Assembly: GCA_000091205.1 (NCBI GenBank)
Contig: AP006489.2
DNA: 64,000 nucleotides
From: Cyanidioschyzon merolae
Lineage: Eukaryota
Reading direction: 5' to 3' (one strand)
Part shown: in pieces, positions 1 to 64,000 of the stretch
Numbering within the stretch: the stretch's first letter is position 1
How the letters are laid out: each line of letters begins with the position of its first letter
The notes under the pieces: generated by a model
The model's input: the letters and a program-made list of their open reading frames with translations, nothing else
Database searches by the model: none
Told to the model about the DNA's origin: nothing
Program-made: the position numbers and the translations under genes

Positions 1-2
1 TC

Positions 3-404
3 TCTGCGTTGAAACGCGGGTTTGTCGACGATCCCTTCCTGCAGGCGAGAATCGTCGAAGCTGCCCTGATGTATATGGACCGCTTCATAGATAAGATGGC
101 GCCGGAGAAGGTGGCTGTAATCCATTATAACAGGTACAGAGAGCGTCCTTTAGAGTACCTGGAAACACTGTCGCGCGTCGCAGGGTACTGCAACAAGGAG
201 GACTTGCGCGACTTTATCGTTGAAGCAGAACTAATCATAGATAGATTCAGAAAACAGCGTTTGGAGGGCAACGAGCCCAAGCAGTGCCCAAGAAGCAATC
301 GAAGACGTCCCGAAGACTGCGATGACTTTGAAAAACGAATTCGCGCCTGGTTCGCAGCACGCTCCAAGTATTGGCCACGGTTGGCAGAAGAGCGCCTCTG
401 GTAG
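3..404 (+). CDS. Partial CDS, C-terminal fragment of an unidentified protein; the reading frame is open to the window start.
   Basis: ORF 9..404 continues in frame to position 3 with no upstream stop. It ends convergent with the BET3 gene. No family was recognised. Confidence 0.3.
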   Translation, partial: SALKRGFVDDPFLQARIVEAALMYMDRFIDKMAPEKVAVIHYNRYRERPLEYLETLSRVAGYCNKEDLRDFIVEAELIIDRFRKQRLEGNEPKQCPRSNRRRPEDCDDFEKRIRAWFAARSKYWPRLAEERLW

Positions 405-935
405 AGTCGACGGGTGTACAGCAAGAGCAGCAACAGCACTGGCAACTGCAGCGCTGTTCGCCTGGTATGTACCAGCGTTCACTTTTCCCTAAAGTGGCAT
501 ATCTTGCCCGAAAAGGGCCCGTCTATGAACCAGCAGGAGCGCAACGCATGCCCGCAGCGCTCGACCTGATGACGTCGTGATTAGACTTGCATTCTGCAGT
601 CGCAACAGCAAAAGCAACAGCAAATATCGATCATATGGATATGCTTCGTCAAGAAGCATGTTCCAATATCGTGTCCCGCGACACTGCAATGCACAGCTTC
701 CAGTACTTATCCAGTAGGCTGATCCGAATGAACGAGTCTCGAGATTCCATTCGAAAGCCCGGTGCCTTTTGCTCTCGTCGAGCGATCATTTCTAAAGCGT
801 CAGTGCGCTGCAAGAGATCCAGGAAATCTTTCTGGCATCCACGGACCCATGGAGGTCCCCCAGCTCCAAAGCGCCTCTCGATACCTTGCGCATGAAGGCC
901 GCTGCGATTGCAGCAGATCCTGCCGGTATTCGCGG

Positions 936-1601
936 CTAGGTTTCCTTATCTAAGGGTACTGTTTCTTCCAATTCACGCAGAAGACAAACACGAATTTCGT
1001 TGCATTCATCACCACGCAACATATCACGCGTGAAGCTCGCCCTCACAGAAAACTGCACCATTTCGAGCGCTCCCCGGATCACGCCGCAGAAGATATTGCT
1101 GTACCAAAGCGTGTTCGCTACTGCATCAGGTACCTCCACGAATTCAGCGAGTGGATTTGTGTCGAATAGTATGGAGTATGCTGTGTTGTCCGCGGCGAAG
1201 TTTGCAGGTCTCGCGCTCACTCCGAGGTACATTCGGAAAGCGACCCGTGCAACTATCTCAGCAGTTGCTTGAAAGGAACGACAGGGTGGTGCTGCAGACC
1301 GTGCTAAGAAATCATCGACTAAACGAAGTCCGATATTGTAGCCTATTCTTTCGAGCTCCTCGTTGACATCCTCAGGGGCCTGGTAGTCCAAAAAGAGCTG
1401 GCGCACGAGCGCTCCGTACGTCAGCGCAACCAGTTCAGCGCTAACTAGCTCTCCTCTTTGAAAAGCTTGCTCTCCGATCTTAGCAAGAGCAGCAACGTTG
1501 AACCCCGCAGACGGGAGCGTATCCTGCGTTTTTACACTGGTAGCGCTCGAGCTCCGCCCCGACTGGCTGGTGCTGGCGCGCTCCCCGGAGGGCTCAAACA
1601 T
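936..1601 (-). CDS. BET3: TRAPP complex subunit BET3 (TRAPPC3)
   Basis: The 221-aa ORF matches the Bet3 family along its length. Examples are 'LTYGALVRQL', 'GYNIGLRLVDDFLARS', 'VAFRMYLGV', 'NPLAEFVEVPD' and 'NIFCGVIRGALEMVQ', compared with the remembered human TRAPPC3 sequence. Confidence 0.85.
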   Translation of the reverse strand: MFEPSGERASTSQSGRSSSATSVKTQDTLPSAGFNVAALAKIGEQAFQRGELVSAELVALTYGALVRQLFLDYQAPEDVNEELERIGYNIGLRLVDDFLARSAAPPCRSFQATAEIVARVAFRMYLGVSARPANFAADNTAYSILFDTNPLAEFVEVPDAVANTLWYSNIFCGVIRGALEMVQFSVRASFTRDMLRGDECNEIRVCLLRELEETVPLDKET

Positions 1602-3284
1602 GCCTTTGTTGAGCTGGAAGCCTCACCAGGAATAGGGCCTCTTGCCCAGGCCGTGCGCGAAAACCTTTGCAGGGCGCAACTCGGTCTGAATATGCCAAGA
1701 CTACGCTTCGGTCGCTGCGGTCGTTGAAACTGCGCAACGTTAAAGCTCCAGACGATTGTAGTCGCGGACATGCGGAGTGTTCCTGGGACATTTTTTCGAG
1801 TACGCATGCATCGGCGAAACACCCAGAAACTCTTATGGATGACCGCGGATACGTGTTGCTGCAGGAATGCTAATCGGGACAAGCGCTTGTTAGCCTATTG
1901 CCGATGCGATGACATCGGTCAGGAGGTCAGGTGCGAGGGACTGGGTGCTTCAAGCACCCGGCATACCGCTTCGGGAAGGTTGGCGAATATTTCCATGCGC
2001 TATTGTTAGTCAATGTTTGTAGCCACGGGGGATATGCTTTTCGTTCTTGTTTCGGGATGAAACACGAACGATTACGAGCGCAGGAGCTTCTAGGCTGGTC
2101 AAGGAAGCATGCAGTGCAAGAACGTTTCGATCGAACTTGTCCTTGGTGTGAATAAGTCGCACGGACGGAGACCCAGAGGGCAGCATGTTCCAGGGTTCCC
2201 GTTTCGGTATGCTCCGACGCCGCAGCTCCTTGTCCAAGTTCAGTGTGAACGGGTTATATATATATGTCTATATCAACATGCGTCACGCCTCTGCCTCGCA
2301 ATACGACGTCACAGAACGCCTGCCGGCGCGTACCCTGGTACTCGATAGACCGTACTCGAAAGAGCGTCACTGACGCGGCCCTATAATACAAAGCAATCAT
2401 ATCACGAATATTCGTATCGTCGTCATATTTTTTCGATCGGACACATCACCCAGAATAGCATACGCATGTCCACGGCCTCGCGGGCCGGGCCGAGCGCCCA
2501 CCGAGCCAGCTCGTAACCGTGGAACAAAGCTCTGGTGCAGCAGTCAGGGTGTAGTCCCATGTTTCCAGTGCTCGCTTGAATGTCCAGACCTGGATATTAA
2601 GGTCGTGCCCGGGCTCATCGCCGTCCTGGGATGTGAGATGGGCTCACCAGTCAGAAACAGGTGCAGGACTAACCAATGAGCGCACGTTCGAGTTCAGCTT
2701 CGGATGGAAACGAATGACAGGCGGGAGACGGCTGGCATATTATGCCCAGCTGCTTGAACATCACGCTACCCACATAGACAGCATCTTTTAGTGTCATGAA
2801 CACAAGCAAATACGCTTCTCCACGCAGCGCGGTCACGATGGGATGCGCAGCCTGTGTCCTTCGGGATCCTGCAACGTACGTACAGCGTATCCAGAAGGGG
2901 CGAATTTCGCGCTGTGAAGACGCAGTGCCGCGGGAGGGGCGTCGCAAGCCCCGGAATCGAATATACCAATTGCCATAATGATCACTAGAACCTGAAAAAC
3001 GCAGGTTGCAGCAACTTCACAGACGACAAGTACGGCATGGCGAGTCTGTTACGCAGAAAGTTTACCGGGTGCCAAAAACGTTCTGATGTGGGCATCAAGC
3101 GCTGGTCCGCAGCGTTCTCCCTGAAGCCGTTGTGGGTTGCAAGACACCCCATGCGCTAATTGGTTCGATTCGAGCTCCCAACTGTCCCTAATTTAGAAAT
3201 CTCACTTCATGAGCACGAGCGCTCGACTTGAGTTCAGGTGCGGCGCTAGCAATCCAGGGAATTTCCTCCAATGTGCGGACCCTA

Positions 3285-4709
3285 TTAGGGTTTGTAATAG
3301 TTCGTCTTAACGAATGGCATTTTGACTACTTCACCTGGCACAAGTTTTCCCCGAATTTTCACTGAAATACGCGTACCGACAGCGTCCATAGGCTTCGAGA
3401 TGTAACCCATACCAATAGCGCAGTTCCGTGTGGGGGAGAATCCTCCCGAAGTCACAGTACCGATCACGGCGTTATCGGCAGCTTTCGGTGAATTTTCGTG
3501 AATCGTTTCGTGTCCACGAGCTGGTGGTCCCCCGTGAAGGACAAAGCCTACTCTTTTCTTCTGCACGATACTTGGATTGGCAATCTCCTTGAGTATCACG
3601 TCTGCACCGAGGAACGAGGGCCGGCCATCACCGGAGTCTGGGTTGCGGCGAGACTTGGCAATCGTCCACGTTAAACCAGCGCTCACGGGCGTCGTGTTCT
3701 CATCAATATCGTTACCGTAGAGACAAAGGCCAGCTTCCATGCGCAGCGAGTCCCGTGCACCGAGACCACACGGAAGCACCGCTTCATTGGACACGAGCAT
3801 TTCGAAGAGCTTCGGCGCATCCTGATTGTGCACACTGATCTCAAAGCCGTCCTCTCCTGTATACCCGCAACGAGATACGAGCAAGTAATCAGAGAAAGCA
3901 GGTGCCTTGACCATCCGAGCATTCATGAACGCCATCTGCTCTAGGTTCAGTGTGCTTCGGTCGACAATATGCTGCAGTACCTGCATCGCTTTCGGGCCTT
4001 GAAGTGCCAGCAGCGAGCGATCCGCTAAAAACTCCAAGCGAACATCCATGCCGTCGACCTCGCGGGCGCGTCTCTCATGTGCTCGCAGGTGCGCCATGTC
4101 CTTATCGACACAGGCGCCATTGATCACCATATTCAGGGCTTCCGCCCCAGTATTGTCCTTTCCTAGGTTCGTAATGATCGTATCGTCAATGATACCTCCG
4201 TGCTCGTTCGTGAGTAGCGACAAAACCGCTGTACCCGCCGGGAGTGCCTGTAGATCCGCGACGATGAGTCTCTCGAGGAAGCGGACGCGGTCGGTGCCGT
4301 ACACGCGCACCTGCCCCATGTGCGAGACATCAAACACACCAGCCGACTGACGAACCTGCAAGTGCTCGTTTTTTATCCCGCCTTTCTCGCCAGAGTACAT
4401 CACTGGGAGCGCATAGCCTGCAAAGGGAACCATTTTGCCCCCGTACTTCAGGTGCGTCTCATACAGCGCGGTATGTTTGAGTTTCTCCTCAGGGCTCGGC
4501 TGCGTGGCGGACGTTGTGCTTGCCTGGCGGTAGCGCAAATGACCGTTTGCAATCCAATTCAACGGTGACAGACGCTTGTGCGTTTCGCCCCGCAACAGCG
4601 CTACCGGAGCACTTAGGCGGTGCCCAGGGTGCTTCCCCGCTACAAAACGCACTTCCGACGCACATACTGCGCTCAATTCAAGCCACCTGTTCAGAATCCG
4701 AGCTGCCAT
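3285..4709 (-). CDS. AMT: Aminomethyltransferase, the glycine cleavage system T protein, with a mitochondrial-type presequence.
   Basis: The 474-aa ORF carries GcvT hallmarks: 'TALYETHLKYGGKMVPFAGYALPVMY', 'GVFDVSHMGQ' and a conserved C-terminal barrel. The N-terminal ~80 aa are rich in R, S and A. Confidence 0.9.
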   Translation of the reverse strand: MAARILNRWLELSAVCASEVRFVAGKHPGHRLSAPVALLRGETHKRLSPLNWIANGHLRYRQASTTSATQPSPEEKLKHTALYETHLKYGGKMVPFAGYALPVMYSGEKGGIKNEHLQVRQSAGVFDVSHMGQVRVYGTDRVRFLERLIVADLQALPAGTAVLSLLTNEHGGIIDDTIITNLGKDNTGAEALNMVINGACVDKDMAHLRAHERRAREVDGMDVRLEFLADRSLLALQGPKAMQVLQHIVDRSTLNLEQMAFMNARMVKAPAFSDYLLVSRCGYTGEDGFEISVHNQDAPKLFEMLVSNEAVLPCGLGARDSLRMEAGLCLYGNDIDENTTPVSAGLTWTIAKSRRNPDSGDGRPSFLGADVILKEIANPSIVQKKRVGFVLHGGPPARGHETIHENSPKAADNAVIGTVTSGGFSPTRNCAIGMGYISKPMDAVGTRISVKIRGKLVPGEVVKMPFVKTNYYKP

Positions 4710-5247
4710 AGCGTATCAGATGACGAGAGGCTCCCCTAAGAAACCGAGCTCCCAGATAAAGCCCTTCTTTCCCAAGGTCCAGGGATGAGCAACGTTTCGT
4801 TGCACTAGAAACTTGCTGCAATGCGATGCAGCAGCAGCAGCGCCGTCTATGATCATTCTTAAGCCGCATCGCCGCTACCGTCTGGGGACGTGTTCGCACA
4901 ATCCCAGTGCAGAAGCCTGCCACGACGCACAGCAGAGTCTTTGGAGATAGCCAGATTCCTTCGGAAGGGCGCAGTGAACAGTTTTAGCTGGGCCTCCGTG
5001 TGTGGTCGGTGATACGCTGGTGACGCTACTCTAGCGTTTGCAGCGATACTAGTAGTGTCGGTGTTCGTGCCCGCGCCCCGTGCTGGAAACGGTGCAGGTC
5101 AACGGCCTCGAACGCGGTAGCGCGCAAAGGCTGGTGCTATTGCGCGAACGCATTCGAGGCAGACCCGTTGCTGTCTAAAACAGATCCTCAGGACGTCTCG
5201 TGCGCTTGGTAAATTCTGTGCTGCACGCATAGCGATGGCGTGGAGTC

Positions 5248-7305
5248 ATGGCCAGTGGCAGTGGAAGCGATGAGCGCGTGCCACTCTTGGGCGAACGTGG
5301 ACGGCCGACAGGCGCTGTGGCGGCTACAGCTGCCGAAACCGCTCATAGTCGTGATCCGGTTGGACGAGCTCAGAGCGATCGTGAGCGTGTTTGCCTTGCA
5401 AGTCGGGGTCGACGCGCTCACAGGCTCGACGAGTTGTGTTTCTGGCTGATATATGCCGTACTCCTGGTGGCTTCCATAGTCTGGGCGCTGATCAGCGCCA
5501 AGATGCGTGGACACCAACGACTGCAGGGAGAGCCTGTCGTGCCCGAGCCTGCGGTGGCGAATACTGAATCAGCATCGTTTTGCCAGGTCGGCAGTACTGG
5601 ATGGAATAAGCACCGCACACGTCTCGGTTGGTCATGTACCAGTGAGCTCCGGTCTCGCGTAACGCTTGGGCGCGCTGTCAGCCAGTCTGCGCCCCTATCC
5701 ATCCTTGAGAAGGTGAAATCAACCTGTCCAAACTGGCGACGGTTGCTCCAGTATCCGGCGCTATGTCGCCGCCAGGAGCGCTCTGTCTCAGGATGCGGCT
5801 CCTTCCTCTGGATAAGCGATTTGCATGTGGATTACTGGTTCGATCCTCGCGTGCCTCCGACGTTGTGTGGTGAACGCAAAGTCTGTCGCCCGGCGGAGCT
5901 CGTCTACAATGTGTCATCCCAGGTGCGCGATGCGAGCATTCCCAATAACCCTGCCGTGCCTGTGCGGGATGTAGCCACGACATATACCTACGGACGGCCC
6001 GGATGTGATCCTCCGCTGCCTCTCTTGGAGTCTTTGACGGAAGCGATGAAAAAGGTCGATAGTGATCCTGACTTTATTCTCATCACAGGTGATCTGGCTC
6101 CGCATGACCTGCCTTCTCGCGCATATGTGCTCAGGAGCCTCAATGCATCTGCGCAGCACCTTTCTGCAACTGTTTGCGGCGCGCTGGGCAACAGCGGTGA
6201 GTCTCAGCGACGGTCGCCAAGATGCATCGTAGTTGTCGGCAACGTCGATCTGTTTCCGACGTTGCACATACCTATAGAGGCGAAACCTGTGAGCTCCGCA
6301 GAACGCTATGATGCAGAGAACAATAATCAACCGGTGCGCTTTCGGGACCTGTACGAACTCTACGTTACCGCAGGCATTCTGGATCCAGAGAATGAGGCGC
6401 TGCGCAGATCGTTCACTGTGGGCGGATATTACAGAGCGTATGATGATGGCAAGCTGCGAGTTCTGGTATACAACTCTCTCCATTACATCGCTGGGAGGCT
6501 CTTCAGTTCAGCGAGTGCACTGAACAGAACGAATGCATCGCCCGCTTTGCCCTTCTACGCCCTGCCTTGTGAACAATGGAAGCAGGTGCTTCCAGATGCG
6601 GATGATCCTGCGGGCCAGTTTGCCTGGCTCGAGGAGGAATTGCAGGATGCTGAACAGAACGGACGATCCGTTTTCCTTGCTTCTCACATCGGACCGGGCA
6701 GTAAAACTGGTTCCCGGGCCTGGTGTGCACCCTATGTTACCCGCTTTGCGGACTTGTTGACCAAGTATGCAGACACAGTGACCATGCAGTTTTACGGTGA
6801 TTTATCTCGTGAAGAATTGCGCTTGATTGAGCCTTATGGTTCGCCGAATGGAACCAGCGAAATGCGAGGACTAGCTCTTCTCATCAATCCCGGACTTACA
6901 CCGAGACGGATGCCTGGTGGTGCGCCGACATTTCGCCACTGCTTCTTCGACCGCGGCATACACCGAGCGAAGCAGGTAGCTCAGCGAAGACGCGGTGACC
7001 ATGTGTTCGCACCGGTGACCTTGCTTGACTATCACGCGTATGCGTTTCCGCTTCAGCACACCGTGATAGAGCGAATGACTCGGGGCGCGAGCGCGCCTCA
7101 TCCCGAATGGCGCTGGCGGTACAGCTTTGCGGAACAGTTTTGTGTTCCGCACCTGTCGGCGTCGACGCTGCGTCAGGTCATTCAGAACATTGCATCGGAG
7201 CCCGAGTTCATGGAGGCCTACACCTTGCGCACGGAGGATGGCCTCGAGAGCGATCTCGACTTGAGCGCAGCAGTCGGAAGCCTTCGAGTCCAACCTGCTG
7301 CCTAA
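5248..7305 (+). CDS. Acid-sphingomyelinase-like phosphodiesterase, a calcineurin-like metallophosphoesterase, built as a type II membrane protein.
   Basis: The 685-aa ORF has an N-terminal TM anchor ('FWLIYAVLLVASIVWALI'). Metallophosphoesterase motifs are present: 'SDLHVDYW', 'ITGDLAPHD' and 'VVVGNVD'. The length and C-terminal region are ASM-like. Confidence 0.7.
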   Translation: MASGSGSDERVPLLGERGRPTGAVAATAAETAHSRDPVGRAQSDRERVCLASRGRRAHRLDELCFWLIYAVLLVASIVWALISAKMRGHQRLQGEPVVPEPAVANTESASFCQVGSTGWNKHRTRLGWSCTSELRSRVTLGRAVSQSAPLSILEKVKSTCPNWRRLLQYPALCRRQERSVSGCGSFLWISDLHVDYWFDPRVPPTLCGERKVCRPAELVYNVSSQVRDASIPNNPAVPVRDVATTYTYGRPGCDPPLPLLESLTEAMKKVDSDPDFILITGDLAPHDLPSRAYVLRSLNASAQHLSATVCGALGNSGESQRRSPRCIVVVGNVDLFPTLHIPIEAKPVSSAERYDAENNNQPVRFRDLYELYVTAGILDPENEALRRSFTVGGYYRAYDDGKLRVLVYNSLHYIAGRLFSSASALNRTNASPALPFYALPCEQWKQVLPDADDPAGQFAWLEEELQDAEQNGRSVFLASHIGPGSKTGSRAWCAPYVTRFADLLTKYADTVTMQFYGDLSREELRLIEPYGSPNGTSEMRGLALLINPGLTPRRMPGGAPTFRHCFFDRGIHRAKQVAQRRRGDHVFAPVTLLDYHAYAFPLQHTVIERMTRGASAPHPEWRWRYSFAEQFCVPHLSASTLRQVIQNIASEPEFMEAYTLRTEDGLESDLDLSAAVGSLRVQPAA

Positions 7306-8120
7306 GCGCAGCACTGGTATTCTCGCAGCATTCAACTAAGAGTTGCTGATGGTGTTGAAGGGCGGGTCTTTTTAGATGCCTTTACTGAGAGCAAGGCACC
7401 TTTTTCTCCAGATGCGCGGGTGCCAAGGGCCAGATGCCTGCCAGTTGAGCGGACCAGACTCGCTGCCACTTACCATAATCGAGCATTGAGGGGGGGTCGA
7501 GATGTCCGGACCGCCTTCACGGACGTATGGCTCGCTGCACCAGTGTCTACGCCTTGCTTTGGGAAGGTGCAATCCGTTCGCGGAGCGCTGCGCCACAGCG
7601 CTGGAAGTTGTGAAACACAACCAGGCTATATTGCTGGACGCCTTTGGCCATTTTTGGCTGCGTTGCCCTTTCTAAACTCATATCCGTCTTTGGAAAGAAC
7701 GTTCACATACCGCAACGGCCTCGACAAGGTCTTTCCGCACAATGCGATACATTGGAATGCATGCCGCCTCTTTCCTGTAGAGTGCACAAGTCCCAGAGAC
7801 TGTATATGAACGGAGGGAGTACCTACCAGGGAGCCATGTTCGCAGCGACGTCTCCTACGCGTACCATCTAGCGACAGCGCCTCAACAACGCACGTACCAT
7901 TCAGGTGTTGTCCCAACGCGGACGCCGATGACAGTGACTCGGTAATACTAGCATCGCCAGCGCTGCCACAACCAGCTCCACCACCAACACCACATGCATC
8001 GCAATGCCACGAACGCTGTGTAGATAAGGTGGCGCTCTATGCTAGTCGCAGCCGATGCTGCTTCTAGTTTCCGTGAGCGCAAGGCGCGCCCCCGTATACA
8101 CCGCTGCCGCTGGAACTGCA

Positions 8121-8330
8121 CAAAAATTGCCGTCGATGCATCGACATGTACCTTATTGATCGACATAAATAGAATTATGTGGAAATCATGGTCCATGCGC
8201 GCGCTGACTCGCCCCTAATCACTGCAAATTCCATGCTCGTCGATGCATCGACATGCAATCTTATCCGATTTATATACATAAATATACCTATATGTAAATC
8301 ATGGTCAACGCGCGTGCCGACATCAGGCAA
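8121..8330. repeat. AT-rich tandemly duplicated ~107-bp element, each copy containing the perfect 14-bp palindrome GTCGATGCATCGAC. It lies in the 5' flank of the 8336 gene.
   Basis: Direct reading: copy 1 spans about 8121-8215 and copy 2 about 8225-8330. The palindromes sit at 8132-8145 and 8239-8252. Local composition is AT-rich against a GC-rich background. Confidence 0.5.
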
Positions 8331-8335
8331 CGTCT

Positions 8336-9436
8336 TTGACGCTGCTCGAAACGCTCAGCATGAAGGCATATGATCTGTGGCCGTTCGAGACGACAGAGCT
8401 GTTTGCCCCGCTCGGTTCGTTGTGGACCTGCCTTATCATGGACTCTGGAGCGCACCGGTCGTTCTGGCGAGAGCGTGTTTGCAAGACGGCACCCATACCG
8501 CGGTGGCTCGCGCACGGCATCGATGCGTTGCTCATAGCGTTGGTAGTGATCGCTTTCGGGGCGATGCTCTCGGAAACAGCGCGCTCGGTGGCAGACCCAG
8601 CCTCAAGAGCCGTGCTCGCGCACACGGTGCGGCCAGCTATGGAGCATACGCTTTCTTCAGAGAGCATCTCGGGACGCTTGGAATCGTTCCGAAGCCTGTT
8701 CGCCGGAGTCTCTAATCGGTGCTGTCGCGCGGCGCTCGCACCAGGTCTGGCGAACGGTGTGTTGGGGCGCGTCCTGCCCAGGCAAAATGAGGGCGCGGTT
8801 GCTTTTCCTGGTAAGCAAACTGACGGATCGCGGCTCTCGAGTGCGGCGTCCGTTGTAACATGGCCACAAACGAGTTTTGTGCGGGCACTTTTAGAAAGCG
8901 TGGCTCGCCCTAACGAAGGTGCGGGATCTGCCGGGGACGATCGCCTTATAATAGCGTTTGTTCTATTCACCGTTTTCGTCTTACTGGCCCTGTACATTCT
9001 TGGCGTCTGTGGATCCCTCAGAAAATGCGGGTATGCCGCTTGGTTTGGTCTGATGCCATTTACGGGTCAGGTCGCTCTATGTGAAGCGGGCGGCAACGTG
9101 TGGCTCTGGGTCCTTCCCAGACTCTTCACCAATCCGCCGTTTTCAACAACAGCGAATGCAATCATATGCTATGGATTTGCAGTGTCTTTCTTGGGCAAGC
9201 GCGAACAAGATGAAGCAGGAGGTTTGGGCGCGCGGCCTGCGACGACATCGATTTGGGATGATTTTACGTGGAAAGCCTTCTGGCTCACAGTCGGTCTAGT
9301 GTTCTTTCCGTTCGTCTCTTTCCCTTTGGTTGCTTTGAGTGATTCACTCCAGTACGATGCATGCTATCGAGCACGCCTGGCGGAGAGGGTCAGGGCCGCG
9401 GCGCCCTCGGCGGGCGAATACATTGCCCTACCCTAG
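8336..9436 (+). CDS. Hypothetical multi-pass membrane protein
   Basis: The 366-aa ORF has several hydrophobic helices, for example 'LLIALVVIAFGAML', 'LIIAFVLFTVFVLLALYILGV' and 'FWLTVGLVFFPFVSFPLVAL'. The overlapping antisense ORF 8323..8997 has S/R/A-rich junk composition. No family was recognised. Confidence 0.35.
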   Translation: MTLLETLSMKAYDLWPFETTELFAPLGSLWTCLIMDSGAHRSFWRERVCKTAPIPRWLAHGIDALLIALVVIAFGAMLSETARSVADPASRAVLAHTVRPAMEHTLSSESISGRLESFRSLFAGVSNRCCRAALAPGLANGVLGRVLPRQNEGAVAFPGKQTDGSRLSSAASVVTWPQTSFVRALLESVARPNEGAGSAGDDRLIIAFVLFTVFVLLALYILGVCGSLRKCGYAAWFGLMPFTGQVALCEAGGNVWLWVLPRLFTNPPFSTTANAIICYGFAVSFLGKREQDEAGGLGARPATTSIWDDFTWKAFWLTVGLVFFPFVSFPLVALSDSLQYDACYRARLAERVRAAAPSAGEYIALP

Positions 9437-9855
9437 GCGGGTGCGCAGTCGTTACCGGCGTTCTGTTTCGGGCTCTCAAGCTGATGCCCACAATGCCATT
9501 CTGAAAAGATGCAGTCTGTGTAGGTCCACGACAGAGGCGAAGAGGCAAGCAGTTTCACTGCTAGCGTCTGAGGTAGACTCAATGGCCCAGGGTTCTCTGT
9601 GTCTTGAACTGGTTGCCGGTCTGGCGCTGGCTCTATGCATCGAGGCTACTCCGGCTCAAGAGACAGGATTGCCAGACGCAGGATCAGTGGCTGCCCACTC
9701 CAAGACGCCCCAGCTGGGGCTCCGCTCGAAGCGACGCATGCGCCTCTTTCGGGTACCAGCTGCACGACCATGGCGACGAAACGATCTTCGGCTAAGTACG
9801 ATGACGATTGTGACTCGCCGTGAATGTTTCGCTTAGCAACGAATCTATTCGGAAT

Positions 9856-12492
9856 CTAGAAACGTTCCTGGATAAAGAGGATCGGTTTCTTCGTACCGAG
9901 GCGCTCGGGTTGCCTCTGGACTTTGTGCATGGCCCGTCGAACACTCGCACCAAGGGCTGGATTCCCACAGAAAAAGATGCCTCTTTGTACGTCGTTGGAG
10001 AAGCCAGACACGCGATTGAACTGTTTCACCTGGATAATGTTCCCAAAAAGTCTTTCAAACTCGTACGGATCGCGCAGGTCCAACAAATCCTCGATGAACG
10101 TTTCAAAGCGGGGCCGTCCCTGGTGAAACTGCAGTATCGACTTGGTTGATTGGCCGGCTTCCAGGATGCTCGCAGGAATCTCGCCTCTCGTCAGAAATAT
10201 GTGTACCCGAACGCGCGGAATCAGGTCAGGAGTCCAGGTTTGCGCCAAGTCGAACAGGCCTTGAATACCCCACAGGTCCGCGTATTCGCGCACCACCCAG
10301 ACAAAAGTTAGACTGAACACGTTCGCATACAGACGCTGCTCCTGCTGCTCCTGCTGCTCCTGCTGCTCCTGCTGCTCCTGCTGCTCCTGCTGCTCCTGCT
10401 GCTCCTGCTGCTCCTGCTGCTCCTGCTGCTCCTGCTGCTCCTGCTGCTCCTGCTGCTCCTGCTGCTCCTGCTGCTCTACATGGGAGACCTTATCGTCGGA
10501 TTGGACGCACCGCTGCTGCGCCACAGCTGTCCCAAGACCGTTCCCCCTCCGCGAGAGCAAGGCGCTCGCTTTCCGTCCCAGATGACGCACGCGCCTCAGC
10601 TGGATACGCCACGGCCGCGGCAGATAGAAAATTCTGAGGGTCAGCGCAAACATGATACTTTTGATACAGAAGAGGACGAGGGCGATGATGCGCATCGCAT
10701 TCCCTGCGCCGTCCATATAATGCGACGAGTGTTGTTCGATGCCGAAGAGCGTTGCACCCACGACCAGGTCTGCAACGAGGAGTCCGCAAACACTCAGTGA
10801 TACAAAGCCGCGCGGGGTGCCGACGTAACGCCAGCGAGGCGGATCCAATGTCACCAGCATATCCGACGCAATCGTGAACGAGAAGAGAAAAAGAAGCACT
10901 GCCGAGCTGGTGAAATCCGCAACTAAGGCTACATTGGCATCGAATGCATTTGCGATGACATAAATCGTCAAGCTAATGTACAGCATCCAGAGCAGACTGA
11001 ACAGCCAGAGGCTACTCAATACAAAAGCCCGTAGTCGATCAATTCGCGTTTCCGTTTGGAATATTCCAACGCGCTCTTTCATGTACATCGAAAGGATGCC
11101 AGATTTCCGTATTCGATCCAGCAACTGTGCCGATGTTTCCTGTTTGCTCAGTGTATCGAGAGTCCCGTGCTGCGTTCCGGCCCTGATTCCTCGAATATCA
11201 TCATCGGACGCATCCGCGATGCCGGCCAATTTGGCGGGAGCACGAGCGCTACATATTTCCCGGAGTATGGAGACCATCGGGGTTGCACCAACGCCGCTTC
11301 CGATCAGCAACTGGTAGGGAAAGTGCAGATGGGACTGCGCCGGTGCTCCATACGGGCCTGCCAAGAGCACCCGGTACGCCTCGATTGTCGTCATACATAT
11401 CCGTTCAGGGGCCAAATCGAGGCCGTCCGCCGTTGTTGTCGCTGCTTCTGCCACTGCTGCTTCTGCAAGGCTGTGCAGCCTGCGAGTCCATTTGCCCACT
11501 GCCGCAATGTAGAACGTGATGCGATCCGAGTCGCATGACGGTGCGCTTGCGGCTGTGAACGGATGCCAAGCATCAGCGGGCATACCACACCCTTTGCGCG
11601 TGTCGATGATCATGATCTTGAAATACTGGCCCGGTAGGTAGACCGCGTTCCGTCGTTCAACGGAGAGCTTCACGATATTGGAGTTTGCCTGAGCCAGACT
11701 GAGCACCAGGATGCGCCGAGGAGTTACGGTCGCCCGGGAGAGCTGATACAAGCGGTCGATGATATAGAGGAATACCGGGCCTGCGAAGAAGTACACCGTC
11801 CAGGGCCGGCCGCCTCGCAAGCCGTGAAATACCAGACAGATGTATACCAGGACCGCAATCGGACGGTGCGTCCACCAGAACAGGCGGAACCATTTCCGGC
11901 GTACAGTTTCAACTCCAAAACCGAGCAAAGGAACCAGCAAAACCATGAGCACCACACCTGTGACAAAAAGCATGGTCGCTGGCAGTGCCGCTGGTCCCGT
12001 GAACAAACCGCCACGAAATACGAACACGCTCGCAGCGTAGTTGACGATCTGGGCGATGCCGTGAATCCAGCCGGTTGCGGCAAGTGACGTCCCTACGATG
12101 GTGTGCATGTCGGGTATCCATCGCTCCACACATAGCAGGTCGTAGAGAGGTGTGCGGTACAGAACCGTCGCTAGAGTGCGGTTTATCGTGAGCGGGAGGA
12201 CAAGCGAACAGAATGTGCACGCAAATCCCATGCCCCGTGCGATGGATCCCGCATACCGCAGGATACCACTGGGGCGCAAGTCGACGATAACGTAGCGTAC
12301 CCCGTAAGCAAAGAACCACGACATGGCACAGAAGAACAGGAGAACAATCGAGTACCAAAGCCCGTTTTCAACGAGGTGGATATTCCATATTTGCGTACGT
12401 TCCGTCAGGCTGGGATCGAGATTCGACTCGTTCTGTTTTGCTTTGTTCATCAGTATCGTACGAAAAACGCAGATGGAATAACCACAAGTCAA
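9856..12492 (-). CDS. NADPH oxidase / ferric-reductase family protein (NOX/Rboh-like). A ~330-aa insertion with four predicted TM helices plus a (QEQ)n tract lies inside the NADPH-binding domain.
   Basis: The 878-aa ORF has the ferric-reductase TM domain with His-containing helices. It has the FAD-binding 'HPFTAAS' and the NAD motif 'LLIGSGVGATP'. After the insertion the C-terminal NOX tail is 'FFCGNPALGASVRRA'. The insertion contains 4 hydrophobic helices and the QEQ tract. The reading frame stays open for ~1 kb, so coding is favoured over an intron. Confidence 0.85.
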   Translation of the reverse strand: MTCGYSICVFRTILMNKAKQNESNLDPSLTERTQIWNIHLVENGLWYSIVLLFFCAMSWFFAYGVRYVIVDLRPSGILRYAGSIARGMGFACTFCSLVLPLTINRTLATVLYRTPLYDLLCVERWIPDMHTIVGTSLAATGWIHGIAQIVNYAASVFVFRGGLFTGPAALPATMLFVTGVVLMVLLVPLLGFGVETVRRKWFRLFWWTHRPIAVLVYICLVFHGLRGGRPWTVYFFAGPVFLYIIDRLYQLSRATVTPRRILVLSLAQANSNIVKLSVERRNAVYLPGQYFKIMIIDTRKGCGMPADAWHPFTAASAPSCDSDRITFYIAAVGKWTRRLHSLAEAAVAEAATTTADGLDLAPERICMTTIEAYRVLLAGPYGAPAQSHLHFPYQLLIGSGVGATPMVSILREICSARAPAKLAGIADASDDDIRGIRAGTQHGTLDTLSKQETSAQLLDRIRKSGILSMYMKERVGIFQTETRIDRLRAFVLSSLWLFSLLWMLYISLTIYVIANAFDANVALVADFTSSAVLLFLFSFTIASDMLVTLDPPRWRYVGTPRGFVSLSVCGLLVADLVVGATLFGIEQHSSHYMDGAGNAMRIIALVLFCIKSIMFALTLRIFYLPRPWRIQLRRVRHLGRKASALLSRRGNGLGTAVAQQRCVQSDDKVSHVEQQEQQEQQEQQEQQEQQEQQEQQEQQEQQEQQEQQEQQEQQEQQEQRLYANVFSLTFVWVVREYADLWGIQGLFDLAQTWTPDLIPRVRVHIFLTRGEIPASILEAGQSTKSILQFHQGRPRFETFIEDLLDLRDPYEFERLFGNIIQVKQFNRVSGFSNDVQRGIFFCGNPALGASVRRAMHKVQRQPERLGTKKPILFIQERF
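10335..10476. repeat. In-frame 9-nt microsatellite (CTGCTCCTG)~15.8, encoding (QEQ)n inside the NOX CDS.
   Basis: A perfect 9-bp periodicity is visible over ~142 bp. On the minus strand it translates to QEQQEQQEQ. Confidence 0.9.
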
Positions 12493-13515
12493 GTCTCTTC
12501 GGCAGGTGAGCGAATCACGGACAAGTGCAGCGCCAGCGCACGTTGGGAACCAGGCTTATTCGCTGGTAGGCTCGCTCGTTGTCGCCTCGGAACAGATGCT
12601 GCAGCTCCGTCTCACCGGTTGACTACAGTCCTCCGGGCACCGTGCAACCTTCCTTTCCAAACAGTGCGTTGCCCGAACCACTTTTACTTGCTAGGCAGTG
12701 CGCTAAAGGCTTCTGCAGAGCTGGCTACCAACGGATGCTATAGACCGACGGCGCCAACTCAGCACCAGGCATCGCTGACGCATCATGCACTCCATCTAGA
12801 CAAACCTGCCACTGCAGCCTGTTGATTGCATGCCGCGGCGTATACACGCACGAGACATATACGCAAGCACCAGCTCATCTGTAGTACTGATGCGTCCATT
12901 GGAAACCTGGTAAGAGTCAACGATTCTGCATCACGAGAAGCTCGTCGTGTGGTATTGTCGGGAAGCGATCCGCTCAGATATGCCTATCGTAGGTAGCATG
13001 GTTTAGCGGCGATACCGCACCGTGGCGCTGCGCGGTGCGTGCAGCAACAGCGCCGCGGCACAAACGCATACGAACGCACTGCGGATCGCGTTTATCATTA
13101 CGTGCATGATGCGCAGCGCCAAACAAGTCTTTCCAAGTTTTCGTTACATGATTACGTCAAAGAGCGTGAGCCGAAGCTTTCGTGGAGTGTGCATATGCAC
13201 CAAGTGTATGCTCGCTGGGTTTTTCTTGAGCGGTCACGTCGCTGGTCAGCGTGCCGAGTCTGGGTGACGACTTTCACGATCTCGCACGTTGCACAGCAGC
13301 GTGTTCAAGTTGGAGAGACTTGCTGGTACTTTCCGTGTGTTTCGGTTGCCGGGCCGGAAAAGAAGCAAGCAGATTGCTCGCGGGCGCCTCGGTATACGCA
13401 ATAGGATCGCGCGCTCAAGTGGCAGCCTCCTCACAGTTAGTCTTCAACCGCGTGCCCTGAAAATTAGAACCCTTTGAGTAGGCGGTATGGAAACGCACAA
13501 AGTTCGATGATGCTC

Positions 13516-14727
13516 CTAGAATGCGTCTGTCGCCCAGAAAACATGTCGGTCCATTTCAGGCAGCGCCTGTTGTCCCGCATCCTGCTCAAGGAGTGCCCGA
13601 TACATATATCCGTGGTCTTCCGTCGTTTCGAGAACTGCCGATGATCCACCGATGAGTGGAAGCAGCGGCGCCGCTAGAACAGCGCAAACTTGACGAACGT
13701 CGGGCGAAACTGCCCTCGCGAGGAATGCATCAAGATAGAGGCCTGCTCGTTTGAGTCCACAAAGTCGAACAACGAACTCTCGCACATGAATGGCGTCTTC
13801 TCGTTTTTGGAGAATCGCGTAGGCTTCTTTCGTACGTGTCTGCAATCGAAAGGGCGTTAGATTCGCGTCATTCCATTCGGTGTCACCGCTTTCCGCCCGC
13901 ACCCATCTCTGCCAGTACGCCGGGTCATCGCGAACGATGCAGCCGTCAAACCTGGATGCGAACTCTGCGTACGCTTCCGAGCAGCGCTGAATTTCCACCT
14001 CGCTCCCCAAGGCCAATGTTTCAATATGATCGCGATGGGAATGTGCAACTTCTCGAACGACACGGACGAATTTTTGTGGGACTGAAATCCATCCAAGAGA
14101 GCGATACAGCGACTCGGAGCTGCTCGTATGCAAAAACGACAGCGCAAAACCAGCAGCTCGCATTCGGGTACTCGCCTCTTCGAGCAGTCGGGACGCAATG
14201 CCCTGTCTCCGGTACGCTGAAGCGACACTTACCTCGCCAATACCAGCCGCAGACACCGCTGATCCCTTGAGATAGACACGTCGTCGGAAGATTCGCAGCG
14301 AGCCAATAAACTTGTCCTGCTCTCCGACAGCGACGAGGATGTCTTCCGACAAACGTTCCACAGCGCCGGGATCGTTTTCGACATGTCTCAGAAAATATGA
14401 ACGAGGAGGCGCGGCAGTTCCCTTCGCGTCTTTGAAAACGCCGTAGACAAATTCCAACCAAGCTTCGAGTTCCTCGGAGCGGAGTCCACGGACTTGGTAG
14501 CTGGCCATGTTTAGTTGTAGCCTAGTCCAGGAACGCGAATAGACTTTCCACGGAGAGACGCGCTTTCGCCGGCACGTGTGTGTTGCCACAACCGGAGCCT
14601 CGCTGGAGGCGTTCACTGAGTGAGCCGCGCGGTAGCCCAGCGTCGTACAGCAGAACGCTGTTCGTGGGCCTCTCGTCTCCCTCATTCCGGTCGCGTCGCC
14701 ACTGGTCAATGTTCTAACCAGTGGCAA
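13516..14727 (-). CDS. GNAT-family N-acetyltransferase. The likely true start is the internal Met 'MASYQVRGL', giving ~330 aa.
   Basis: The acetyl-CoA binding motif 'YRRQGIASRLLEEA' (Q/RxxGxG/A) is present with the surrounding GNAT fold pattern. The N-terminal 70 aa of the ORF are low-complexity. Confidence 0.6.
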   Translation of the reverse strand: MPLVRTLTSGDATGMRETRGPRTAFCCTTLGYRAAHSVNASSEAPVVATHTCRRKRVSPWKVYSRSWTRLQLNMASYQVRGLRSEELEAWLEFVYGVFKDAKGTAAPPRSYFLRHVENDPGAVERLSEDILVAVGEQDKFIGSLRIFRRRVYLKGSAVSAAGIGEVSVASAYRRQGIASRLLEEASTRMRAAGFALSFLHTSSSESLYRSLGWISVPQKFVRVVREVAHSHRDHIETLALGSEVEIQRCSEAYAEFASRFDGCIVRDDPAYWQRWVRAESGDTEWNDANLTPFRLQTRTKEAYAILQKREDAIHVREFVVRLCGLKRAGLYLDAFLARAVSPDVRQVCAVLAAPLLPLIGGSSAVLETTEDHGYMYRALLEQDAGQQALPEMDRHVFWATDAF

Positions 14728-15079
14728 GAGTCTTCTACGGCTTTCTAGACCTCATTTCGTGTAGCAGGTTCCACGGCATTGCCTACCTCTGGATTTCGGA
14801 AATCATTGTACAAAAAGACACTTTACCCCCATGTCAGAATATCGTAGAAAGGGTCAACAGCGCTAAGTCGGCGAGCAATGCATAGTTTCGGTTTCTTCTC
14901 TCTATCATCAATACTAGCCATTGCGGGGTTTCTCAGCGACAGCTTCCTTTTTTTCCCTCTTGTCTCTGGCTTTAACCAGGTAAGGCTTTCCTTTTCCGTC
15001 AGCTCTATTCTGAGCAGTTGAACGACATGGATGGCATCGTTCAAGTTCAGGTTTCGCGACTTCCAACCGCTGTCGACAC

Positions 15080-15645
15080 GTTTCATGCACAGGCGAAAGT
15101 TGTGATCTACGCTTCGCTTGTCGGTGCCATATTCCTTGGACGCAACTTCGTTGCGCCTCCGTCGGTGATGACATTTGACGTTGGTGAGGTGTTCCTAGAT
15201 GTGCACCACACCTTCTCCTTCGAGGGCAACCCTGTGGTGCATGGACGTTTGCTTCATCACTCGGCACATGCCCTTGACGAGTACAGGAGGCGCCCCGAGT
15301 TCCGTGCTCCTTTTCCGCTCACGGTGCAGAACAATAAGATTTTGGGCTTCTTCTGAGCAATCACCTCAGCGAGTTCGTCGGATGCAGCAAGCGTACGCAT
15401 ACGCCGTTTCATTTGATACAGGATTTGTGGAATGCCATGCTGTCCATGATGAAACAACTACATATAGGATCATCCAGACTAGAGAACAATTCGAGAACAT
15501 TCGATCCGTCTGTTCTCCACTCGTACCGAGCGGTGAAGCACGCTTCATCAAGAGGAATCGCTCGGAAGCGTCAAGTACGAGTCCAAGACCCTTTTCCACG
15601 CAAACAGAAGCGAAGGAAGCCTCTGGGGGCATATACTCGAGTGAG
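15080..15645 (+). repeat. Interspersed repeat family B, copy 1 (~570 bp)
   Basis: This stretch is 75-80% identical at nucleotide level to 21040-21615, 41805-42365 and 53800-54380. Shared blocks include 'tttcatgcacaggc...', 'gcacatgcccttgac', 'caggatttgtggaatgc.atgctgt.catgatgaaacaa' and 'cctctggg.gcata'. ORFs within copies fall in inconsistent frames. Confidence 0.6.
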
Positions 15646-16646
15646 AACATGCTGCACTGGAATGCCGTTTCATTGATGGGCATATAGAGAGGAGTACTCG
15701 TCGTTCGAACGGAATCGATTATATGACGTGACGAGTTCAATGAACTCTCGGCATGAATTTGTGAACAATTCGCCTGATGACGACGTCGAGTTTTTCCCTT
15801 GCTAACCCGGCGATGATGTTGCCCGCACCTACGTGTTGCCGCGAAGCAGAAACATAGAGAACCTAAAGAATGCGGGAACTGGCATGCCAGCCTGTAGCAA
15901 GAAAGAGACGTCGCGACCTCTACATGTGAATAAGCTACTGGTATCGATCAATTTATGAAACCATGTTTGATAGCGGTGCGAATTATCATGATTCTGATGA
16001 TGGAACGAATGCCAGCGGAAAATTGCCGAGGGAGCCTCTCAGGGAAGGCGATTGGAAACCCAGAAGCTACATAGAAACCGCAAGCCCTCATCGATGCACT
16101 TTGATTGCACGGGCTGTTCATATTCAAACAGCTGCTGAAAATTTGGAAAGAAAGGAGCACGGCGAGCAGCTCACTTGTCCATTTTCATATGACATAGGTG
16201 TATGATCAAAACCCACCACTGAAAGACGAGTGATTCCGTTTCAGGAACCTCGCTCATGCGACCGACGCCAGCAAGCTCGCTCGCCCGAAGGCCAGTCTCG
16301 ATCCGGATGACAGGCGTCTCGAGGCGAACCCAAATTTGGCGACGCCCGCTCGATCCACCAGGGCCGACGTGCACGCATGCTCGCCGCTGCTGTACACGTG
16401 TCCCGCACGAGGTGACGCGAGCCAGGGATCCAATCGCCACGCGCATGCCGCGTAGCACCCGTGGATGCGAGGCCCTGCGCTGCTCCGGTCCCGAGCGGGC
16501 AAAAGATCATGGTATGGCTGCTGCTTGGATACGCGTTGAGCTGTAGCAATATCGTTCCGCTTCTTTCGCTCAAATTTTTCAGGTCTCAACGAAAAAGTCT
16601 TCAGTAGAGCTCCGAAGATAAAACGCCAAATTGCGGAAGCAGTCGT

Positions 16647-17258
16647 ATGTATGCAGGAATGCGTCTTAGAGTTGTCGCATTGCTCTTGATGCTCGTCACA
16701 TATCTGTGCGTTCCGAGTGCTGCGCTCGGTGTTGCCGCTGAGGATACGATTCAGGGCTCGCGTACCGTTCTCCGTGCTGCACCGGGCACAGAGTTTCGGA
16801 TTGGTGGCCCTGTCACGATCCAAAACATGACGATCGCTGCAAACTATCTCGTTGGAATCGAGGTGGCGCCAATGCCCCCGGGCATGCCAGATCCAGCGGC
16901 ACAAAATGTTGTGCATTTGGAGGCTGATGTGCACGCCACATCCACGAATCCCTGGGGATTCCCCAATGGATCCTGGATCCCGTACCTGAGCATTGTCTAC
17001 ACGATCAGCAAAGAGGGATCATCCTGGAGCGCCCGGGGTGTTCTCAGCCCTATGACTGCAGATGATGGCCCGCACTACGCCGACAGTCTGACACTTGCGG
17101 GTCCGGGTCGCTATGCGCTCATATACAAGCTCATTCCACCGCAAGTGAATGGTTTTCTAAGACACGTTGATCACGCGACTGGTGTGCCCGACTGGTGGAC
17201 GCCCTTCGAGGTGCCGTTCAACTTCACGTATCCGGTTGAAACAGCGTCAGCATCTTAA
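16647..17258 (+). CDS. Secreted P19/Ftp-family Fe2+ transport (Fe/Cu-binding) protein homolog, the periplasmic partner of FTR1 permeases in bacteria.
   Basis: The 203-aa ORF starts with a signal peptide, 'MRLRVVALLLMLVTYLCVPSAALG'. The motif 'HLEAD' (H-x-E-x-D) is followed by a Met exactly 46 residues after the His ('SPMTADDGPHY'). A His lies 7 residues after that Met, and a distal 'RHVDH' follows. This reproduces the remembered Cu/Fe ligand spacing of Campylobacter P19 (H42, E44, D46, M88, H95, H132). Confidence 0.75.
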   Translation: MYAGMRLRVVALLLMLVTYLCVPSAALGVAAEDTIQGSRTVLRAAPGTEFRIGGPVTIQNMTIAANYLVGIEVAPMPPGMPDPAAQNVVHLEADVHATSTNPWGFPNGSWIPYLSIVYTISKEGSSWSARGVLSPMTADDGPHYADSLTLAGPGRYALIYKLIPPQVNGFLRHVDHATGVPDWWTPFEVPFNFTYPVETASAS

Positions 17259-18124
17259 AACAATGGATTTCGAATGGAAGGATATCAACCTTAGTTCAAA
17301 GGGATAAGCATGCGATGCAGCGTTATCCGGCGCGTAAATCCTGAACGCGTTTCGTCCACAGTGCCAATGACTTCCGAAAGGATTCCCCGTGGTGGCCTGT
17401 TCGATGTGTAACATAAATGAACTGTGGAAGATGCCCCGGCACCGAGGCGCGCCAAATCACCAAACACCAACAAAACCGTCAACACCATGCCGTTCCTTGC
17501 GGGCAGCGGTCAACGAGGCACCACAACTATGGTGTCATAGCGGGAGCTACGTCGCGTTCAACGGTGCACGCACGAAAAAATATTCGGGCAAAAATGGATA
17601 GAGCTGTGGTGGAATGCCTGTTCAGGTACCGGCTCCATCTCGCACGGAAGGTACAACCAGAAAAGAAACTCTGGCAAGGCTCCCATGACATAAAGACGTA
17701 CAGGGGAATTGCTACTGCGCCCATGGTATCACTTGTAGCGCCGCCAGATTCCAGAGCGCGAGGCACGAGGGTTACCAGCATAGCCTGACTGTAGTCTCCG
17801 TGGCATCTATCGTGAGCGCGCCACAGCTCGTAAACCTTTAAACCCTGATACGATGCATGGGACCAAACACAAGTGCGCTACGGCGTCATTGTATCAAAGA
17901 GTTCAGACACTCATCAAAGTTCGCCTGTGCAAATGCAGATCACATGCTCGGATGTCGAACCGCGTGCTCGACCGTCTGAAGAGCACTGCTTTCTTCCACG
18001 AAATGCGCTGAAGCATTTAAACCTTTGCGAGTAGCTTCCGCGGCCCGATGCGCCCCAGGATCAAGACGATGACGCACTACGCTCCGGGCCGCTGCAACCT
18101 ACGTATATAACTAGGGCAGGCGAT

Positions 18125-18330
18125 GCGGCACACGGCAATGTCAACATCCCTTGAGCCGACGCCCTCTGTGGTACGGCAACGCCGTTGTGTCTCCGTGCAG
18201 CGACCGCACCGGTGCTATAGGCGCTATTGCTGTCGCTTTCGGCAGGCTCGGCACTCGATAGGACGTATGTAGCGACCAGAATATCCGAGACGAGGTATAG
18301 GTAATGTATCTTGGAGGTAGGGCGTTTGAT
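18125..18330 (-). repeat. Interspersed repeat family A, copy in reverse orientation
   Basis: The reverse complement aligns over ~140 bp with 35335-35480. The conserved core is 'aacggcgttgccgt.cca.agag.gcgtcggctc.a', and '...tgccgtgt' also matches. Confidence 0.55.
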
Positions 18331-19219
18331 GGATACCTCACCTCGCACTGAAAAAGACACAAAAAAGTAAGAAAAGAAAAATGCGCATAATCGGAGAACG
18401 CTGGCCTAAGTAACCGTTTTGTCAATGAAAACGTCAACATCCGCCTCCCTGCCGGCATCTATCGATCATGTCTGGTACAGCATCGTTGGCACCAGTTCTC
18501 CATGGAAATAAATCAAAGAATGATGATCCGGGAGCAAAGGCATCTGGGTCTTTCCTCAACGGATGCCGGGGCGGTAACGTCACCAAGCTCCAGCGGCAGA
18601 TACCGCGAGTGCATGCCGCAGCCGCATTAGAATGCTGTGCGAGCTGCGCAAAGTCACGAGGAGCCCTGGCAATCGACGCGCATGCTACCAACGCCGCACC
18701 TAGAGTTGCGGTGCAGTCAAGGCTCGGGAAACTTTGATTCGGCACTCTTGTTGCGCGGTATGACATTGGTGCTGTCGTGCCGGATGCATCACGACATCGA
18801 TGCGGGAATGCGTCATGCATCTGCAAGTTCGACGCTCGCGTCAAGCACAGCGCCAGGCTTTTGATAGTGAGTCGAGGCGCTTCTGGAGCGAACAATGGTT
18901 TTTTTTCTGTGAATAAATGAGCTGCTAGTTGCGTATATCGATGTGAATCGGAGCGCGCCATTCGCGGAACGCATGGTCAGCGTCTATGCTCCCAGTTCAC
19001 GCAGATGCTGATCCATAGTTATACATATATCTACATATATGAATCGTTTCGTGGATGAATACGGTTTGAGGCGGCATGCGCTGCAGCATCGCGTCGCACG
19101 CCTCTGTCCTGGCACCAACACTGGCGCAACTCTGTTCGCCATACCGTTGTGCTGTACTGACAGCTCCGCCGCGGGCGTCTACGAGCGTGACTGAGTCGCA
19201 CCGCTGCCGTGTATAACGC

Positions 19220-20578
19220 TTGCATCGAGACATGGTCAACACGGCGACCACAGAGTCGGCTCGACCCGAGTCGAGAGCGATTACTGCGGCGGAGCTCCCC
19301 GCGAAGCTTGAACAACTGCGCGCTGAAGCAGAGACCGGTGGCGACACGAAGCCCGTCATAGAGGCCCTGTACGCGTTGGAAAAGAAGTTCCGTTTGGCCG
19401 ATGATGCGAACGCTACAGCGCTGGTAGCTACTGAGATCGTTCGTCTTGCCTGGCAGCAAGGCCGAGTGCCCGCACTCGTAGAGCACCTGCGACTGCTCAG
19501 CCGTCGTCGGGCGCAGCTCAAGCAGGTTGTTGCGACGATCGTGCGCGAGGGAATGCAGTACCTCGATCGAATAAAAGATGTTGCGGAGAAACGTGAGCTG
19601 TTGGAAGTGCTGCGCGATATATCCATGGGGAAACTGTTCCTGGAACTGGAGCGTGCGCGTCTCACCAGAATGCTAGCCGAGCTCATGGAGCAAGCCGGAG
19701 ATATTAGTGGTGCCGGGCGTGTGCTGAACGAACTCCAGATTGAAACATTCGGAAGCATGGAGCGTCAGGAAAAATGGACTTTTATGCTGGAGCAGATCAG
19801 GCTCTGCCTTGATCTCGAGGACACTGTTCGCGCGCAGATTATTGCGAACAAGTTCACAGCCCGAACACTGGTCGACGAGGAGTTCAGGAAGAGCCCCATC
19901 AAGACTAGGTATTATATGCTGATGATTCGACTGTATACAATGCAGCAGCGTTTGAAGCTCGCGGACGACACCCGTTTCATTGATATTGCCAGGGCATACC
20001 TTGCGCTTGGGGAGGAATTCCTGGGCAACGCGGCGCTGTATACGATCCTTGCTCCCCGGAACCATGAGCAACACGATCTGCTGCATCGATTGTCCCAACG
20101 TCAGCCATTGCTCGAGAACAAATCACCGCTCCGTATATATGGCGAACTCCTGTCACTGTTCCGGATCGAAGAGCTTATCCGCTGGCCAATCTTCGTTCAA
20201 TCATACCGCAGTGCGCTGGAGGAGAAGCACCCGGACTTGAACTGGTTGTACTTGCAACGCCGTGTTCACGAGCACAATCTGCGAGTGATCGCCAAATATT
20301 ACCGACGGATTCATTTGTCTCGTTTGGCTGCGCTTATGGAAGTCGATGAGGATACCGTGGAAGATCTGCTCTGCGATGAGATAACGAGTGGACGGATATG
20401 GGGCCGCATCGATCGTATCGATGGTATCGTGAGTTTTCAAAGGGAACGAAAACCAGAGGAGATTGTCTCTGAATGGGCGCAAAACGTCGACGAGGTGCTC
20501 GCTTCTGTGGACCGTCTCGATGAGTTGGTGAACAAGGAACGTCAGCAACGGGCGGTGCCTACGAGCGGTACGAGCTGA
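19220..20578 (+). CDS. RPN5: 26S proteasome regulatory subunit Rpn5 (PSMD12), PCI domain
   Basis: The 452-aa ORF follows the Rpn5 pattern along its length: N-terminal TPR-like helices, then the PCI domain ('RVIAKYYRRIHLSRLAALMEVDEDTVEDLLCDEITSGRIWGRIDRIDGIVSF'). The length matches PSMD12. Confidence 0.9.
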   Translation: MHRDMVNTATTESARPESRAITAAELPAKLEQLRAEAETGGDTKPVIEALYALEKKFRLADDANATALVATEIVRLAWQQGRVPALVEHLRLLSRRRAQLKQVVATIVREGMQYLDRIKDVAEKRELLEVLRDISMGKLFLELERARLTRMLAELMEQAGDISGAGRVLNELQIETFGSMERQEKWTFMLEQIRLCLDLEDTVRAQIIANKFTARTLVDEEFRKSPIKTRYYMLMIRLYTMQQRLKLADDTRFIDIARAYLALGEEFLGNAALYTILAPRNHEQHDLLHRLSQRQPLLENKSPLRIYGELLSLFRIEELIRWPIFVQSYRSALEEKHPDLNWLYLQRRVHEHNLRVIAKYYRRIHLSRLAALMEVDEDTVEDLLCDEITSGRIWGRIDRIDGIVSFQRERKPEEIVSEWAQNVDEVLASVDRLDELVNKERQQRAVPTSGTS

Positions 20579-21039
20579 AACGCACTGCATCGTTTCATGC
20601 GTGTTGAAAACGCTCTGAGGAGCATTGGCATCAGGCATCTGGCTTACGTATCCCAGAATACATGCATCGTCTACGAAATCGACCTGGCGTCATGGAGTGT
20701 CCATCGAACTCGCGGCAGTCCAGTGTGCTGGATCCAGGAAGAAATGCATAGCACCAGGTCGAGAAGCTGTTGTTGTTGTTGTTGACATCAATCTGAGTCC
20801 ATGTCAGAGTGAAATGTACGAGGTCCTCTATTTCGGTCGTACGCAATAATGTTGGGGTCTATTCACGCTGTCATGAACACCAGACACTGTAGTATTTTTC
20901 TGCGGCTGCTTCGCGTATCTCGCTCCTTTATTCGGCTTTAAAAACGCTGGTCTCGCCTGTCCTTTCAGCTTCGTTCTGAACAGTCGAAGGATGTCAATGG
21001 CAGGATTACAATCCGGATTTTACAGTTTGCGGCTGCTGT

Positions 21040-21615
21040 TGACGCATTTCATTAACAGACAAAAATTGCTATTGACGCTTCGCTTGTTATTGTCATCCTC
21101 TTCGTATCCACCCTCGGTACGCCCTTCGATGCATTGACACACGACTATGATGCGTTTTTTTCGTATGTGTGTACGGAACCTCTCCTCCTCGAACGCTACG
21201 CTGTGAAACGTGGACGCTTCGTGTATCGCTCGAAACATGCGCTTGGCGGATACAGAAGGCCCTCATCGATACCATCCGTCGTTTTTGCACCTGGTGCTGT
21301 GTCCTACGATCATAGGCTTCTTCTGAGAAATGCCCTCGGCGAGTACGCTGTCCGCCGCTCACGCAAGCACGCGCTGTTCCATTCGACAGAGGATCTGTGG
21401 AACGCGAGATTGTCCATGAAAGGAAAATTACCCTATGGAAAATCCACACTGGAGATCAAACCGAGAAATATCGATTCGTCTACGCGACCCACTTGCAAAA
21501 AAAGTACCGCGTTATCCACTGGTAGCGATTACTGCGATGGCTCAAGTCCGAGTCCATGGCCCTTTACGATGCGGACGGGCGACAAAGAGCCCTCTGGGAG
21601 CATATCCCATCATAT
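21040..21615 (+). repeat. Interspersed repeat family B, copy 2
   Basis: Nucleotide similarity to 15080-15645 and 41805-42365. Matching blocks include 'gacgcttcgcttg', 'tgatcataggcttcttctgagaaatgccctcggcgagtacgc' and 'gaggatctgtggaacgcgagattgtccatgaaagg'. The same orientation holds for all copies. Confidence 0.6.
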
Positions 21616-23274
21616 GGATCATGCTCACGTCGAATGCATTCTCGATGATACTCCCATAGAGGCGAGGATTTGGCATTCGAACGGAATCCATTCTTTAAAG
21701 TTGCGTATTCAGCAATCGCTCGGCATGGGCTCGTAAAGAAGTCGTCGAGGGGCGACGTCGAGATTCTTTCCTCGTCAATCCACTGGCGCGAATTGCAACG
21801 TGTATGATTAGTTAATGAAAAGAAAAATCGAGTTATTGAAGTATGCGTGATTTGAGCATGTTCGCTGTCAGGAACTGGGAGGCGTGCAGGTTAGCGCATA
21901 TAAACTGGATAGTCGTATCTGCCGCTTTACGAACCATTGTTCGAGGGCTTCGCGAATGTTCTTCACTCCGGTGAGATAACGCATTCCATTGGTGACATGT
22001 TTTAGGCACTTCTACGGAGCGAAGACCAAGAATCCTCAACAGTACTTACGGACCCGTAAACCCATATTGGAGTACTTCGATTGTCGAGGCTGTATATCTT
22101 GAGGAAAAATCACCCGGAAAAATAATCGAGATACAAGAAGCGAGCGATCAGTCTAGTGTTCCATTTTACTCTGACACGGGTGTCGTACCCTGCGACTTTT
22201 CTGATGACTGAGATTTCGGTGACTGCTCGCGAAAACGCGTCCGATTTCAGGGCAACTAGACATATCTTCGGAGTAAATCGAAGCCGCAGGCTATGGTCGA
22301 CTAGCGAGAACAGTCTCGTGCGTCACGCACGTGATAGACACCGGGGAATGACCGAAAACCAGAGGCGCTTCCGTGCCCGCTGCTCCCTCGCTGGATGAAG
22401 TCCATGCAAAATCCTGCTTCCAAAGCAAAACCTTTGACAACAGATATGCATCTCAACCTCTTTCTTCTGAGTTTCCGGATTTCACACTGCTTATTGCTGG
22501 GTCACAAAGCGCTCTGCCAACTTCTTTCCCTCAAACGCCATCGTCCGCACCAAGGCCACACAAGTTCGCTCGTACCGATTCCGGCCTGTTCTCGACATGC
22601 CTCGTTCTTCCTCATCGGTACCGAGCTTAAAATTCGTTGCCTGTAGCACCGTCTTCATGTCTGCGGAAACAGTTCCTCGGGTTGCGAGGCAGTGTGAGCG
22701 CCCATGGCCTGCATTCAAGTCAAACCGAATGCATTATCCAAGTACGATGTACGCATGCGTTTCATGCTCATGTGCGCTATGCTTGACCGATCCCCGGGAC
22801 GCTTTAGTTTTTGAACCATCCTGGAGACGCTATGACGCCAGGCGATTCCCGCTGCAACCCTGGGACGACGGTTACCAAGTCCCGTCTCGTGGCCACTACA
22901 GAGGCTGCGGGCTCTACGAAGCCAATTCTCACTGCTGTGCGGTGTGTGAAACAATCTTTGCTTCGGTCCAGTGTCGCTCGAGTAGTTCTCTGCCGCCATT
23001 GGACCTATTTATGCGATCGAAAGTCCGTACCGAACCGGATTTGTTTTGCACGGAAAGCGCCGGTCTTGAGGTAAGTTTACCGTCCTGATGCTGTCCTCAT
23101 TTCCTGGGTCGCAGCTGCAGAACAACCCCGAAAAGCACATGTCTCTCTCTTTAGCGAGCCGTGAACGCTCTAAACTTGTCCATTAAAGCAAGAGTAGCTC
23201 GAACCGGTCAAACGTACATCCCAACAGTGCAAGCGCGACGCAATGCATAGGCGAGCCGCTGGCTGCTAGGTAGC

Positions 23275-23946
23275 GTGCGCAGTAAACAGCAGCGACTGGC
23301 AATAAAGGCCGCAGCGTTTCCCACGTCGCACTTTTTGGACACGGGAGCGCACCAGCGACCAAGGCACTCAGCTGCAGGAACGAAGCGGATGCTTCGAGTG
23401 CTTCGCAGGTCTTCGAGTTTCAACCTGGTCGGGCCTTTCCCGGCTGCGATCCGGCCGAGGCTGGGTGTTCGGGAACAGAGCGGCGCGGCCAGTTATGTGG
23501 AAAGCCTCACGCAGCTGGGTCGCAAAGTGACACTGCCCAAGTCACCGTCGGAAGCTGTTCTTGAGAAAGTTGCAAACATGCACGAGAATTACCCTTACGT
23601 GACGCGCTTCACCTGCCCCGAGTTCACGTCGCTCTGTCCTCTTACAGGGCAACCGGACTTTTGTCATATGGTAATAGACTATGTGCCAGACAAGTGGCTC
23701 GTGGAGAGCAAATCGCTAAAGTTGTATTTACATTCGTTTCGTAATCACGGAGACTTCCACGAGGCATGCACTATTGGTATTGCCCGTAGGCTCACGACGG
23801 AACTAGAACCCAAGTGGCTGCGCATCGCGGGCTACTGGTATCCGCGTGGTGGCATTCCAATCGATGTCTTCTACCAGACGGGGGAGCCACCAAAAGGTCT
23901 CTGGATACCCGATACAGGTGTTCAGCCGTATCGCGGTAGAGGCTGA
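23275..23946 (+). CDS. queF: NADPH-dependent 7-cyano-7-deazaguanine (preQ0) reductase, QueF type I, with an ~80-aa N-terminal extension.
   Basis: The match to bacterial QueF is near-verbatim: '[55 protein letters not shown]' then '[12 protein letters not shown]'. The catalytic Cys in CPxTGQPD and the ESKSLKLYL motif are both present. The extension '[26 protein letters not shown]' resembles an organellar targeting peptide. Confidence 0.85.
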
Positions 23947-24689
23947 ACTGCAGCGGCATTTGTCTCGTGTCGGATGCAAGTCCGTGATGGATGCGTTTCA
24001 GGCGATGCAGAAGAGAGCAGACAGCCCAGAAACGAAACTCGAGAGAAGCCCAGCGACCAGCGGAATCATCTCATTCACGCACATATTTCTTAGTGTGCAG
24101 GTTGGGTTAGGTTTCAGCAAAAATCATTCAAGTATCTACGTATCTAGCGAGAAACATAGAGTCGCATGAAGCGCACACTGCGTGCTCGCGCTGCTCAACG
24201 AGCTTGAGCAAGATATCTCCATGTGGAAGCGCATTCACTTTGCCGCAGCGAGCAGTAAACGTGCAGACAGAAACTTGCCGGTGCGTCGCCCGCAACGACT
24301 TCGCTCCGCCGAACAACCCGAGTGCATCGCTCACAGCGCCAGATGCCGCTCAAGCGTTCGAACTGGAACGGCGCCTGCGCTCTCCAGGTGCAAAATGCTA
24401 GACCCGGGATCGTTTTCTTGGTCCAGTCGCATAGAGACGGGAACTCGTGTCTCAGCTTATATTAATGATACCGTATTCAATCGCCGCATGCTTCTACGGG
24501 AAGCGTTCTTTTATCAGAGCTTGAAAAGACGCACCCATCATAGACTCGCCTGCACTCCATGATGAAGTACCGCTTCTGGCGAGGAGGGATGCAGGCTCGC
24601 GCGTTCCGCGAAATAATTCCAGTACTTCAGTTCTGGCGAGTATACTTCCAATAAACAACTTCGCGTAAGTATCGCACATACGCATCAGG

Positions 24690-24850
24690 AGCGTCATCAT
24701 CATCATCAGCGTTACTATCACCACCTTGGACATGTTGCCAATGTATTCATTCTCGTGTGTGTAGCGAATGCGCATTACGGTCACCATCGCCATCACCACC
24801 ACCATCATCAGCAGCAGCAGCAGGAGCAGCAGCAGCAATGATGTGAAAAA
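24690..24850. repeat. Imperfect trinucleotide repeat tract, (ATC/ACC/AGC)n mixture
   Basis: Runs of catcatcatcagc, caccaccaccatcatcagcagcagcagcaggagcagcagcagc are visible. The tract lies in the 3' flank shared by the convergent queF and queD genes. Confidence 0.5.
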
Positions 24851-24900
24851 TACCGCCAGTAACGGTACCAGCATCGAATACCGCACGCCGTATTTGCAGT

Positions 24901-25443
24901 TTAGCTGACAGGCCCGTAGGCGTGATCGAACGATGTCTCGTGATCGTGCTCTATTCGGTGCAGTGAGTCGAGAGGTTTCGGTCGATAGATTGCACGGGCA
25001 GTCGCTGTTTCCTCCACTGTTACAGCAGATAAACAAGGAATAGAAGGTTTCAGCTTCCGATACGCCCAGTACGCAATATACTCAGCAGTTGGCGCGTCTG
25101 TCTCTAAGGTCTCGTTCAAGTGCTGGTGATCAAGAAACTTTTCCACAAGAGGGCGAACGACGGCTGCGATCTCGTCAAAGTCCATGACCATGCCTTTCTT
25201 GGGACCAGAGGTCACCAGCGCCTCCGTCGATACTTCCACAACCAGCACGTACGAGTGACCGTGTAATCGACTGCACTTCGAGTCGTGGTGTTGTAGACAA
25301 TGGGATGCCTCGAAGGGGAACCGCTTCTCCAGAATAAACATGGCTGATGTTGCGTTCACCGCTGACCCAGCAGGCCTCAGAACACTTTCTCGCACCAGCG
25401 GCTGAAGCGCGTTCCCGGTTGACAGGGAAGCAGCGCACGCCAT
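24901..25443 (-). CDS. queD: 6-pyruvoyl-tetrahydropterin synthase / QueD family (COG0720) T-fold enzyme. The functional start is probably the internal Met at ~25341.
   Basis: 'MFILEKRFPFEASHCLQHH...CSRLHGHSYVLVVEV' matches the PTPS/QueD N-terminus (FxFxAAHRL-type) and the C-x3-HGH zinc motif. The convergent queF neighbour argues for a role in 7-deazaguanine synthesis. Confidence 0.8.
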   Translation of the reverse strand: MACAASLSTGNALQPLVRESVLRPAGSAVNATSAMFILEKRFPFEASHCLQHHDSKCSRLHGHSYVLVVEVSTEALVTSGPKKGMVMDFDEIAAVVRPLVEKFLDHQHLNETLETDAPTAEYIAYWAYRKLKPSIPCLSAVTVEETATARAIYRPKPLDSLHRIEHDHETSFDHAYGPVS

Positions 25444-26290
25444 GAGTCGAGGCTGGCGAAGGCGACCCGACGCCGGGCCGCTACGCAGCTCGGGGGGAGT
25501 AAAGCGACGCCCCGTCGTTGTCGGTATCTTTATGGACGAAGCGTCAGACCCCGAGGCAAGACTCTACACATGGGTCTATGAAAAGGCTCCGAAACTTCTA
25601 TTGCCCACAAATGTGACGGTAAACCGTCTCGAGGAGACGAGCGCCGTAGCCTCGTCAACAGCGCTGAATGCCTTCGTAGCCGGGGCGCTTGGCTCCGACG
25701 AGCCTGTCTCCAGTCGCCTCGCAGACCGCGTTTTGCTTCTGGGCAATCCCTCTAAGCATACGCGCAGGCGGGAGAGTGTTCTTGGTGGACAGAAAAGGCG
25801 TCGGTTGAAACCGAGTCGGCAGAGGCGGCAGGTGCAGCCGCTTACCGCTCGAGAGCGACGCAGACTCGGGTTGTATAAGCTGGACAAGCGCATTCCTTAC
25901 GCAGAGGTGCAACCACTGGCGCAGCTCTGGCTGGAGTACGCACAGTCCATGATCCCCGTGCAACAGCTCGACCGACTGCGGCAGCAGGAGCGAGAAGCAG
26001 TGCTCGACCGCCTTCTTCGGCTGGACTGGCACGGGGCCAGCATCACAGTGCACCAGAGCGCTGCCCCGGAGCGCGTCGGTGTTCACGGCATTGTTATTCA
26101 GGAGACTGAACAGACATTTAAAATCGTGTCGCCTGACTCTCGATTGCGTGTTCTGCCCAAGCTATCGACGGTGTTCACGGTGGACCTCAGCGACGACTGG
26201 GTGCTGGTTCTCTGCGGTGATGCCTTGCGAGTGCGGAGCGCGGAACGGTCCGTACGGAAACCGAAACGAAAAGCGCTGCTTCTTGTTTGA
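25442..26290 (+). CDS. POP4: Ribonuclease P/MRP protein subunit Rpp29 (POP4)
   Basis: The C-terminal Rpp29 Sm-like domain reads 'LDWHGASITVHQSAAPERVGVHGIVIQETEQTFKIVSPDSRLRVLPKLSTVFTV'. The N-terminal part is basic and low-complexity. The annotated ATG overlaps the queD ATG (CATG at 25441-25444), so the true start may be the downstream Met. Confidence 0.7.
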   Translation: MSRGWRRRPDAGPLRSSGGVKRRPVVVGIFMDEASDPEARLYTWVYEKAPKLLLPTNVTVNRLEETSAVASSTALNAFVAGALGSDEPVSSRLADRVLLLGNPSKHTRRRESVLGGQKRRRLKPSRQRRQVQPLTARERRRLGLYKLDKRIPYAEVQPLAQLWLEYAQSMIPVQQLDRLRQQEREAVLDRLLRLDWHGASITVHQSAAPERVGVHGIVIQETEQTFKIVSPDSRLRVLPKLSTVFTVDLSDDWVLVLCGDALRVRSAERSVRKPKRKALLLV

Positions 26291-26349
26291 TGAGAGTTTT
26301 CCGCGAAACGGGCAAACAGCGCGCTATTTCGAAAAGGACACTCGTTCTG

Positions 26350-27411
26350 TCAAGTTTGGGATCGGTCCTCGGTTGACATCGGCGGCGACTCGAGGCGCCC
26401 TGCTCCAGTTGCGCGCCTCTGCGACCCAACGTAGACAGCTTTGCCCGAACTTGTCATCATGTAGTTGGGATCAAAGATCAGACCTTTGGGAAGAATGAGT
26501 TCCCGGTAGGCACTAGAGCACTGGTACCCGACACGATGCGGGATGTGGCTTGCAAACAGACCCCATTTGTCACCGCAGCCGTACTGGCGCGCTACGGCCA
26601 TGAACCTGTCGAGCTCCTCGGGACTCCAGTCACCGAACCACTGCTCTTCTCCGGGCTCGTTGTGGCGATAAAAATAGGCATTAGGGTTCTTCTGAAGACT
26701 TCGTCGGGCGATCTCTTTCGCACTGAGTGTCACCCGTGTCGAGCTCGTACCCTTCGTCGTTCCGAGCGGGTTGCGCACCGAAAACCGCCCGCCCCCGTTT
26801 GAGTTCCAGGCCTCTGCCGCATTCGAGGCAATGGACCAGCGTGCGGCTACCTCGGGGTTCACCCAGCCTCGGTAGTGGCCATCCACACGCAGGGGCTCAG
26901 GCGCATCTGCGGGCAAGGGTGCAACCTCTGTGAAATAGCGCTGGATCTCATATAGCTCATCGAAGACACCGCTCAAGATCTCATTTCGGGACGTCGAATC
27001 GGAGTTTCCGCTGTTTGTTCCGTCTTCCGTGGAACGAATGAGTTCAACTGGCCCATTCGACACGGGGCAGTCTTCTTCCCGAAAGCGTTTGCGTTCCGAC
27101 CGACGCAGTGGTTTCTGCGGAGTTGAGGTGCATTTTGGATCCCTTTCCGGCACTCGCTTTCTCACCCTTGATAATGTCGAGTTTTTCTTCTGATCAACGG
27201 ACGCGCTGAGCTCGACTGGGCCCAGCGCTTGCCGTGCTTCTGCGTTTTGTTGCTTTAGTGGATCCGTGCCGCTCTCGAACGTCTTTGACCAAATTTGTTG
27301 CAAAAATATACGGTTCCTTTCGAGCCGTTTTAGCCTCTCGAGTTCGTAAGTTGAAGCATAGCGCTCTGTTTCAGAGGAGTTTATGTCGACGTCATCGTTT
27401 AAAGCCAGCAT
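26350..27411 (-). CDS. Myb/SANT-like domain protein
   Basis: A Myb/SANT-type helix pattern is present: 'WSPEELDRFMAVARQYGCGDKWGLFASHIPHRVGYQCSSAYRELI'. The rest is low-complexity and acidic/basic. The specific family was not resolved. Confidence 0.5.
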   Translation of the reverse strand: MLALNDDVDINSSETERYASTYELERLKRLERNRIFLQQIWSKTFESGTDPLKQQNAEARQALGPVELSASVDQKKNSTLSRVRKRVPERDPKCTSTPQKPLRRSERKRFREEDCPVSNGPVELIRSTEDGTNSGNSDSTSRNEILSGVFDELYEIQRYFTEVAPLPADAPEPLRVDGHYRGWVNPEVAARWSIASNAAEAWNSNGGGRFSVRNPLGTTKGTSSTRVTLSAKEIARRSLQKNPNAYFYRHNEPGEEQWFGDWSPEELDRFMAVARQYGCGDKWGLFASHIPHRVGYQCSSAYRELILPKGLIFDPNYMMTSSGKAVYVGSQRRATGAGRLESPPMSTEDRSQT

Positions 27412-27712
27412 TGCGGTGTCACGTGTACACCGTTACCAGCGGCGAGCTCGTACCGGACGCCTCAGTCTTTTGCGAGCGGTGCCCTGACGAGCGCGCAGCG
27501 CATCTCCCGCCAAGCAGCGGCGGTAACGGCTGGATCGGGGCTTGACGCTGTTCTTATCACAATGATGTACTTATCTGTACTTTTCCTTCCTATACGGACA
27601 CGCGCTGCTTCGCACGGCACACTCAGAGACGATGCGCGACGCGCCAGTCGACATTGCCGGCGTTTTCGCTCCGAGGAGGTCTGTTCCTCTACGAGCCTGT
27701 CGCTAAACAACG

Positions 27713-28402
27713 ATGCGGTCCGCCTATGCAGCAAATCTACTTTTACTCATTTTCTCATTTTGGTTCATGCTAGGCGTTTGCGGGGTTCACGCCTGGAACT
27801 TCCGCATGGATCCAGAGGTAGACCCCGAGCGCGTCTGCTTTTTGGCGTCCGTGAAAGGTGGACGGGAGGTCCAGGGTTTCTTCGAGGTCCTGCTTTCGCC
27901 GGACTCGGACGCCCCTGCAGCCGTGGGGTTTACCATCACAGGGCCAGTGGTAGACTCGAAGCAACCAGAGAAAGCTAGAGGTCCCGAGCTCGTCCGTCTG
28001 GTGGAGGTTTCGGCACCTTTCGTGTTCGCTGCACCGAGCGACGGCGAGTATGAGCTCTGCTTCCACTACGGGGAAGAGAAGAAAGCACGAGATATTGCGT
28101 TTTTCTACGACCTTGGTGACGCAGAGGATGAGGTGTCGGAACTTCTGCGTGACGCAGTGAAACAAGATAAGCATCTGGAGCCCCTGCAGCATAGGGCAGT
28201 TTCGATCATGCACGAGCTGCGTAACGTACGGATAGCGCAGATGCGAATGCGAGAACGCATTCGCCAAAATCTTCGTATGCTGCAAGAGCGTAAGCGATCC
28301 GTCATGTGGATGACGTTGTTGGAGCTTTTGACTGTGGTTGCAGCGTGCACCTTGGAGGTAGTTTTCGTGAAGCAGAAGCTCGATACTCGGCGCATATTTT
28401 GA
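27713..28402 (+). CDS. p24 / emp24 (GOLD-domain) cargo receptor
   Basis: The 229-aa ORF has a signal peptide ('LLLLIFSFWFMLGVCGVHA'), a GOLD-like lumenal domain, a coiled-coil and a C-terminal TM with a short basic tail ('WMTLLELLTVVAACTLEVVFVKQKLDTRRIF'). This is the typical p24 architecture. Confidence 0.7.
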   Translation: MRSAYAANLLLLIFSFWFMLGVCGVHAWNFRMDPEVDPERVCFLASVKGGREVQGFFEVLLSPDSDAPAAVGFTITGPVVDSKQPEKARGPELVRLVEVSAPFVFAAPSDGEYELCFHYGEEKKARDIAFFYDLGDAEDEVSELLRDAVKQDKHLEPLQHRAVSIMHELRNVRIAQMRMRERIRQNLRMLQERKRSVMWMTLLELLTVVAACTLEVVFVKQKLDTRRIF

Positions 28403-29287
28403 GCGAATGCATCGTCTCCGGTATGGAACGGCGCTGGTTCTGTGAATAACGCGTCAGACAGCGTCTGCAGCGGGGCTCACTGCCGACACCCTCCAGCATG
28501 CCGTACTGTTACGCGGTCGCTAGCGCAACGCCAGCAGCTGTGCGCCTGTGTCACCGAGACTTTTAGGTTCCATAAACAATCCACGCGCACTGGACACGGG
28601 ATTGCGCGAGAAAGACTTGAACTGAGTAACCATCTGTTTGAGCCTCGGTTCGGAAGGAGACGATCCACGCGCCGCTCGACTCTGATAGGCAATATGACCG
28701 TAATAGGCATCTCCATTAGGCTTTACGTCCAGATGAAACGAGGGCACGAACCGAGGTACGCCTGCCGGACTCGCTATTGTTCTTCTATACGACACACAAG
28801 CCTGCTTGTCATTCCTCGTCGAGGCATACCGCTTCGGGAGCACACACATAGAGTGACACACAGATGCCTGAGATGGATCCATGTCTGGGGGTTTGGCGGC
28901 TCGCGGTATCATTGGTGAAGCAACGACGGATCGACGACATCGCCTGCCACCGCGACTGCCGTGACCCAGGCGCGAGCCGGTGACCCAGGAGAGCGCCTGC
29001 TCGACACATGGCCCGGCTTCGGGTGCGAGCGGGAGCTCGATTGGAGGCTTCTGTCACTGGTACGCATCATTGCTTTGCTTGTTAGCCGCTTTTCCTGGGG
29101 TGTACGATGAATGCGTCTGATCGGGTTCCCCAGGATGTTTTTGTTTTTGCGCGCCGACGATTACCCGGAAATGTACCGCCGATAAAGCGACACACAACGC
29201 CTCCAGCGCTGAAAACGCACCCTTTGGCATCATACTGCACCCCAAGAGCTGATGCATGCGCTCTCTGGAAAACGCATGCCTAAAGTG

Positions 29288-29425
29288 CTGCACGATATTC
29301 ATGGTATCGAGATGTATGAACGCTCGATCATCGTTCTGCATGATATTCATGGTGTCGAGATTTATGAACGCTTGATCATCGTTCTGCACGATATCCATGG
29401 CGTCGAGTAGCACGAGCGCTTGCGT
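29288..29425. repeat. 48-bp minisatellite, ~2.8 copies
   Basis: 'ctgcacgatattcatggtatcgagatgtatgaacgctcgatcatcgtt' is repeated with a few substitutions (copy starts about 29288, 29336, 29384). Confidence 0.6.
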
Positions 29426-30111
29426 GCCGCATGCTGCTACCGCACTGGGGGCTATGGATGTGCGTAGACGCCAGGTGGAGTTTCAGCGAATGCCTCCATG
29501 CCCATTGTAGGGAGTATCGGGCGAGGACTCTGGCCAGCCCGGCTCGTTCAGGTCGCTGGACAGTCCCGGTGCGCTGCCAATGTGCTCAAGTGGCTCGCTA
29601 CGCGCCTTCCCATAAGATGTCGTCCGGCCGTGTACCGCCTCAACGCACAGCGACTTGATCACTGAGCACAGAACGTTTCATGGCTGGGTGTCGGCGTTGC
29701 GTCCGCGTCGTCTACGGACGCCAGATCGTTTCTGACTCGTGATCGCGGACGAGTATGCAGTGCCCACTACAAAATCGTTTATCAGAATGTCTCTCTCTAT
29801 ATATTTCCAGAATTACGGTTGCCAAGGGTCGCCAGCTCGACGGTAAAGATACTGTCTGAGCCGACCCCTTCGCAGTAGTTTTATTCACACGTCGGTTATA
29901 AACATAAAAGCGTCATCACGTGAGCTGCCTTGAGCTGAATCCAAGTAGCATCGCACAGCAAGCGCTTTGCTTGGATAATTTCGAATGCACCGCTGGGGGG
30001 AGTAGTGCTCGTTGCGCGCTCCGCGTAGGTTCACGCAACAACGCATGCGCGACAAGCGCTTTCCGCAGCCGGACTCTGCAAACGTGCAGAAACGGTGCCG
30101 AAGAGGCGCAC

Positions 30112-31626
30112 TTACCGTGCTGGTGCGTCACCACCGCCATGATTCACGCAACGCTTCGCATCTGGTCGTGTTCGTTTCGTTGGTGTCAGCGTTGGACCCA
30201 GCTTTTGTTGATCTCTATAATTTCCGCCTTTGTGCAGCGTCAAGAGAAAATCACGAATGGCAGCCGCTTCGTCCACCTCCAGATGGGTGAAATGGGATTG
30301 AACTTCGTGCACCAGCTGGGCACGGCTCACATCCGAGCGCAGTGGAAGCCCAAATCGTTTTGAATATCGACGCAATGCCTTCGCATTGAGCCGACTGATC
30401 GTCACCCCAAGGGACCCGCCCGCATTGGGGTGAAACTCAAGTGAATCTGCCCCAGGCGACTCGGGGCATCGCATCAACGTGGCCGCTTCCGCTGGGGGCC
30501 AGTCCTGGCGAGATACAGCGGCCCCAGGACCCAGCACCTCCGGACGCTGGACTTGTTGCGATGGCTCCGTACCGTATCGCCAGTGCTCGCCATGTTGCGC
30601 AGACGGCATAGGAGGTGCACAACTGGTCAGATCTTCGGGACTCGTCCAGGAAAGCTTCGCTCGATTCAGCACCGGTGACCCAAGCAAAGGTTTCGTCATC
30701 GGCGAGCAGTGGAGTCCGTGGTTCGGCGTCACCGCGCTAAACGTCGGCGAAGAAGGATTCGTATCCAAAGGGTCTCGGCCCGTTCTAGGGCGCGAGCGCT
30801 CGCGCTTAAGCTTCAAACCCGGGGCTGTCTCTACGAAAACGGCCCCTGTAGGGATATCGATAGCCTGGATAGCGTTCCGCTGAACACGAATCCGTCGACC
30901 ATCGTCGAGACAGATCACGTGCCAGCCTCCGATGGGTGCTCCGCTTTCAATGGAACCCTCTAGACCGATCCACTTTGGTTTGGTCCGATTGTTGCCGATG
31001 ATGCGCACACGCGTGCCCTGTGGCAGAAGGGCGTCGTCCGGGTCCGGCTTCTCGCTCGGAAGCGCGTACGTTTTTTCGGGCGACTTGGGGCAGTCAATAC
31101 CCTCCAGCCCAGAGTCATGAGTCTGGGTGTCTGTTTCATTTCGCTGCAGTAGCCGAGCACTGGCCCCAGCGAGGCACCGTGAATGCGCCTCTGCGTCGAG
31201 TCGCGCCTCTGCGGCTACGCTCGGCGTCGTCTGCTCCTGTTTCTCTACATCTTGCAGCGCTTTGGGGGCTGCTGTCCCAAAATCAGTCACGAAGGTATCT
31301 TCGGCGTGCTTCATGGTTTCTTCTGACGTCACTGGACGCGTACTAGTCATCGTTTCACGCAGCACCGGAGCCGCACCGGCGCGTTCACGCCGGCGCGCCG
31401 ACGCACAGTTTGTGTTAGGCGACTTTCTCTCCTCCAAAGTACCGCCGGAACTCATTATCTCCATTCTTCCGTTGCATTCTGGGTGCAAAGTGAAATAACT
31501 TGGGGGACCTCTTTGCGGTCTGTACACTACAGCGGTGTCGTCCAGCACAGACATGCCAGGAATGATCGCATGAAACGCGAATCTCGACCGAAGCCGTTCG
31601 AGATTGGATGCGCGCGCGCGCAGCAC
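30112..31626 (-). CDS. SAP30-like protein, with a Sin3-binding domain of the histone deacetylase complex subunit SAP30.
   Basis: 'LNAKALRRYSKRFGLPLRSDVSRAQLVHEVQSHFTHLEVDEAAAIRDFLLTL' closely follows the SAP30 Sin3-binding consensus (L..LR.Y.K.F.L.......QL...V..HF). The rest is low-complexity. Confidence 0.55.
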   Translation of the reverse strand: MLRARASNLERLRSRFAFHAIIPGMSVLDDTAVVYRPQRGPPSYFTLHPECNGRMEIMSSGGTLEERKSPNTNCASARRRERAGAAPVLRETMTSTRPVTSEETMKHAEDTFVTDFGTAAPKALQDVEKQEQTTPSVAAEARLDAEAHSRCLAGASARLLQRNETDTQTHDSGLEGIDCPKSPEKTYALPSEKPDPDDALLPQGTRVRIIGNNRTKPKWIGLEGSIESGAPIGGWHVICLDDGRRIRVQRNAIQAIDIPTGAVFVETAPGLKLKRERSRPRTGRDPLDTNPSSPTFSAVTPNHGLHCSPMTKPLLGSPVLNRAKLSWTSPEDLTSCAPPMPSAQHGEHWRYGTEPSQQVQRPEVLGPGAAVSRQDWPPAEAATLMRCPESPGADSLEFHPNAGGSLGVTISRLNAKALRRYSKRFGLPLRSDVSRAQLVHEVQSHFTHLEVDEAAAIRDFLLTLHKGGNYRDQQKLGPTLTPTKRTRPDAKRCVNHGGGDAPAR

Positions 31627-31698
31627 GTCACGGCTTCTGTCGTTGTTTCCTCTCCAAATTTAAATTCTTACTGGCGCTTCGCTTGCTAGAGGCAAGCC

Positions 31699-33318
31699 AT
31701 GTACCTTGCGAACGCTTTTCGTCGCTCTGCCAGTAAAAATAGCGAGGCCTTTACAGGGTCTGCTTTGGTAGGAACTGGAAAATTGAAGCAGGGTTGGGAG
31801 GGTTCCTATCCTGGGACGCCACTGGGGCCGAAAACTCCACACACGCCGATGCTGCTTGATCACACCGGCTGCCTGACGCTGAGCCAGACCCACGAGTACT
31901 CTGAGAAAAGAGAAGCTTCCGAGCGGCTTGGTAGTGAACAGGGTTTCGGGGCGGATACTTCGGCTTTGAATTCGGGGAAAGAGACTCTTCCCCAGGAGGC
32001 CGCCGCGACACCCGCTGGCGACCACGGAAGGAACCCCTTTGACGACGACGATGTTGAGCGCGTCACTTTGGACATTGATGAGTCCGAAATCGAAGCACAT
32101 AAGAAAGTGTGGGACTCTCGGCGAGCTGCACTGGCGAACTCTGGTGGGCGCGACCCGCTGGACGCATCGGCACGTAGCGCGCTGGCGGCTAGCGCGGGAA
32201 CGCCGCAGCGGTCTCTGCGCCACACACTGGCCCCTGACGTGCAAGACAGCATCCTGTTCATGGAACCAAGTCCTGAATCTGTCCCGGGGAATCACGGGAA
32301 CGGTTCTGAAGTGGACTTTTCTCGAGCAGAGGGCTCGACAGATTTCCGGAAATCGGCGGCGAAGCCTGCTGTCGTGACGAATCTATCCTCCACATTTGAG
32401 GAGGAAGCGCATCACCCGCGGGAACTGTCAGTTACCCCGTCGCTTCGTTCTGAAGACGTGCATCAGAAATTGAACCAATCCAGTGTGCATCACTTCGAGG
32501 GGTCGGCCTTGCGACCCGCCCTCTCATGGGATCATATCCCCAGTAGCATTATTCGAGAAACGATCGTATCGCTCGAGACACAGATGGCTCAATATCAGAG
32601 GGAGCTTGCTGCGGCTCAGGACGTTATCGGCTCGTTGAGAAAGGCTCTCTGCATTGAGCAAACCAATCGACAGAGCCAAGCTGCGAAAATCGCTGAGATG
32701 GAGCTACAGATTCGCGCTTTAGAAGAGGAAACAGACCGAAAAAGCCTTCGAATTGCTTGTTTGGAAAAAGATCGCGAGGAACAGGAGGGTGTTCTCGAGC
32801 GCCTCCGCGAGGAACTCGTCCAGACGCAGCGCCGGAACAACGCCGCACACGAGACGGAGGCGTATGCGGACATCTTGTCAAAGCTGCGGGCAGTGCAAGA
32901 ACAGCTGGATCTCGTGCAACTCGAACGTGATTTGCTGGAGAAACGATTGAACGGACACTCGTTTGAATCCACTGCGAGAAAACAGAACGACAGCGACGTC
33001 TCAACCGGAAAGGAGAATATCGGGAATACGTCGTCGCGTGCGGTGCCTGCCGAAGCGCCCAGTGCGACGCCCGACGTGCCCAGTGCGCAACGCACGAAGC
33101 CAACACCGCTCCGGTTGACCCAGAAGAGTCCCCATGAAGACGCAGCGGCCGCGTCCGCAAGCCTGGAGCGGTCGGTGGCGAAGCAGCACATCCAAAAGTT
33201 TGAACGGATCCAGACGAGCTCGCTCCTGAGCGCCGAGCAAAGAAACGAGAAGCGGGTCATGCGTTTCACTGACTGGATCGGTAGCGTGCAAGAGCCGAGC
33301 AACTACATGAACACATGA
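31699..33318 (+). CDS. Hypothetical coiled-coil protein
   Basis: The 539-aa ORF has a long heptad-like region ('QMAQYQRELAAAQDVIGSLRKAL...LEKDREEQEGVLERLREELVQTQRR...'). It sits 73 bp head-to-head with the SAP30-like gene. No family was recognised. Confidence 0.4.
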   Translation: MYLANAFRRSASKNSEAFTGSALVGTGKLKQGWEGSYPGTPLGPKTPHTPMLLDHTGCLTLSQTHEYSEKREASERLGSEQGFGADTSALNSGKETLPQEAAATPAGDHGRNPFDDDDVERVTLDIDESEIEAHKKVWDSRRAALANSGGRDPLDASARSALAASAGTPQRSLRHTLAPDVQDSILFMEPSPESVPGNHGNGSEVDFSRAEGSTDFRKSAAKPAVVTNLSSTFEEEAHHPRELSVTPSLRSEDVHQKLNQSSVHHFEGSALRPALSWDHIPSSIIRETIVSLETQMAQYQRELAAAQDVIGSLRKALCIEQTNRQSQAAKIAEMELQIRALEEETDRKSLRIACLEKDREEQEGVLERLREELVQTQRRNNAAHETEAYADILSKLRAVQEQLDLVQLERDLLEKRLNGHSFESTARKQNDSDVSTGKENIGNTSSRAVPAEAPSATPDVPSAQRTKPTPLRLTQKSPHEDAAAASASLERSVAKQHIQKFERIQTSSLLSAEQRNEKRVMRFTDWIGSVQEPSNYMNT

Positions 33319-35334
33319 ACAGCCAAGGAGAGACAGAGAGAGGGTTTCGTGATCTGTGCTCGGTTCGTACGCCGAGCGTATTCAGGTTTTGCACGTGCAC
33401 TGGTGCGCATGGCTAGCCGCATACGCGAACAGCCTAGGGTGCAGGTGGCGAGTGCGCACTGCCCCGAAAGCAGATATGCATAAACCCAGCGCCCGTGCGC
33501 TGGTGTCGTTCCTGGTGATACCTTGAATCGGGTTGTGGTCTGGTTCGCACGAGCGTCCTGTTACAAAAGCCGATCAGCGTGATTCGAGGCCAAAGATGGA
33601 CCCACCGGAAATCTTCCAGATATACGAAGGCAGCTTTGCGGCACCGTGCCTTGGGTTATACGGGGGTTTACCACCAAGCATGTTCGTACTTTGCGCGGTC
33701 TGCTTCCGAGACCTGTCTCCGATGAGCAGCACAGCACGCCATCAGCAAGCTGTGCTCCAAGCGATGCTCTCGCTCATTTGCTCGCTTCGTTAAGCGCCGA
33801 GTGAGCGCGCTGTCATCCGGCAACATGAGACGGTGGATCCAAGACGGTGCACGCTTGGCGCTCTCTCACAGAATCCACACGACAACTGCAGAGATTCTCA
33901 AGTCGTCTGGCTGAATCCGATGCTTCGCACACGCCCATCCAACCGCATATTGCCGATGTTGACGCGCTCCTCGCTATAACCCGTCTGAAACGAATACGAG
34001 AGGCACCTCAAACGTCAGATGGGCGGCAGCAGTGTACGTTCCAAACTGTGATGCGTATCGTTCATCACTTTCCCTAAAAATACATCCTGCAACTTTTTGG
34101 ACACCTCATACGACCGAGCAGCGAATCTCTCTCCGCATCTCGTGCCAACGTGCACCGTCATTCATACCGCTGCGAGACGGCAGCGTGACTGACTTCCTGA
34201 CACCGCCGGCTCCGATCCAAGGCCTCTGTCACGCGGCTGGGACACGACCAGTGGAACGACCGCCCCTTCGCCCATGGCGCTGCTGGGGCCGCAGCCTTCC
34301 ACTTTTCCCGCCAGACGCACGAAAACGTCCCGCGCACTGAAAACGAGCGCGCCATCGGCCATGCGACGCCGAAGATCGGATATGCGCAGCTCCAGCTGCA
34401 GCTGCGTCCTTGCGACTCCATCGCTTGGATCGGGGCGAGAGGCGCAGCGCTCGGAAACCTCGCGAACAAGTCGGCTCTCGGGGGCTTGCAAGCTCAAGAC
34501 CAAACGATACGCTAGATGCGAGTCTGGAAGAAACGCGAGGCCGCACGATACCAGCTCGCCCAGTACGAAGAGCATGTCGAAGCTTTCCAAAGCCGTGCTG
34601 AGGAACTTTTGACCAAGATCGACAGCAGGTTAGAGAGACTGTGTGAGCGCCTGGAGAAAGTAGAAGAAAAGTGTTGCCAACTCGTCGGAATCAATCCCCA
34701 GCAGAGGGCAGGAGAAAAGTAGGCTGCGTCAACGCCGCACGAGAGCACCGGGCTGGCGTTACCGTTAACGAGAGGCAGGCACGACACGCGAAGCGCTGCG
34801 ACAGCGCGGTGCGTGCCTCGGCCTCATGACGAGCTCAAAGACTGAATCCAGTCCTGAACAGGGTCTCCCGTCGACGCGGCTCGGTCTTCGGACCTGGACA
34901 GCTGTTCCCGTAAAGCCTGCAGCTCAGCTGCCTGACGCTGAAGCTCCGCCTCGAGCTTCCTCCGCGCGTTGCGCTCCCGCTGCGCGTTCATAGAACTACC
35001 AGCCAAATAGCCGATAAAAACTGCACCCACTCGCGCAAAGTTCAAAAGACTCGTATACGACGCCGTGGCACCAGCTGAACCAACAGTTCCGGAAACCATT
35101 CCTGTCTTCTCAGTGCAGTATACCCGTTCCGGGTAGACAGAACGACGCGGATTCGCTGACGGCGAGCAGTGCGCGACTCTACCGATCCACTTTTTTCTTA
35201 ATTTGATCAAATGTTCATAGAGGCCAGCGTTCCCCAGCTGTGCGCTTTGTATCCGCGCGCGGTCATTCATCCATCGATCCACGTCCTACTTCCAAGTTCC
35301 ATACCTCATTCTTCTTCTCGGATATACTCGTCGT

Positions 35335-35480
35335 TTGATCTGCTCTATCGAGCGCCGAGCACCTGCCCTGATCGTCTGCGACAGCGCCTGTACCGTTGGT
35401 ACGGATGCAGCTCGGCAACAGAACGGCGTTGCCGTGCCAGAGAGAGCGTCGGCTCGACAGGTTAAACGAATGCCGTGTCA
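35335..35480 (+). repeat. Interspersed repeat family A, copy with conserved ~140-bp core
   Basis: It shares 'cctgatcgtc.gc.a...gcctgtaccgttggtacggat.cagc.cgg' with 53545-53700 and 'aacggcgttgccgtgccagagagagcgtcggctcgacagg...tgccgtgtcacgg' with 18125-18330. Confidence 0.55.
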
Positions 35481-36844
35481 CGGAGGCCTCCCATTCTTGT
35501 TGGACCGGCCACCCTTCCAATGGTTTCAGCTTCTCCTTGTGCATAACGGCTCTGAGAGGCTGCCCCACAAAGTTCGCTCGTGTCTGCTCCGCGGATCACG
35601 TCTTCAGTACCACACATCGTCCGATATGGATGGCGGCATTGAAGTCTCGGTTCACGGATTCTATGCGTTTATTGCCTCTGATTGAACAGATCCTTTCAAG
35701 GCGTCGTTGAACGCTCGCCCCCTGTTCGATTTGGTGCTCTATCAGCTATTCAAACTTTCCGATCGCCGAGGCGCTTCGCAGCCTTCCCACCGTCTCGATC
35801 TTCAGTATTGTACGCCTCTGCTGAATCTTTCGATTTTTTACTTTTGAAAATGGATGCACTACTTTGTACCCTTTTAAGTGAGGGCCTTCTCGGGGCGAGA
35901 AGGACTTGCGGAAGAAAGACGAGATGTGCTGCCTTGTGTTACGCTGTGTTGAAAACTTCATCAATTCGCCCAGAGCAGCGATCGCTACGTTTCACGATAG
36001 AGAGCACTCTTTCGATGCGGCTCAACAATGGACAGTACGGAGGAATGAAGAGCAGCTCTACCCGATAGACCCGGCAAAAGCTCGAACGCAAGCGGAAATA
36101 TCAAATGCAACGTTGTCCAAAGGAAGGACGTGGCAAGACCTTGAGAAGAAAATTTTCAAGGATTCAGTGGAGTAGATCGTGGCGTTGTATGAGCTTGCTG
36201 TACGGGCGAAACTGAGACCGTCGAAAGAATCCACTGCATCTATACTAGATAATGATGTCGTCGTTCTCTTCGAGTTCGATCTTAGATACAACGGGTTCCC
36301 TGTACGCGAATACCCAGATACGCTCCGATTGTTTCATCAGAAGCAAGTCTCACCGACTGGAAAAACAAACCGGCGTCCCTGTGCTTCATACGGATCGGAA
36401 CGTTCCAGGAACGCTGTCGCTGCGATTCCGATGGAAGATAGCCTTGCACGAACCAGGGCATTTTGGGAATGTATCACGGTGTTTTTGCGATCATATGAAC
36501 GAGCTGGCGAGAAAAATACATACAGGTAATGGCTATTGTCATCGCTCTCGCCTTCCGAAAAAAAGGGGTTCAAAGGGTCATTCTCTACCATTGACCTCAG
36601 GAAGTATCTGAAAATATCGGTTTCTTTTGGCGCGAAGCGCAGAATACTTGTTTCTTTCTGTGTTCTTCAACGATCTGAGCTCTGTGGACTGGCCGACTGA
36701 CCTGCATGAGGAAACCAGCCCTCCATACACTATTTAGAAAAGAACATATATCCTACAGGCAGTTCGTCGACGATCTATAGGGTACGCTGCATCGTGATAC
36801 CGATCTCCTGCAACATACCGCAACAGGGGTGAAACACAACTGGA

Positions 36845-38314
36845 TTGAAAAGCCAGAAAGTCCTGCTGCCGACCTGGCCTGGGCTGGGCATCTGCCCGTC
36901 GGCGATTATCCGGACAGCACCGAAAGCGCTCCGCCTGGTTACGCTAACCGAGGTGTTTTTGGGCTTTTCGGTTGCCGCTGAGCGAGGTTCGCCCATAACC
37001 AACCTGCACTGCTGCACCAGTGGCATGCGTCGTCTGGAGCAGAGCGAAGTGCAGGCTAGCACAGGAAGCGATCACGTTTCGCTGGTCTCTTTTCTGGCAC
37101 TGCAAGCACTCCTATACGCTACCGCCCTCAGCGGTGTTCTGGTGCCTTGCTTGGGCAACGACAGCGACACTGAGGTTGGGCAAGTGTCCAGCGCCGCCTG
37201 CGAGGAATTCGGCCCGCAAGCCGACCCCAGACTGAGACTCGCAGTAGCGCGGAGGACGCAGCGGCCCCAAGCGGCTCGGCGTTCGTGGAAACACGTTTTC
37301 GAGGACTGGGGTCGCGGCGTTGCCGCTGGGGTGCTCCTATCCGCAGCGCTGGTGCATATCCTCCCGTCCAGTGCTGTGCAGCTCGAAGATAACCTAGCCA
37401 CTGCGTACGGAATGGAACGCAGCACTGCTGTTTCTCTGTTGGGAACCTGTTTCCTCGTAGGCGTGCTGGGTGTCTACTGCATCGACTTGAGAGCGCGACG
37501 CGCTGCCGACGCACCCAGATTGCCAAGTCCGTTATGCGTAGACGCTCGAGCGCCACATCCTTGGGGCGATTGTTCGCAGCGACCGGCACCATCCGAGCGA
37601 GTGGATTCTGGACATCCGCTTTCCCAGCTCGAAGCACACCCTGCATCGACAAGCGCTGCATTGCAACGTTCACAGCCTGCAACTGCCGAGCACCATCTGC
37701 GGCCAATCTGGAAAATCCTGCTCTGCTCGCTGTCCTTTCACGCCCTATCAGAGGGTATGGCGCTTGGCTTGTCCGTGTATCGCACGTTCGTCGCGATGTA
37801 CCTTGCGATTATTTTGCATAAATTTTTCGCGGGGCTCGCGCTTGGCGTATCGCTTGCCAGCGCAAGAGAGCCAATGGCGCGTTGTCTCAGGGCTGGAGCG
37901 CTTTTCGCAGCGGCAACGCCATGTGCCGCTACCCTAGCGAGGCTGTCAGCGCACTGGAGTCAGTTGGACAGCGCCCGCTCGGGAGGAGCAGTCCGAATCG
38001 TAGGCGGCCTCCTGAATGGAATTGCTGCCGGGAGTTTCCTAGCGATCAGTTTACTCGAAATCATACCTTGTCCGAGGAATTCTGCTGAAGCTAGCCAAGT
38101 GGCGCCATGGATTGGAAAATCGCACGAAAATGCCATGGATTGGTACCGGGGAACGCCCGGCTATGAGACGCTAACGACAGCGGATTCATGTGCAACCCTG
38201 AATGCTGGCGTAGATACGGCTGCAGATCCAATGGCAGCGATGTCGAGTCGACAAACGCTCGTTCCGTTGCTTTTTAGTGCGGCTACATTCTCGCTGCTTG
38301 CGCTGTGGATTTGA
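36845..38314 (+). CDS. ZIP-family zinc/iron transporter. The true start may be a downstream Met.
   Basis: ZIP signature helices are present: 'AGVLLSAALVHILPS' and 'HALSEGMALGLS...ILHKFFAGLALGVSLA' (HxxxE / H-K/R-xxxG-LALG). There are multiple TM segments and a His-containing variable loop. Confidence 0.75.
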   Translation: MKSQKVLLPTWPGLGICPSAIIRTAPKALRLVTLTEVFLGFSVAAERGSPITNLHCCTSGMRRLEQSEVQASTGSDHVSLVSFLALQALLYATALSGVLVPCLGNDSDTEVGQVSSAACEEFGPQADPRLRLAVARRTQRPQAARRSWKHVFEDWGRGVAAGVLLSAALVHILPSSAVQLEDNLATAYGMERSTAVSLLGTCFLVGVLGVYCIDLRARRAADAPRLPSPLCVDARAPHPWGDCSQRPAPSERVDSGHPLSQLEAHPASTSAALQRSQPATAEHHLRPIWKILLCSLSFHALSEGMALGLSVYRTFVAMYLAIILHKFFAGLALGVSLASAREPMARCLRAGALFAAATPCAATLARLSAHWSQLDSARSGGAVRIVGGLLNGIAAGSFLAISLLEIIPCPRNSAEASQVAPWIGKSHENAMDWYRGTPGYETLTTADSCATLNAGVDTAADPMAAMSSRQTLVPLLFSAATFSLLALWI

Positions 38315-38565
38315 GGTATCACACCGATCTACTTTTCCTGCGTTGCATACGGGAACGACACGCCGTCGCCGCCACCGCCTGCACAAGGCCTTGTATCGAT
38401 ACGCTCTATATATCTTGGGATCATTGAATCTAACCACGGATCCTGGCCTATAACAGGCGTTGCGTCGATACGAGCCCCGAAACGGCTTCAAGGAGCGACG
38501 CGCACATGCACACAGGCATCCGCGTCGATGCATTGATCCTGCAGTATCTAACGAGGCATGGTCAC

Positions 38566-40554
38566 CTAGGCGATTCCGGATGCAGTACCGCGCACCATCT
38601 CGGCGATGGTCGTTGTCGTGGCGCTCAAAGTCGCTACAGCGCCGAATGCTAGCATGAAAATGTCGAGTGCTCGCTCCCATGTGGAGAGTCGCTGCCAAAA
38701 CACACGCAGATGAAAGAGCGCCGGCAGCGTGTACGCGAGTGTCGCTGCACCGAGCGCACCCACAAGTGATTGGAAAAGTCCGAAATCTTTGCCGGCGATG
38801 ACTGCTGCGACAACGGTGCCAATGACAAGCGAAACACGCACGAGAACGGCAGCGGGCTCGTCAGTGAAATAGGTGCAATAGAGGGTTGCGACTCTCCTCG
38901 CCAGCGGTGCCCGGTCTGCGGCGATGGGCGGGGCCGGTTCCGGCGGTGCCTCAGCTGGTGCGCTGGCCTGCGGAGATGGCGGCGAGGCTCCACCAGGCGC
39001 ACCGAATGCATCGATATGATCTGGTACAGGGACCGGAGATGTCGAAATCGCCGCTTTGGAACCGCCAGATTCTTCGAACAGTAGCGCGCTGCCCGGACCC
39101 GAATCGCGCTGCTCTGAAGCAACTCGCACGTCGACAATATCGATGGAATCGAGTCGCTCGTCAAGAGGCTCTGGCGTTTGCTCCCCGTCGATTGCACGAG
39201 ACGCTTTACGCTCGGGCGTAATGCGAGTTTCGACGACCTGAATAGCGTCTATAGATACAGTCTCATCGAAAGGTTCCGGATGCCGGCTTGGCAGTGGCTC
39301 GCCTGAATGCGCCGATCCAGTACCCAGTTGACGCGTTCGAAGCCACGTCGTGGTTGCCAGCCAGGCCTCGAGCGCTTGAACAATGGGTACCAGCTGCAGT
39401 GGATATGTAAAAAGAATACCGATACAGGCAACGCTCTTCACAATACGCACGGCCGCGCTGTGACCCATATTCAGGAGAATGATCGAGCGAGTCTGCTTGC
39501 CAAAGGTCATGAAACCCAGCAATCCGATGAGCAGAAGAATCGCCCCCATGAGCACCATCGTTGCGCTCAGGATAACGTTGAAGCGACGGGGATTCTTCAT
39601 GCTCCCTTCGACTGGCAAGACCACACCGATGCCTTCCAGTGCAGCGCTCATCTGTCCAAAGAACACGGGCCACTTCCAGAACAAAGGCGAATACGGTCGA
39701 TATTGAAAGTTTGCCATGAGGAATACAAGCACCGCACTGAACCCGACGAAAATACCGATATTGGCTAGATAACTGAATGGTGTCAACTTCCGCACCGACC
39801 GCAGAAGCGCCAACGTGAGCACGATGGGCAGCGGGATGAGGAGGAACCAGGCTGGCGCACAGTCGCAGCGCGTCAGGTCATGTATGGTCTGGGCGAGGAA
39901 AATCAGATACCCCGTGCAGTACCCGAACTGGGTCAGCAGGAGCGCCAGATTCACGACCAGCTCTCCGGCACGACCAAAGGCATAGGCACCAACGTCGCCG
40001 TAAAGCACTTGTCGAGCGGGCACACACGACGCTGCCCCCGGAGAGTCCGAACTGACCTCTGCGAACGGTGCACGTTCTGAGCCAGGTTCTGTGCCGCCGC
40101 GTTGTCTCTGCCACCATTCTGCTGGGATATGGCGCTTCACGCGCACGAGTAAGACACAGCCATAGAAGGTCAACAGACTGACTAGGACCAAACCCAGAAT
40201 GCCTCGCGTCACGCCAGCGTAGGAAAACGCATAGGAAACGTAGAGAAAGTTCAAACCGAGGAATCCTTTCAGCAAGTTGGCAAACTCACCCAGCACGCTT
40301 TTCAAACTCGAGCCCGACGTGCGAAGCGTGTCGCTTTCGGGTTTCGTACCGGTTGCGTCCGCGTTTTCCGCAGAGTGCTCGGTAGCCACAACCAGGTCCG
40401 GGACACTGTCTGCAGCGGCCTGCGACGAGGCACCTCCCGGCGAGCTCGCCGCGTCTGGTGTAAAACGCCCGACCATGAAGGAAGCTTGCTTCGCATTCGC
40501 GTACGTCTGAGACAGCGTCAATGACGAAGAGTTCACGCTGTGAGGAAACCGCAC
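38566..40554 (-). CDS. Amino acid transporter, Aa_trans/AVT family
   Basis: 'SLKSVLGEFANLLKGFLGLNFLYVSYAFSYAGVTRGILGLVLVSLLTFYGCVLLV' matches the conserved N-terminal region of Aa_trans transporters. About 10-11 TM helices follow. The N- and C-terminal extensions are hydrophilic. Confidence 0.75.
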   Translation of the reverse strand: MRFPHSVNSSSLTLSQTYANAKQASFMVGRFTPDAASSPGGASSQAAADSVPDLVVATEHSAENADATGTKPESDTLRTSGSSLKSVLGEFANLLKGFLGLNFLYVSYAFSYAGVTRGILGLVLVSLLTFYGCVLLVRVKRHIPAEWWQRQRGGTEPGSERAPFAEVSSDSPGAASCVPARQVLYGDVGAYAFGRAGELVVNLALLLTQFGYCTGYLIFLAQTIHDLTRCDCAPAWFLLIPLPIVLTLALLRSVRKLTPFSYLANIGIFVGFSAVLVFLMANFQYRPYSPLFWKWPVFFGQMSAALEGIGVVLPVEGSMKNPRRFNVILSATMVLMGAILLLIGLLGFMTFGKQTRSIILLNMGHSAAVRIVKSVACIGILFTYPLQLVPIVQALEAWLATTTWLRTRQLGTGSAHSGEPLPSRHPEPFDETVSIDAIQVVETRITPERKASRAIDGEQTPEPLDERLDSIDIVDVRVASEQRDSGPGSALLFEESGGSKAAISTSPVPVPDHIDAFGAPGGASPPSPQASAPAEAPPEPAPPIAADRAPLARRVATLYCTYFTDEPAAVLVRVSLVIGTVVAAVIAGKDFGLFQSLVGALGAATLAYTLPALFHLRVFWQRLSTWERALDIFMLAFGAVATLSATTTTIAEMVRGTASGIA

Positions 40555-41804
40555 CTAGTCAGGCGGGTAGGCAGTCTGCCTGAATACGTTCGTACGTATG
40601 GGTGTCGCGCGCGACTCGAGAAAGTAACGACAGCAGGTAGAGGCGCGCGTGGATACTCCGCCAAGCTCCGACGTGAGACACGGGGGCTGGTTGCTCTCAT
40701 ATGCACGTTGAGGGTGCCTATGCTTTGAATGCACGTAGTTGTAGGTGTGTCTGCTTTCCAGGGAAAAACTGTGCAGGAATATGGGCGAACGGATGCAGTG
40801 TCTGCATAGAAAAACGAAAGCGTTGAGCAGTACGCGTTTGTTTTTCATAGTAGCTATCGGAAAATCGACGCTTCGTTGCTTGATCCCTGAACAAATCAGC
40901 AGAAAGGTTGCAATGAGAAGTCTATCTTGCCGGCAGCAAGTCTCGAGCAGGCATCCTGGCAAGCTGGCTGGTTCCCGATCTAGCGAAATCAATACCACGA
41001 AAACGAGCTGCTTCCGGTGTCGGTGCACTGTGCTCGCGGTGCCTCTACTACGTCGTGTCGCGACTTGTGCCGCTGGAGCGTGAACTCTGCCGCAGAACGA
41101 TACGCAGCGCGAACAACAAAGCACGCTGTTGCTGTGGAGCTGTCGCAGCTCCTGCTGACAGCATCAGGCTGCGTAACCTGGTAGAGTCTCGTTCGGTGCA
41201 TCGATCTCGTTTGGCGTACCCGACGGACTACACGAATCAGGGAATCGCTGAACCATACGCAATGGTTATTGGCATCTGGGAGAGCGTCCATTATGCTGCA
41301 GGAGACTTGCAAGCTCCACTGGGTACCAGCCATAATTCCATGCGGATATCATGGTCGATTCAAATGGTCTAATAGGTGCTGAGCTCACCGTACGCGCTCA
41401 CTACCAAGTCTGTGGATGCATGGATCCTGTGCAGTTGATAAAGCATCCACGTTCGAAACCGATACTTGGTACGATGGTAGACAGTTCTTTCATGCCAGCT
41501 GGGCGTGCTGCAGGACGGTGCATGTGCTCGCTGCTCATCCTCCAATGCTCGACATGCACTCTTGTGAGAATTAAAAATGAAACAAGTCCATGAGCACGGG
41601 GCGTGCAAGTCTAACCTGGGATCTATCTCTGCTATCAGCAATACCAGCGTTTGCGGGCTTTTTCGAAGACGACTTTGTCTCTCTGATCTCCGGATTTGAA
41701 CACGTTGGTGTGCCTGCTTTTCGCCCAGCTCCGCTGCGGGCAGTCGAATGAAGTTGACAGCAGCTTTCAAGTCCCGAAATCAAAGCGCCAAGCTGTGATT
41801 CAAG

Positions 41805-42365
41805 CATTTCATGCACAGGCAAGCGTTCCGATTTGCGCTCGGCATGCCAGATTCATACTTTTTTTGTGTATGGCCTCGATGCGCACTTCGTAGCGGTGAC
41901 GCTCGGCACGGGTATGGTAAGGGGTTTCCATGTAAGAAATGTGCTTTCACCTGCGGGCGGTGCACGACGGTGCATGAACGCCTGCCTCATGGCTCGGTAC
42001 ATGCCCTTGACAGGCGTACAAGGCTTTCCTCGATACTCGGCTCGGTTTCCGCCCCGGTGCACCGCACCCTATGATCACAGGCTTTTTCTGGGCGATCCCC
42101 TTGTCAAGGACGCGGTCCGCCGCACGCGCAAGCTGTTCTGTTCGATACAGGATTTGCGGAATGCGATGCTGTTCATAATGAAACAAGTACCGGAACGAAA
42201 CTCCATCTTGGAGAACAAGTCGCGCAGCATCGATTCGTTTGCGTTGCTTTCGTACAAAGCGGTGGTGTACGCTCTACTGGAAGTGATCGCTGCGATGACA
42301 GGTGCCCGAGTCGAACACCCTTCCCGACGCAAAAGATAGAGATGCAGACGCTATGGAGCATGCTC
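41805..42365 (+). repeat. Interspersed repeat family B, copy 3
   Basis: It aligns with 15080-15645 across ~560 bp. Matching blocks are 'catttcatgcacaggcaagcgtt', 'ggtacatgcccttgacagg', 'tgatcacaggctttttctgggcgat' and 'caggatttgcggaatgcgatgctgttcataatgaaacaag'. Confidence 0.6.
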
Positions 42366-43093
42366 CGCGATAGGTAGCATACTGCCGTAAAGTACCGAAT
42401 CATCAACGGCTGCAGAGAGAGACAGCATGATTTGTCTATCGAATAAAGTCGGTTATTTAACGGAACAAGTTCAGTAACGTTTTTGCATGAGCCTGCGACA
42501 AAGGATTCTGGGAGATTCTTTGGGGGGTTTCGTTCCCCCAGCAACCCAGCGGCATGCTCAGTTGCGCCGCCGAGTTGCCTCAAAAGATAGTCGTATAGAA
42601 AACCTGAAGCAGTTGTGATATGGGCATGGTACACGTAAGGAAAGGAGCAGCGTGGACTATCTTACACACGAATTGGATAAAGATATCGCGTACCTTACGA
42701 AGCTTTGCTCAAGATCGTCTCAAACCATCTTGACTCCTGGAATGTCATGAATTCCAGTGGTAAAGCATCGAAGGAGCAACGCTGAAAACGCGATCAAGAA
42801 CCCTAACGCTGCGTGTGAGTCCGTGAACCCCCATTGCTGCCATTCGAATGCCACGGCTATCTATCTACACAAATTTTCGGAAAATAATCGAAAGCCTGGA
42901 AGAGAGCACCCAGTACCGTATTCCGAAATGTTCTGACATGGGCGTGCGACACAGCTTCCGCCAATTTTGAGAAGCGCGCTCCGTGAGCCGCGCCAGGTAT
43001 TCGAATACTTTAGACGTAGACAGCGTCTTGGTACCAGCATCCATAAGAGATGCTGTTTGGCAGCTACTGGAGCCCAGTGTGTGGCTGGTTTGA

Positions 43094-43128
43094 CACCACC
43101 ACCACCACCACCACCACCACCACCACCC
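43094..43128. repeat. (CCA)~11 microsatellite
   Basis: A perfect caccaccacc... run sits in an intergenic region. Spurious ORFs on both strands encode poly-P, poly-G, poly-W and poly-T. Confidence 0.8.
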
Positions 43129-43734
43129 TGGATATGCACGCTGCCTGCAGAGGTTCCCTAGCGAGTCCGCAGGCCGCGTACCTGGCTGGCCAGATACCAC
43201 CTCGGTGTTGTACGTGGTGCACCGGTGTTTCGTGTCGTTTCACGTGCCAAGTACCATTCCACCAGATGTCTCTACTGGATTCCGGGTTTAGCGAATGGTC
43301 CCGCTTCCTCCACACCTAACCACGATTCCGTCACAAAGAAGCTGCACGGCGTGCCGCGTTCTCTCTTCCCTTGAAGACGCTTCCATTCCCAGTGCGGTAT
43401 GCGAACGGACGCTTCGCCGCCTCCGTTTTGCGTCAGGCAGCGCTGGTTAGACTCAAACTCATGGAGAGACGCATCTGCAAAGGCAGAGCAGCCAGTTCCA
43501 CGCTGAGTGCCGCTCGTCGTCGTCATCATCACCATCGACGAAAAGTTCTGCGCTGAGGCGCCTCGCCTCTCCTGTCAATATCGTGGAGCGTGGCGCGCCA
43601 CTATCGACGCTAGCGTGGCCAACTTCCAGACGCGAAACATCAAGCATTGGGTACTTGTTCGAAAATCATGCCTCTCCAAGTGCCAATGTATCCCATGCGA
43701 GCGCTCCAAGTGCCGGTCTGGTTTACAATGACGT

Positions 43735-46647
43735 TCAGACGCTATCGCGCAAATACTGACAGAGAAAGAGTACCTTCGAGAGCGTGTCCTCGCACCGAAG
43801 CCAAGAGCTGTCGAGTGCCCTCAGGCATTTCGATGCCCCGTGCTGCAGTGCCGGTTCCTTCATGATCAGCTCCGCGTGCTCGTTCAGAAACACCCGTAGC
43901 TGCGCCTGAGCAAGTTCAAAGTCACGCTCTGACTGCAGACGCCACGTGAAGAACGACAGCGCATCGGCAAGTGCCTCGGGCGGCAGCAGCCGTATTTCTA
44001 CGTCTGCCGCCGCTGGTGTCAGCGCATCCAGGCGCTTTGCGGCGGTGGCAAAGTCTGCTCGCTGCAATGCATCCACAAAACTCGAGGCTATCGAATCGGG
44101 AAGCGGTCTGCGGTCCTCGATGCCGGGCGAAACAGACGCGTCCGCAGCTTCGCGGTAGCCGTCGTGCAGCTCAGCGACTAGCGGTGGTGGCGGTTTCTGA
44201 GTCCCGGTCACGGAATCGCTCTCCCTCGTTGCCTTGTTCTGCTCCTTGATTTCGTCAAGGTACGGCAGCAGAAGCCAGTAGCTTTCAGGCTGACTCGAAA
44301 ACACGACGCCGCAGTGTGCATCGTCGATAGGTTCAACGGTTAGCGAAACACATCGCGGGTTATTTTCAGGGGATGCTGTAGCGTCTGCAACTGCGGAGAC
44401 AACGGGATCCCACGACATTGCCAGGTCCGGCAGCTGCACCGCATGACGCCGCCAGAGCGCTTCCACATCGAGACCATTTCCCGCTCGCGAAGAAAGCGCC
44501 ACCATATTGCCCTGCTCGCTGGGCCCCCGATAATACGCTTTGCAGTGCCACATGCAGATTCCGATATGCCCCACATGCGTTGTGACAATAAAATCGCCCC
44601 GTGGTGACATGGCGCATGACGTCGGTGCAGCAGCCATACGAAGCACATCCACACAGCGGCCTGCGACAAGATCCCACGTTCGGAGCGTTCCGTCCAGTGA
44701 AGTGCTCAGAATTTGTCGCCCATCTGCTTGGCAGCTGAAGCAGATATCCGTAATGCGAGCAGTGTGGCCCCTGAGCCAGCGCACACAGCGGCCGCTCGCT
44801 GCCTCAAAGACTTTGATGGAAAAGTCGTCAGCACAGCTCACAGCGAGAAGATCTGAAACCGGACTCCAGATGAGCTGTAGACCTGGACTGTGGACGACAA
44901 TATCGGCGACTTTCTCACGCGACTGATGTCGATAGATGCCGAGGCGTCCGTCGTGGCTACCCAGTGACGCAAGCAACCCGCCGCTCCCGTCGAAAGCGAC
45001 ACCCGCTACACCTCCCGGATGGTGCGCGTCTCGTATCCGCCACCGATGCAACCCACTCTGGAGGTTGAAGAGATCAACGTGACCCACAGAGAGACCTACT
45101 GCAGCGAAATGGCCGCAAGTGGAAATTGAAACACAAGTCGCAGTGCCTTGATCGAGATCCGTTGAAGCGTCACCCCGGAAACGGAGCACATGGCGATAGC
45201 GATGGTTCTCAGCGTAGCGCCAGGTGTAGGCCTCGGAGCGCCCGAGGTGACACGTTACCAGATTGGCAAGATCCGGGTCGTTTTGTCGAGCCTCACTCAC
45301 AGCAAACTCCGTTACCGGTGGAAGAAGCGATGCGGTGTCGGGATCGTCCTCGTCGAGTGCGAACTCATCCGATGCTTCAATGGCGCGCTCGTGTTGCATT
45401 TGACGGGCCCGCTTGCGTGCTCTCCGTAGCCGCGTTGTGACCTGGGACAACTCACGGTGATGATGGGATACGACTGTGCTGGTAACGCGCAGCTGCTGAT
45501 CACTGCAGCCCGCAGAGATCAGCTGGCGATAATCTTCACCGATGAAACGAATGCGCGTCGGCGGTGCCCGGTGCCCGGCTCGGTACTTGAGCAGACGCGG
45601 TGCACCGCTCGGTGAATCGCAAATAAACATGTTCATGCGATTATCCTCATCGCCAATGGTCAACAGGATCGGCTCGCGGGGATAGAAGAACGCCATCCGA
45701 CATGGACCCCGATGCAGACGCGGTATCGTGTCCAGAACTCGCCGTGCTTCGAGGTCGTAGATGCAGAGAGAGCCATCGGAGTGGAACGAGAACAGATGCG
45801 GAAACGCATTCGCATCGTCGTTCCGGAAACACAACGCATTGACAGTGAGCGAGGTACCCAGTGGCAGGTGCATCCGCAGGTTGTACTGATCCAGGATCGA
45901 GCCACGACCAATGTCGTAGATGATCACAGAGCCGTCGTGGAAACCCATGCCGATGATATCCAGCGCCGGAGACTCTGACAGCGCCGTCACTGCACCGTGC
46001 TTGGAAAAGTCGAGTGTCTGGAGGATGCGACTGTGGCAAATATCCACGAGTGCAATGCGCCCCTGGTCGCTTCCGATGCAGACGACGTCGAGCATCGTCG
46101 GTGGATGCACAATGAGGCCATTCGGGGTGATATCTTCTCCGAAGAATACTTCCGAGACGAGCTCATTGTCGCGGTTGTAGGTGCGCGCGCAGCGTTCTCC
46201 AGCGTCCACTGCAACGAATACTCCATTCCCAAAAGCGTATAGCCCAACGATGCAGCCACCTGGGGCAGTTTCGATCGACACACGGGATCGCAATTGTTCT
46301 GTTATATGAAGGCTGTGCTGTGTGGCAACAACCAGTCGCTCTCGACCGAGATGCGCTACGGCAGTGATGCGCGAAGGCAAAGCATTCGATAGGCTCAGTA
46401 AACGAAGCGTCCTTCCATCGTAGAGCTGCAGGCAGCGTCCAAGCGGTACGACAACGAACGGTGCAATGCCGAGTTCATAGAAGCATGGCTTGGGGGACGA
46501 GGTACCGCCAAGCATGCGCCCGCTTCCCTCACAGGTGACCAGGCCGAGAACTCGAAATGGAGCGTAAAGTGACGTGCGTTGCCCCAGCGCGACGAGTTCT
46601 CCCTCTTCGAGGCCACCTTCGAGCAGCTTTCCCTCCGCCTGCACCAT
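43735..46647 (-). CDS. UTP21: U3 snoRNP / SSU processome WD40 protein UTP21 (WDR36)
   Basis: The 970-aa ORF has tandem WD40 repeats across the N-terminal ~650 aa and a C-terminal non-WD domain. The length and architecture match Utp21/WDR36. The assignment to Utp21 rather than another large WD40 protein is partly inferential. Confidence 0.7.
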   Translation of the reverse strand: MVQAEGKLLEGGLEEGELVALGQRTSLYAPFRVLGLVTCEGSGRMLGGTSSPKPCFYELGIAPFVVVPLGRCLQLYDGRTLRLLSLSNALPSRITAVAHLGRERLVVATQHSLHITEQLRSRVSIETAPGGCIVGLYAFGNGVFVAVDAGERCARTYNRDNELVSEVFFGEDITPNGLIVHPPTMLDVVCIGSDQGRIALVDICHSRILQTLDFSKHGAVTALSESPALDIIGMGFHDGSVIIYDIGRGSILDQYNLRMHLPLGTSLTVNALCFRNDDANAFPHLFSFHSDGSLCIYDLEARRVLDTIPRLHRGPCRMAFFYPREPILLTIGDEDNRMNMFICDSPSGAPRLLKYRAGHRAPPTRIRFIGEDYRQLISAGCSDQQLRVTSTVVSHHHRELSQVTTRLRRARKRARQMQHERAIEASDEFALDEDDPDTASLLPPVTEFAVSEARQNDPDLANLVTCHLGRSEAYTWRYAENHRYRHVLRFRGDASTDLDQGTATCVSISTCGHFAAVGLSVGHVDLFNLQSGLHRWRIRDAHHPGGVAGVAFDGSGGLLASLGSHDGRLGIYRHQSREKVADIVVHSPGLQLIWSPVSDLLAVSCADDFSIKVFEAASGRCVRWLRGHTARITDICFSCQADGRQILSTSLDGTLRTWDLVAGRCVDVLRMAAAPTSCAMSPRGDFIVTTHVGHIGICMWHCKAYYRGPSEQGNMVALSSRAGNGLDVEALWRRHAVQLPDLAMSWDPVVSAVADATASPENNPRCVSLTVEPIDDAHCGVVFSSQPESYWLLLPYLDEIKEQNKATRESDSVTGTQKPPPPLVAELHDGYREAADASVSPGIEDRRPLPDSIASSFVDALQRADFATAAKRLDALTPAAADVEIRLLPPEALADALSFFTWRLQSERDFELAQAQLRVFLNEHAELIMKEPALQHGASKCLRALDSSWLRCEDTLSKVLFLCQYLRDSV

Positions 46648-47628
46648 TGCGCTACACGTTCACACACAGGCACCGTTTCGAGAGGTACGTCGTAGCTGGA
46701 GCGCCCGTCCAGTCTGCGAATCTTTTATGGAGGCGTTTGCTGCGACCTTTATGCGAAAGCGGGTTCAAGTGTGAACTCGCGTGAGACTGCTGTTTGCAGG
46801 TTCGCAACTGATGCGCAGCACAGTGCGGATTCCAGCACGAAAACAACGCGGCCGCGCCAGAGGATCAACACGCTCGGGAACTCAGCGGTATATGTGGTCT
46901 GCGAGATGACGGCCCTGTTCAAGCGTGCCCGACGAGGCTCCGTTCCCAGCCGAGTTTCGAGCGTTCCCGCTTCAGGAGCGGTTTTGGGGTACAGTTCCTA
47001 CCTCTCGGTGCCAGGTACCCAGGCAGTTGACTGAAAAATTAGTCGCCTCTATTCAAGCCCCTCAGAAAAATAGAAACCTCAGTCAACCCCAAGAGTCTCG
47101 CGCAGAAGCAGTAGACTGCACTGCCTCAGAAACTGCGGATCAGCAGCGTAAGCGCTCGACGTCCACCGCTGGGCGACCAGTGCTAGCGTCCGCTCGCTCC
47201 GACAGACAAAGCGACACTGATCACTGGCTTGAACCGCTCGTTTAATGCCTCTACTGCGAAACAGGCGATCCCAGCCTGTTGCAAGAGAAAGCGTTCCACT
47301 GAAGCGCAACACCTGTCGAACACCAGCCGAGGCGGAAGCGACGGCCCCGAGTCGTGCGCACTGCCCAGGCGGCTTCCTGGATAGCGAAGAACAAAGGGGC
47401 GTTCAGGTTGCTTCTCGCTGGAGCACGTGGCATGGTATACACCTGTTGAAGCGTATTTGTTTCATTTGGTGGATAGATTTATAACGAGCGACACCTGAGT
47501 GTATTTTTGCAGCACTGGCATTCAACTAGATCCAGCGCTTCCGAGCAAACAACGAGTAACTGCTGGCTTCGGGGAAGACTGGCGTTTGCGCGGGAACTGC
47601 AGACGCGCTAGACGGGTGACACACACCC

Positions 47629-48771
47629 ATGGGTATTCGACAGCTGGCGAAGCTTATTGTGGACCATGCGCCACGAGCATATAAAGAACAAGATATTCGG
47701 GCGCTCTTTGGGCGGGTCATCGCCATCGACGCGTCTATGTGCATCTACCAGTTCCTTGTGGCGGTGCGTACGGCGGACGCTGCCAACCTCACCAACGAGT
47801 CTGGTGAGATCACCTCGCACCTCTCGGGAGTATTTTACCGCACCATCAAACTTCTGGAGCTGGGTATCAAGCCCATATACGTCTTTGATGGCAAAGCACC
47901 GGATCTCAAAGCAAATGAGCTCGCAAAAAGGAGATCCCGGCGAGAGGAAGATGAGCAGGCCGCAGCCAAGGCTCGCGAGGAGGGCGACCTCGAGCTCTAT
48001 GCAAAGTACGCTCGACGGGTGAATAAAGTCTCCGCGGAGACCATCGACAATGTGAAGCGTTTGTTGCGCCTCATGGGGATACCTGTTGTCGAGGCGCCCA
48101 GCGAGGCTGAGGCCCAGTGCGCTGTCCTCACCCGAGCAGGTCTTGCCTATGCGACAGCCAGTGAGGATATGGATGCGCTCACGTTTGGTACACCGCTTTT
48201 GATAAGGAATTTGTTTGCAGCGCTGGCATCTGGAGCCGAACGCAAAGATCGCAAACCGAGCGAGTTCTCGTTAGCGATAACGCTAGAGGATCTGGGCATC
48301 TCTATGGATCAATTTATCGATATATGTATTCTGTGTGGTTGCGACTATACCTGTACGATACCGAAAATCGGGCCCTATCGGGCTTTGATGCTGGTCAAAC
48401 AGCATGGCTGCATCGAGGAGGTGCTTGCATCGCTGCGGGAATCCAACCACCCGATACCCGATGATTTTGATTACCTCGGAGCACGAGGACTCTTTAAAGA
48501 GCCGCACGTCAAGGATGCTGCAGATATTGAACCGCTTTTGGAATGGCATGCTCCTAACGAAGAAGGACTCGTGCAGTTCCTGGTCCAGGAGAACAGCTTC
48601 AATGAACAGCTGGTGCGCAAAGCCGTGGAACGCATGACGAAAGCCCTGCGATCGGGGGTTGCAAATCAGTCGCGGCTGGACAATTTTTTCAAGCCGAAAA
48701 CCTTGCCCAAGAAGCATGAGCCAGAGCGGCCATCATCGAAGAGGAGCACGAAACGAGCACGCAAAACCTAA
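47629..48771 (+). CDS. FEN1: Flap endonuclease 1
   Basis: 'MGIRQLAKLIVDHAP...GRVIAIDASMCIYQFL' (XPG-N), 'IKPIYVFDGKAPDLK', the XPG-I motif 'GIPVVEAPSEAEAQCA', the H3TH motif and the C-terminal PIP-like 'QSRLDNFFK' with a basic tail are all present. This is full-length FEN1. Confidence 0.95.
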   Translation: MGIRQLAKLIVDHAPRAYKEQDIRALFGRVIAIDASMCIYQFLVAVRTADAANLTNESGEITSHLSGVFYRTIKLLELGIKPIYVFDGKAPDLKANELAKRRSRREEDEQAAAKAREEGDLELYAKYARRVNKVSAETIDNVKRLLRLMGIPVVEAPSEAEAQCAVLTRAGLAYATASEDMDALTFGTPLLIRNLFAALASGAERKDRKPSEFSLAITLEDLGISMDQFIDICILCGCDYTCTIPKIGPYRALMLVKQHGCIEEVLASLRESNHPIPDDFDYLGARGLFKEPHVKDAADIEPLLEWHAPNEEGLVQFLVQENSFNEQLVRKAVERMTKALRSGVANQSRLDNFFKPKTLPKKHEPERPSSKRSTKRARKT

Positions 48772-49425
48772 GTGGATCCCGAGCCGCACCCGGAGGTTAC
48801 GCTCAGCAGGGTCAACGAACGACGAGACGCGCTGGTTAGCGCTGCTGACTTGTTCCCGGATGCATCACAGGGCCGTGGCCTGGTATGCACCAAAACTTAC
48901 GGTATGCGCGTTGCTCGATCATGACGGCAAGCTATGCGCATCTCGGTTGTGCTTGGTCTGGCACAAAACGCGAAAGCAAGCTGCCAGTGATCTTGATTGT
49001 CGCTTTCAAGTGAAGCGGCGGGTAAAGCACGCACCGACGGGCGCTATGTCGACCGCTGCTGCGGAACGACCAGACGGCAGGCGTCGCTGCGACCTTGTGA
49101 TGATGCCACAGAGAAGCACATAAATGAGCGTTTATCGTTACCAGCTTCGACGGAGCATGTGATTGTTCCCGCTGGAGAATGCACATTAGTGTGGTGCGTT
49201 CCCGTCAGGTCAAGTAACGACCGGGGATTCCGTCCGCACCGCCTCCGTTAGACATCATGTGCTGAAGGTGTCCGAGGCTCGTGCGCAGATCACTCGCTTG
49301 GGCCGTACTCGTCTATGTGTCGAAAGGAAACACCGTCGACGAGCCGAGTGCTTCGCTTCGATCGCTCATTCGTCATAGCATTGTAGATGAGCGACGAAAG
49401 CGCGTTCATGACGCCTCGCTCCGCG

Positions 49426-50029
49426 CCTCGCGAATGGAGTCTAGAGTGGGTATCGTCGAAAAATACAAGTCTATGATCGTTGACGAATTGCCCACGACAA
49501 TCGTTACCAGTAGAAAGAGGTAGAGAGAGAGCTATGCGGCGCGTCAGGCTTGCTCAGTCGCTGAACCCCTCCATACCAGTCCTTTGATCAACGCGAGCAT
49601 CCAGAGCGGTATCTCCTGGTCACCGAGTTTTTGCATCGGAATGCAGCTGCGTTTCAGTACAATGGCCGCACAGAGTGCGAAACGAGTCTCGTTCAAGTTC
49701 GCTCGACACGAAACCGCTGGACGCGACTGAAGCGCAGGACATTTCCGGGTATCGATCGCTGCATGCAAGTAGCGGTTCGGAAAGTGCATGCCCTGCTGGG
49801 TACTGGTGGCATCGCAACACAGCAAGTGTCACCACCAGGTCGATAGTCGCGCCATCTGATGTTGCATCAGTTACCCGATGTACGATCTTGTGAGTCTGGC
49901 TCTGTTTCACGCGCCTCTACGCTGCCGGATTCAACAGGCACCTGTGCTCGCGATACACGTACTTTGTCCTTATTCATTCGCGAAACTCGCATAGATCCGA
50001 TTGCTGGACTCGGTGTATGCTCCTGTCGA
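49426..50029 (+). repeat. ~600-bp dispersed direct repeat, copy 1. It is >98% identical to 57071-57672.
   Basis: The identical ORF translations listed at 49544..49825/57188..57469 and 49620..49910/57264..57554 reflect near-identical DNA. Boundaries were read from where flanks diverge (start 'cgcgaatggagtctagag', end 'ctcctgtcgat'). Confidence 0.8.
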
Positions 50030-50533
50030 TAAAGTCGATGTACTCCGTGTGCGGCGCCCGAAAAGCACACCGAGCCTTGGGCGCAATGCCTTGCTGCTTA
50101 GCCCTCTTGCTTCTGCTTGTAAGGCTGCTATGAAACTTGGAACTCTGTGTCCAACCCGCAACGAAGACCCGTGCTACTATGCCACGCACCTAGAACCAAG
50201 ACTGTTCCAGTGCAGCCTGGGGGTATCTTCGTGCTACTGAGACGCTACCGACAGTGCGTGCGTTCACTTCGCGGCCTCTGCTGGACGCTAGTGCCAGACA
50301 GTCGAGGCTGACTGCGACTCAAGTGCAGTTATGCAGTTCGCTTATCGGGCTCTATGCTCTACACGAGACGCAGCGTCTACAGCACGTTGCAGTCGCGACA
50401 CGCACGCGTGCTTGAAAAGCACCGGTGGCTTCTTCTCTGGTCGCCCTTGTCACGCGCGCTTGCGGAAGCTTGATTTAAGGACACATCGCGCACAGCATAC
50501 AAGAGCACGCTGTACGTCCTCGCACGAAAACCG

Positions 50534-51874
50534 GTGTCTATGCGCAAAAGTTACGATACGCAGGTCGCAACGAACGCCCCGAACAATGACGCGTCAGCGC
50601 GAGCGGTTACGCTACCCAGCTTGCTGCTGTTCGGGACGCGAGGAGCGGCAATAATAGCGTCTGCGGTACTGAACTGTGTTGAGCGTTTACGACAGGCTCG
50701 GGAGGACGTATCGTCCCAACGTTGTTGTTTCCAGTACGCGGGAAGCGAGCATAGCTTCTGTCGTACTGAACTGCGTCGAGCTTTTCAAAGCAGGCTCGCG
50801 GGGACGACCGCTCAGCCCGAGTTGGCTCCGGTCGGGAGCTCGCCTCCACTTCCGAACGGTGGTCTGTTTCGAGCGGAGAGGCTCGTTTTGGGCGGTGTCG
50901 AACCGGACACCTCACCAGGAGGCCCTGCGGTGCAGCACCACCTGATGCAGCAGTCCCAGCAGCACGCGGACGACTCTTGTACAACCGCAGCGCAGCCGAG
51001 CTTGGACTGGAGTGAGCTTGAGGTGTTCGAAAAAATAGCCTCGGGCACAGACACGGACATCTTCCGAGCTTCTCTCCACGGCGATGCGGTCGCTGTGAAG
51101 GTACTCTCCAAGTACGCTTCTACCGACGCTGAAGACGCTTTTAATCGCGAGTGGAGGACCTTCGTGGAGCACGACCTCAGGCACCAGAACATCATCCGCT
51201 TCTACGGCTGGGGCTATCGACCAAACGGGGAGCGCTTTCTTGTCGTAGAGCACGCCAAAGGCGGTAGCTTGCGGCAAGCACTGACTCGGCGACTCTGGAA
51301 GGACATCGGACGAGTGGTTCGCCTCGCCCGCGACATTACCGCTGCACTCGAGTACCTACACAGCCGAAACATTATCTACAGAGACCTCAAGTCCAGCAAC
51401 GTACTCCTGGATGCGTCCTGGAATCGAGCGCTGCTGTGTGATTTCGGAATCGCCAGAGCGATGATAGGCGATGGTGCAGGCCAAATGACCCGCGAATGCG
51501 GTACCTATCAGTACATGTCACCTGAGGTGATTCTCGGGAAAGCAGACTACGGCGAGAAAGCAGATATCTACAGTTTTGGCATCCTTTTGAATGAGATGTG
51601 CACGGGGGAGATTCCCTTCAGTCGTCAGCGACTCCTTCCTGTGCAGGCTGCGGCAGCGGTGGTGAACAAGGGTCTGCGACCCGGTATGCGCGGCTCCGTA
51701 GAGCGCAAGTATCCAGAGTTGCACGCGCTCATTCGCAAGTGCTGGGCGCAACGGGACGATGCTCGACCCACAGCTGCGGAAGCACGCGCTGAACTGGATG
51801 CCATTCTGGTTAAATATTTTTCTGCGGATCAGACGCCGACCGCAGATGCGCAGCTATCCACGGCCACAACTTGA
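50534..51874 (+). CDS. Serine/threonine protein kinase, TKL-like. The functional start may be the internal Met at ~50944.
   Basis: A complete kinase catalytic domain is present: Gly-loop region 'EKIASGTDTDIF', 'AVKVL', 'HQNIIRFYG', the catalytic loop 'IIYRDLKSSNVLLD', 'CDFGIAR', and the activation/P+1 segment 'GTYQYMSPE'. The N-terminal 140 aa contain the frame-shifting tandem duplication. Confidence 0.8.
   Translation: MSMRKSYDTQVATNAPNNDASARAVTLPSLLLFGTRGAAIIASAVLNCVERLRQAREDVSSQRCCFQYAGSEHSFCRTELRRAFQSRLAGTTAQPELAPVGSSPPLPNGGLFRAERLVLGGVEPDTSPGGPAVQHHLMQQSQQHADDSCTTAAQPSLDWSELEVFEKIASGTDTDIFRASLHGDAVAVKVLSKYASTDAEDAFNREWRTFVEHDLRHQNIIRFYGWGYRPNGERFLVVEHAKGGSLRQALTRRLWKDIGRVVRLARDITAALEYLHSRNIIYRDLKSSNVLLDASWNRALLCDFGIARAMIGDGAGQMTRECGTYQYMSPEVILGKADYGEKADIYSFGILLNEMCTGEIPFSRQRLLPVQAAAAVVNKGLRPGMRGSVERKYPELHALIRKCWAQRDDARPTAAEARAELDAILVKYFSADQTPTADAQLSTATT
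50645..50856. repeat. Partial tandem duplication (~106-bp period) within the annotated 5' end of the kinase ORF
   Basis: 'atagcgtctgcggtactgaactgtgttgagcgtttacgacaggctcggg' and 'atagcttctgtcgtactgaactgcgtcgagcttttcaaagcaggctcgcgg' lie 106 bp apart. That is not a multiple of 3, so the two copies are read in different frames. Confidence 0.5.
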
Positions 51875-52757
51875 GACACAGATGATCGTTTCGGCATCTG
51901 TGAGTCAGCGTGTGCGGCAACGAACTGCATTGGATGCGCTGGTATCTGGTCTCGGGCGAGCAGAAGAGAGCGAGACGCGGACGTGGATGCGACGTCACGC
52001 GTGAACGACTGCCCAGAGGCCGTGAAGCCGACTCGAGCGGCGTCTGGGATGAGCGCTTGCTCTCGTGCAGCGCACGAGAGACCGCGTGTAAATTACTCAT
52101 CAGCGAATAGTTATAAGTGGACGCAGGACCCGGGCATGTATTCGGCTGGTGCACAGGGGTCTGGGGTATAGCACCGGTTTGACAGACGCTCCCTGTGGTA
52201 GACGCATGCCTCGCGTCTTGTGAACAGAGCATGTATGCCCAGCGCGAAACTGGATTCGATGTGCCGGACGCTCCAAGTGTAAAGCATGCGATGCCGCATC
52301 TGGTGTTTTCTAGAGTACGCAGGCGTTTTTACGTTCAAGAATAAAGCGAGGCTGGGGCGTGCGAGTGCGACCCCGGCCCATGCCTAGCGCTGCGTGTACA
52401 CTCCGTCTCGATGGGCAACGGCTCGGTCGCAGCAAGCAGCAATGACAATAGCAACACGTTTTGCATTCGGATTCGACTTGAACTGGCATCGAGTCGATGT
52501 ACTCTGCGAAACGGTATCCGACAGCCGTCACAGTCCCTGAGCTTGCAAGGAACCGCGTTGCGACTGTGGCACTGTCGTACGCCCGTACGACACGCAAATA
52601 GCCAGATTCACGCGCGAGCGTCACTGCTCCCAGGAACAAGTGATAGAGTTGCCGCGCTGGGGCGCCTCACAGAAACAGAACGTGTTGTCCAAGTACGCGG
52701 GTGCGAGTTGGCGCGACCGCAGGTTACGCTCGGGCGACGCGGAACCAGAGCCTCACC

Positions 52758-53204
52758 TTACTTAAGCGGGATGAAACGTGACGACGATGAGGCACCAATA
52801 CCTGGCCTCCCGTGCTTAACTGGCTTGTACGTCAAACTGAACTCGCCAAGGTAGTGGCCAACCATATCCCCGCGGATTTCAACCTCGTTGAAGGTGCGCC
52901 CGTTGTGAACTCCGAGGCGTGCACCGATCATCTCCGGAACTATGATCATGTTCCTGCAGTGCGTTTTCACAATCTCCGGCTTGCTGAACTCATCAGGGAC
53001 TTCGGCCTTCGCTTTTCGAATTTTCTTTATGAGCGAGGTCTGCCGACGGTCCAGGCCACGCGCGAGCTTCCGCCGAGCGCGTGCTGGTAAGAGCTCCACC
53101 ATTTCATTGTGCGGCAGCGCAAGAAGTGCCTCCAGGTCTACACCTCTATAGGAAAACTTGCGAAAAGTTCGCTTCTTAGGCGCTGATGAGCTTTCCTCGT
53201 CCAT
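52758..53204 (-). CDS. RPS15: 40S ribosomal protein S15 (uS19)
   Basis: '[18 protein letters not shown]...[56 protein letters not shown]' matches eukaryotic RPS15 along its length. Confidence 0.95.
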
Positions 53205-53544
53205 GGGTTACGCACGCGAGCTTTCCACGTTCAAGGGGTAAACCGTGTACGCCAAGCAGCGCAGAGGGCGGCATCTAAGCGAGTCGCGGCGAGGCCGCGA
53301 GCGGCGACCGCATCTTCCTCATGCTGTACCTTACGCACTTTTAGGGATATATCTGGACTTCATTGGCCTGTCCGATGCGTGCGCGCCTATTTTTGTCCAT
53401 TTTGATGCAATGCTGACCAAGCCAGCGTTCTCTGACCCGGTGCTCGGTATTCGCACGCGGTGGAGCATTCGTGATTCCAGGGCCCGCTTCCAAGTCCCAG
53501 AACCCATCCTTCATCCCGTATACACAGGTTGCTTCATTCGTTCG

Positions 53545-53700
53545 ATCGCTTGCCCAGCGTCTCCCCTGATCGTCCGCAATACTGCCTGTACCGTTGGTAC
53601 GGATACAGCACGGATGCAGTACGGCGTTGCTGTGGTAAACGAGGGCTTCGGGCTCGAGGTTTGCCTCAGACGACACTGAATCAGGGCTCGTCGCCAGTTT
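53545..53700 (+). repeat. Interspersed repeat family A, copy 3. It lies directly upstream of a family B copy, forming a composite.
   Basis: It shares 'cccctgatcgtccgcaatactgcctgtaccgttggtacggatacagcacgg...cggcgttgc' with 35335-35480. Confidence 0.5.
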
Positions 53701-53799
53701 GTGCTCAGCCAGTCTGCGGTTGCAAACTTGCCTTCGCTGCACGACACGTTGGAGCAACTTGGCTGTTAGGATGAATCCTGGGAGGCGCCTCTCTCCTTT

Positions 53800-54380
53800 G
53801 TGATCGTTCATGGAATGCACGATCGTTTAGCGACGCGGGCTATTGCTAGGCACCCACCAGTGGGTAGGCGCAGAAAGCGCACTGGGCCCGTGTGCGCATC
53901 CGATTCGCTGGACCTTTTGCCCAGAGGGTGGCTTGGGCGCGAATGTCCGCCAGGCCGCCGCCTGTCTGTGGCGCACGAACGCTTGCTTCATCGGTCGGTG
54001 CATGCGACGGGCGTATGCAAAGGGTTACACCCTGGATGCTCCTCTCGGTTTGCGCATCCGGTGCTGTACTCTGCGATCATGGGCCTCTTCTGGGCGATTG
54101 CCTCGGCGAGTGCTCTGTCTGCTGTAAACACAAGCGCAAGCGGTTTTACTAGATAGCGGTTATGTTGCATGGGATTTCATATTCTTGATGAAACAGGTAC
54201 CGGGAGGAAAATCCAGGCTGGAGCAGAAGTCGAGAAATGTCGATCTGCCAATGCTCCTTTCGTCCAAATAAGCGACGCCCTGGACATGGAAGCGATCGCC
54301 ACGATGGCTGAATTCCGAGTCCGAGGCCTTTTTCCAGGCACACAGAAGAGACGGAACCCCCTGGGGGCATAGTCCATAAG
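53800..54380 (+). repeat. Interspersed repeat family B, copy 4 (the most diverged)
   Basis: It carries blocks from the other copies: 'gcttcatcggtcggtgcatgc', 'gatcatgggcctcttctgggcgattgcctcggcgagtgc', 'gatgaaacagg' and the terminal 'ccctgggggcatagtcc'. Confidence 0.5.
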
Positions 54381-54995
54381 ATGCAATGCCGCTGCCTGGT
54401 GCCGTTCCCGTGAAGGCCACAAAGAGAGGAGTCTATGTCTGTCATTCGGAATCAATTATGATTTGATTTGACAAGTTCTCGGAAAGTTCGGCTGGAGCTT
54501 GTGTCCAAACAGCGTCAGGCCGACGTCGAGTGTGTTTTTCCTCGTCAGGCCAGCGGCACGAGTTGCTGCATCCATGCATTGCCATGAGATCGAAGTATAG
54601 AAAATTTGGAGAATGCATGGTTTCGGCATGCGGGACGTTTGCAACATTAGAAAATTGGAGGTGTGTACATACGCACTGGATAACGATATTCGTTATTCTA
54701 CGAGCACGCGTTCACTAGCGACGCCAATCATGACGAATTCGTTGACAGCACGCATTCTGGCGGCAGCGTCCCAAAAGATCGATTCCGATGAACGCGACCG
54801 TGAAACCCAAAACAACGAATGATTCGATGAGCCCTGATTCATGACCTTCGAAAGCCGAACCTGTACAGCTTCAAAAAAACTTTCGGAAAAATATTCCAAT
54901 GGTACGAACAGAGCAACCAGTTTAGCGTTCGGTTTTCCGCTTTACGGATTCAAAGCACCGCACCTGGTGCAAGCCGCAACTGCAGCGCGGCGCCA

Positions 54996-55590
54996 GCGCG
55001 GACGCCCACCCCCTGCCAGCGTGGGGCCCATGGAGGTATCGTCTGCTTAGTCTCTAAAGTGGTAATCTATGGTAGTTTTATGCAGAATGACTTGGCAGGC
55101 GCTATGGACCGCGAGGGCGCTGCGCTCGCGTAGCAGATCGTGCAGTTTTATGCGTTGGTAATATAGTGACGCGCATGCGCTTGCGCGGACGCCCACTCCC
55201 TGCCAGCGTGGGGCCCATGGAGGTATCGTCTGCTTAGTCTCTAAAGTGGTAATCTATGGTAGTTTTATGCAGAATGACTTGGCAGGCGCTATGGACCGCG
55301 AGGGCGCTGCGCTCGCGTAGCAGATCGTGCAGTTTTATGCGTTGGTAATATAGTGACGCGCATGCGCTTGCGCGGACGCCCACTCCCTGCCAGCGTGGGG
55401 CCCATGGAGGTATCGTCTGCTTAGTCTCTAAAGTGGTAATCTATGGTAGTTTTATGCAGAATGACTTGGCAGGCGCTATGGACCGCGAGGGCGCTGCGCT
55501 CGCGTAGCATATCGTGCAGTTTTATGCGTTGGAGATATAGTGACGCGCATGCGCTTGCGCGGACGGCTATTACTTGCCAAAGCTGACCAT
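54996..55590. repeat. Tandem array of ~3.1 copies of a ~187-bp unit, immediately upstream of and running into the annotated start of the bilin reductase ORF.
   Basis: Unit starts ('gcgcggacgcccac.ccctgccagcgtggggcccatggaggtatcg...') fall at 54996, 55184, 55370 and a partial one at 55558. Copies differ by only a few substitutions. Periods are 186-188 bp. Confidence 0.85.
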
Positions 55591-56526
55591 CCTGCCGCTT
55601 CACTTGAGCTGTGTGTACGCATGGCTTTTCTTGCAAGCAGTTGCGTAACAACTGCGCATCCGCTAACCCGTCGTTCAGCGAAGCAGCGCTGTGCGGCAGG
55701 GGTCCACGTGCGTCGCGCGTTGCTGGCCTCAGGTGCTGCTGGCGAGCGAAGGTTGCGGCGCGTGCAGCACCCACTGATTCAAAGACTCGCTGAGGGCATA
55801 GAGCGCACTTGGCAGACAGAGCTGCATGACCTTGCGCCGTTTCACCTACCAGAGGACCTAGGCTACATCGAAGGGAAACTCGAAGGCGAGAGAGTCGTTA
55901 TCGAGAATGTCTGTCATCAGAGTCCGGCCTTTCGAAAAATGCATCTGGAGCTAGCACGTGTCGGGACCTCCCAGACCGCGTCCTTGGATATTCTGCACTG
56001 TGTTATGTTCCCGTGCGCTGGGCGCGTCGGAACCAATGTACCCATGTTCGGCTGTGATATTGTAGCGGGACGGGGAGCGGTATCCGCAGCGATCGTCGAC
56101 CTGTCGCCAGTCAGCGCCTCGCGAGAACTGCCGCCGAGCTACCGAGACGCACTGCAGTCGCCGGAAATGGCTGCGCTTCGACGTTTTCGCCAGGTACGCG
56201 AGTTGCCGGCTTGGGGTCGCGAGATCTTCTCCGAATTCTGCGTTTTCATACGCCCGGTGCAGACACCCGAATGCAATGAAGAGGATCGCTTCGTGGATTT
56301 AGTATTGCGGATGCTCCGGATTCACTGCCATCTAGCACAGAAGAGCACGAGCACACCACATCTGGACCAGGTAAGAGAGGCCCTGGAGGGCCAGATTCAC
56401 TACTGTCGAAAACAGCAGGAGAATGACAAAACGCGCCGTGTCCTGGAGAGTGCTTTCGGTAAACCCTGGACGGAGCGCTACATTAGCACGGTGTTGTTTG
56501 ATTCGCCGGTGCTGGCAGCGAACTAG
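55540..56526 (+). CDS. pcyA: Ferredoxin-dependent bilin reductase, PcyA-like (phycocyanobilin:ferredoxin oxidoreductase family), with a transit-peptide-like N-terminus.
   Basis: '[12 protein letters not shown]...DILHCVMFP...[23 protein letters not shown]' closely matches remembered PcyA/FDBR core motifs ([26 protein letters not shown]...VSAAIADLSP). The N-terminal ~90 aa are R/A/S-rich. The first annotated Met lies inside the last tandem repeat unit, so the real start is probably M27 ('MAFLASS'). Confidence 0.75.
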
Positions 56527-57070
56527 ATTACCTTTTGGTAATGCTGTCAAGTGAGTACATGTACAACACGCAAGATGCATTTAGCATTGTAGTCGAGTGG
56601 AGTTCTAGGAGCCGCTCGGTACAAGCTCTTTTCCTGTTGCAGTGCCACGGCGGCGCGGTGTCGTCAGCTGGCGAAGAGGCCTCCACCAGAACCTGAACGT
56701 AAGCGACGCCGCGCTGTACGCTGCCTATTCACCGAGGACGCATCCATGAAACCAACGTGAAACGCATGGCAATGCCGCATGGGTCGTAACGCGAATGCGA
56801 ATGCCGCACAGCGCCTTTTGCATGACGATGATGGATGCAAACCTCCCGATATTTGTGTCGAGTGCCGGATGATGACTGGATGCACGTGCACGTGAAGTCG
56901 AATGGACAGGATGCTGCGGCTGGTACAGCGGCATCGGTCGCTGCCTGCACGGTACAAGCTGTCATGGAATGCGCGCCACTCGAGGGCATTCCATAATAGG
57001 ATATGTGCTCGCTTTGCGCTGGGGTCATGTTGGGAGTACCTGCAACGCGCATCATGCGTTGGACCAGACC

Positions 57071-57672
57071 GGCGCGAATGGAGTCTAGAGTGGGTATCGT
57101 CGAAAAATACAAGTCTATGATCGTTGACGAATTGCCCACGACAATCGTTACCAGTAGAAAGAGATAGAGAGAGAGCTATGCGGCGCGTCAGGCTTGCTTA
57201 GTCGCTGAACCCCTCCATACCAGTCCCTTGATCAACGCGAGCATCCAGAGCGGTATCTCCTGGTCACCGAGTTTTTGCATCGGAATGCAGCTGCGTTTCA
57301 GTACAATGGCCGCACAGAGTGCGAAACGAGTCTCGTTCAAGTTCGCTCGACACGAAACCGCTGGACGCGACTGAAGCGCAGGACATTTCCGGGTATCGAT
57401 CGCTGCATGCAAGTAGCGGTTCGGAAAGTGCATGCCCTGCTGGGTACTGGTGGCATCGCAACACAGCAAGTGTCACCACCAGGTCGATAGTCGCGCCATC
57501 TGATGTTGCATCAGTTACCCGATGTACGATCTTGTGAGTCTGGCTATGTTTCACGCGCCTCTACGCTGCCGGATTCAACAGGCACCTGTGCTCGCGATAC
57601 ACGTACTTTGTCCTTATTCATTCGCGAAACTCGCATAGATCCGATTGCTGGACTCGGTGTATGCTCCTGTCG
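57071..57672 (+). repeat. ~600-bp dispersed direct repeat, copy 2 (pairs with 49426-50029)
   Basis: Only isolated substitutions separate the two copies across ~600 bp, e.g. 'gaggtagag' vs 'gagatagag', 'ctcagtcg' vs 'cttagtcg', 'gtcctttgatc' vs 'gtcccttgatc'. The flanking sequences are unrelated. Confidence 0.8.
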
Positions 57673-59866
57673 ATGGAGCTGGGGTGTGGATTTTGCGGGC
57701 GGCAGCGCATCCAGCACCATAGGCTATTACCGAACGATGAGACTGGCATGTCATTTTTTCTGGTGCACTGAATAAATTGGCGAATGCACGCGTCTTGGCT
57801 CCGAACAATCAAACCCATTCGCGACGTGAGCCCGGTCTTTTGAACTCCTGCAAATGATCGTTTGCGCATAAGATGTAAAGACGTTCATGTACACGCTGAA
57901 TAAAACCTCCAATGTATCTCGCTCCGCTCCATGCAGTACGGGGTGCATCGACATGCGTTCTGACGTGGTCATGTCGCTCGTTGGTATGCCTCGTGACGCC
58001 CATTTAACTCGAATTTCGATCAAAACAAACGCTGGAGTGATAGAGTATCTGCATTCGGCTCGGGTCTTTGGCTTCATCCCCTTGATTTAGCGGCCTTGGC
58101 GACGACCGCGACACCGTGAACTACGGGTTCCAGGCTCACCACGAGGCTTTTCTCGTTGTCAATTGTGAACGGTTGGCAGTGAAGCTCGTTGCTCGACTCT
58201 GGTCCAGATGCTGCGAACTGCATGCAGATTGATGTTCCGTGGGTCTCCCGTATCCCTGAAAACTTCTATCTATTTGTTTCCTGTAAAACGAGAAACAATG
58301 TACGCGCTACGCCAATCCTTTTCGCAAAGCTGTTTGAGTCGTTCGTAGTTGCTCGCAGTAACTAGCTCCTTCTTCGCCTTGTCTTTTACTTGGCGGGTTG
58401 GTATACATAGGGTCACTGTACGCGATATACGGTTATTTTACTCGGAATGCAGACGAACGGAATGGGCAGCGGTACCAAATTTCGCCTTTTATAATCGTAT
58501 ACCCTCTATTGTACAAGTGGCGTTTCTTATCTTCTCCGCCGAATGCACGTCCATGGACCGAAGCGTGTCCCTCTGCTCCCGAGCGTATTCGAGCAGGAAA
58601 GCAACCCCGCAATTCATGGCTGGCGAAAGTGGACACGGACTTGTCTACTGGTACATTAGTAATAAATAGTGTTTTGTCAACAGAGAAGACGCTTTCAATT
58701 TGAATGAACCGGAATGAATAGGCTGGTTCGAAGAGCACCTCAACGACGCACTGCGCTCCATGGTCGTTGTTGATTGACGGAAAACGACCTTGTCGAAAAG
58801 CAGGACAAAAGCATGCCGGTCGGAGATCCCACGAAACGTGCTTCGACGACAGATGAGGTTTCCCATGACCCTTCCTGTATGGCAACTTGTCAGCGATTCC
58901 ATGACAGCGTCGCCACACGGGCTGATCTCGTCTCCATGTTCGCTTGATTCTCCTTTCCGAAAAGCGGCTCTCCCATTTTTGAGAACGCAATATCCATCGC
59001 CTCTATTTTCCCACGAATAACGTCCGATCGAATGAGGCGTTCATCCGTTCCTACTGAAACAAGCGTTTCCATTGCAGCACCAAGTCGATTACGCGACACA
59101 GAACGCACGAGCGAGTCTCGCCGCTGAAGCGCGCTTCTCCCTGGCTCCACCCGAGTATCTCTATCAGCCTCGGTATGAAGCATCCTGGAACTGCATATAT
59201 GCTGTGCCTCTCATGCTGGTGTTTCCTGGAGCATGCACGTCGTGGAATGATCTGAGCAGCACGCTCAAGTGTAGAGAACATGTATGGTGCATTCTGCTTT
59301 TTTTTGAGCGCACGACGTCCATGATCTCGACAACGACCGGGACGATTCATGCGTTCTCTCTGACCCTCGTATGACGAACTTGTAAGCGTCGGGTCTGTCG
59401 TTGACCAGCCAGCAGTGACGCCATCGAGTCTCATCGCGAGCTTTCGCCGACCAACAGGAATCGTTCTTGTTGTTGAATACCACCGAGAGGACCGAATAAA
59501 ACCAGAAACGGCATGCTGGTACGGGCATTCCGGATAAGCACAAGCACGTCAGTGGTCGATACCTTTACGTCACGCGCATCCTCAGCACCGATTCCTACGT
59601 ACCCTAGTCTCTATAGTTGCTCATAACTGAGACGAATATGACGGAACATGTCGCTCGCCTCCTTCGATTCGCATGCCGCTCACGACCGTCTCCGCGAGAC
59701 GTGCACACTTCACGCTGCGAAAGAGGAGAGCGCTCTCACCTGAGCGCTTTCCAGTTGACCGTATGTAGAAGAGAAACTGCTTTTCGTGGAGATATCTCCC
59801 GTGAAGCCCACGCAGCGCCAACCCTGTGCCACAAAGACCGCACGATTCTAATACCATCACTGCTAT

Positions 59867-62800
59867 TTACGAACCTTGGAGTAATCGGGAAACTTCCTCT
59901 TGCAGAGCTGCAAGTGCGGCATCCAGCGAGGTAGCATCACGGCCGCCTGCCTGGGCTTGGGTAGGTTTTCCACCACCGCCACCGCGGCACCGCTTTGCTG
60001 CCGCCTGTAGTAACCGACCCATATGCACGGGCGTCTCGCTAGCCACGAGCGGTGTACAGCGGCCGACCATGATCACTTGTTGCGCACTGGGTGCTGCTGC
60101 TGCTGCTAGCACTACGATACCTCGATCACCAAGTTGCGAGAGGATGGCGTCGGCAGCGGCACCGAGGATATCGTTGTCCCAGGAGCCGAGCGCCGTTCCC
60201 ACTGCGTCTACTTGATCCAGACGCTTGATGAGCAACGCCACCGGCTTGCCAGTCTCTTGTCTGAGCTGCTGCGTTGGCAAGCAGCGCATTGCGAGCGCTT
60301 TGGCAAGCTCTGTGCGCGCACTCGCCGCCTGTCGCTCTAGCAGCTTGTTTTCGTTCAGTAATGCCTCAGCTCGTGCCACGAGCTCGGCGCTTTGGGTCAC
60401 CCGCAAAGTCTGCTGCAGGGTACGCACCAAGAGATCCCGCTGGTTCAGGAAATCGCGAGCGGCCTGCCCGCATATCGCCTCAATCCGCCGAACACCCGAG
60501 GATATGCTACTCTCGCTTAGGACATGAAAGAGGCCAACTTCTGCTGTGTTGCGGACATGGGTGCCTCCACAAAGCTCCATAGAGACCCCTGGCACATTGA
60601 CGACCCGCACCACATCACCGTACTTTTCGCCGAACATCGCGATTGCACCGCGCTGAACCGCTTCCGGATACGGCAGATGCTCTACGATCAACGGATGTGC
60701 TTCGTCAATCCACTGATTGACGAGCTCACTCACCAGCTCCAGTTCACGGTCGGTGAGCGCTCTCGGAGCCGTAAAATCAAAGCGTAGACGCTCTGAGTCG
60801 ACAAGCGACCCCGCCTGGGCGACCTGATCAGCACCAAGGACTTGGCGGAGTGCAGCCTGCAGAAGATGCGTACCTGTGTGGTGTGCCCGAATCCGACGAC
60901 GACGGGCTGCGTCAATACGAGCGGTTACGACGTCACCCACGTGTAGGTCAGCAGAGGTGCCATCCAGGGAGGCTGTATGGATCCAGGCATTGCCCAGCTG
61001 TTGCACGTCGGCAACTCGTAGCGCTATTCGCGGTTCCCGCTGCACCAGCTGCAATTCACCGGTGTCGGCAACCTGTCCTCCGCCTTCAGCATAGAAGGGG
61101 GTGCGGTCCAAAATGACTTGCACTTTGTTCAGCGACCCTTCGGGTACGCTGGCGAGGCTCTGCACTGCCTTGCCATCCACGATAAGGGCCACAATGCGCG
61201 CAGTGGCGACTTGCTCCTGCTCGTAACCAACAAACTCGGTACGGTCTATAGCGGTGCCGTTGCCGCCCAGCTGTGCGACAAGTTCGCTCTCGGCGGGCAG
61301 ATCGATGCTACCCGGTCGACCGCGCTCACGTGCTCGTGCTCGTTGTGCCTCCATACAGCGCTGGAAGGCGTCCATATCGATCTGGAGACCCTGCTCAGCA
61401 GCGATTTCCTGTGTCATCTCAACGGGAAAGCCGTACGTGTCGTAGAGCTCGAAAGCGTCCTCCCCTGAGATATGCCCCCGATTTTCGCGCAAAAGTTCAG
61501 CGAGTAGGGCTTCACCACGTTCCAGCGTTTGCCGAAAACGCACTTCCTCCATCTGCAACTCTCGTGTGATACGAGCGCGATGCTCAGCAACGTGCAAGTA
61601 GCCGGCGTCTGCGGCTAGCGCTACGGCAGTGCCCGCGACCACTTCAGTGAACGCCTGCTCAATACCCAGTTGACGCCCGTGACGAACCATACGGCGAATG
61701 AGGCGCCGCAGCACATACCCACGCCCCAGGTTTGAGGGCTGCACGCCGTCTGCTAACAGGTGGACGACGGCTCGAGCGTGGTCTGCAACGATCTTCGCAG
61801 AAACTCGTTCGCGTTCAGATAGGGAAGCGTACGCCCGGCCGGCAAGCTCCGCCGTCTTGTCAAGCAACGGCCGCATCAGGTCCGTCTCGTAGTTATTCGG
61901 TACACCCTGGAGCACCTGCGCGATTCGCTCCAGTCCCATACCGGTGTCAATGTTTCTGGCTTGCAGGGGCATAAGGCGTCCTTCGGTATCTCGATTAAAC
62001 TCCATGAAAACCAAATTGTACAGTTCAATAAAACGCTCATCGTCATTGAGGTCCAGAATACCCGTTCCGGCGGTGGCCGGCGGCACGCTCGTCTCGTGTC
62101 CGCCGGATGCGACATTCGTGCCCAGCTCCGGCTTAAAGTCGTAGTAGACTTCTGAGCAAGGCCCACAGGGACCGGTCGGTCCACTCGACCAGAAGTTATC
62201 GGTTTCGCTCATGCGAACGATGCGGTGTTCGGGGAGTCCCACCACGTCACGCCAGATCTCGTAGGCCTCCTGATCAGCGTGCAGAACGGATACACAGAGT
62301 CGTTCGCGCGGAATGCCGTACACCTCGGTAATGAGCTCCCAAGCCCACCGGATCGATTGCTCTTTGAAATAATCACCGAAGGAAAAATTTCCCAGCATTT
62401 CAAAAAAGGTGTGGTGTCGTTTGGTGCGTCCAACGTTCTCGATATCATTCGTGCGCAAGCACCGCTGCGCTGAGACTGCTCTTGGGGGATCCGGAGGCTG
62501 CCGCTGCCCCAGAAAGATCGGCTTGAAGGGCACCATGCCCGCTATCGTGAGCAGAATCGTGGGGTCGTCCGGAACCAGAGACGCGGACGGCACAACCCGG
62601 TGTCCTCTTTGCTGATAAAACTCCAGAAACGCAGCCCTAATTTCGTTTGATGATAAGCGTTTTCCGACAGCTACGCGTTCCGCTGCTTTCTTGCGGGCAG
62701 TCGCCTCAGGCGATAAGGTTGCTATCAGCGCCGGGCGAGCACTCCGTTGTGGTCGAGAGAGCGCTCGTTCTCTCTTCGCATACCGATTGATACGTGGACA

Positions 62801-63010
62801 CCACTTCCAACGCGGTAGTGTCCCAGTAGCGTAGTCTCGTAGTGACCATGGTGTCGACCAGGACACCAGGTTGCGCGGCACAAGTTGGCGCAGGCTCGTC
62901 GTTGCCCACTGCATACCTTGTGGTGAATTGGCGAAGCCAAAGGTGTGTTCTTTCAGGTCCATGAGGAACAGCACTCCAGCGCCTTGCTCCGTATGTCTGA
63001 AGTTCCGCAC
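59867..63010 (-). CDS. AARS: Alanyl-tRNA synthetase of bacterial/organellar type, with a ~120-aa N-terminal presequence.
   Basis: The class II AlaRS catalytic core reads 'FLEFYQQRGHRVVPSASLV...FTIAGMVPFKPIF'. An editing domain with the HxxxH...CGGTHV motif ('CGGTHVRNTAEVG') is present. The C-terminal DHHA1-like 'GGGGGKPTQAQAGG' is typical of bacterial AlaRS. The N-terminal extension precedes the conserved 'IRAAFLEFYQQRGH'. Confidence 0.95.
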   Translation of the reverse strand: MRNFRHTEQGAGVLFLMDLKEHTFGFANSPQGMQWATTSLRQLVPRNLVSWSTPWSLRDYATGTLPRWKWCPRINRYAKRERALSRPQRSARPALIATLSPEATARKKAAERVAVGKRLSSNEIRAAFLEFYQQRGHRVVPSASLVPDDPTILLTIAGMVPFKPIFLGQRQPPDPPRAVSAQRCLRTNDIENVGRTKRHHTFFEMLGNFSFGDYFKEQSIRWAWELITEVYGIPRERLCVSVLHADQEAYEIWRDVVGLPEHRIVRMSETDNFWSSGPTGPCGPCSEVYYDFKPELGTNVASGGHETSVPPATAGTGILDLNDDERFIELYNLVFMEFNRDTEGRLMPLQARNIDTGMGLERIAQVLQGVPNNYETDLMRPLLDKTAELAGRAYASLSERERVSAKIVADHARAVVHLLADGVQPSNLGRGYVLRRLIRRMVRHGRQLGIEQAFTEVVAGTAVALAADAGYLHVAEHRARITRELQMEEVRFRQTLERGEALLAELLRENRGHISGEDAFELYDTYGFPVEMTQEIAAEQGLQIDMDAFQRCMEAQRARARERGRPGSIDLPAESELVAQLGGNGTAIDRTEFVGYEQEQVATARIVALIVDGKAVQSLASVPEGSLNKVQVILDRTPFYAEGGGQVADTGELQLVQREPRIALRVADVQQLGNAWIHTASLDGTSADLHVGDVVTARIDAARRRRIRAHHTGTHLLQAALRQVLGADQVAQAGSLVDSERLRFDFTAPRALTDRELELVSELVNQWIDEAHPLIVEHLPYPEAVQRGAIAMFGEKYGDVVRVVNVPGVSMELCGGTHVRNTAEVGLFHVLSESSISSGVRRIEAICGQAARDFLNQRDLLVRTLQQTLRVTQSAELVARAEALLNENKLLERQAASARTELAKALAMRCLPTQQLRQETGKPVALLIKRLDQVDAVGTALGSWDNDILGAAADAILSQLGDRGIVVLAAAAAPSAQQVIMVGRCTPLVASETPVHMGRLLQAAAKRCRGGGGGKPTQAQAGGRDATSLDAALAALQEEVSRLLQGS

Positions 63011-63233
63011 AGTCAGTAAAACCGGTCTTTGACACCTTCACGATGAGAAAGACGACGTCTCGAAAATGCAGAGGCGTATCGTGCTCACACCTCGCTCGCC
63101 GGTGGACTAGCACGGCTGATGGTACGGGAGCCGGGGCGAACGTCGCATCTCCGGCCGGCGGTCGGTGGCTTGATCATCACCTGGCTCAGCGAGGTACAGC
63201 ATTGAGCATCTGAGCGGTTGTATGGTACTCTGG

Positions 63234-63545
63234 ACGGAGCTGGTGAAGGAAACGCAGCTATGATAGATCTCTCGTTGTTGTATAGGCTGTATAGAGCAAT
63301 ATAGGCGAAAGAGAACGCAACCGATTCCTGTTTATCAATGAATGAACACTCTCTGGTCAAGCAGGTGTCTCTGGATAACGTTCTTTTTTGGAGATTTCGA
63401 CGGAGCTGGTGAAGGAAACGCAGCTATGATAGATCTCTCGTTGTTACATAGGCTGTATAGAGCAATATAGGCGAAAGAGAACGCAACCGATTCCTGTTTA
63501 TCAATGAATGAACACTCTCTGGTGAAGCAGGTGTCTCTCGATAGA
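63234..63545. repeat. Tandem duplication (~165-bp period, ~1.9 copies) in the 5' flank of the AlaRS gene
   Basis: 'acggagctggtgaaggaaacgcagctatgatagatctctcgttgtt..ataggctgtatagagcaatataggcgaaagagaacgcaaccgattcctgtttatcaatgaatgaacactctctggt.aagcaggtgtctct' occurs twice, with starts at about 63234 and 63399. Confidence 0.75.
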
Positions 63546-64000
63546 GAATTAGCAGCCTGATGTCGCGGGTCTGTCGAGAGCAGACTCCTTCAGGCGACAC
63601 ACAGCTTGCTGAGCTGCTGTGCCCAAACGGCATTTCTGTAGGGCATTGCGAGCTTAGTGCCTCCCAGTGCTGGGCTTGGGTCGGAACAACGCCGGTTCTT
63701 GCCTCGAACAGCGTCGCTTTCGGGGTACACTGCACCAGAGTTTCCCAGCGAACGCGCGGCAGAGTCCCAGCTGCTTCTGGCGCGTGTGCTCGTACAGCGC
63801 AGCGTCATCGCACTTGGTCCAACTCGCAAAGCAATCCGTCCTAGCGGACTGCTATGCAGCCACTGCGGTGTTTCCAGCTGCGTTTGGTGTGCGAAACAGA
63901 CGGCAATAGGTCCAGCATGCACTGCACTGCCATGATGCCAACGAAACAGCTCCCTGAAGTAGACAGGGAGACTCGCGATCTAGTTCCGGTGCCGTGAACG

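What the first reader, a model, noticed from the sequence alone, without database searches (positions are those of the whole stretch)
49426..57672. Near-identical 600-bp direct repeats bracketing a 7-kb segment with the kinase, RPS15 and PcyA-like genes
49426-50029 and 57071-57672 are >98% identical and in the same orientation. Flanks diverge abruptly. No coding capacity or LTR-like TG...CA termini were seen. Candidates are a young dispersed element (e.g. solo-LTR-like or MITE-like), a recent segmental duplication, or an assembly artefact. Direct repeats this similar can mediate deletion or duplication of the intervening genes by unequal recombination.
Basis: seen in the sequence. Interest (0 to 1): 0.5.

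Follow-up and report, generated by a model that had tools for sequence, protein, structure and literature searches.

The report
Two-copy 602-bp non-coding direct repeat
A 602-base stretch of non-coding DNA occurs twice, 7.6 kb apart, on chromosome 7 of the red alga Cyanidioschyzon merolae; it is a real but ordinary local duplication that shows no mobile-element signatures, and it mainly matters because it confuses short-read assemblers and could mediate recombination.

Summary
Copy A is 49429-50030 and copy B is 57073-57674. Both are 602 bp, direct, 598/602 identical with no indel, and similarity stops abruptly at both ends.

The window is Cyanidioschyzon merolae 10D chromosome 7, a Sanger-finished genome. 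All four repeat/flank junctions recur in independent metagenome contigs about 99.4% identical to the window, and one 78-kb contig reproduces the whole arrangement. It is therefore not an assembly artefact.

The repeat has no target-site duplication, terminal inverted repeat, TG...CA ends or poly-A tail. It has no Pfam, Rfam or tRNA match and no unusual RNA fold. Every search I could run found only the two known contexts.

The gene order FEN1-kinase-RPS15-PCYA-AlaRS is ancestral, since Cyanidiococcus and a third lineage share it. Neither shows detectable similarity to the repeat, so the flanked 7 kb is not a transposon interior.

Between strains the repeat diverges like neutral intergenic DNA. 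The two copies differ by 0.66%, about the species-wide divergence, with no copy-specific fixed differences.

Best reading: a single lineage-specific duplication of intergenic DNA, possibly homogenised by gene conversion. It is a substrate for homologous recombination. Contigs resembling the deletion and its reciprocal product exist, but they are most simply assembler mis-joins. Low interest.

The parts
49429..50030 (.). Repeat copy A (602 bp). It lies in the FEN1-kinase spacer, 658 bp after the FEN1 stop codon and 509 bp before the kinase ATG.
   Evidence: Searches give boundaries and identity. No Pfam hit reaches threshold for any ORF. No Rfam or tRNA match. RNA fold z-scores are -1.3 and -0.45. 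No TSD or TIR.
57073..57674 (.). Repeat copy B (602 bp). It lies in the PCYA-AlaRS spacer, 546 bp after the PCYA stop codon.
   Evidence: Independent contigs L001 and L022 span it with the same flanks.
49522..49531 (.). (AG)5 microsatellite inside the repeat. Every metagenome contig entering the repeat from the PCYA side (L001, L009, L010), plus the mis-joined-looking L014, is one AG unit shorter here.
   Evidence: Sequence read; variable-site table.
50031..57072 (.). The 7,042-bp unique segment between the copies. It carries three genes, an interspersed-repeat copy and a 187-bp tandem repeat.
50540..51874 (+). Ser/Thr-Tyr protein kinase gene (444 aa).
   Evidence: ORF. Pfam Pkinase / PK_Tyr_Ser-Thr on the identical called gene in L001.
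52758..53204 (-). 40S ribosomal protein S15 gene (148 aa; BAM79624 / XP_005535910).
   Evidence: Exact-sequence look-up. Pfam Ribosomal_S19.
55549..56526 (+). Phycocyanobilin:ferredoxin oxidoreductase gene, PCYA (325 aa; BAM79625).
   Evidence: Exact-sequence look-up. Pfam Fe_bilin_red.
47629..48771 (+). Left neighbour: flap endonuclease 1 gene (380 aa; BAM79622).
59867..62962 (-). Right neighbour: alanyl-tRNA synthetase gene (1,031 aa). Coordinates are transferred from the gene call in L002.
   Evidence: L002 14595-17690, Pfam tRNA-synt_2c; L002 is colinear with the window.

Best explanation
The two 602-bp copies are a lineage-specific, two-copy local duplication of neutral intergenic DNA on chromosome 7 of Cyanidioschyzon merolae 10D. 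One copy was written into a second intergenic spacer 7.6 kb away in a single discrete event. That event was either insertion of a copied or captured fragment at a DNA break, or a larger tandem duplication whose second copy was later truncated. The direction (A to B or B to A) is unknown. It happened after C. merolae split from Cyanidiococcus and before the sampled C. merolae strains diverged. The copies are still 99.3% identical because the event is only about as old as the species' present diversity, because gene conversion between them has erased older differences, or both. I found no sign that the repeat encodes a protein or structured RNA, or that it moves. Its practical effect is that it provides 0.6 kb of homology for recombination between the copies, giving gene conversion, loop-out deletion or unequal crossing-over. 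It is also longer than short reads, so it breaks or mis-joins assemblies at this locus. Shown: the repeat is real, it has only two detectable contexts, it lacks mobile-element signatures, the gene order is ancestral, and its divergence looks neutral. Inferred: the mechanism of origin, gene conversion, and the artefactual nature of the chimeric contigs.
For: Source and reality:
- Exact protein look-ups identify C. merolae 10D and a 584,452-bp contig. That is the length of chromosome 7 in the finished genome (PMC1955436).
- Independent contigs about 99.4% identical to the window show FEN1-R-kinase (L001, L008, L030) and PCYA-R-AlaRS (L001, L022). One 78.5-kb contig carries the full arrangement.

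Two contexts only:
- A 28-mer from the repeat core hits only these two loci, plus one collapsed contig, in the metagenome collection.
- The 57-aa ORF at the right end of the repeat belongs to a single cluster among 5.8 billion proteins. Its members end either in the A context (57/58 aa) or the B context (90 aa).
- The 93-aa core ORF likewise gives a single cluster.

No mobile-element or gene features:
- The longest flank-to-flank match is 4-5 nt, equal to the null. There is no TIR, the termini are CG...AT, and junction microhomology is 0-1 nt.
- No Pfam match reaches threshold. No Rfam or tRNA match. Fold z-scores are -1.3 and -0.45.

Ancestral gene order:
- Cyanidiococcus yangmingshanensis and a third lineage have the same FEN1-kinase-RPS15-PCYA-AlaRS order.
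- Their intergenic DNA shows no similarity to the repeat by blastn or nhmmer.

Neutral divergence:
- Between the window and L001, substitutions are 0.83% in copy A and 0.50% in copy B. Other spacers show 0-1.0% and coding regions 0-0.31%.
- Within-genome A/B divergence is 0.66%. Published 10D-versus-MS1 divergence is 0.71% (PMC13353863).
- No site separates all A copies from all B copies. One site (offset 176) is G/G in 10D and A/A in L001.

Recombination competence:
- Direct-repeat pop-out by homologous recombination is used routinely in this alga (PMC8504449).
Against: - The whole 16.5-Mb genome could not be searched, so copies elsewhere are excluded only indirectly. Copies more than about 10% diverged would escape all three indirect searches.
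- Without an outgroup copy, neither the direction nor the mechanism of the duplication can be established.
- The evidence for gene conversion rests on one clean site, plus polymorphisms shared between copies in metagenome contigs. Those contigs may themselves mix the two copies.
- No transcription data were available, so a regulatory or non-coding-RNA role is not excluded.
- Contigs joining FEN1-R-AlaRS (three samples) and PCYA-R-kinase (one sample, plus one loop contig) exist. They could be real recombination products rather than assembler artefacts.
Confidence: 0.7

Rival explanations
1. The repeat belongs to a low-copy mobile or dispersed element family (non-autonomous transposon, SINE- or MITE-like, solo LTR, or a fragment of the 253-copy interspersed element of C. 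merolae), with further copies elsewhere in the genome.
For: The boundaries are sharp and discrete. C. merolae carries a 253-copy interspersed element averaging 3.2 kb (PMC1955436), and diverged members of interspersed families are present in this window, one of them inside the bracketed segment. Both spacers holding a copy are longer than in relatives. The whole genome could not be searched.
Against: There is no TSD, TIR, TG...CA or poly-A. Only two contexts appear in the 28-mer scan and in two protein-space searches. nhmmer finds no significant similarity to the interspersed-family copies in the window. The genome paper reports no LTR retrotransposons. The DNA between the copies is host genes in ancestral order.
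Confidence: 0.1
2. The repeat is a functional element, such as a promoter, terminator, insulator or unannotated non-coding RNA gene, present in two copies and kept similar by selection or conversion.
For: Both copies sit at similar distances (658 and 546 bp) downstream of a plus-strand gene. Identity is high although the duplication predates the strain split.
Against: Between strains the repeat changes as fast as, or faster than, neighbouring spacers: 0.5-0.83% against 0-1.0%. It has no Rfam family and no exceptional fold. Relatives with the same gene order have no detectable counterpart.
Confidence: 0.1
3. The locus is structurally polymorphic in nature. Recombination between the two copies has produced real deletion haplotypes (FEN1-R-AlaRS) and tandem-duplication or circular haplotypes (PCYA-R-kinase), carried in wild diploid populations. 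This would add to the best explanation rather than replace it.
For: FEN1-R-AlaRS contigs occur in three samples (L002, L014, L038). PCYA-R-kinase occurs in L029, and L009 is a loop contig with a 141-bp terminal overlap. Wild Cyanidioschyzon is diploid and undergoes meiotic recombination (PMC13353863), so a heterozygous deletion need not be lethal. Homologous recombination between direct repeats works in this alga.
Against: These are exactly the paths a de Bruijn-graph assembler can take through a two-in, two-out repeat longer than its k-mer. At least 13 other contigs simply break inside the repeat. In one sample the FEN1-R-AlaRS contig coexists with a separate contig holding the inner segment (L002 and L010). 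On general knowledge, not tested here, halving ribosomal-protein gene dosage usually costs fitness. No read-depth data were available.
Confidence: 0.08
4. The duplicate is an assembly artefact in the reference sequence.
For: Short-read assemblies visibly struggle at this locus.
Against: The reference is a finished, gap-free Sanger genome (PMC1955436). The two copies differ at four positions. All four junctions are seen in independent samples, and L001 reproduces the complete arrangement with its own distinguishing variants, two substitutions and a 2-bp indel.
Confidence: 0.02

Closest known systems
Low-copy repeats / small segmental duplications that act as substrates for non-allelic homologous recombination
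   Same: Two high-identity paralogous segments in direct orientation flank unique genes. They are non-mobile and able to support gene conversion, deletion and reciprocal duplication.
   Different: At 0.6 kb this is below the conventional 1-kb threshold for segmental duplications and far below the 10-400 kb of classical disease-associated repeats. It carries no genes. No recombination product has been demonstrated here.
Engineered direct-repeat pop-out cassette in C. merolae (URA5.3 marker between duplicated terminators; Takemura et al. 2018, as summarised in PMC8504449)
   Same: Same organism and same geometry: directly repeated non-coding DNA flanking a few kb, resolved by homologous recombination.
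   Different: This one is natural rather than engineered. Loop-out would remove RPS15 and PCYA, so the product would be counter-selected rather than selected.
Solo LTRs or the LTR pair of an LTR retrotransposon
   Same: Direct repeats of a few hundred bp with sharp ends, bracketing several kb.
   Different: There are no TG...CA termini and no target-site duplication. The interior is host genes in ancestral order with no gag/pol. The genome is reported to lack LTR retrotransposons.
The 253-copy interspersed repetitive element of C. merolae (Nozaki et al. 2007)
   Same: Non-coding or degenerate repeated DNA lying in intergenic spacers of the same genome. What appear to be members occur in this window, including between RPS15 and PCYA.
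   Different: The 602-bp repeat has no significant similarity to the family copies in the window. Those copies are 65-70% alike, whereas the two repeat copies are 99.3% alike. Only two contexts were found.

Membership tests
LTR retrotransposon / solo LTR | Termini 5'-TG...CA-3' with short inverted ends | tested here: not met
   The repeat starts CGCGAATGGA and ends TCCTGTCGAT. Head versus reverse-complemented tail share at most 5 nt.
LTR retrotransposon / solo LTR | 4-6 bp target-site duplication flanking the element | tested here: not met
   The longest shared string between the left and right flanks is 5 nt (copy A) and 4 nt (copy B), neither adjacent to the ends. The null mean is 4.8.
LTR retrotransposon / solo LTR | Interior encodes gag/pol, or remnants, between the two LTRs | tested here: not met
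   The interior holds the kinase, RPS15 and PCYA genes in the same order as in Cyanidiococcus and a third lineage.
MITE / class II non-autonomous transposon | Terminal inverted repeats plus a target-site duplication | tested here: not met
   Neither a TIR nor a TSD was found.
MITE / SINE / any dispersed family | Many genomic copies in unrelated contexts | tested here: inconclusive
   Only two contexts were found by the 28-mer scan and by two protein-space searches. The full 16.5-Mb genome could not be searched, and copies more than about 10% diverged would be missed.
SINE / non-LTR retroposed copy | 3' poly-A or simple-repeat tail; internal pol III promoter or tRNA-related head | tested here: not met
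   Neither end on either strand has an A- or T-run. ARAGORN and Rfam found nothing.
Segmental duplication / low-copy repeat (conventional definition: at least 1 kb and at least 90% identity) | At least 90% identity between non-allelic, non-transposon copies | tested here: met
   598/602 positions are identical, 99.34%.
Segmental duplication / low-copy repeat (conventional definition: at least 1 kb and at least 90% identity) | Length of at least 1 kb | tested here: not met
   The repeat is 602 bp, and the flanks show no residual similarity. It works like a low-copy repeat but falls below the conventional size cut-off.
C. merolae 253-copy interspersed element (Nozaki 2007) | Sequence similarity to other family copies; truncated WSV486-like ORF | tested here: not met
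   nhmmer and blastn of the repeat against the window, which holds at least four diverged copies of what is probably this family (identity with the published element not checked), give no significant hit. The WSV486-like ORF itself was not tested; ORFs within the repeat have no Pfam match reaching threshold.

The most novel reading that the evidence does not exclude
The two copies drive a natural copy-number polymorphism. Unequal crossing-over or loop-out between them in wild diploid C. merolae would yield haplotypes that lack, or carry extra tandem or circular copies of, the 7.6-kb unit holding the kinase, RPS15 and PCYA genes. On this reading the FEN1-R-AlaRS and PCYA-R-kinase metagenome contigs are real products rather than mis-assemblies.
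Probability: 0.08. Interest if true: 0.4.

Novelty: new member of a known kind. Interest (0 to 1): 0.12.

Why it matters
The finding has little biological weight. It is one small, apparently neutral duplication in a genome known for having almost no redundancy.

It has three modest practical uses:
- It is a documented trap for short-read and metagenome assembly of this species. Contigs break at it or join wrongly, dropping or looping out three genes.
- It is a natural 0.6-kb direct-repeat pair in an alga with efficient homologous recombination. That makes it a ready assay for spontaneous ectopic recombination and gene-conversion rates in haploid versus diploid cells.
- Anyone designing homology arms or integration sites near the FEN1, kinase, RPS15, PCYA or AlaRS genes on chromosome 7 should avoid the repeat.

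Tried and rejected
- Rfam at gathering threshold on the whole window, and at E <= 10 on the repeat: nothing. ARAGORN: nothing.
- Bacterial-type promoter and terminator scan: nothing, and not appropriate for a eukaryote anyway.
- Pfam on six ORFs inside or overlapping the repeat and six ORFs in its flanks: no match reaches threshold.
- RNA folding of both strands: z-scores -1.3 and -0.45, not exceptional.
- Internal repeats or palindromes in the repeat: only trivial 10-19 nt matches.
- Search for an ancestral copy in outgroups (Cyanidiococcus and a third lineage) by blastn and nhmmer: only coding regions align, so the source copy could not be identified.
- Weak nhmmer hit of the repeat to 35564-35676, next to an interspersed-family fragment: about 55% ungapped identity, 10 bits, judged to be chance.
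- Organelle-derived insert: considered and set aside on composition alone. The 49001-50000 bin holding most of copy A is 55% G+C, while C. merolae organelle genomes are, from my own knowledge, AT-rich. Not tested by alignment.
- Gap test on the four A/B differences (a 318-bp identical core): my own estimate gives P of about 0.15-0.25 under uniform placement, so it is not evidence for a conversion tract.
- Using metagenome contigs to decide between real deletion or duplication haplotypes and assembler artefacts: not decidable without read depth.


Full report
**1. The observation.** The repeat finder reported a direct pair starting at 49429 and 57073. A MAFFT alignment with 130-bp flanks and blastn fix the copies at 49429-50030 (A) and 57073-57674 (B). 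Each is 602 bp, in the same orientation, and 598/602 identical (99.34%) with no indel. The differences lie at 49520, 49555, 49583 and 49902. Outside CGCGAATGG...CTGTCGAT the two loci are unrelated, and nhmmer with each flank finds only itself. The window holds no third copy.

**2. Source.** The ORFs here are intron-free and complete: FEN1 at 47629-48771, a kinase at 50540-51874, RPS15 at 52758-53204 (-) and PCYA at 55549-56526.
- Exact-sequence look-up identifies them as BAM79622, BAM79624 and BAM79625 of Cyanidioschyzon merolae 10D, on a 584,452-bp contig.
- That length is chromosome 7 in the genome paper (PMC1955436).
- The genome was finished to 100% by Sanger sequencing.
- The paper reports only 26 non-LTR retrotransposons, eight class II elements, no LTR retrotransposons, and 253 copies of an interspersed element averaging 3.2 kb.

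**3. Is it real?** Exact-protein look-ups returned many metagenome contigs about 99.4% identical to the window (aligned). Call the four flanks a (FEN1 side), b (kinase side), c (PCYA side) and d (AlaRS side).
- Contigs spanning a whole repeat show a-R-b (L001, L008, L030) and c-R-d (L001, L022).
- L001 comes from a 78.5-kb contig. It reproduces the entire arrangement, and its two copies are distinguishable by two substitutions and a 2-bp (AG) indel.
- Together with a finished reference whose copies differ at four sites, this excludes an artefact in the window.
- At least 13 further contigs stop inside the repeat, as expected for a repeat longer than the reads.

**4. Chimeric-looking contigs.** Three contigs from three samples join a-R-d, skipping the 7.6-kb unit (L002, L014, L038). 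One joins c-R-b (L029). One 7,411-bp contig (L009) is a loop with a 141-bp terminal overlap inside the repeat.
- In the sample that gave L002, the inner segment is present as a separate 7,028-bp contig whose ends run into the repeat (L010).
- These are the paths a de Bruijn-graph assembler can take through a two-in, two-out repeat node. I judge them to be artefacts.
- They are also the predicted products of recombination between the copies.
- Wild Cyanidioschyzon is diploid, 10D is a haploid clone, and meiotic recombination occurs (PMC13353863). A heterozygous deletion is therefore not strictly impossible.
- Without read depth this cannot be settled. I give real polymorphism about 8%.

**5. 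What the repeat is not.**
- No ORF within or overlapping it has a Pfam match reaching threshold.
- No Rfam family matches even at E <= 10, and there is no tRNA.
- Folding energy is ordinary on both strands, with z-scores of -1.3 and -0.45.
- It has no internal repeats or terminal inverted repeats.
- Flank-to-flank matches are at the null level, so there is no target-site duplication. The ends are CG...AT, there is no A- or T-run, and junction microhomology is 0-1 nt.

**6. Copy number beyond the window.** The full genome could not be searched, so I used three proxies.
- A 28-mer from the repeat core occurs in the metagenome collection only at the two known loci of one assembly and in the collapsed contig L014.
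- The only ORF that gene callers routinely call in the repeat is 57 aa at its right end. It forms a single 90%-identity cluster among 5.8 billion proteins. Its members end either as in context A (57/58 aa) or as in context B (90 aa).
- The 93-aa core ORF likewise hits a single cluster.
- No third context and no diverged relative was seen. Copies more than about 10% diverged would escape these proxies.

**7. Relation to the known interspersed repeats.** Sensitive self-comparison shows diverged families in the window, 65-74% identical among copies.
- One family lies at 15199-16183, 21195-22172, 41967-42924 and 53943-54941.
- A second, shorter family lies at 18145-18429 (-), 35184-35457 and 53383-53663.
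- These are probably the interspersed element of Nozaki et al., and one copy sits inside the bracketed segment.
- The 602-bp repeat matches none of them. The one weak hit, at 35564-35676 with 10 bits, looks like chance.

**8. Comparative context.** Cyanidiococcus yangmingshanensis (L016, L017) and a third lineage (L018-L021) have the same gene order: amino-acid transporter, WDR36, FEN1, kinase, RPS15, PCYA, AlaRS, PP2C-kinase.
- Only coding regions align, at 66-81% identity. Neither blastn nor nhmmer finds the repeat or any spacer homology.
- The bracketed 7 kb is therefore ancestral host DNA and not an inserted element. The repeat is detectable only in the C. merolae lineage.
- The FEN1-kinase spacer is 1.76 kb in C. 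merolae, against 1.2-1.5 kb in the relatives.
- The PCYA-AlaRS spacer is 3.3 kb, against 0.8-1.4 kb.
- The source copy cannot be identified.

**9. Evolutionary behaviour.** I compared the window with L001 by region.

| Region | Substitutions |
|---|---|
| Copy A | 0.83% |
| Copy B | 0.50% |
| Other spacers | 0-1.0% |
| Coding regions | 0-0.31% |

- The repeat therefore evolves like unconstrained spacer DNA.
- The A/B difference within 10D (0.66%) matches the published 10D-MS1 divergence (0.71%) and the MS1 haplotype divergence (0.57%).
- Both lineages share identical junctions, so the duplication predates their split.
- Even so, no site separates A copies from B copies across strains. Offset 176 is G/G in 10D and A/A in L001, and several sites carry the same two alleles in both positions.
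- This fits either a duplication just before the strains' common ancestor or ongoing gene conversion.
- The metagenome part of this evidence is weak, because assemblers can swap paralogous variants between copies.

**10. Mechanism.** I infer a single discrete event with blunt junctions that placed a copy of 602 bp of spacer DNA into another spacer 7.6 kb away.
- One route is fragment capture or templated synthesis during double-strand-break repair.
- The other is a 7.6-kb tandem duplication whose second copy was later truncated. This needs two events, so I consider it less parsimonious.
- Since then the pair has been a passive homology tract.
- Homologous recombination between direct repeats is efficient enough in this alga to be a standard tool for marker removal (PMC8504449).
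- Gene conversion and occasional loop-out or unequal exchange are therefore expected. Loop-out would remove RPS15 and PCYA, which I take on general knowledge to be indispensable, so it should be counter-selected.

**11. Verdict.** It is best classed as a small low-copy repeat or local duplication, not a transposon and not an artefact. It is ordinary, and its interest is low.

Noticed in passing
window 54990-55579: A 187-bp tandem repeat, 3.08 copies at 95-99% identity, lies immediately upstream of PCYA. Its last copy overlaps the first ~30 nt of the PCYA coding sequence (ATG at 55549). Near-identical metagenome contigs carry only one or two copies, which is either a length polymorphism or assembler collapse.
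   Followed up: partly
window 15199-16183, 21195-22172, 41967-42924, 53943-54941; also 18145-18429 (-), 35184-35457, 53383-53663: Two diverged interspersed repeat families (65-74% identity among copies) lie in intergenic spacers, one copy of each between RPS15 and PCYA. They are probably the 253-copy interspersed element reported for C. merolae (PMC1955436), but I did not test the WSV486-like ORF.
   Followed up: partly
L002, L014, L038 (FEN1-R-AlaRS); L029 (PCYA-R-kinase); L009 (7,411-bp loop contig with a 141-bp terminal overlap): Metagenome contigs from several samples traverse the repeat 'the wrong way'. They mimic a 7.6-kb deletion and its reciprocal circle or tandem duplication. Most likely these are assembler paths, but read depth was not available to check.
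   Followed up: partly
window 56527-59866: The PCYA-AlaRS spacer is 3.3 kb here, against 0.8-1.4 kb in Cyanidiococcus and a third lineage. Even without the 602-bp repeat it holds about 1.4-2 kb of extra DNA with a G+C dip to 49%, no ORF with a Pfam hit, and no similarity elsewhere in the window.
   Followed up: partly
window 10335-10476: A perfect 9-bp tandem repeat, GCTGCTCCT x 15.8 at 100% identity. Whether it lies in a coding sequence was not checked.
   Followed up: no
window 63233-63543 and 29288-29407: Two further tandem repeats: a 166-bp unit x 1.9 at 97%, and a 48-bp unit x 2.5 at 90%.
   Followed up: no
L029 ~1136-1203 (window 56685-56718): Contig L029 carries a 34-bp tandem duplication of window 56685-56718, in the spacer downstream of PCYA, relative to 10D.
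   Followed up: no

Follow-up and report, generated by a model that had tools for sequence, protein, structure and literature searches.

The enzyme encoded at the locus described here is of the same type as the cyanobacterial PcyA proteins (phycocyanobilin:ferredoxin oxidoreductases). Their reaction, a four-electron reduction of biliverdin IXa to phycocyanobilin, has also been shown for a red-algal member, CmPCYA, the product of CMG110C of Cyanidioschyzon merolae (PMC13193486). The recombinant protein, made in active form from a construct that starts at the annotated start codon (ATG1 below), converts biliverdin directly to phycocyanobilin (FEBS J 2026, PMC13193486). It falls in the PcyA clade of the published phylogeny and is the one ferredoxin-dependent bilin reductase (FDBR) counted in C. 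merolae (PMC13193486).

Tandem repeats in promoters form the second group of systems to which the locus can be compared. Known examples are the 126-bp repeat present five times at CYP51 of Penicillium digitatum, the TR34 and TR46 repeats at cyp51A of Aspergillus fumigatus, and the 72-bp enhancer repeat of SV40. Extra copies of these repeats raise transcription and were selected.

Here we analyse a window of 64,000 nucleotides (contig AP006489.2) in which PCYA is directly preceded by a tandem array of a 187-bp unit. The best overall explanation, to which we give a probability of roughly 0.7, is that a triplication seeded by short direct repeats multiplied leader or promoter DNA at the PCYA locus, and that translation starts at a second ATG (ATG2) downstream of the array. 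The variant is of an ordinary kind, beside a known gene, and the phenomenon itself is well known.

Results

Identity of the gene

The sole long open reading frame at the locus spans 55540-56526 on the + strand, with 328 codons counted from a GTG. Its product from ATG1, of 325 aa, is identical to BAM79625.1 / XP_005535911.1 (CMG110C, Cyanidioschyzon merolae 10D). The gene is PCYA, already known and characterised, and this identity agrees with the initial annotation, which had placed the DNA in a phycobiliprotein-containing alga.

The protein matches the Pfam family PF05996 (Fe_bilin_red) with E = 2.1e-66 over profile positions 3-228 of 228. The PDB PcyA chains are matched with E = 1e-77 to 9e-80, in alignments that begin at query residue 44 and reach the end of the protein, and the best database matches are all annotated as PcyA. 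With the NCBIfam models, the PcyA equivalog NF002760 is passed with 294.3 bits (cut-off 206), whereas the PebB and PebA models stay far under their cut-offs, at 54 bits (cut-off 327) and 43 bits (cut-off 263). Together with the invariant residues described below and the published activity of CMG110C, these matches uphold the earlier reading of the gene as an FDBR of the PcyA type.

The active-site stretch lies at 55948-56058 (+), with Glu encoded by GAG at 55948-55950, His by CAC at 55996-55998 and Asp, in the motif FGCDIV, by GAT at 56056-56058. In an alignment of red-algal and cyanobacterial PcyA proteins these residues are the invariant columns E137, H153 and D173, which we take to be Glu76, His88 and Asp105 of Synechocystis PcyA. 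Their spacing agrees with that of cyanobacterial PcyA after insertions are removed.

The catalytic domain aligns end to end with the PcyA proteins of Nostoc PCC 7120 (2G18, E = 9e-80) and Synechocystis PCC 6803 (2D1E, E = 3e-78). Identity to the cyanobacterial proteins is 55-60%, and the Glu/His/Asp motifs are invariant. Unlike them, CmPCYA is encoded by a nuclear gene and has an N-terminal presequence of ~43 aa. It also differs by several insertions of 3-4 residues, which are TSQT after ARVG, GRV within PCAGRVGTN, AAL before RRFRQ, and ECN with one further residue ahead of the conserved EE. Among the Cyanidiophyceae there are orthologues in Cyanidiococcus yangmingshanensis (KAK4533649.1, 70% identity) and Cyanidium caldarium (KAK4537608.1, ~57% identity).

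Along the window the genes stand in the order XPG/FEN1 (47629-48771), a protein kinase (50534-51874), RPS15 (52758-53204, -), PCYA (+) and AlaRS (59867-63010, -). This order is kept in Cyanidiococcus yangmingshanensis and in the species represented by protein P0003, where contigs L021 (Cyanidiococcus) and L022/L023 (P0003 species) have RPS15 (-), PCYA (+) and AlaRS (-) as in the window. The spacer between RPS15 and PCYA measures 470-580 bp without an array in these two species, against 2416 bp in the window. Similarity to the unit was absent from these outgroup spacers (best E = 0.45), and insertion or deletion of the unit is not polarisable from them.

Structure of the tandem array

A single array was detected with Tandem Repeats Finder, with 3.05 copies of a 187-bp unit over 54996-55565 (period 187, 3.0 copies, 98% matches, 0 indels, score 1112). 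The units thus stand head to tail and are nearly identical, as in a minisatellite or VNTR. The three complete copies differ from one another at only four unit positions (15, 141, 164 and 165). Unit 1 (54996-55182, +) has C at position 15, G at 141 and TA at 164-165, unit 2 (55183-55369, +) has T, G and TA, and unit 3 (55370-55556, +) has T, T and AG. A partial fourth unit of 9 bp, GCGCGGACG, at 55557-55565 (+) marks the array end. In the rest of the 64 kb window BLAST found nothing that matches the unit.

At positions 164-165, AG is present in unit 3 and in every single-unit environmental allele, and TA, common to units 1 and 2, occurs in none of the single-unit alleles.

An 18-bp GC-rich quasi-palindrome, CGCGCATGCGCTTGCGCG, was found at a unit junction (55544-55561) with an inverted-repeat scan and alignment. 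It recurs at 55170-55187 and 55357-55374, and so lies exactly at every junction. The 14-mer of the unit end occurs three times, against zero expected from shuffles, and ATGCGCTTGCGCGG is present at 55175, 55362 and 55549.

In most single-unit alleles the unit lies between perfect 21-bp direct repeats, GCGCATGCGCTTGCGCGGACG, and the quasi-palindrome sits inside this 21-bp repeat. Alignment with the environmental alleles places a degenerate form of the repeat, GCGCG-GCGCCAGCGCGGACG, at the upstream array boundary in the window (54985-55004, +). Here the match to the unit is kept only in the final 9 bp, GCGCGGACG (54996-55004), at a site that reads GCGCATGCGCTTGCGCGGACG in the environmental alleles of the 236-nt spacing class. 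Because this upstream 21-mer has diverged, the array call begins at 54996.

Copy number in other assemblies

We collected 34 C. merolae-like contigs from JGI, ENA and Logan by exact-protein look-ups; their identity to the window is 98.0-99.7%. Copy number was read as the distance between two conserved anchors that flank the array. This distance is 609 nt in the window (3 units), 234-236 nt in 14 spanning contigs (1 unit each) and 49 nt in one contig, L019 (0 units), which keeps one copy of the 21-bp motif. Successive values differ by 374 and 187 nt, exactly two units and one. BLAST also assigned one unit to L031, which brings the spanning single-unit contigs to 15. Two or more complete units were found in none of the other contigs that cross the locus (15 single-unit and one 0-unit), and the 3-copy and 0-copy states are each known from a single sequence. 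L019 is a short contig, and its 0-unit allele could be a cDNA or an assembly artefact formed at the 21-bp repeat.

The single-unit contigs include one of 78.5 kb in which the two copies of a 602-bp repeat (49429-50030 and 57073-57674) are both resolved. Four others, three ENA contigs named k141_* and one from JGI, all with one unit, reach from one copy of this repeat to the other and end there. Their breaks fall at the 602-bp repeat and none at the 187-bp unit, so that those samples have a genuine single copy of the unit rather than a collapsed array. The k141_* names are presumably in MEGAHIT style. An array would make a de Bruijn cycle, and so the unbroken passage of these contigs across the locus also indicates a single copy.

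A further 17 contigs begin in or just past the unit (55357-55596), and copy number is not readable from them. De Bruijn k-mer sizes were considered as an explanation of the contig break points, and only some of these fit (for instance 55432/55433, k = 77). Contig L002 opens with 13 nt whose first base fits a unit-unit junction and not the flank, a single base that hints at a multi-copy allele elsewhere. A scan of a metagenome collection for the unit end, with a 33-nt pattern and for junctions or other sites, returned one contig, the already-known single-unit one.

A segment found once in environmental relatives is thus triplicated in the window, and the triplication is strain-specific. Copy number varies between strains (3 in the window, 1 in 15 contigs, 0 in one), and the states 0, 1 and 3 among independent assemblies lend weight to the proposal of a recently expanded minisatellite. 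The initial annotation had taken absence or collapse of the array in independent assemblies as a sign of an assembly artefact. Other strains do indeed lack the array, and we read this as polymorphism, since the divergence of the other contigs from the window (0.4-1.8%) shows that they are not the same strain assembled again.

Start codon and presequence

The frame contains three in-frame candidate starts, which are the GTG at 55540 (MTRM...), ATG1 at 55549 (MRLRGR...) and ATG2 at 55621 (MAFLASS...). The GTG is the choice of prokaryote-style gene callers (JGI protein P0001). ATG1 (55549-55551, +) is the annotated start of BAM79625.1/CMG110C and lies inside the repeat, in the 21-bp GC-rich motif that closes each unit; the ATG of this motif is thus present three times. 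Its copies at 55175 and 55362 each open an upstream ORF (uORF) of 20 codons. Since the array ends at 55565, the GTG and ATG1, and with them the first 8-9 codons of the ORF, are repeat sequence. The array of 3.1 near-identical units and the repeat-encoded start noted earlier are therefore present, but the MTRM... reading begins at the GTG and not, as had been claimed, at the annotated ATG.

From the probable true start, the PCYA coding sequence covers 55621-56526 (+), with 301 codons plus stop, an extent shared by JGI protein P0127. The orthologues begin with MVFISS (Cyanidiococcus, KAK4533649.1), MESAGN-MGFINN with a Met at position 7 (P0003) and MHLAAFTSS (Cyanidium). Their M-x-F-[IL] motif aligns on MAFLASS, with Cyanidium aligned as AAFTSS. 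The 24-27 residues upstream of MAFLASS have no counterpart in the aligned orthologues.

Polymorphism among 32 independent sequences of the locus separates the two regions clearly. Variable sites number 8 of 72 between the ATGs (55549-55620) against 3 of 906 in the coding sequence that starts at ATG2 (Fisher p = 8e-8), and 31 of 996 in the non-coding flank. The variability between ATG1 and ATG2 is ~30 times that of the coding sequence and at least equal to that of the flank. None of the 32 sequences interrupts the frame between the two ATGs, and four of the eight polymorphisms there fall at third positions of the PCYA frame and are synonymous. Codon-position bias was set aside as a sign of coding constraint, with 4 of 7 events at third positions, which is not significant by our own binomial estimate. 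One allele has Leu changed to Gln in the ATG1 extension, and another has Leu changed to Arg.

The N-terminal extension of ~43 aa (55621-55749, +) precedes residue 44, where homology to the PDB chains begins. These 43 residues have Phe at position 3, 7 basic, 1 acidic and 7 Ser/Thr residues, and the Phe is conserved in the aligned orthologues. The ATG1 extension has 2 acidic residues among 24, against 1 among 43 in the MAFLASS presequence. Transit peptides of red algae and glaucophytes typically have a Phe near the N-terminus. The extension is thus basic, hydroxylated and acid-poor, with a Phe near its N-terminus, and is absent from the bacterial homologue, all of which are features of red-algal plastid presequences. 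From its composition and alignment it is presumed to target the plastid, in line with the transit-peptide-like N-terminus that had been noted earlier.

The orthologue N-termini and the density of polymorphism (8/72 vs 3/906) favour ATG2. Translation quite likely starts there, as had been suggested for MAFLASS in the initial annotation, and the annotated start would then lie 72 nt too early. The stretch from ATG1 to ATG2 (55552-55620, +), annotated as coding, is probably 5' leader or promoter.

Signals in and around the unit

The unit end lies 56 nt 5' of ATG2, and from this position we infer that the unit is promoter-proximal or 5'-leader DNA. The repeated promoter or enhancer module proposed in the initial annotation may be read from the same position. 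Each unit holds seven ATGs, all of which open ORFs of 3-30 codons, and an ATATAG motif is found within the unit at 55535-55540. With ~6 variable sites in 187 the unit is as variable as the flank (31/996), and no extra constraint is therefore visible.

Four contigs from different samples begin exactly at 55539/55540, and two contigs end 58-72 nt past the stop codon, at 56584/56598. If the samples were metatranscriptomes, these ends would be the transcription start site (TSS) and the poly(A) site. Poly(A) was found at none of the contig ends. We set the 5' ends aside as TSS evidence, as the JGI and Logan samples may be of either DNA or RNA. A Yellowstone project dominated by C. merolae comprises 12 metagenomes and 64 metatranscriptomes, the latter by our count from a design with two habitats, four time points, four replicates and two library types (PMC11662350). 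The sample IDs of the contigs are absent from the text and supplements of this Lemonade Creek paper (PMC11662350).

A structured non-coding RNA gene was ruled out. Rfam gave no match at E <= 1 in 52500-58500, ARAGORN found no tRNA, and the two strands of the unit, when folded, gave z-scores of -0.15 and +0.31 against shuffled controls.

Discussion

Origin of the array and its possible effects

Slippage or unequal exchange between the flanking 21-bp repeats is the probable source of the array. Repeats of this kind are a classical substrate for both processes, and the quasi-palindrome inside them is the likely site. In natural populations the 187 bp 5' of the coding region would be present once, bracketed by the 21-bp GC-rich direct repeat. 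Replication slippage or unequal sister-chromatid exchange at these repeats would yield either a deletion, the 0-unit allele, or a duplication. Once two 187-bp copies are present, further exchange would be easy, and the 10D type would in this way have reached three. The upstream 21-mer of the window would later have diverged to its present form, with loss of the ATG and 9 bp of identity left. The restriction of TA to copies 1 and 2, with AG in copy 3 and the single-unit alleles, points to a second duplication, this time of a mutated upstream copy.

Such an array would multiply promoter-proximal or leader DNA without adding protein-coding sequence. Each extra unit would add seven upstream ATGs with short ORFs, and transcripts started upstream would translate PCYA poorly. 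Translation from ATG2 would give a 301-aa precursor with a transit peptide of the red-algal type, with its Phe at position 3, and the enzyme would reduce biliverdin IXa to phycocyanobilin in the plastid.

A stronger version of this idea is that the unit holds the PCYA core promoter and TSS, so that the triplication in 10D, the laboratory model strain, makes three tandem start sites. The recurrent contig 5' ends at 55539/55540 hint at it, but we consider it unlikely. If it were true, two of the three start sites would give leaders laden with uORFs, and expression of the only bilin reductase of the alga, and with it phycobilisome pigment supply or bilin signalling, would differ between 10D and wild strains with one or no unit.

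Alternative explanations

The annotation may be correct as it stands, with ATG1 in use, the 24 extra residues opening the transit peptide and the repeat duplicating a real start together with its promoter. The enzyme made from the ATG1 construct is active, the frame is unbroken throughout the 32 sequences with half of its variable sites synonymous, and four contigs begin at 55539 or 55540, just 5' of ATG1. We nevertheless find this reading unlikely. The added residues lack an orthologue counterpart, while M-x-F-[IL] stands at ATG2 in three species. Their variability of ~30 times that of the coding sequence, at least equal to the flank, and the alleles with Leu to Gln and Leu to Arg also count against it, as do the two acidic residues and the shift of the conserved Phe away from the N-terminus. 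Moreover, if the TSS were 55540, ATG1 would lie only 9 nt from the cap, which is too near for efficient recognition.

The array itself could be an error of the reference assembly over a true genome with one unit, or the unit could be a small MITE-like element that was inserted 5' of PCYA and amplified locally, the 0-unit allele being the empty site. An assembly error would account for the 15 locus-crossing contigs with one unit and the one with none, for the lack of any with two or more, and for the metagenome-collection scan that gave only the known one-unit contig. We judge it improbable. The copies are not identical, and artefactual duplication of reads is an unlikely source since it would not create the four copy-specific substitutions, among them the TA at 164-165 that is absent from single-unit alleles. 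The other assemblies come from different strains (98.0-99.7% identical), and the 17 contigs that break in or just after the unit are as expected from repeats or mixed alleles. The 10D genome was reportedly finished by Sanger sequencing, and such reads can span the 570-bp array. The insertion of a mobile element is more improbable still. It takes the flanking direct repeat as a target-site duplication. The L019 allele, which lacks exactly one unit, the direct repeats that bracket the unit, and relics of dispersed repeat families in the same intergenic region would suit it. Yet 21 bp far exceeds the usual target-site duplication, and terminal inverted repeats are absent, the inverted-repeat scan having found only the self-palindromic junction motifs. 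The unit also lacks coding capacity and an RNA-like fold. A search of the whole window gave neither the short target-site duplication nor the dispersed copies of a MITE-like element; other repeat families recur there 2-4 times, and the unit has no second location in the 64 kb. We therefore keep to the triplication seeded by the 21-bp direct repeats.

Practical consequences

The value of these results is mainly practical and small, for gene curation and for the design of constructs and primers. The reference annotation of CMG110C probably begins 72 nt early, at a repeat-borne ATG. Annotation is also inconsistent in the sister species, where Cyanidiococcus PCYA is given as 306 aa or as 390 aa. 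The published expression construct combines the ATG1 start with the full presequence and needed chaperone co-expression for activity (PMC13193486). A construct that starts near RRVQHPL may behave better.

Two points concern work with the window strain. The core of the published forward primer, ATGCGCTTGCGCGG, has three perfect sites in it. Editing of 10D uses homologous recombination, and homology arms or promoter fragments from this region carry a recombination-prone triplication that wild strains lack. The locus also offers a young tandem duplication at 0, 1 and 3 copies in which the short direct repeat that seeded it is still visible.

Comparison with known repeat systems

The PCYA array resembles the repeats of Penicillium CYP51, Aspergillus cyp51A and SV40 in that a promoter-proximal segment, single in most strains, is a head-to-tail multimer in some and lies immediately 5' of one gene. 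It differs from them in what the unit carries, namely an in-frame ATG and seven upstream ATGs that might lower translation.

With minisatellites, or VNTRs, the array shares its head-to-tail, near-identical units, a copy number that varies as 0, 1 or 3, and GC-rich motifs at the junctions. It departs from them in a unit of 187 bp against the typical 10-100 bp, in its very low copy number, and in alleles that are mostly unrepeated. We would rather call the array a young tandem duplication, or low-copy VNTR, which is a known kind of variant.

Coding variation and contig ends at PCYA

The coding sequence of the bilin reductase gene PCYA (CMG110C, 55621-56526) is near-invariant across 32 environmental and reference sequences, with variation at 3 of 906 sites, only one of these being synonymous. 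About 3% of sites vary in the flanking DNA. The scarcity of synonymous variation in this gene exceeds expectation.

Among contigs from other assemblies, identical end positions recur across different samples. The 5' ends of four of them (L008, L009, L010 and L030) coincide at 55539-55540, and the 3' ends of L031 and L010 lie at 56584-56598. If these samples derive from RNA, the former positions could mark where PCYA transcription begins and the latter its poly(A) site. Three contigs of one JGI series (L025:1-1267, L026:1-86, L027:1-123) carry unrelated sequence fused to PCYA at 55573, 55553 and 55596, in each case immediately downstream of the 187-bp tandem array. The foreign part of L025 is a low-GC ribosomal L7Ae gene. 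These contigs look like chimeras that arose at a transcript or contig end.

Repeats in and around the PCYA block

The block composed of the protein kinase, RPS15 and PCYA genes is flanked by two copies of a 602-bp direct repeat (49429-50030 and 57073-57674), which are 99.3% identical and contain no long ORF. Several metagenome contigs end inside this repeat, possibly a solo LTR or a dispersed element of recent origin.

In terms of tandem repeats, a second long-period duplication (166 bp, 1.9 copies, 93-97% identical) was found at 63218-63543. It lies upstream of the minus-strand AlaRS gene, about 200 bp from that gene's start at 63010. Since it also precedes a gene, promoter-proximal tandem duplications may be common in the C. 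merolae genome. The window also contains a perfect 9-bp repeat of 15.8 copies (GCTGCTCCT, 10335-10476) and a 48-bp repeat of 2.5 copies (29288-29407).

Comparison with related species

The spacer between RPS15 and PCYA spans 2.4 kb here, compared to about 0.5 kb in the sister species. Part of it is made up of diverged dispersed repeats (53421-53657 and 53970-54531), with 65-71% identity to other sites in the window; related copies are located at 15322-15791, 21281-21616, 35223-35457 and 41969-42222, with an inverted one at 18153-18246.

Finally, two GenBank annotations of the Cyanidiococcus yangmingshanensis orthologue place its start differently (L021:4749-5000), giving 306 aa (KAK4533649.1) or 390 aa (KAF6000869.1). 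The uncertainty in the PCYA start codon therefore extends beyond C. merolae.
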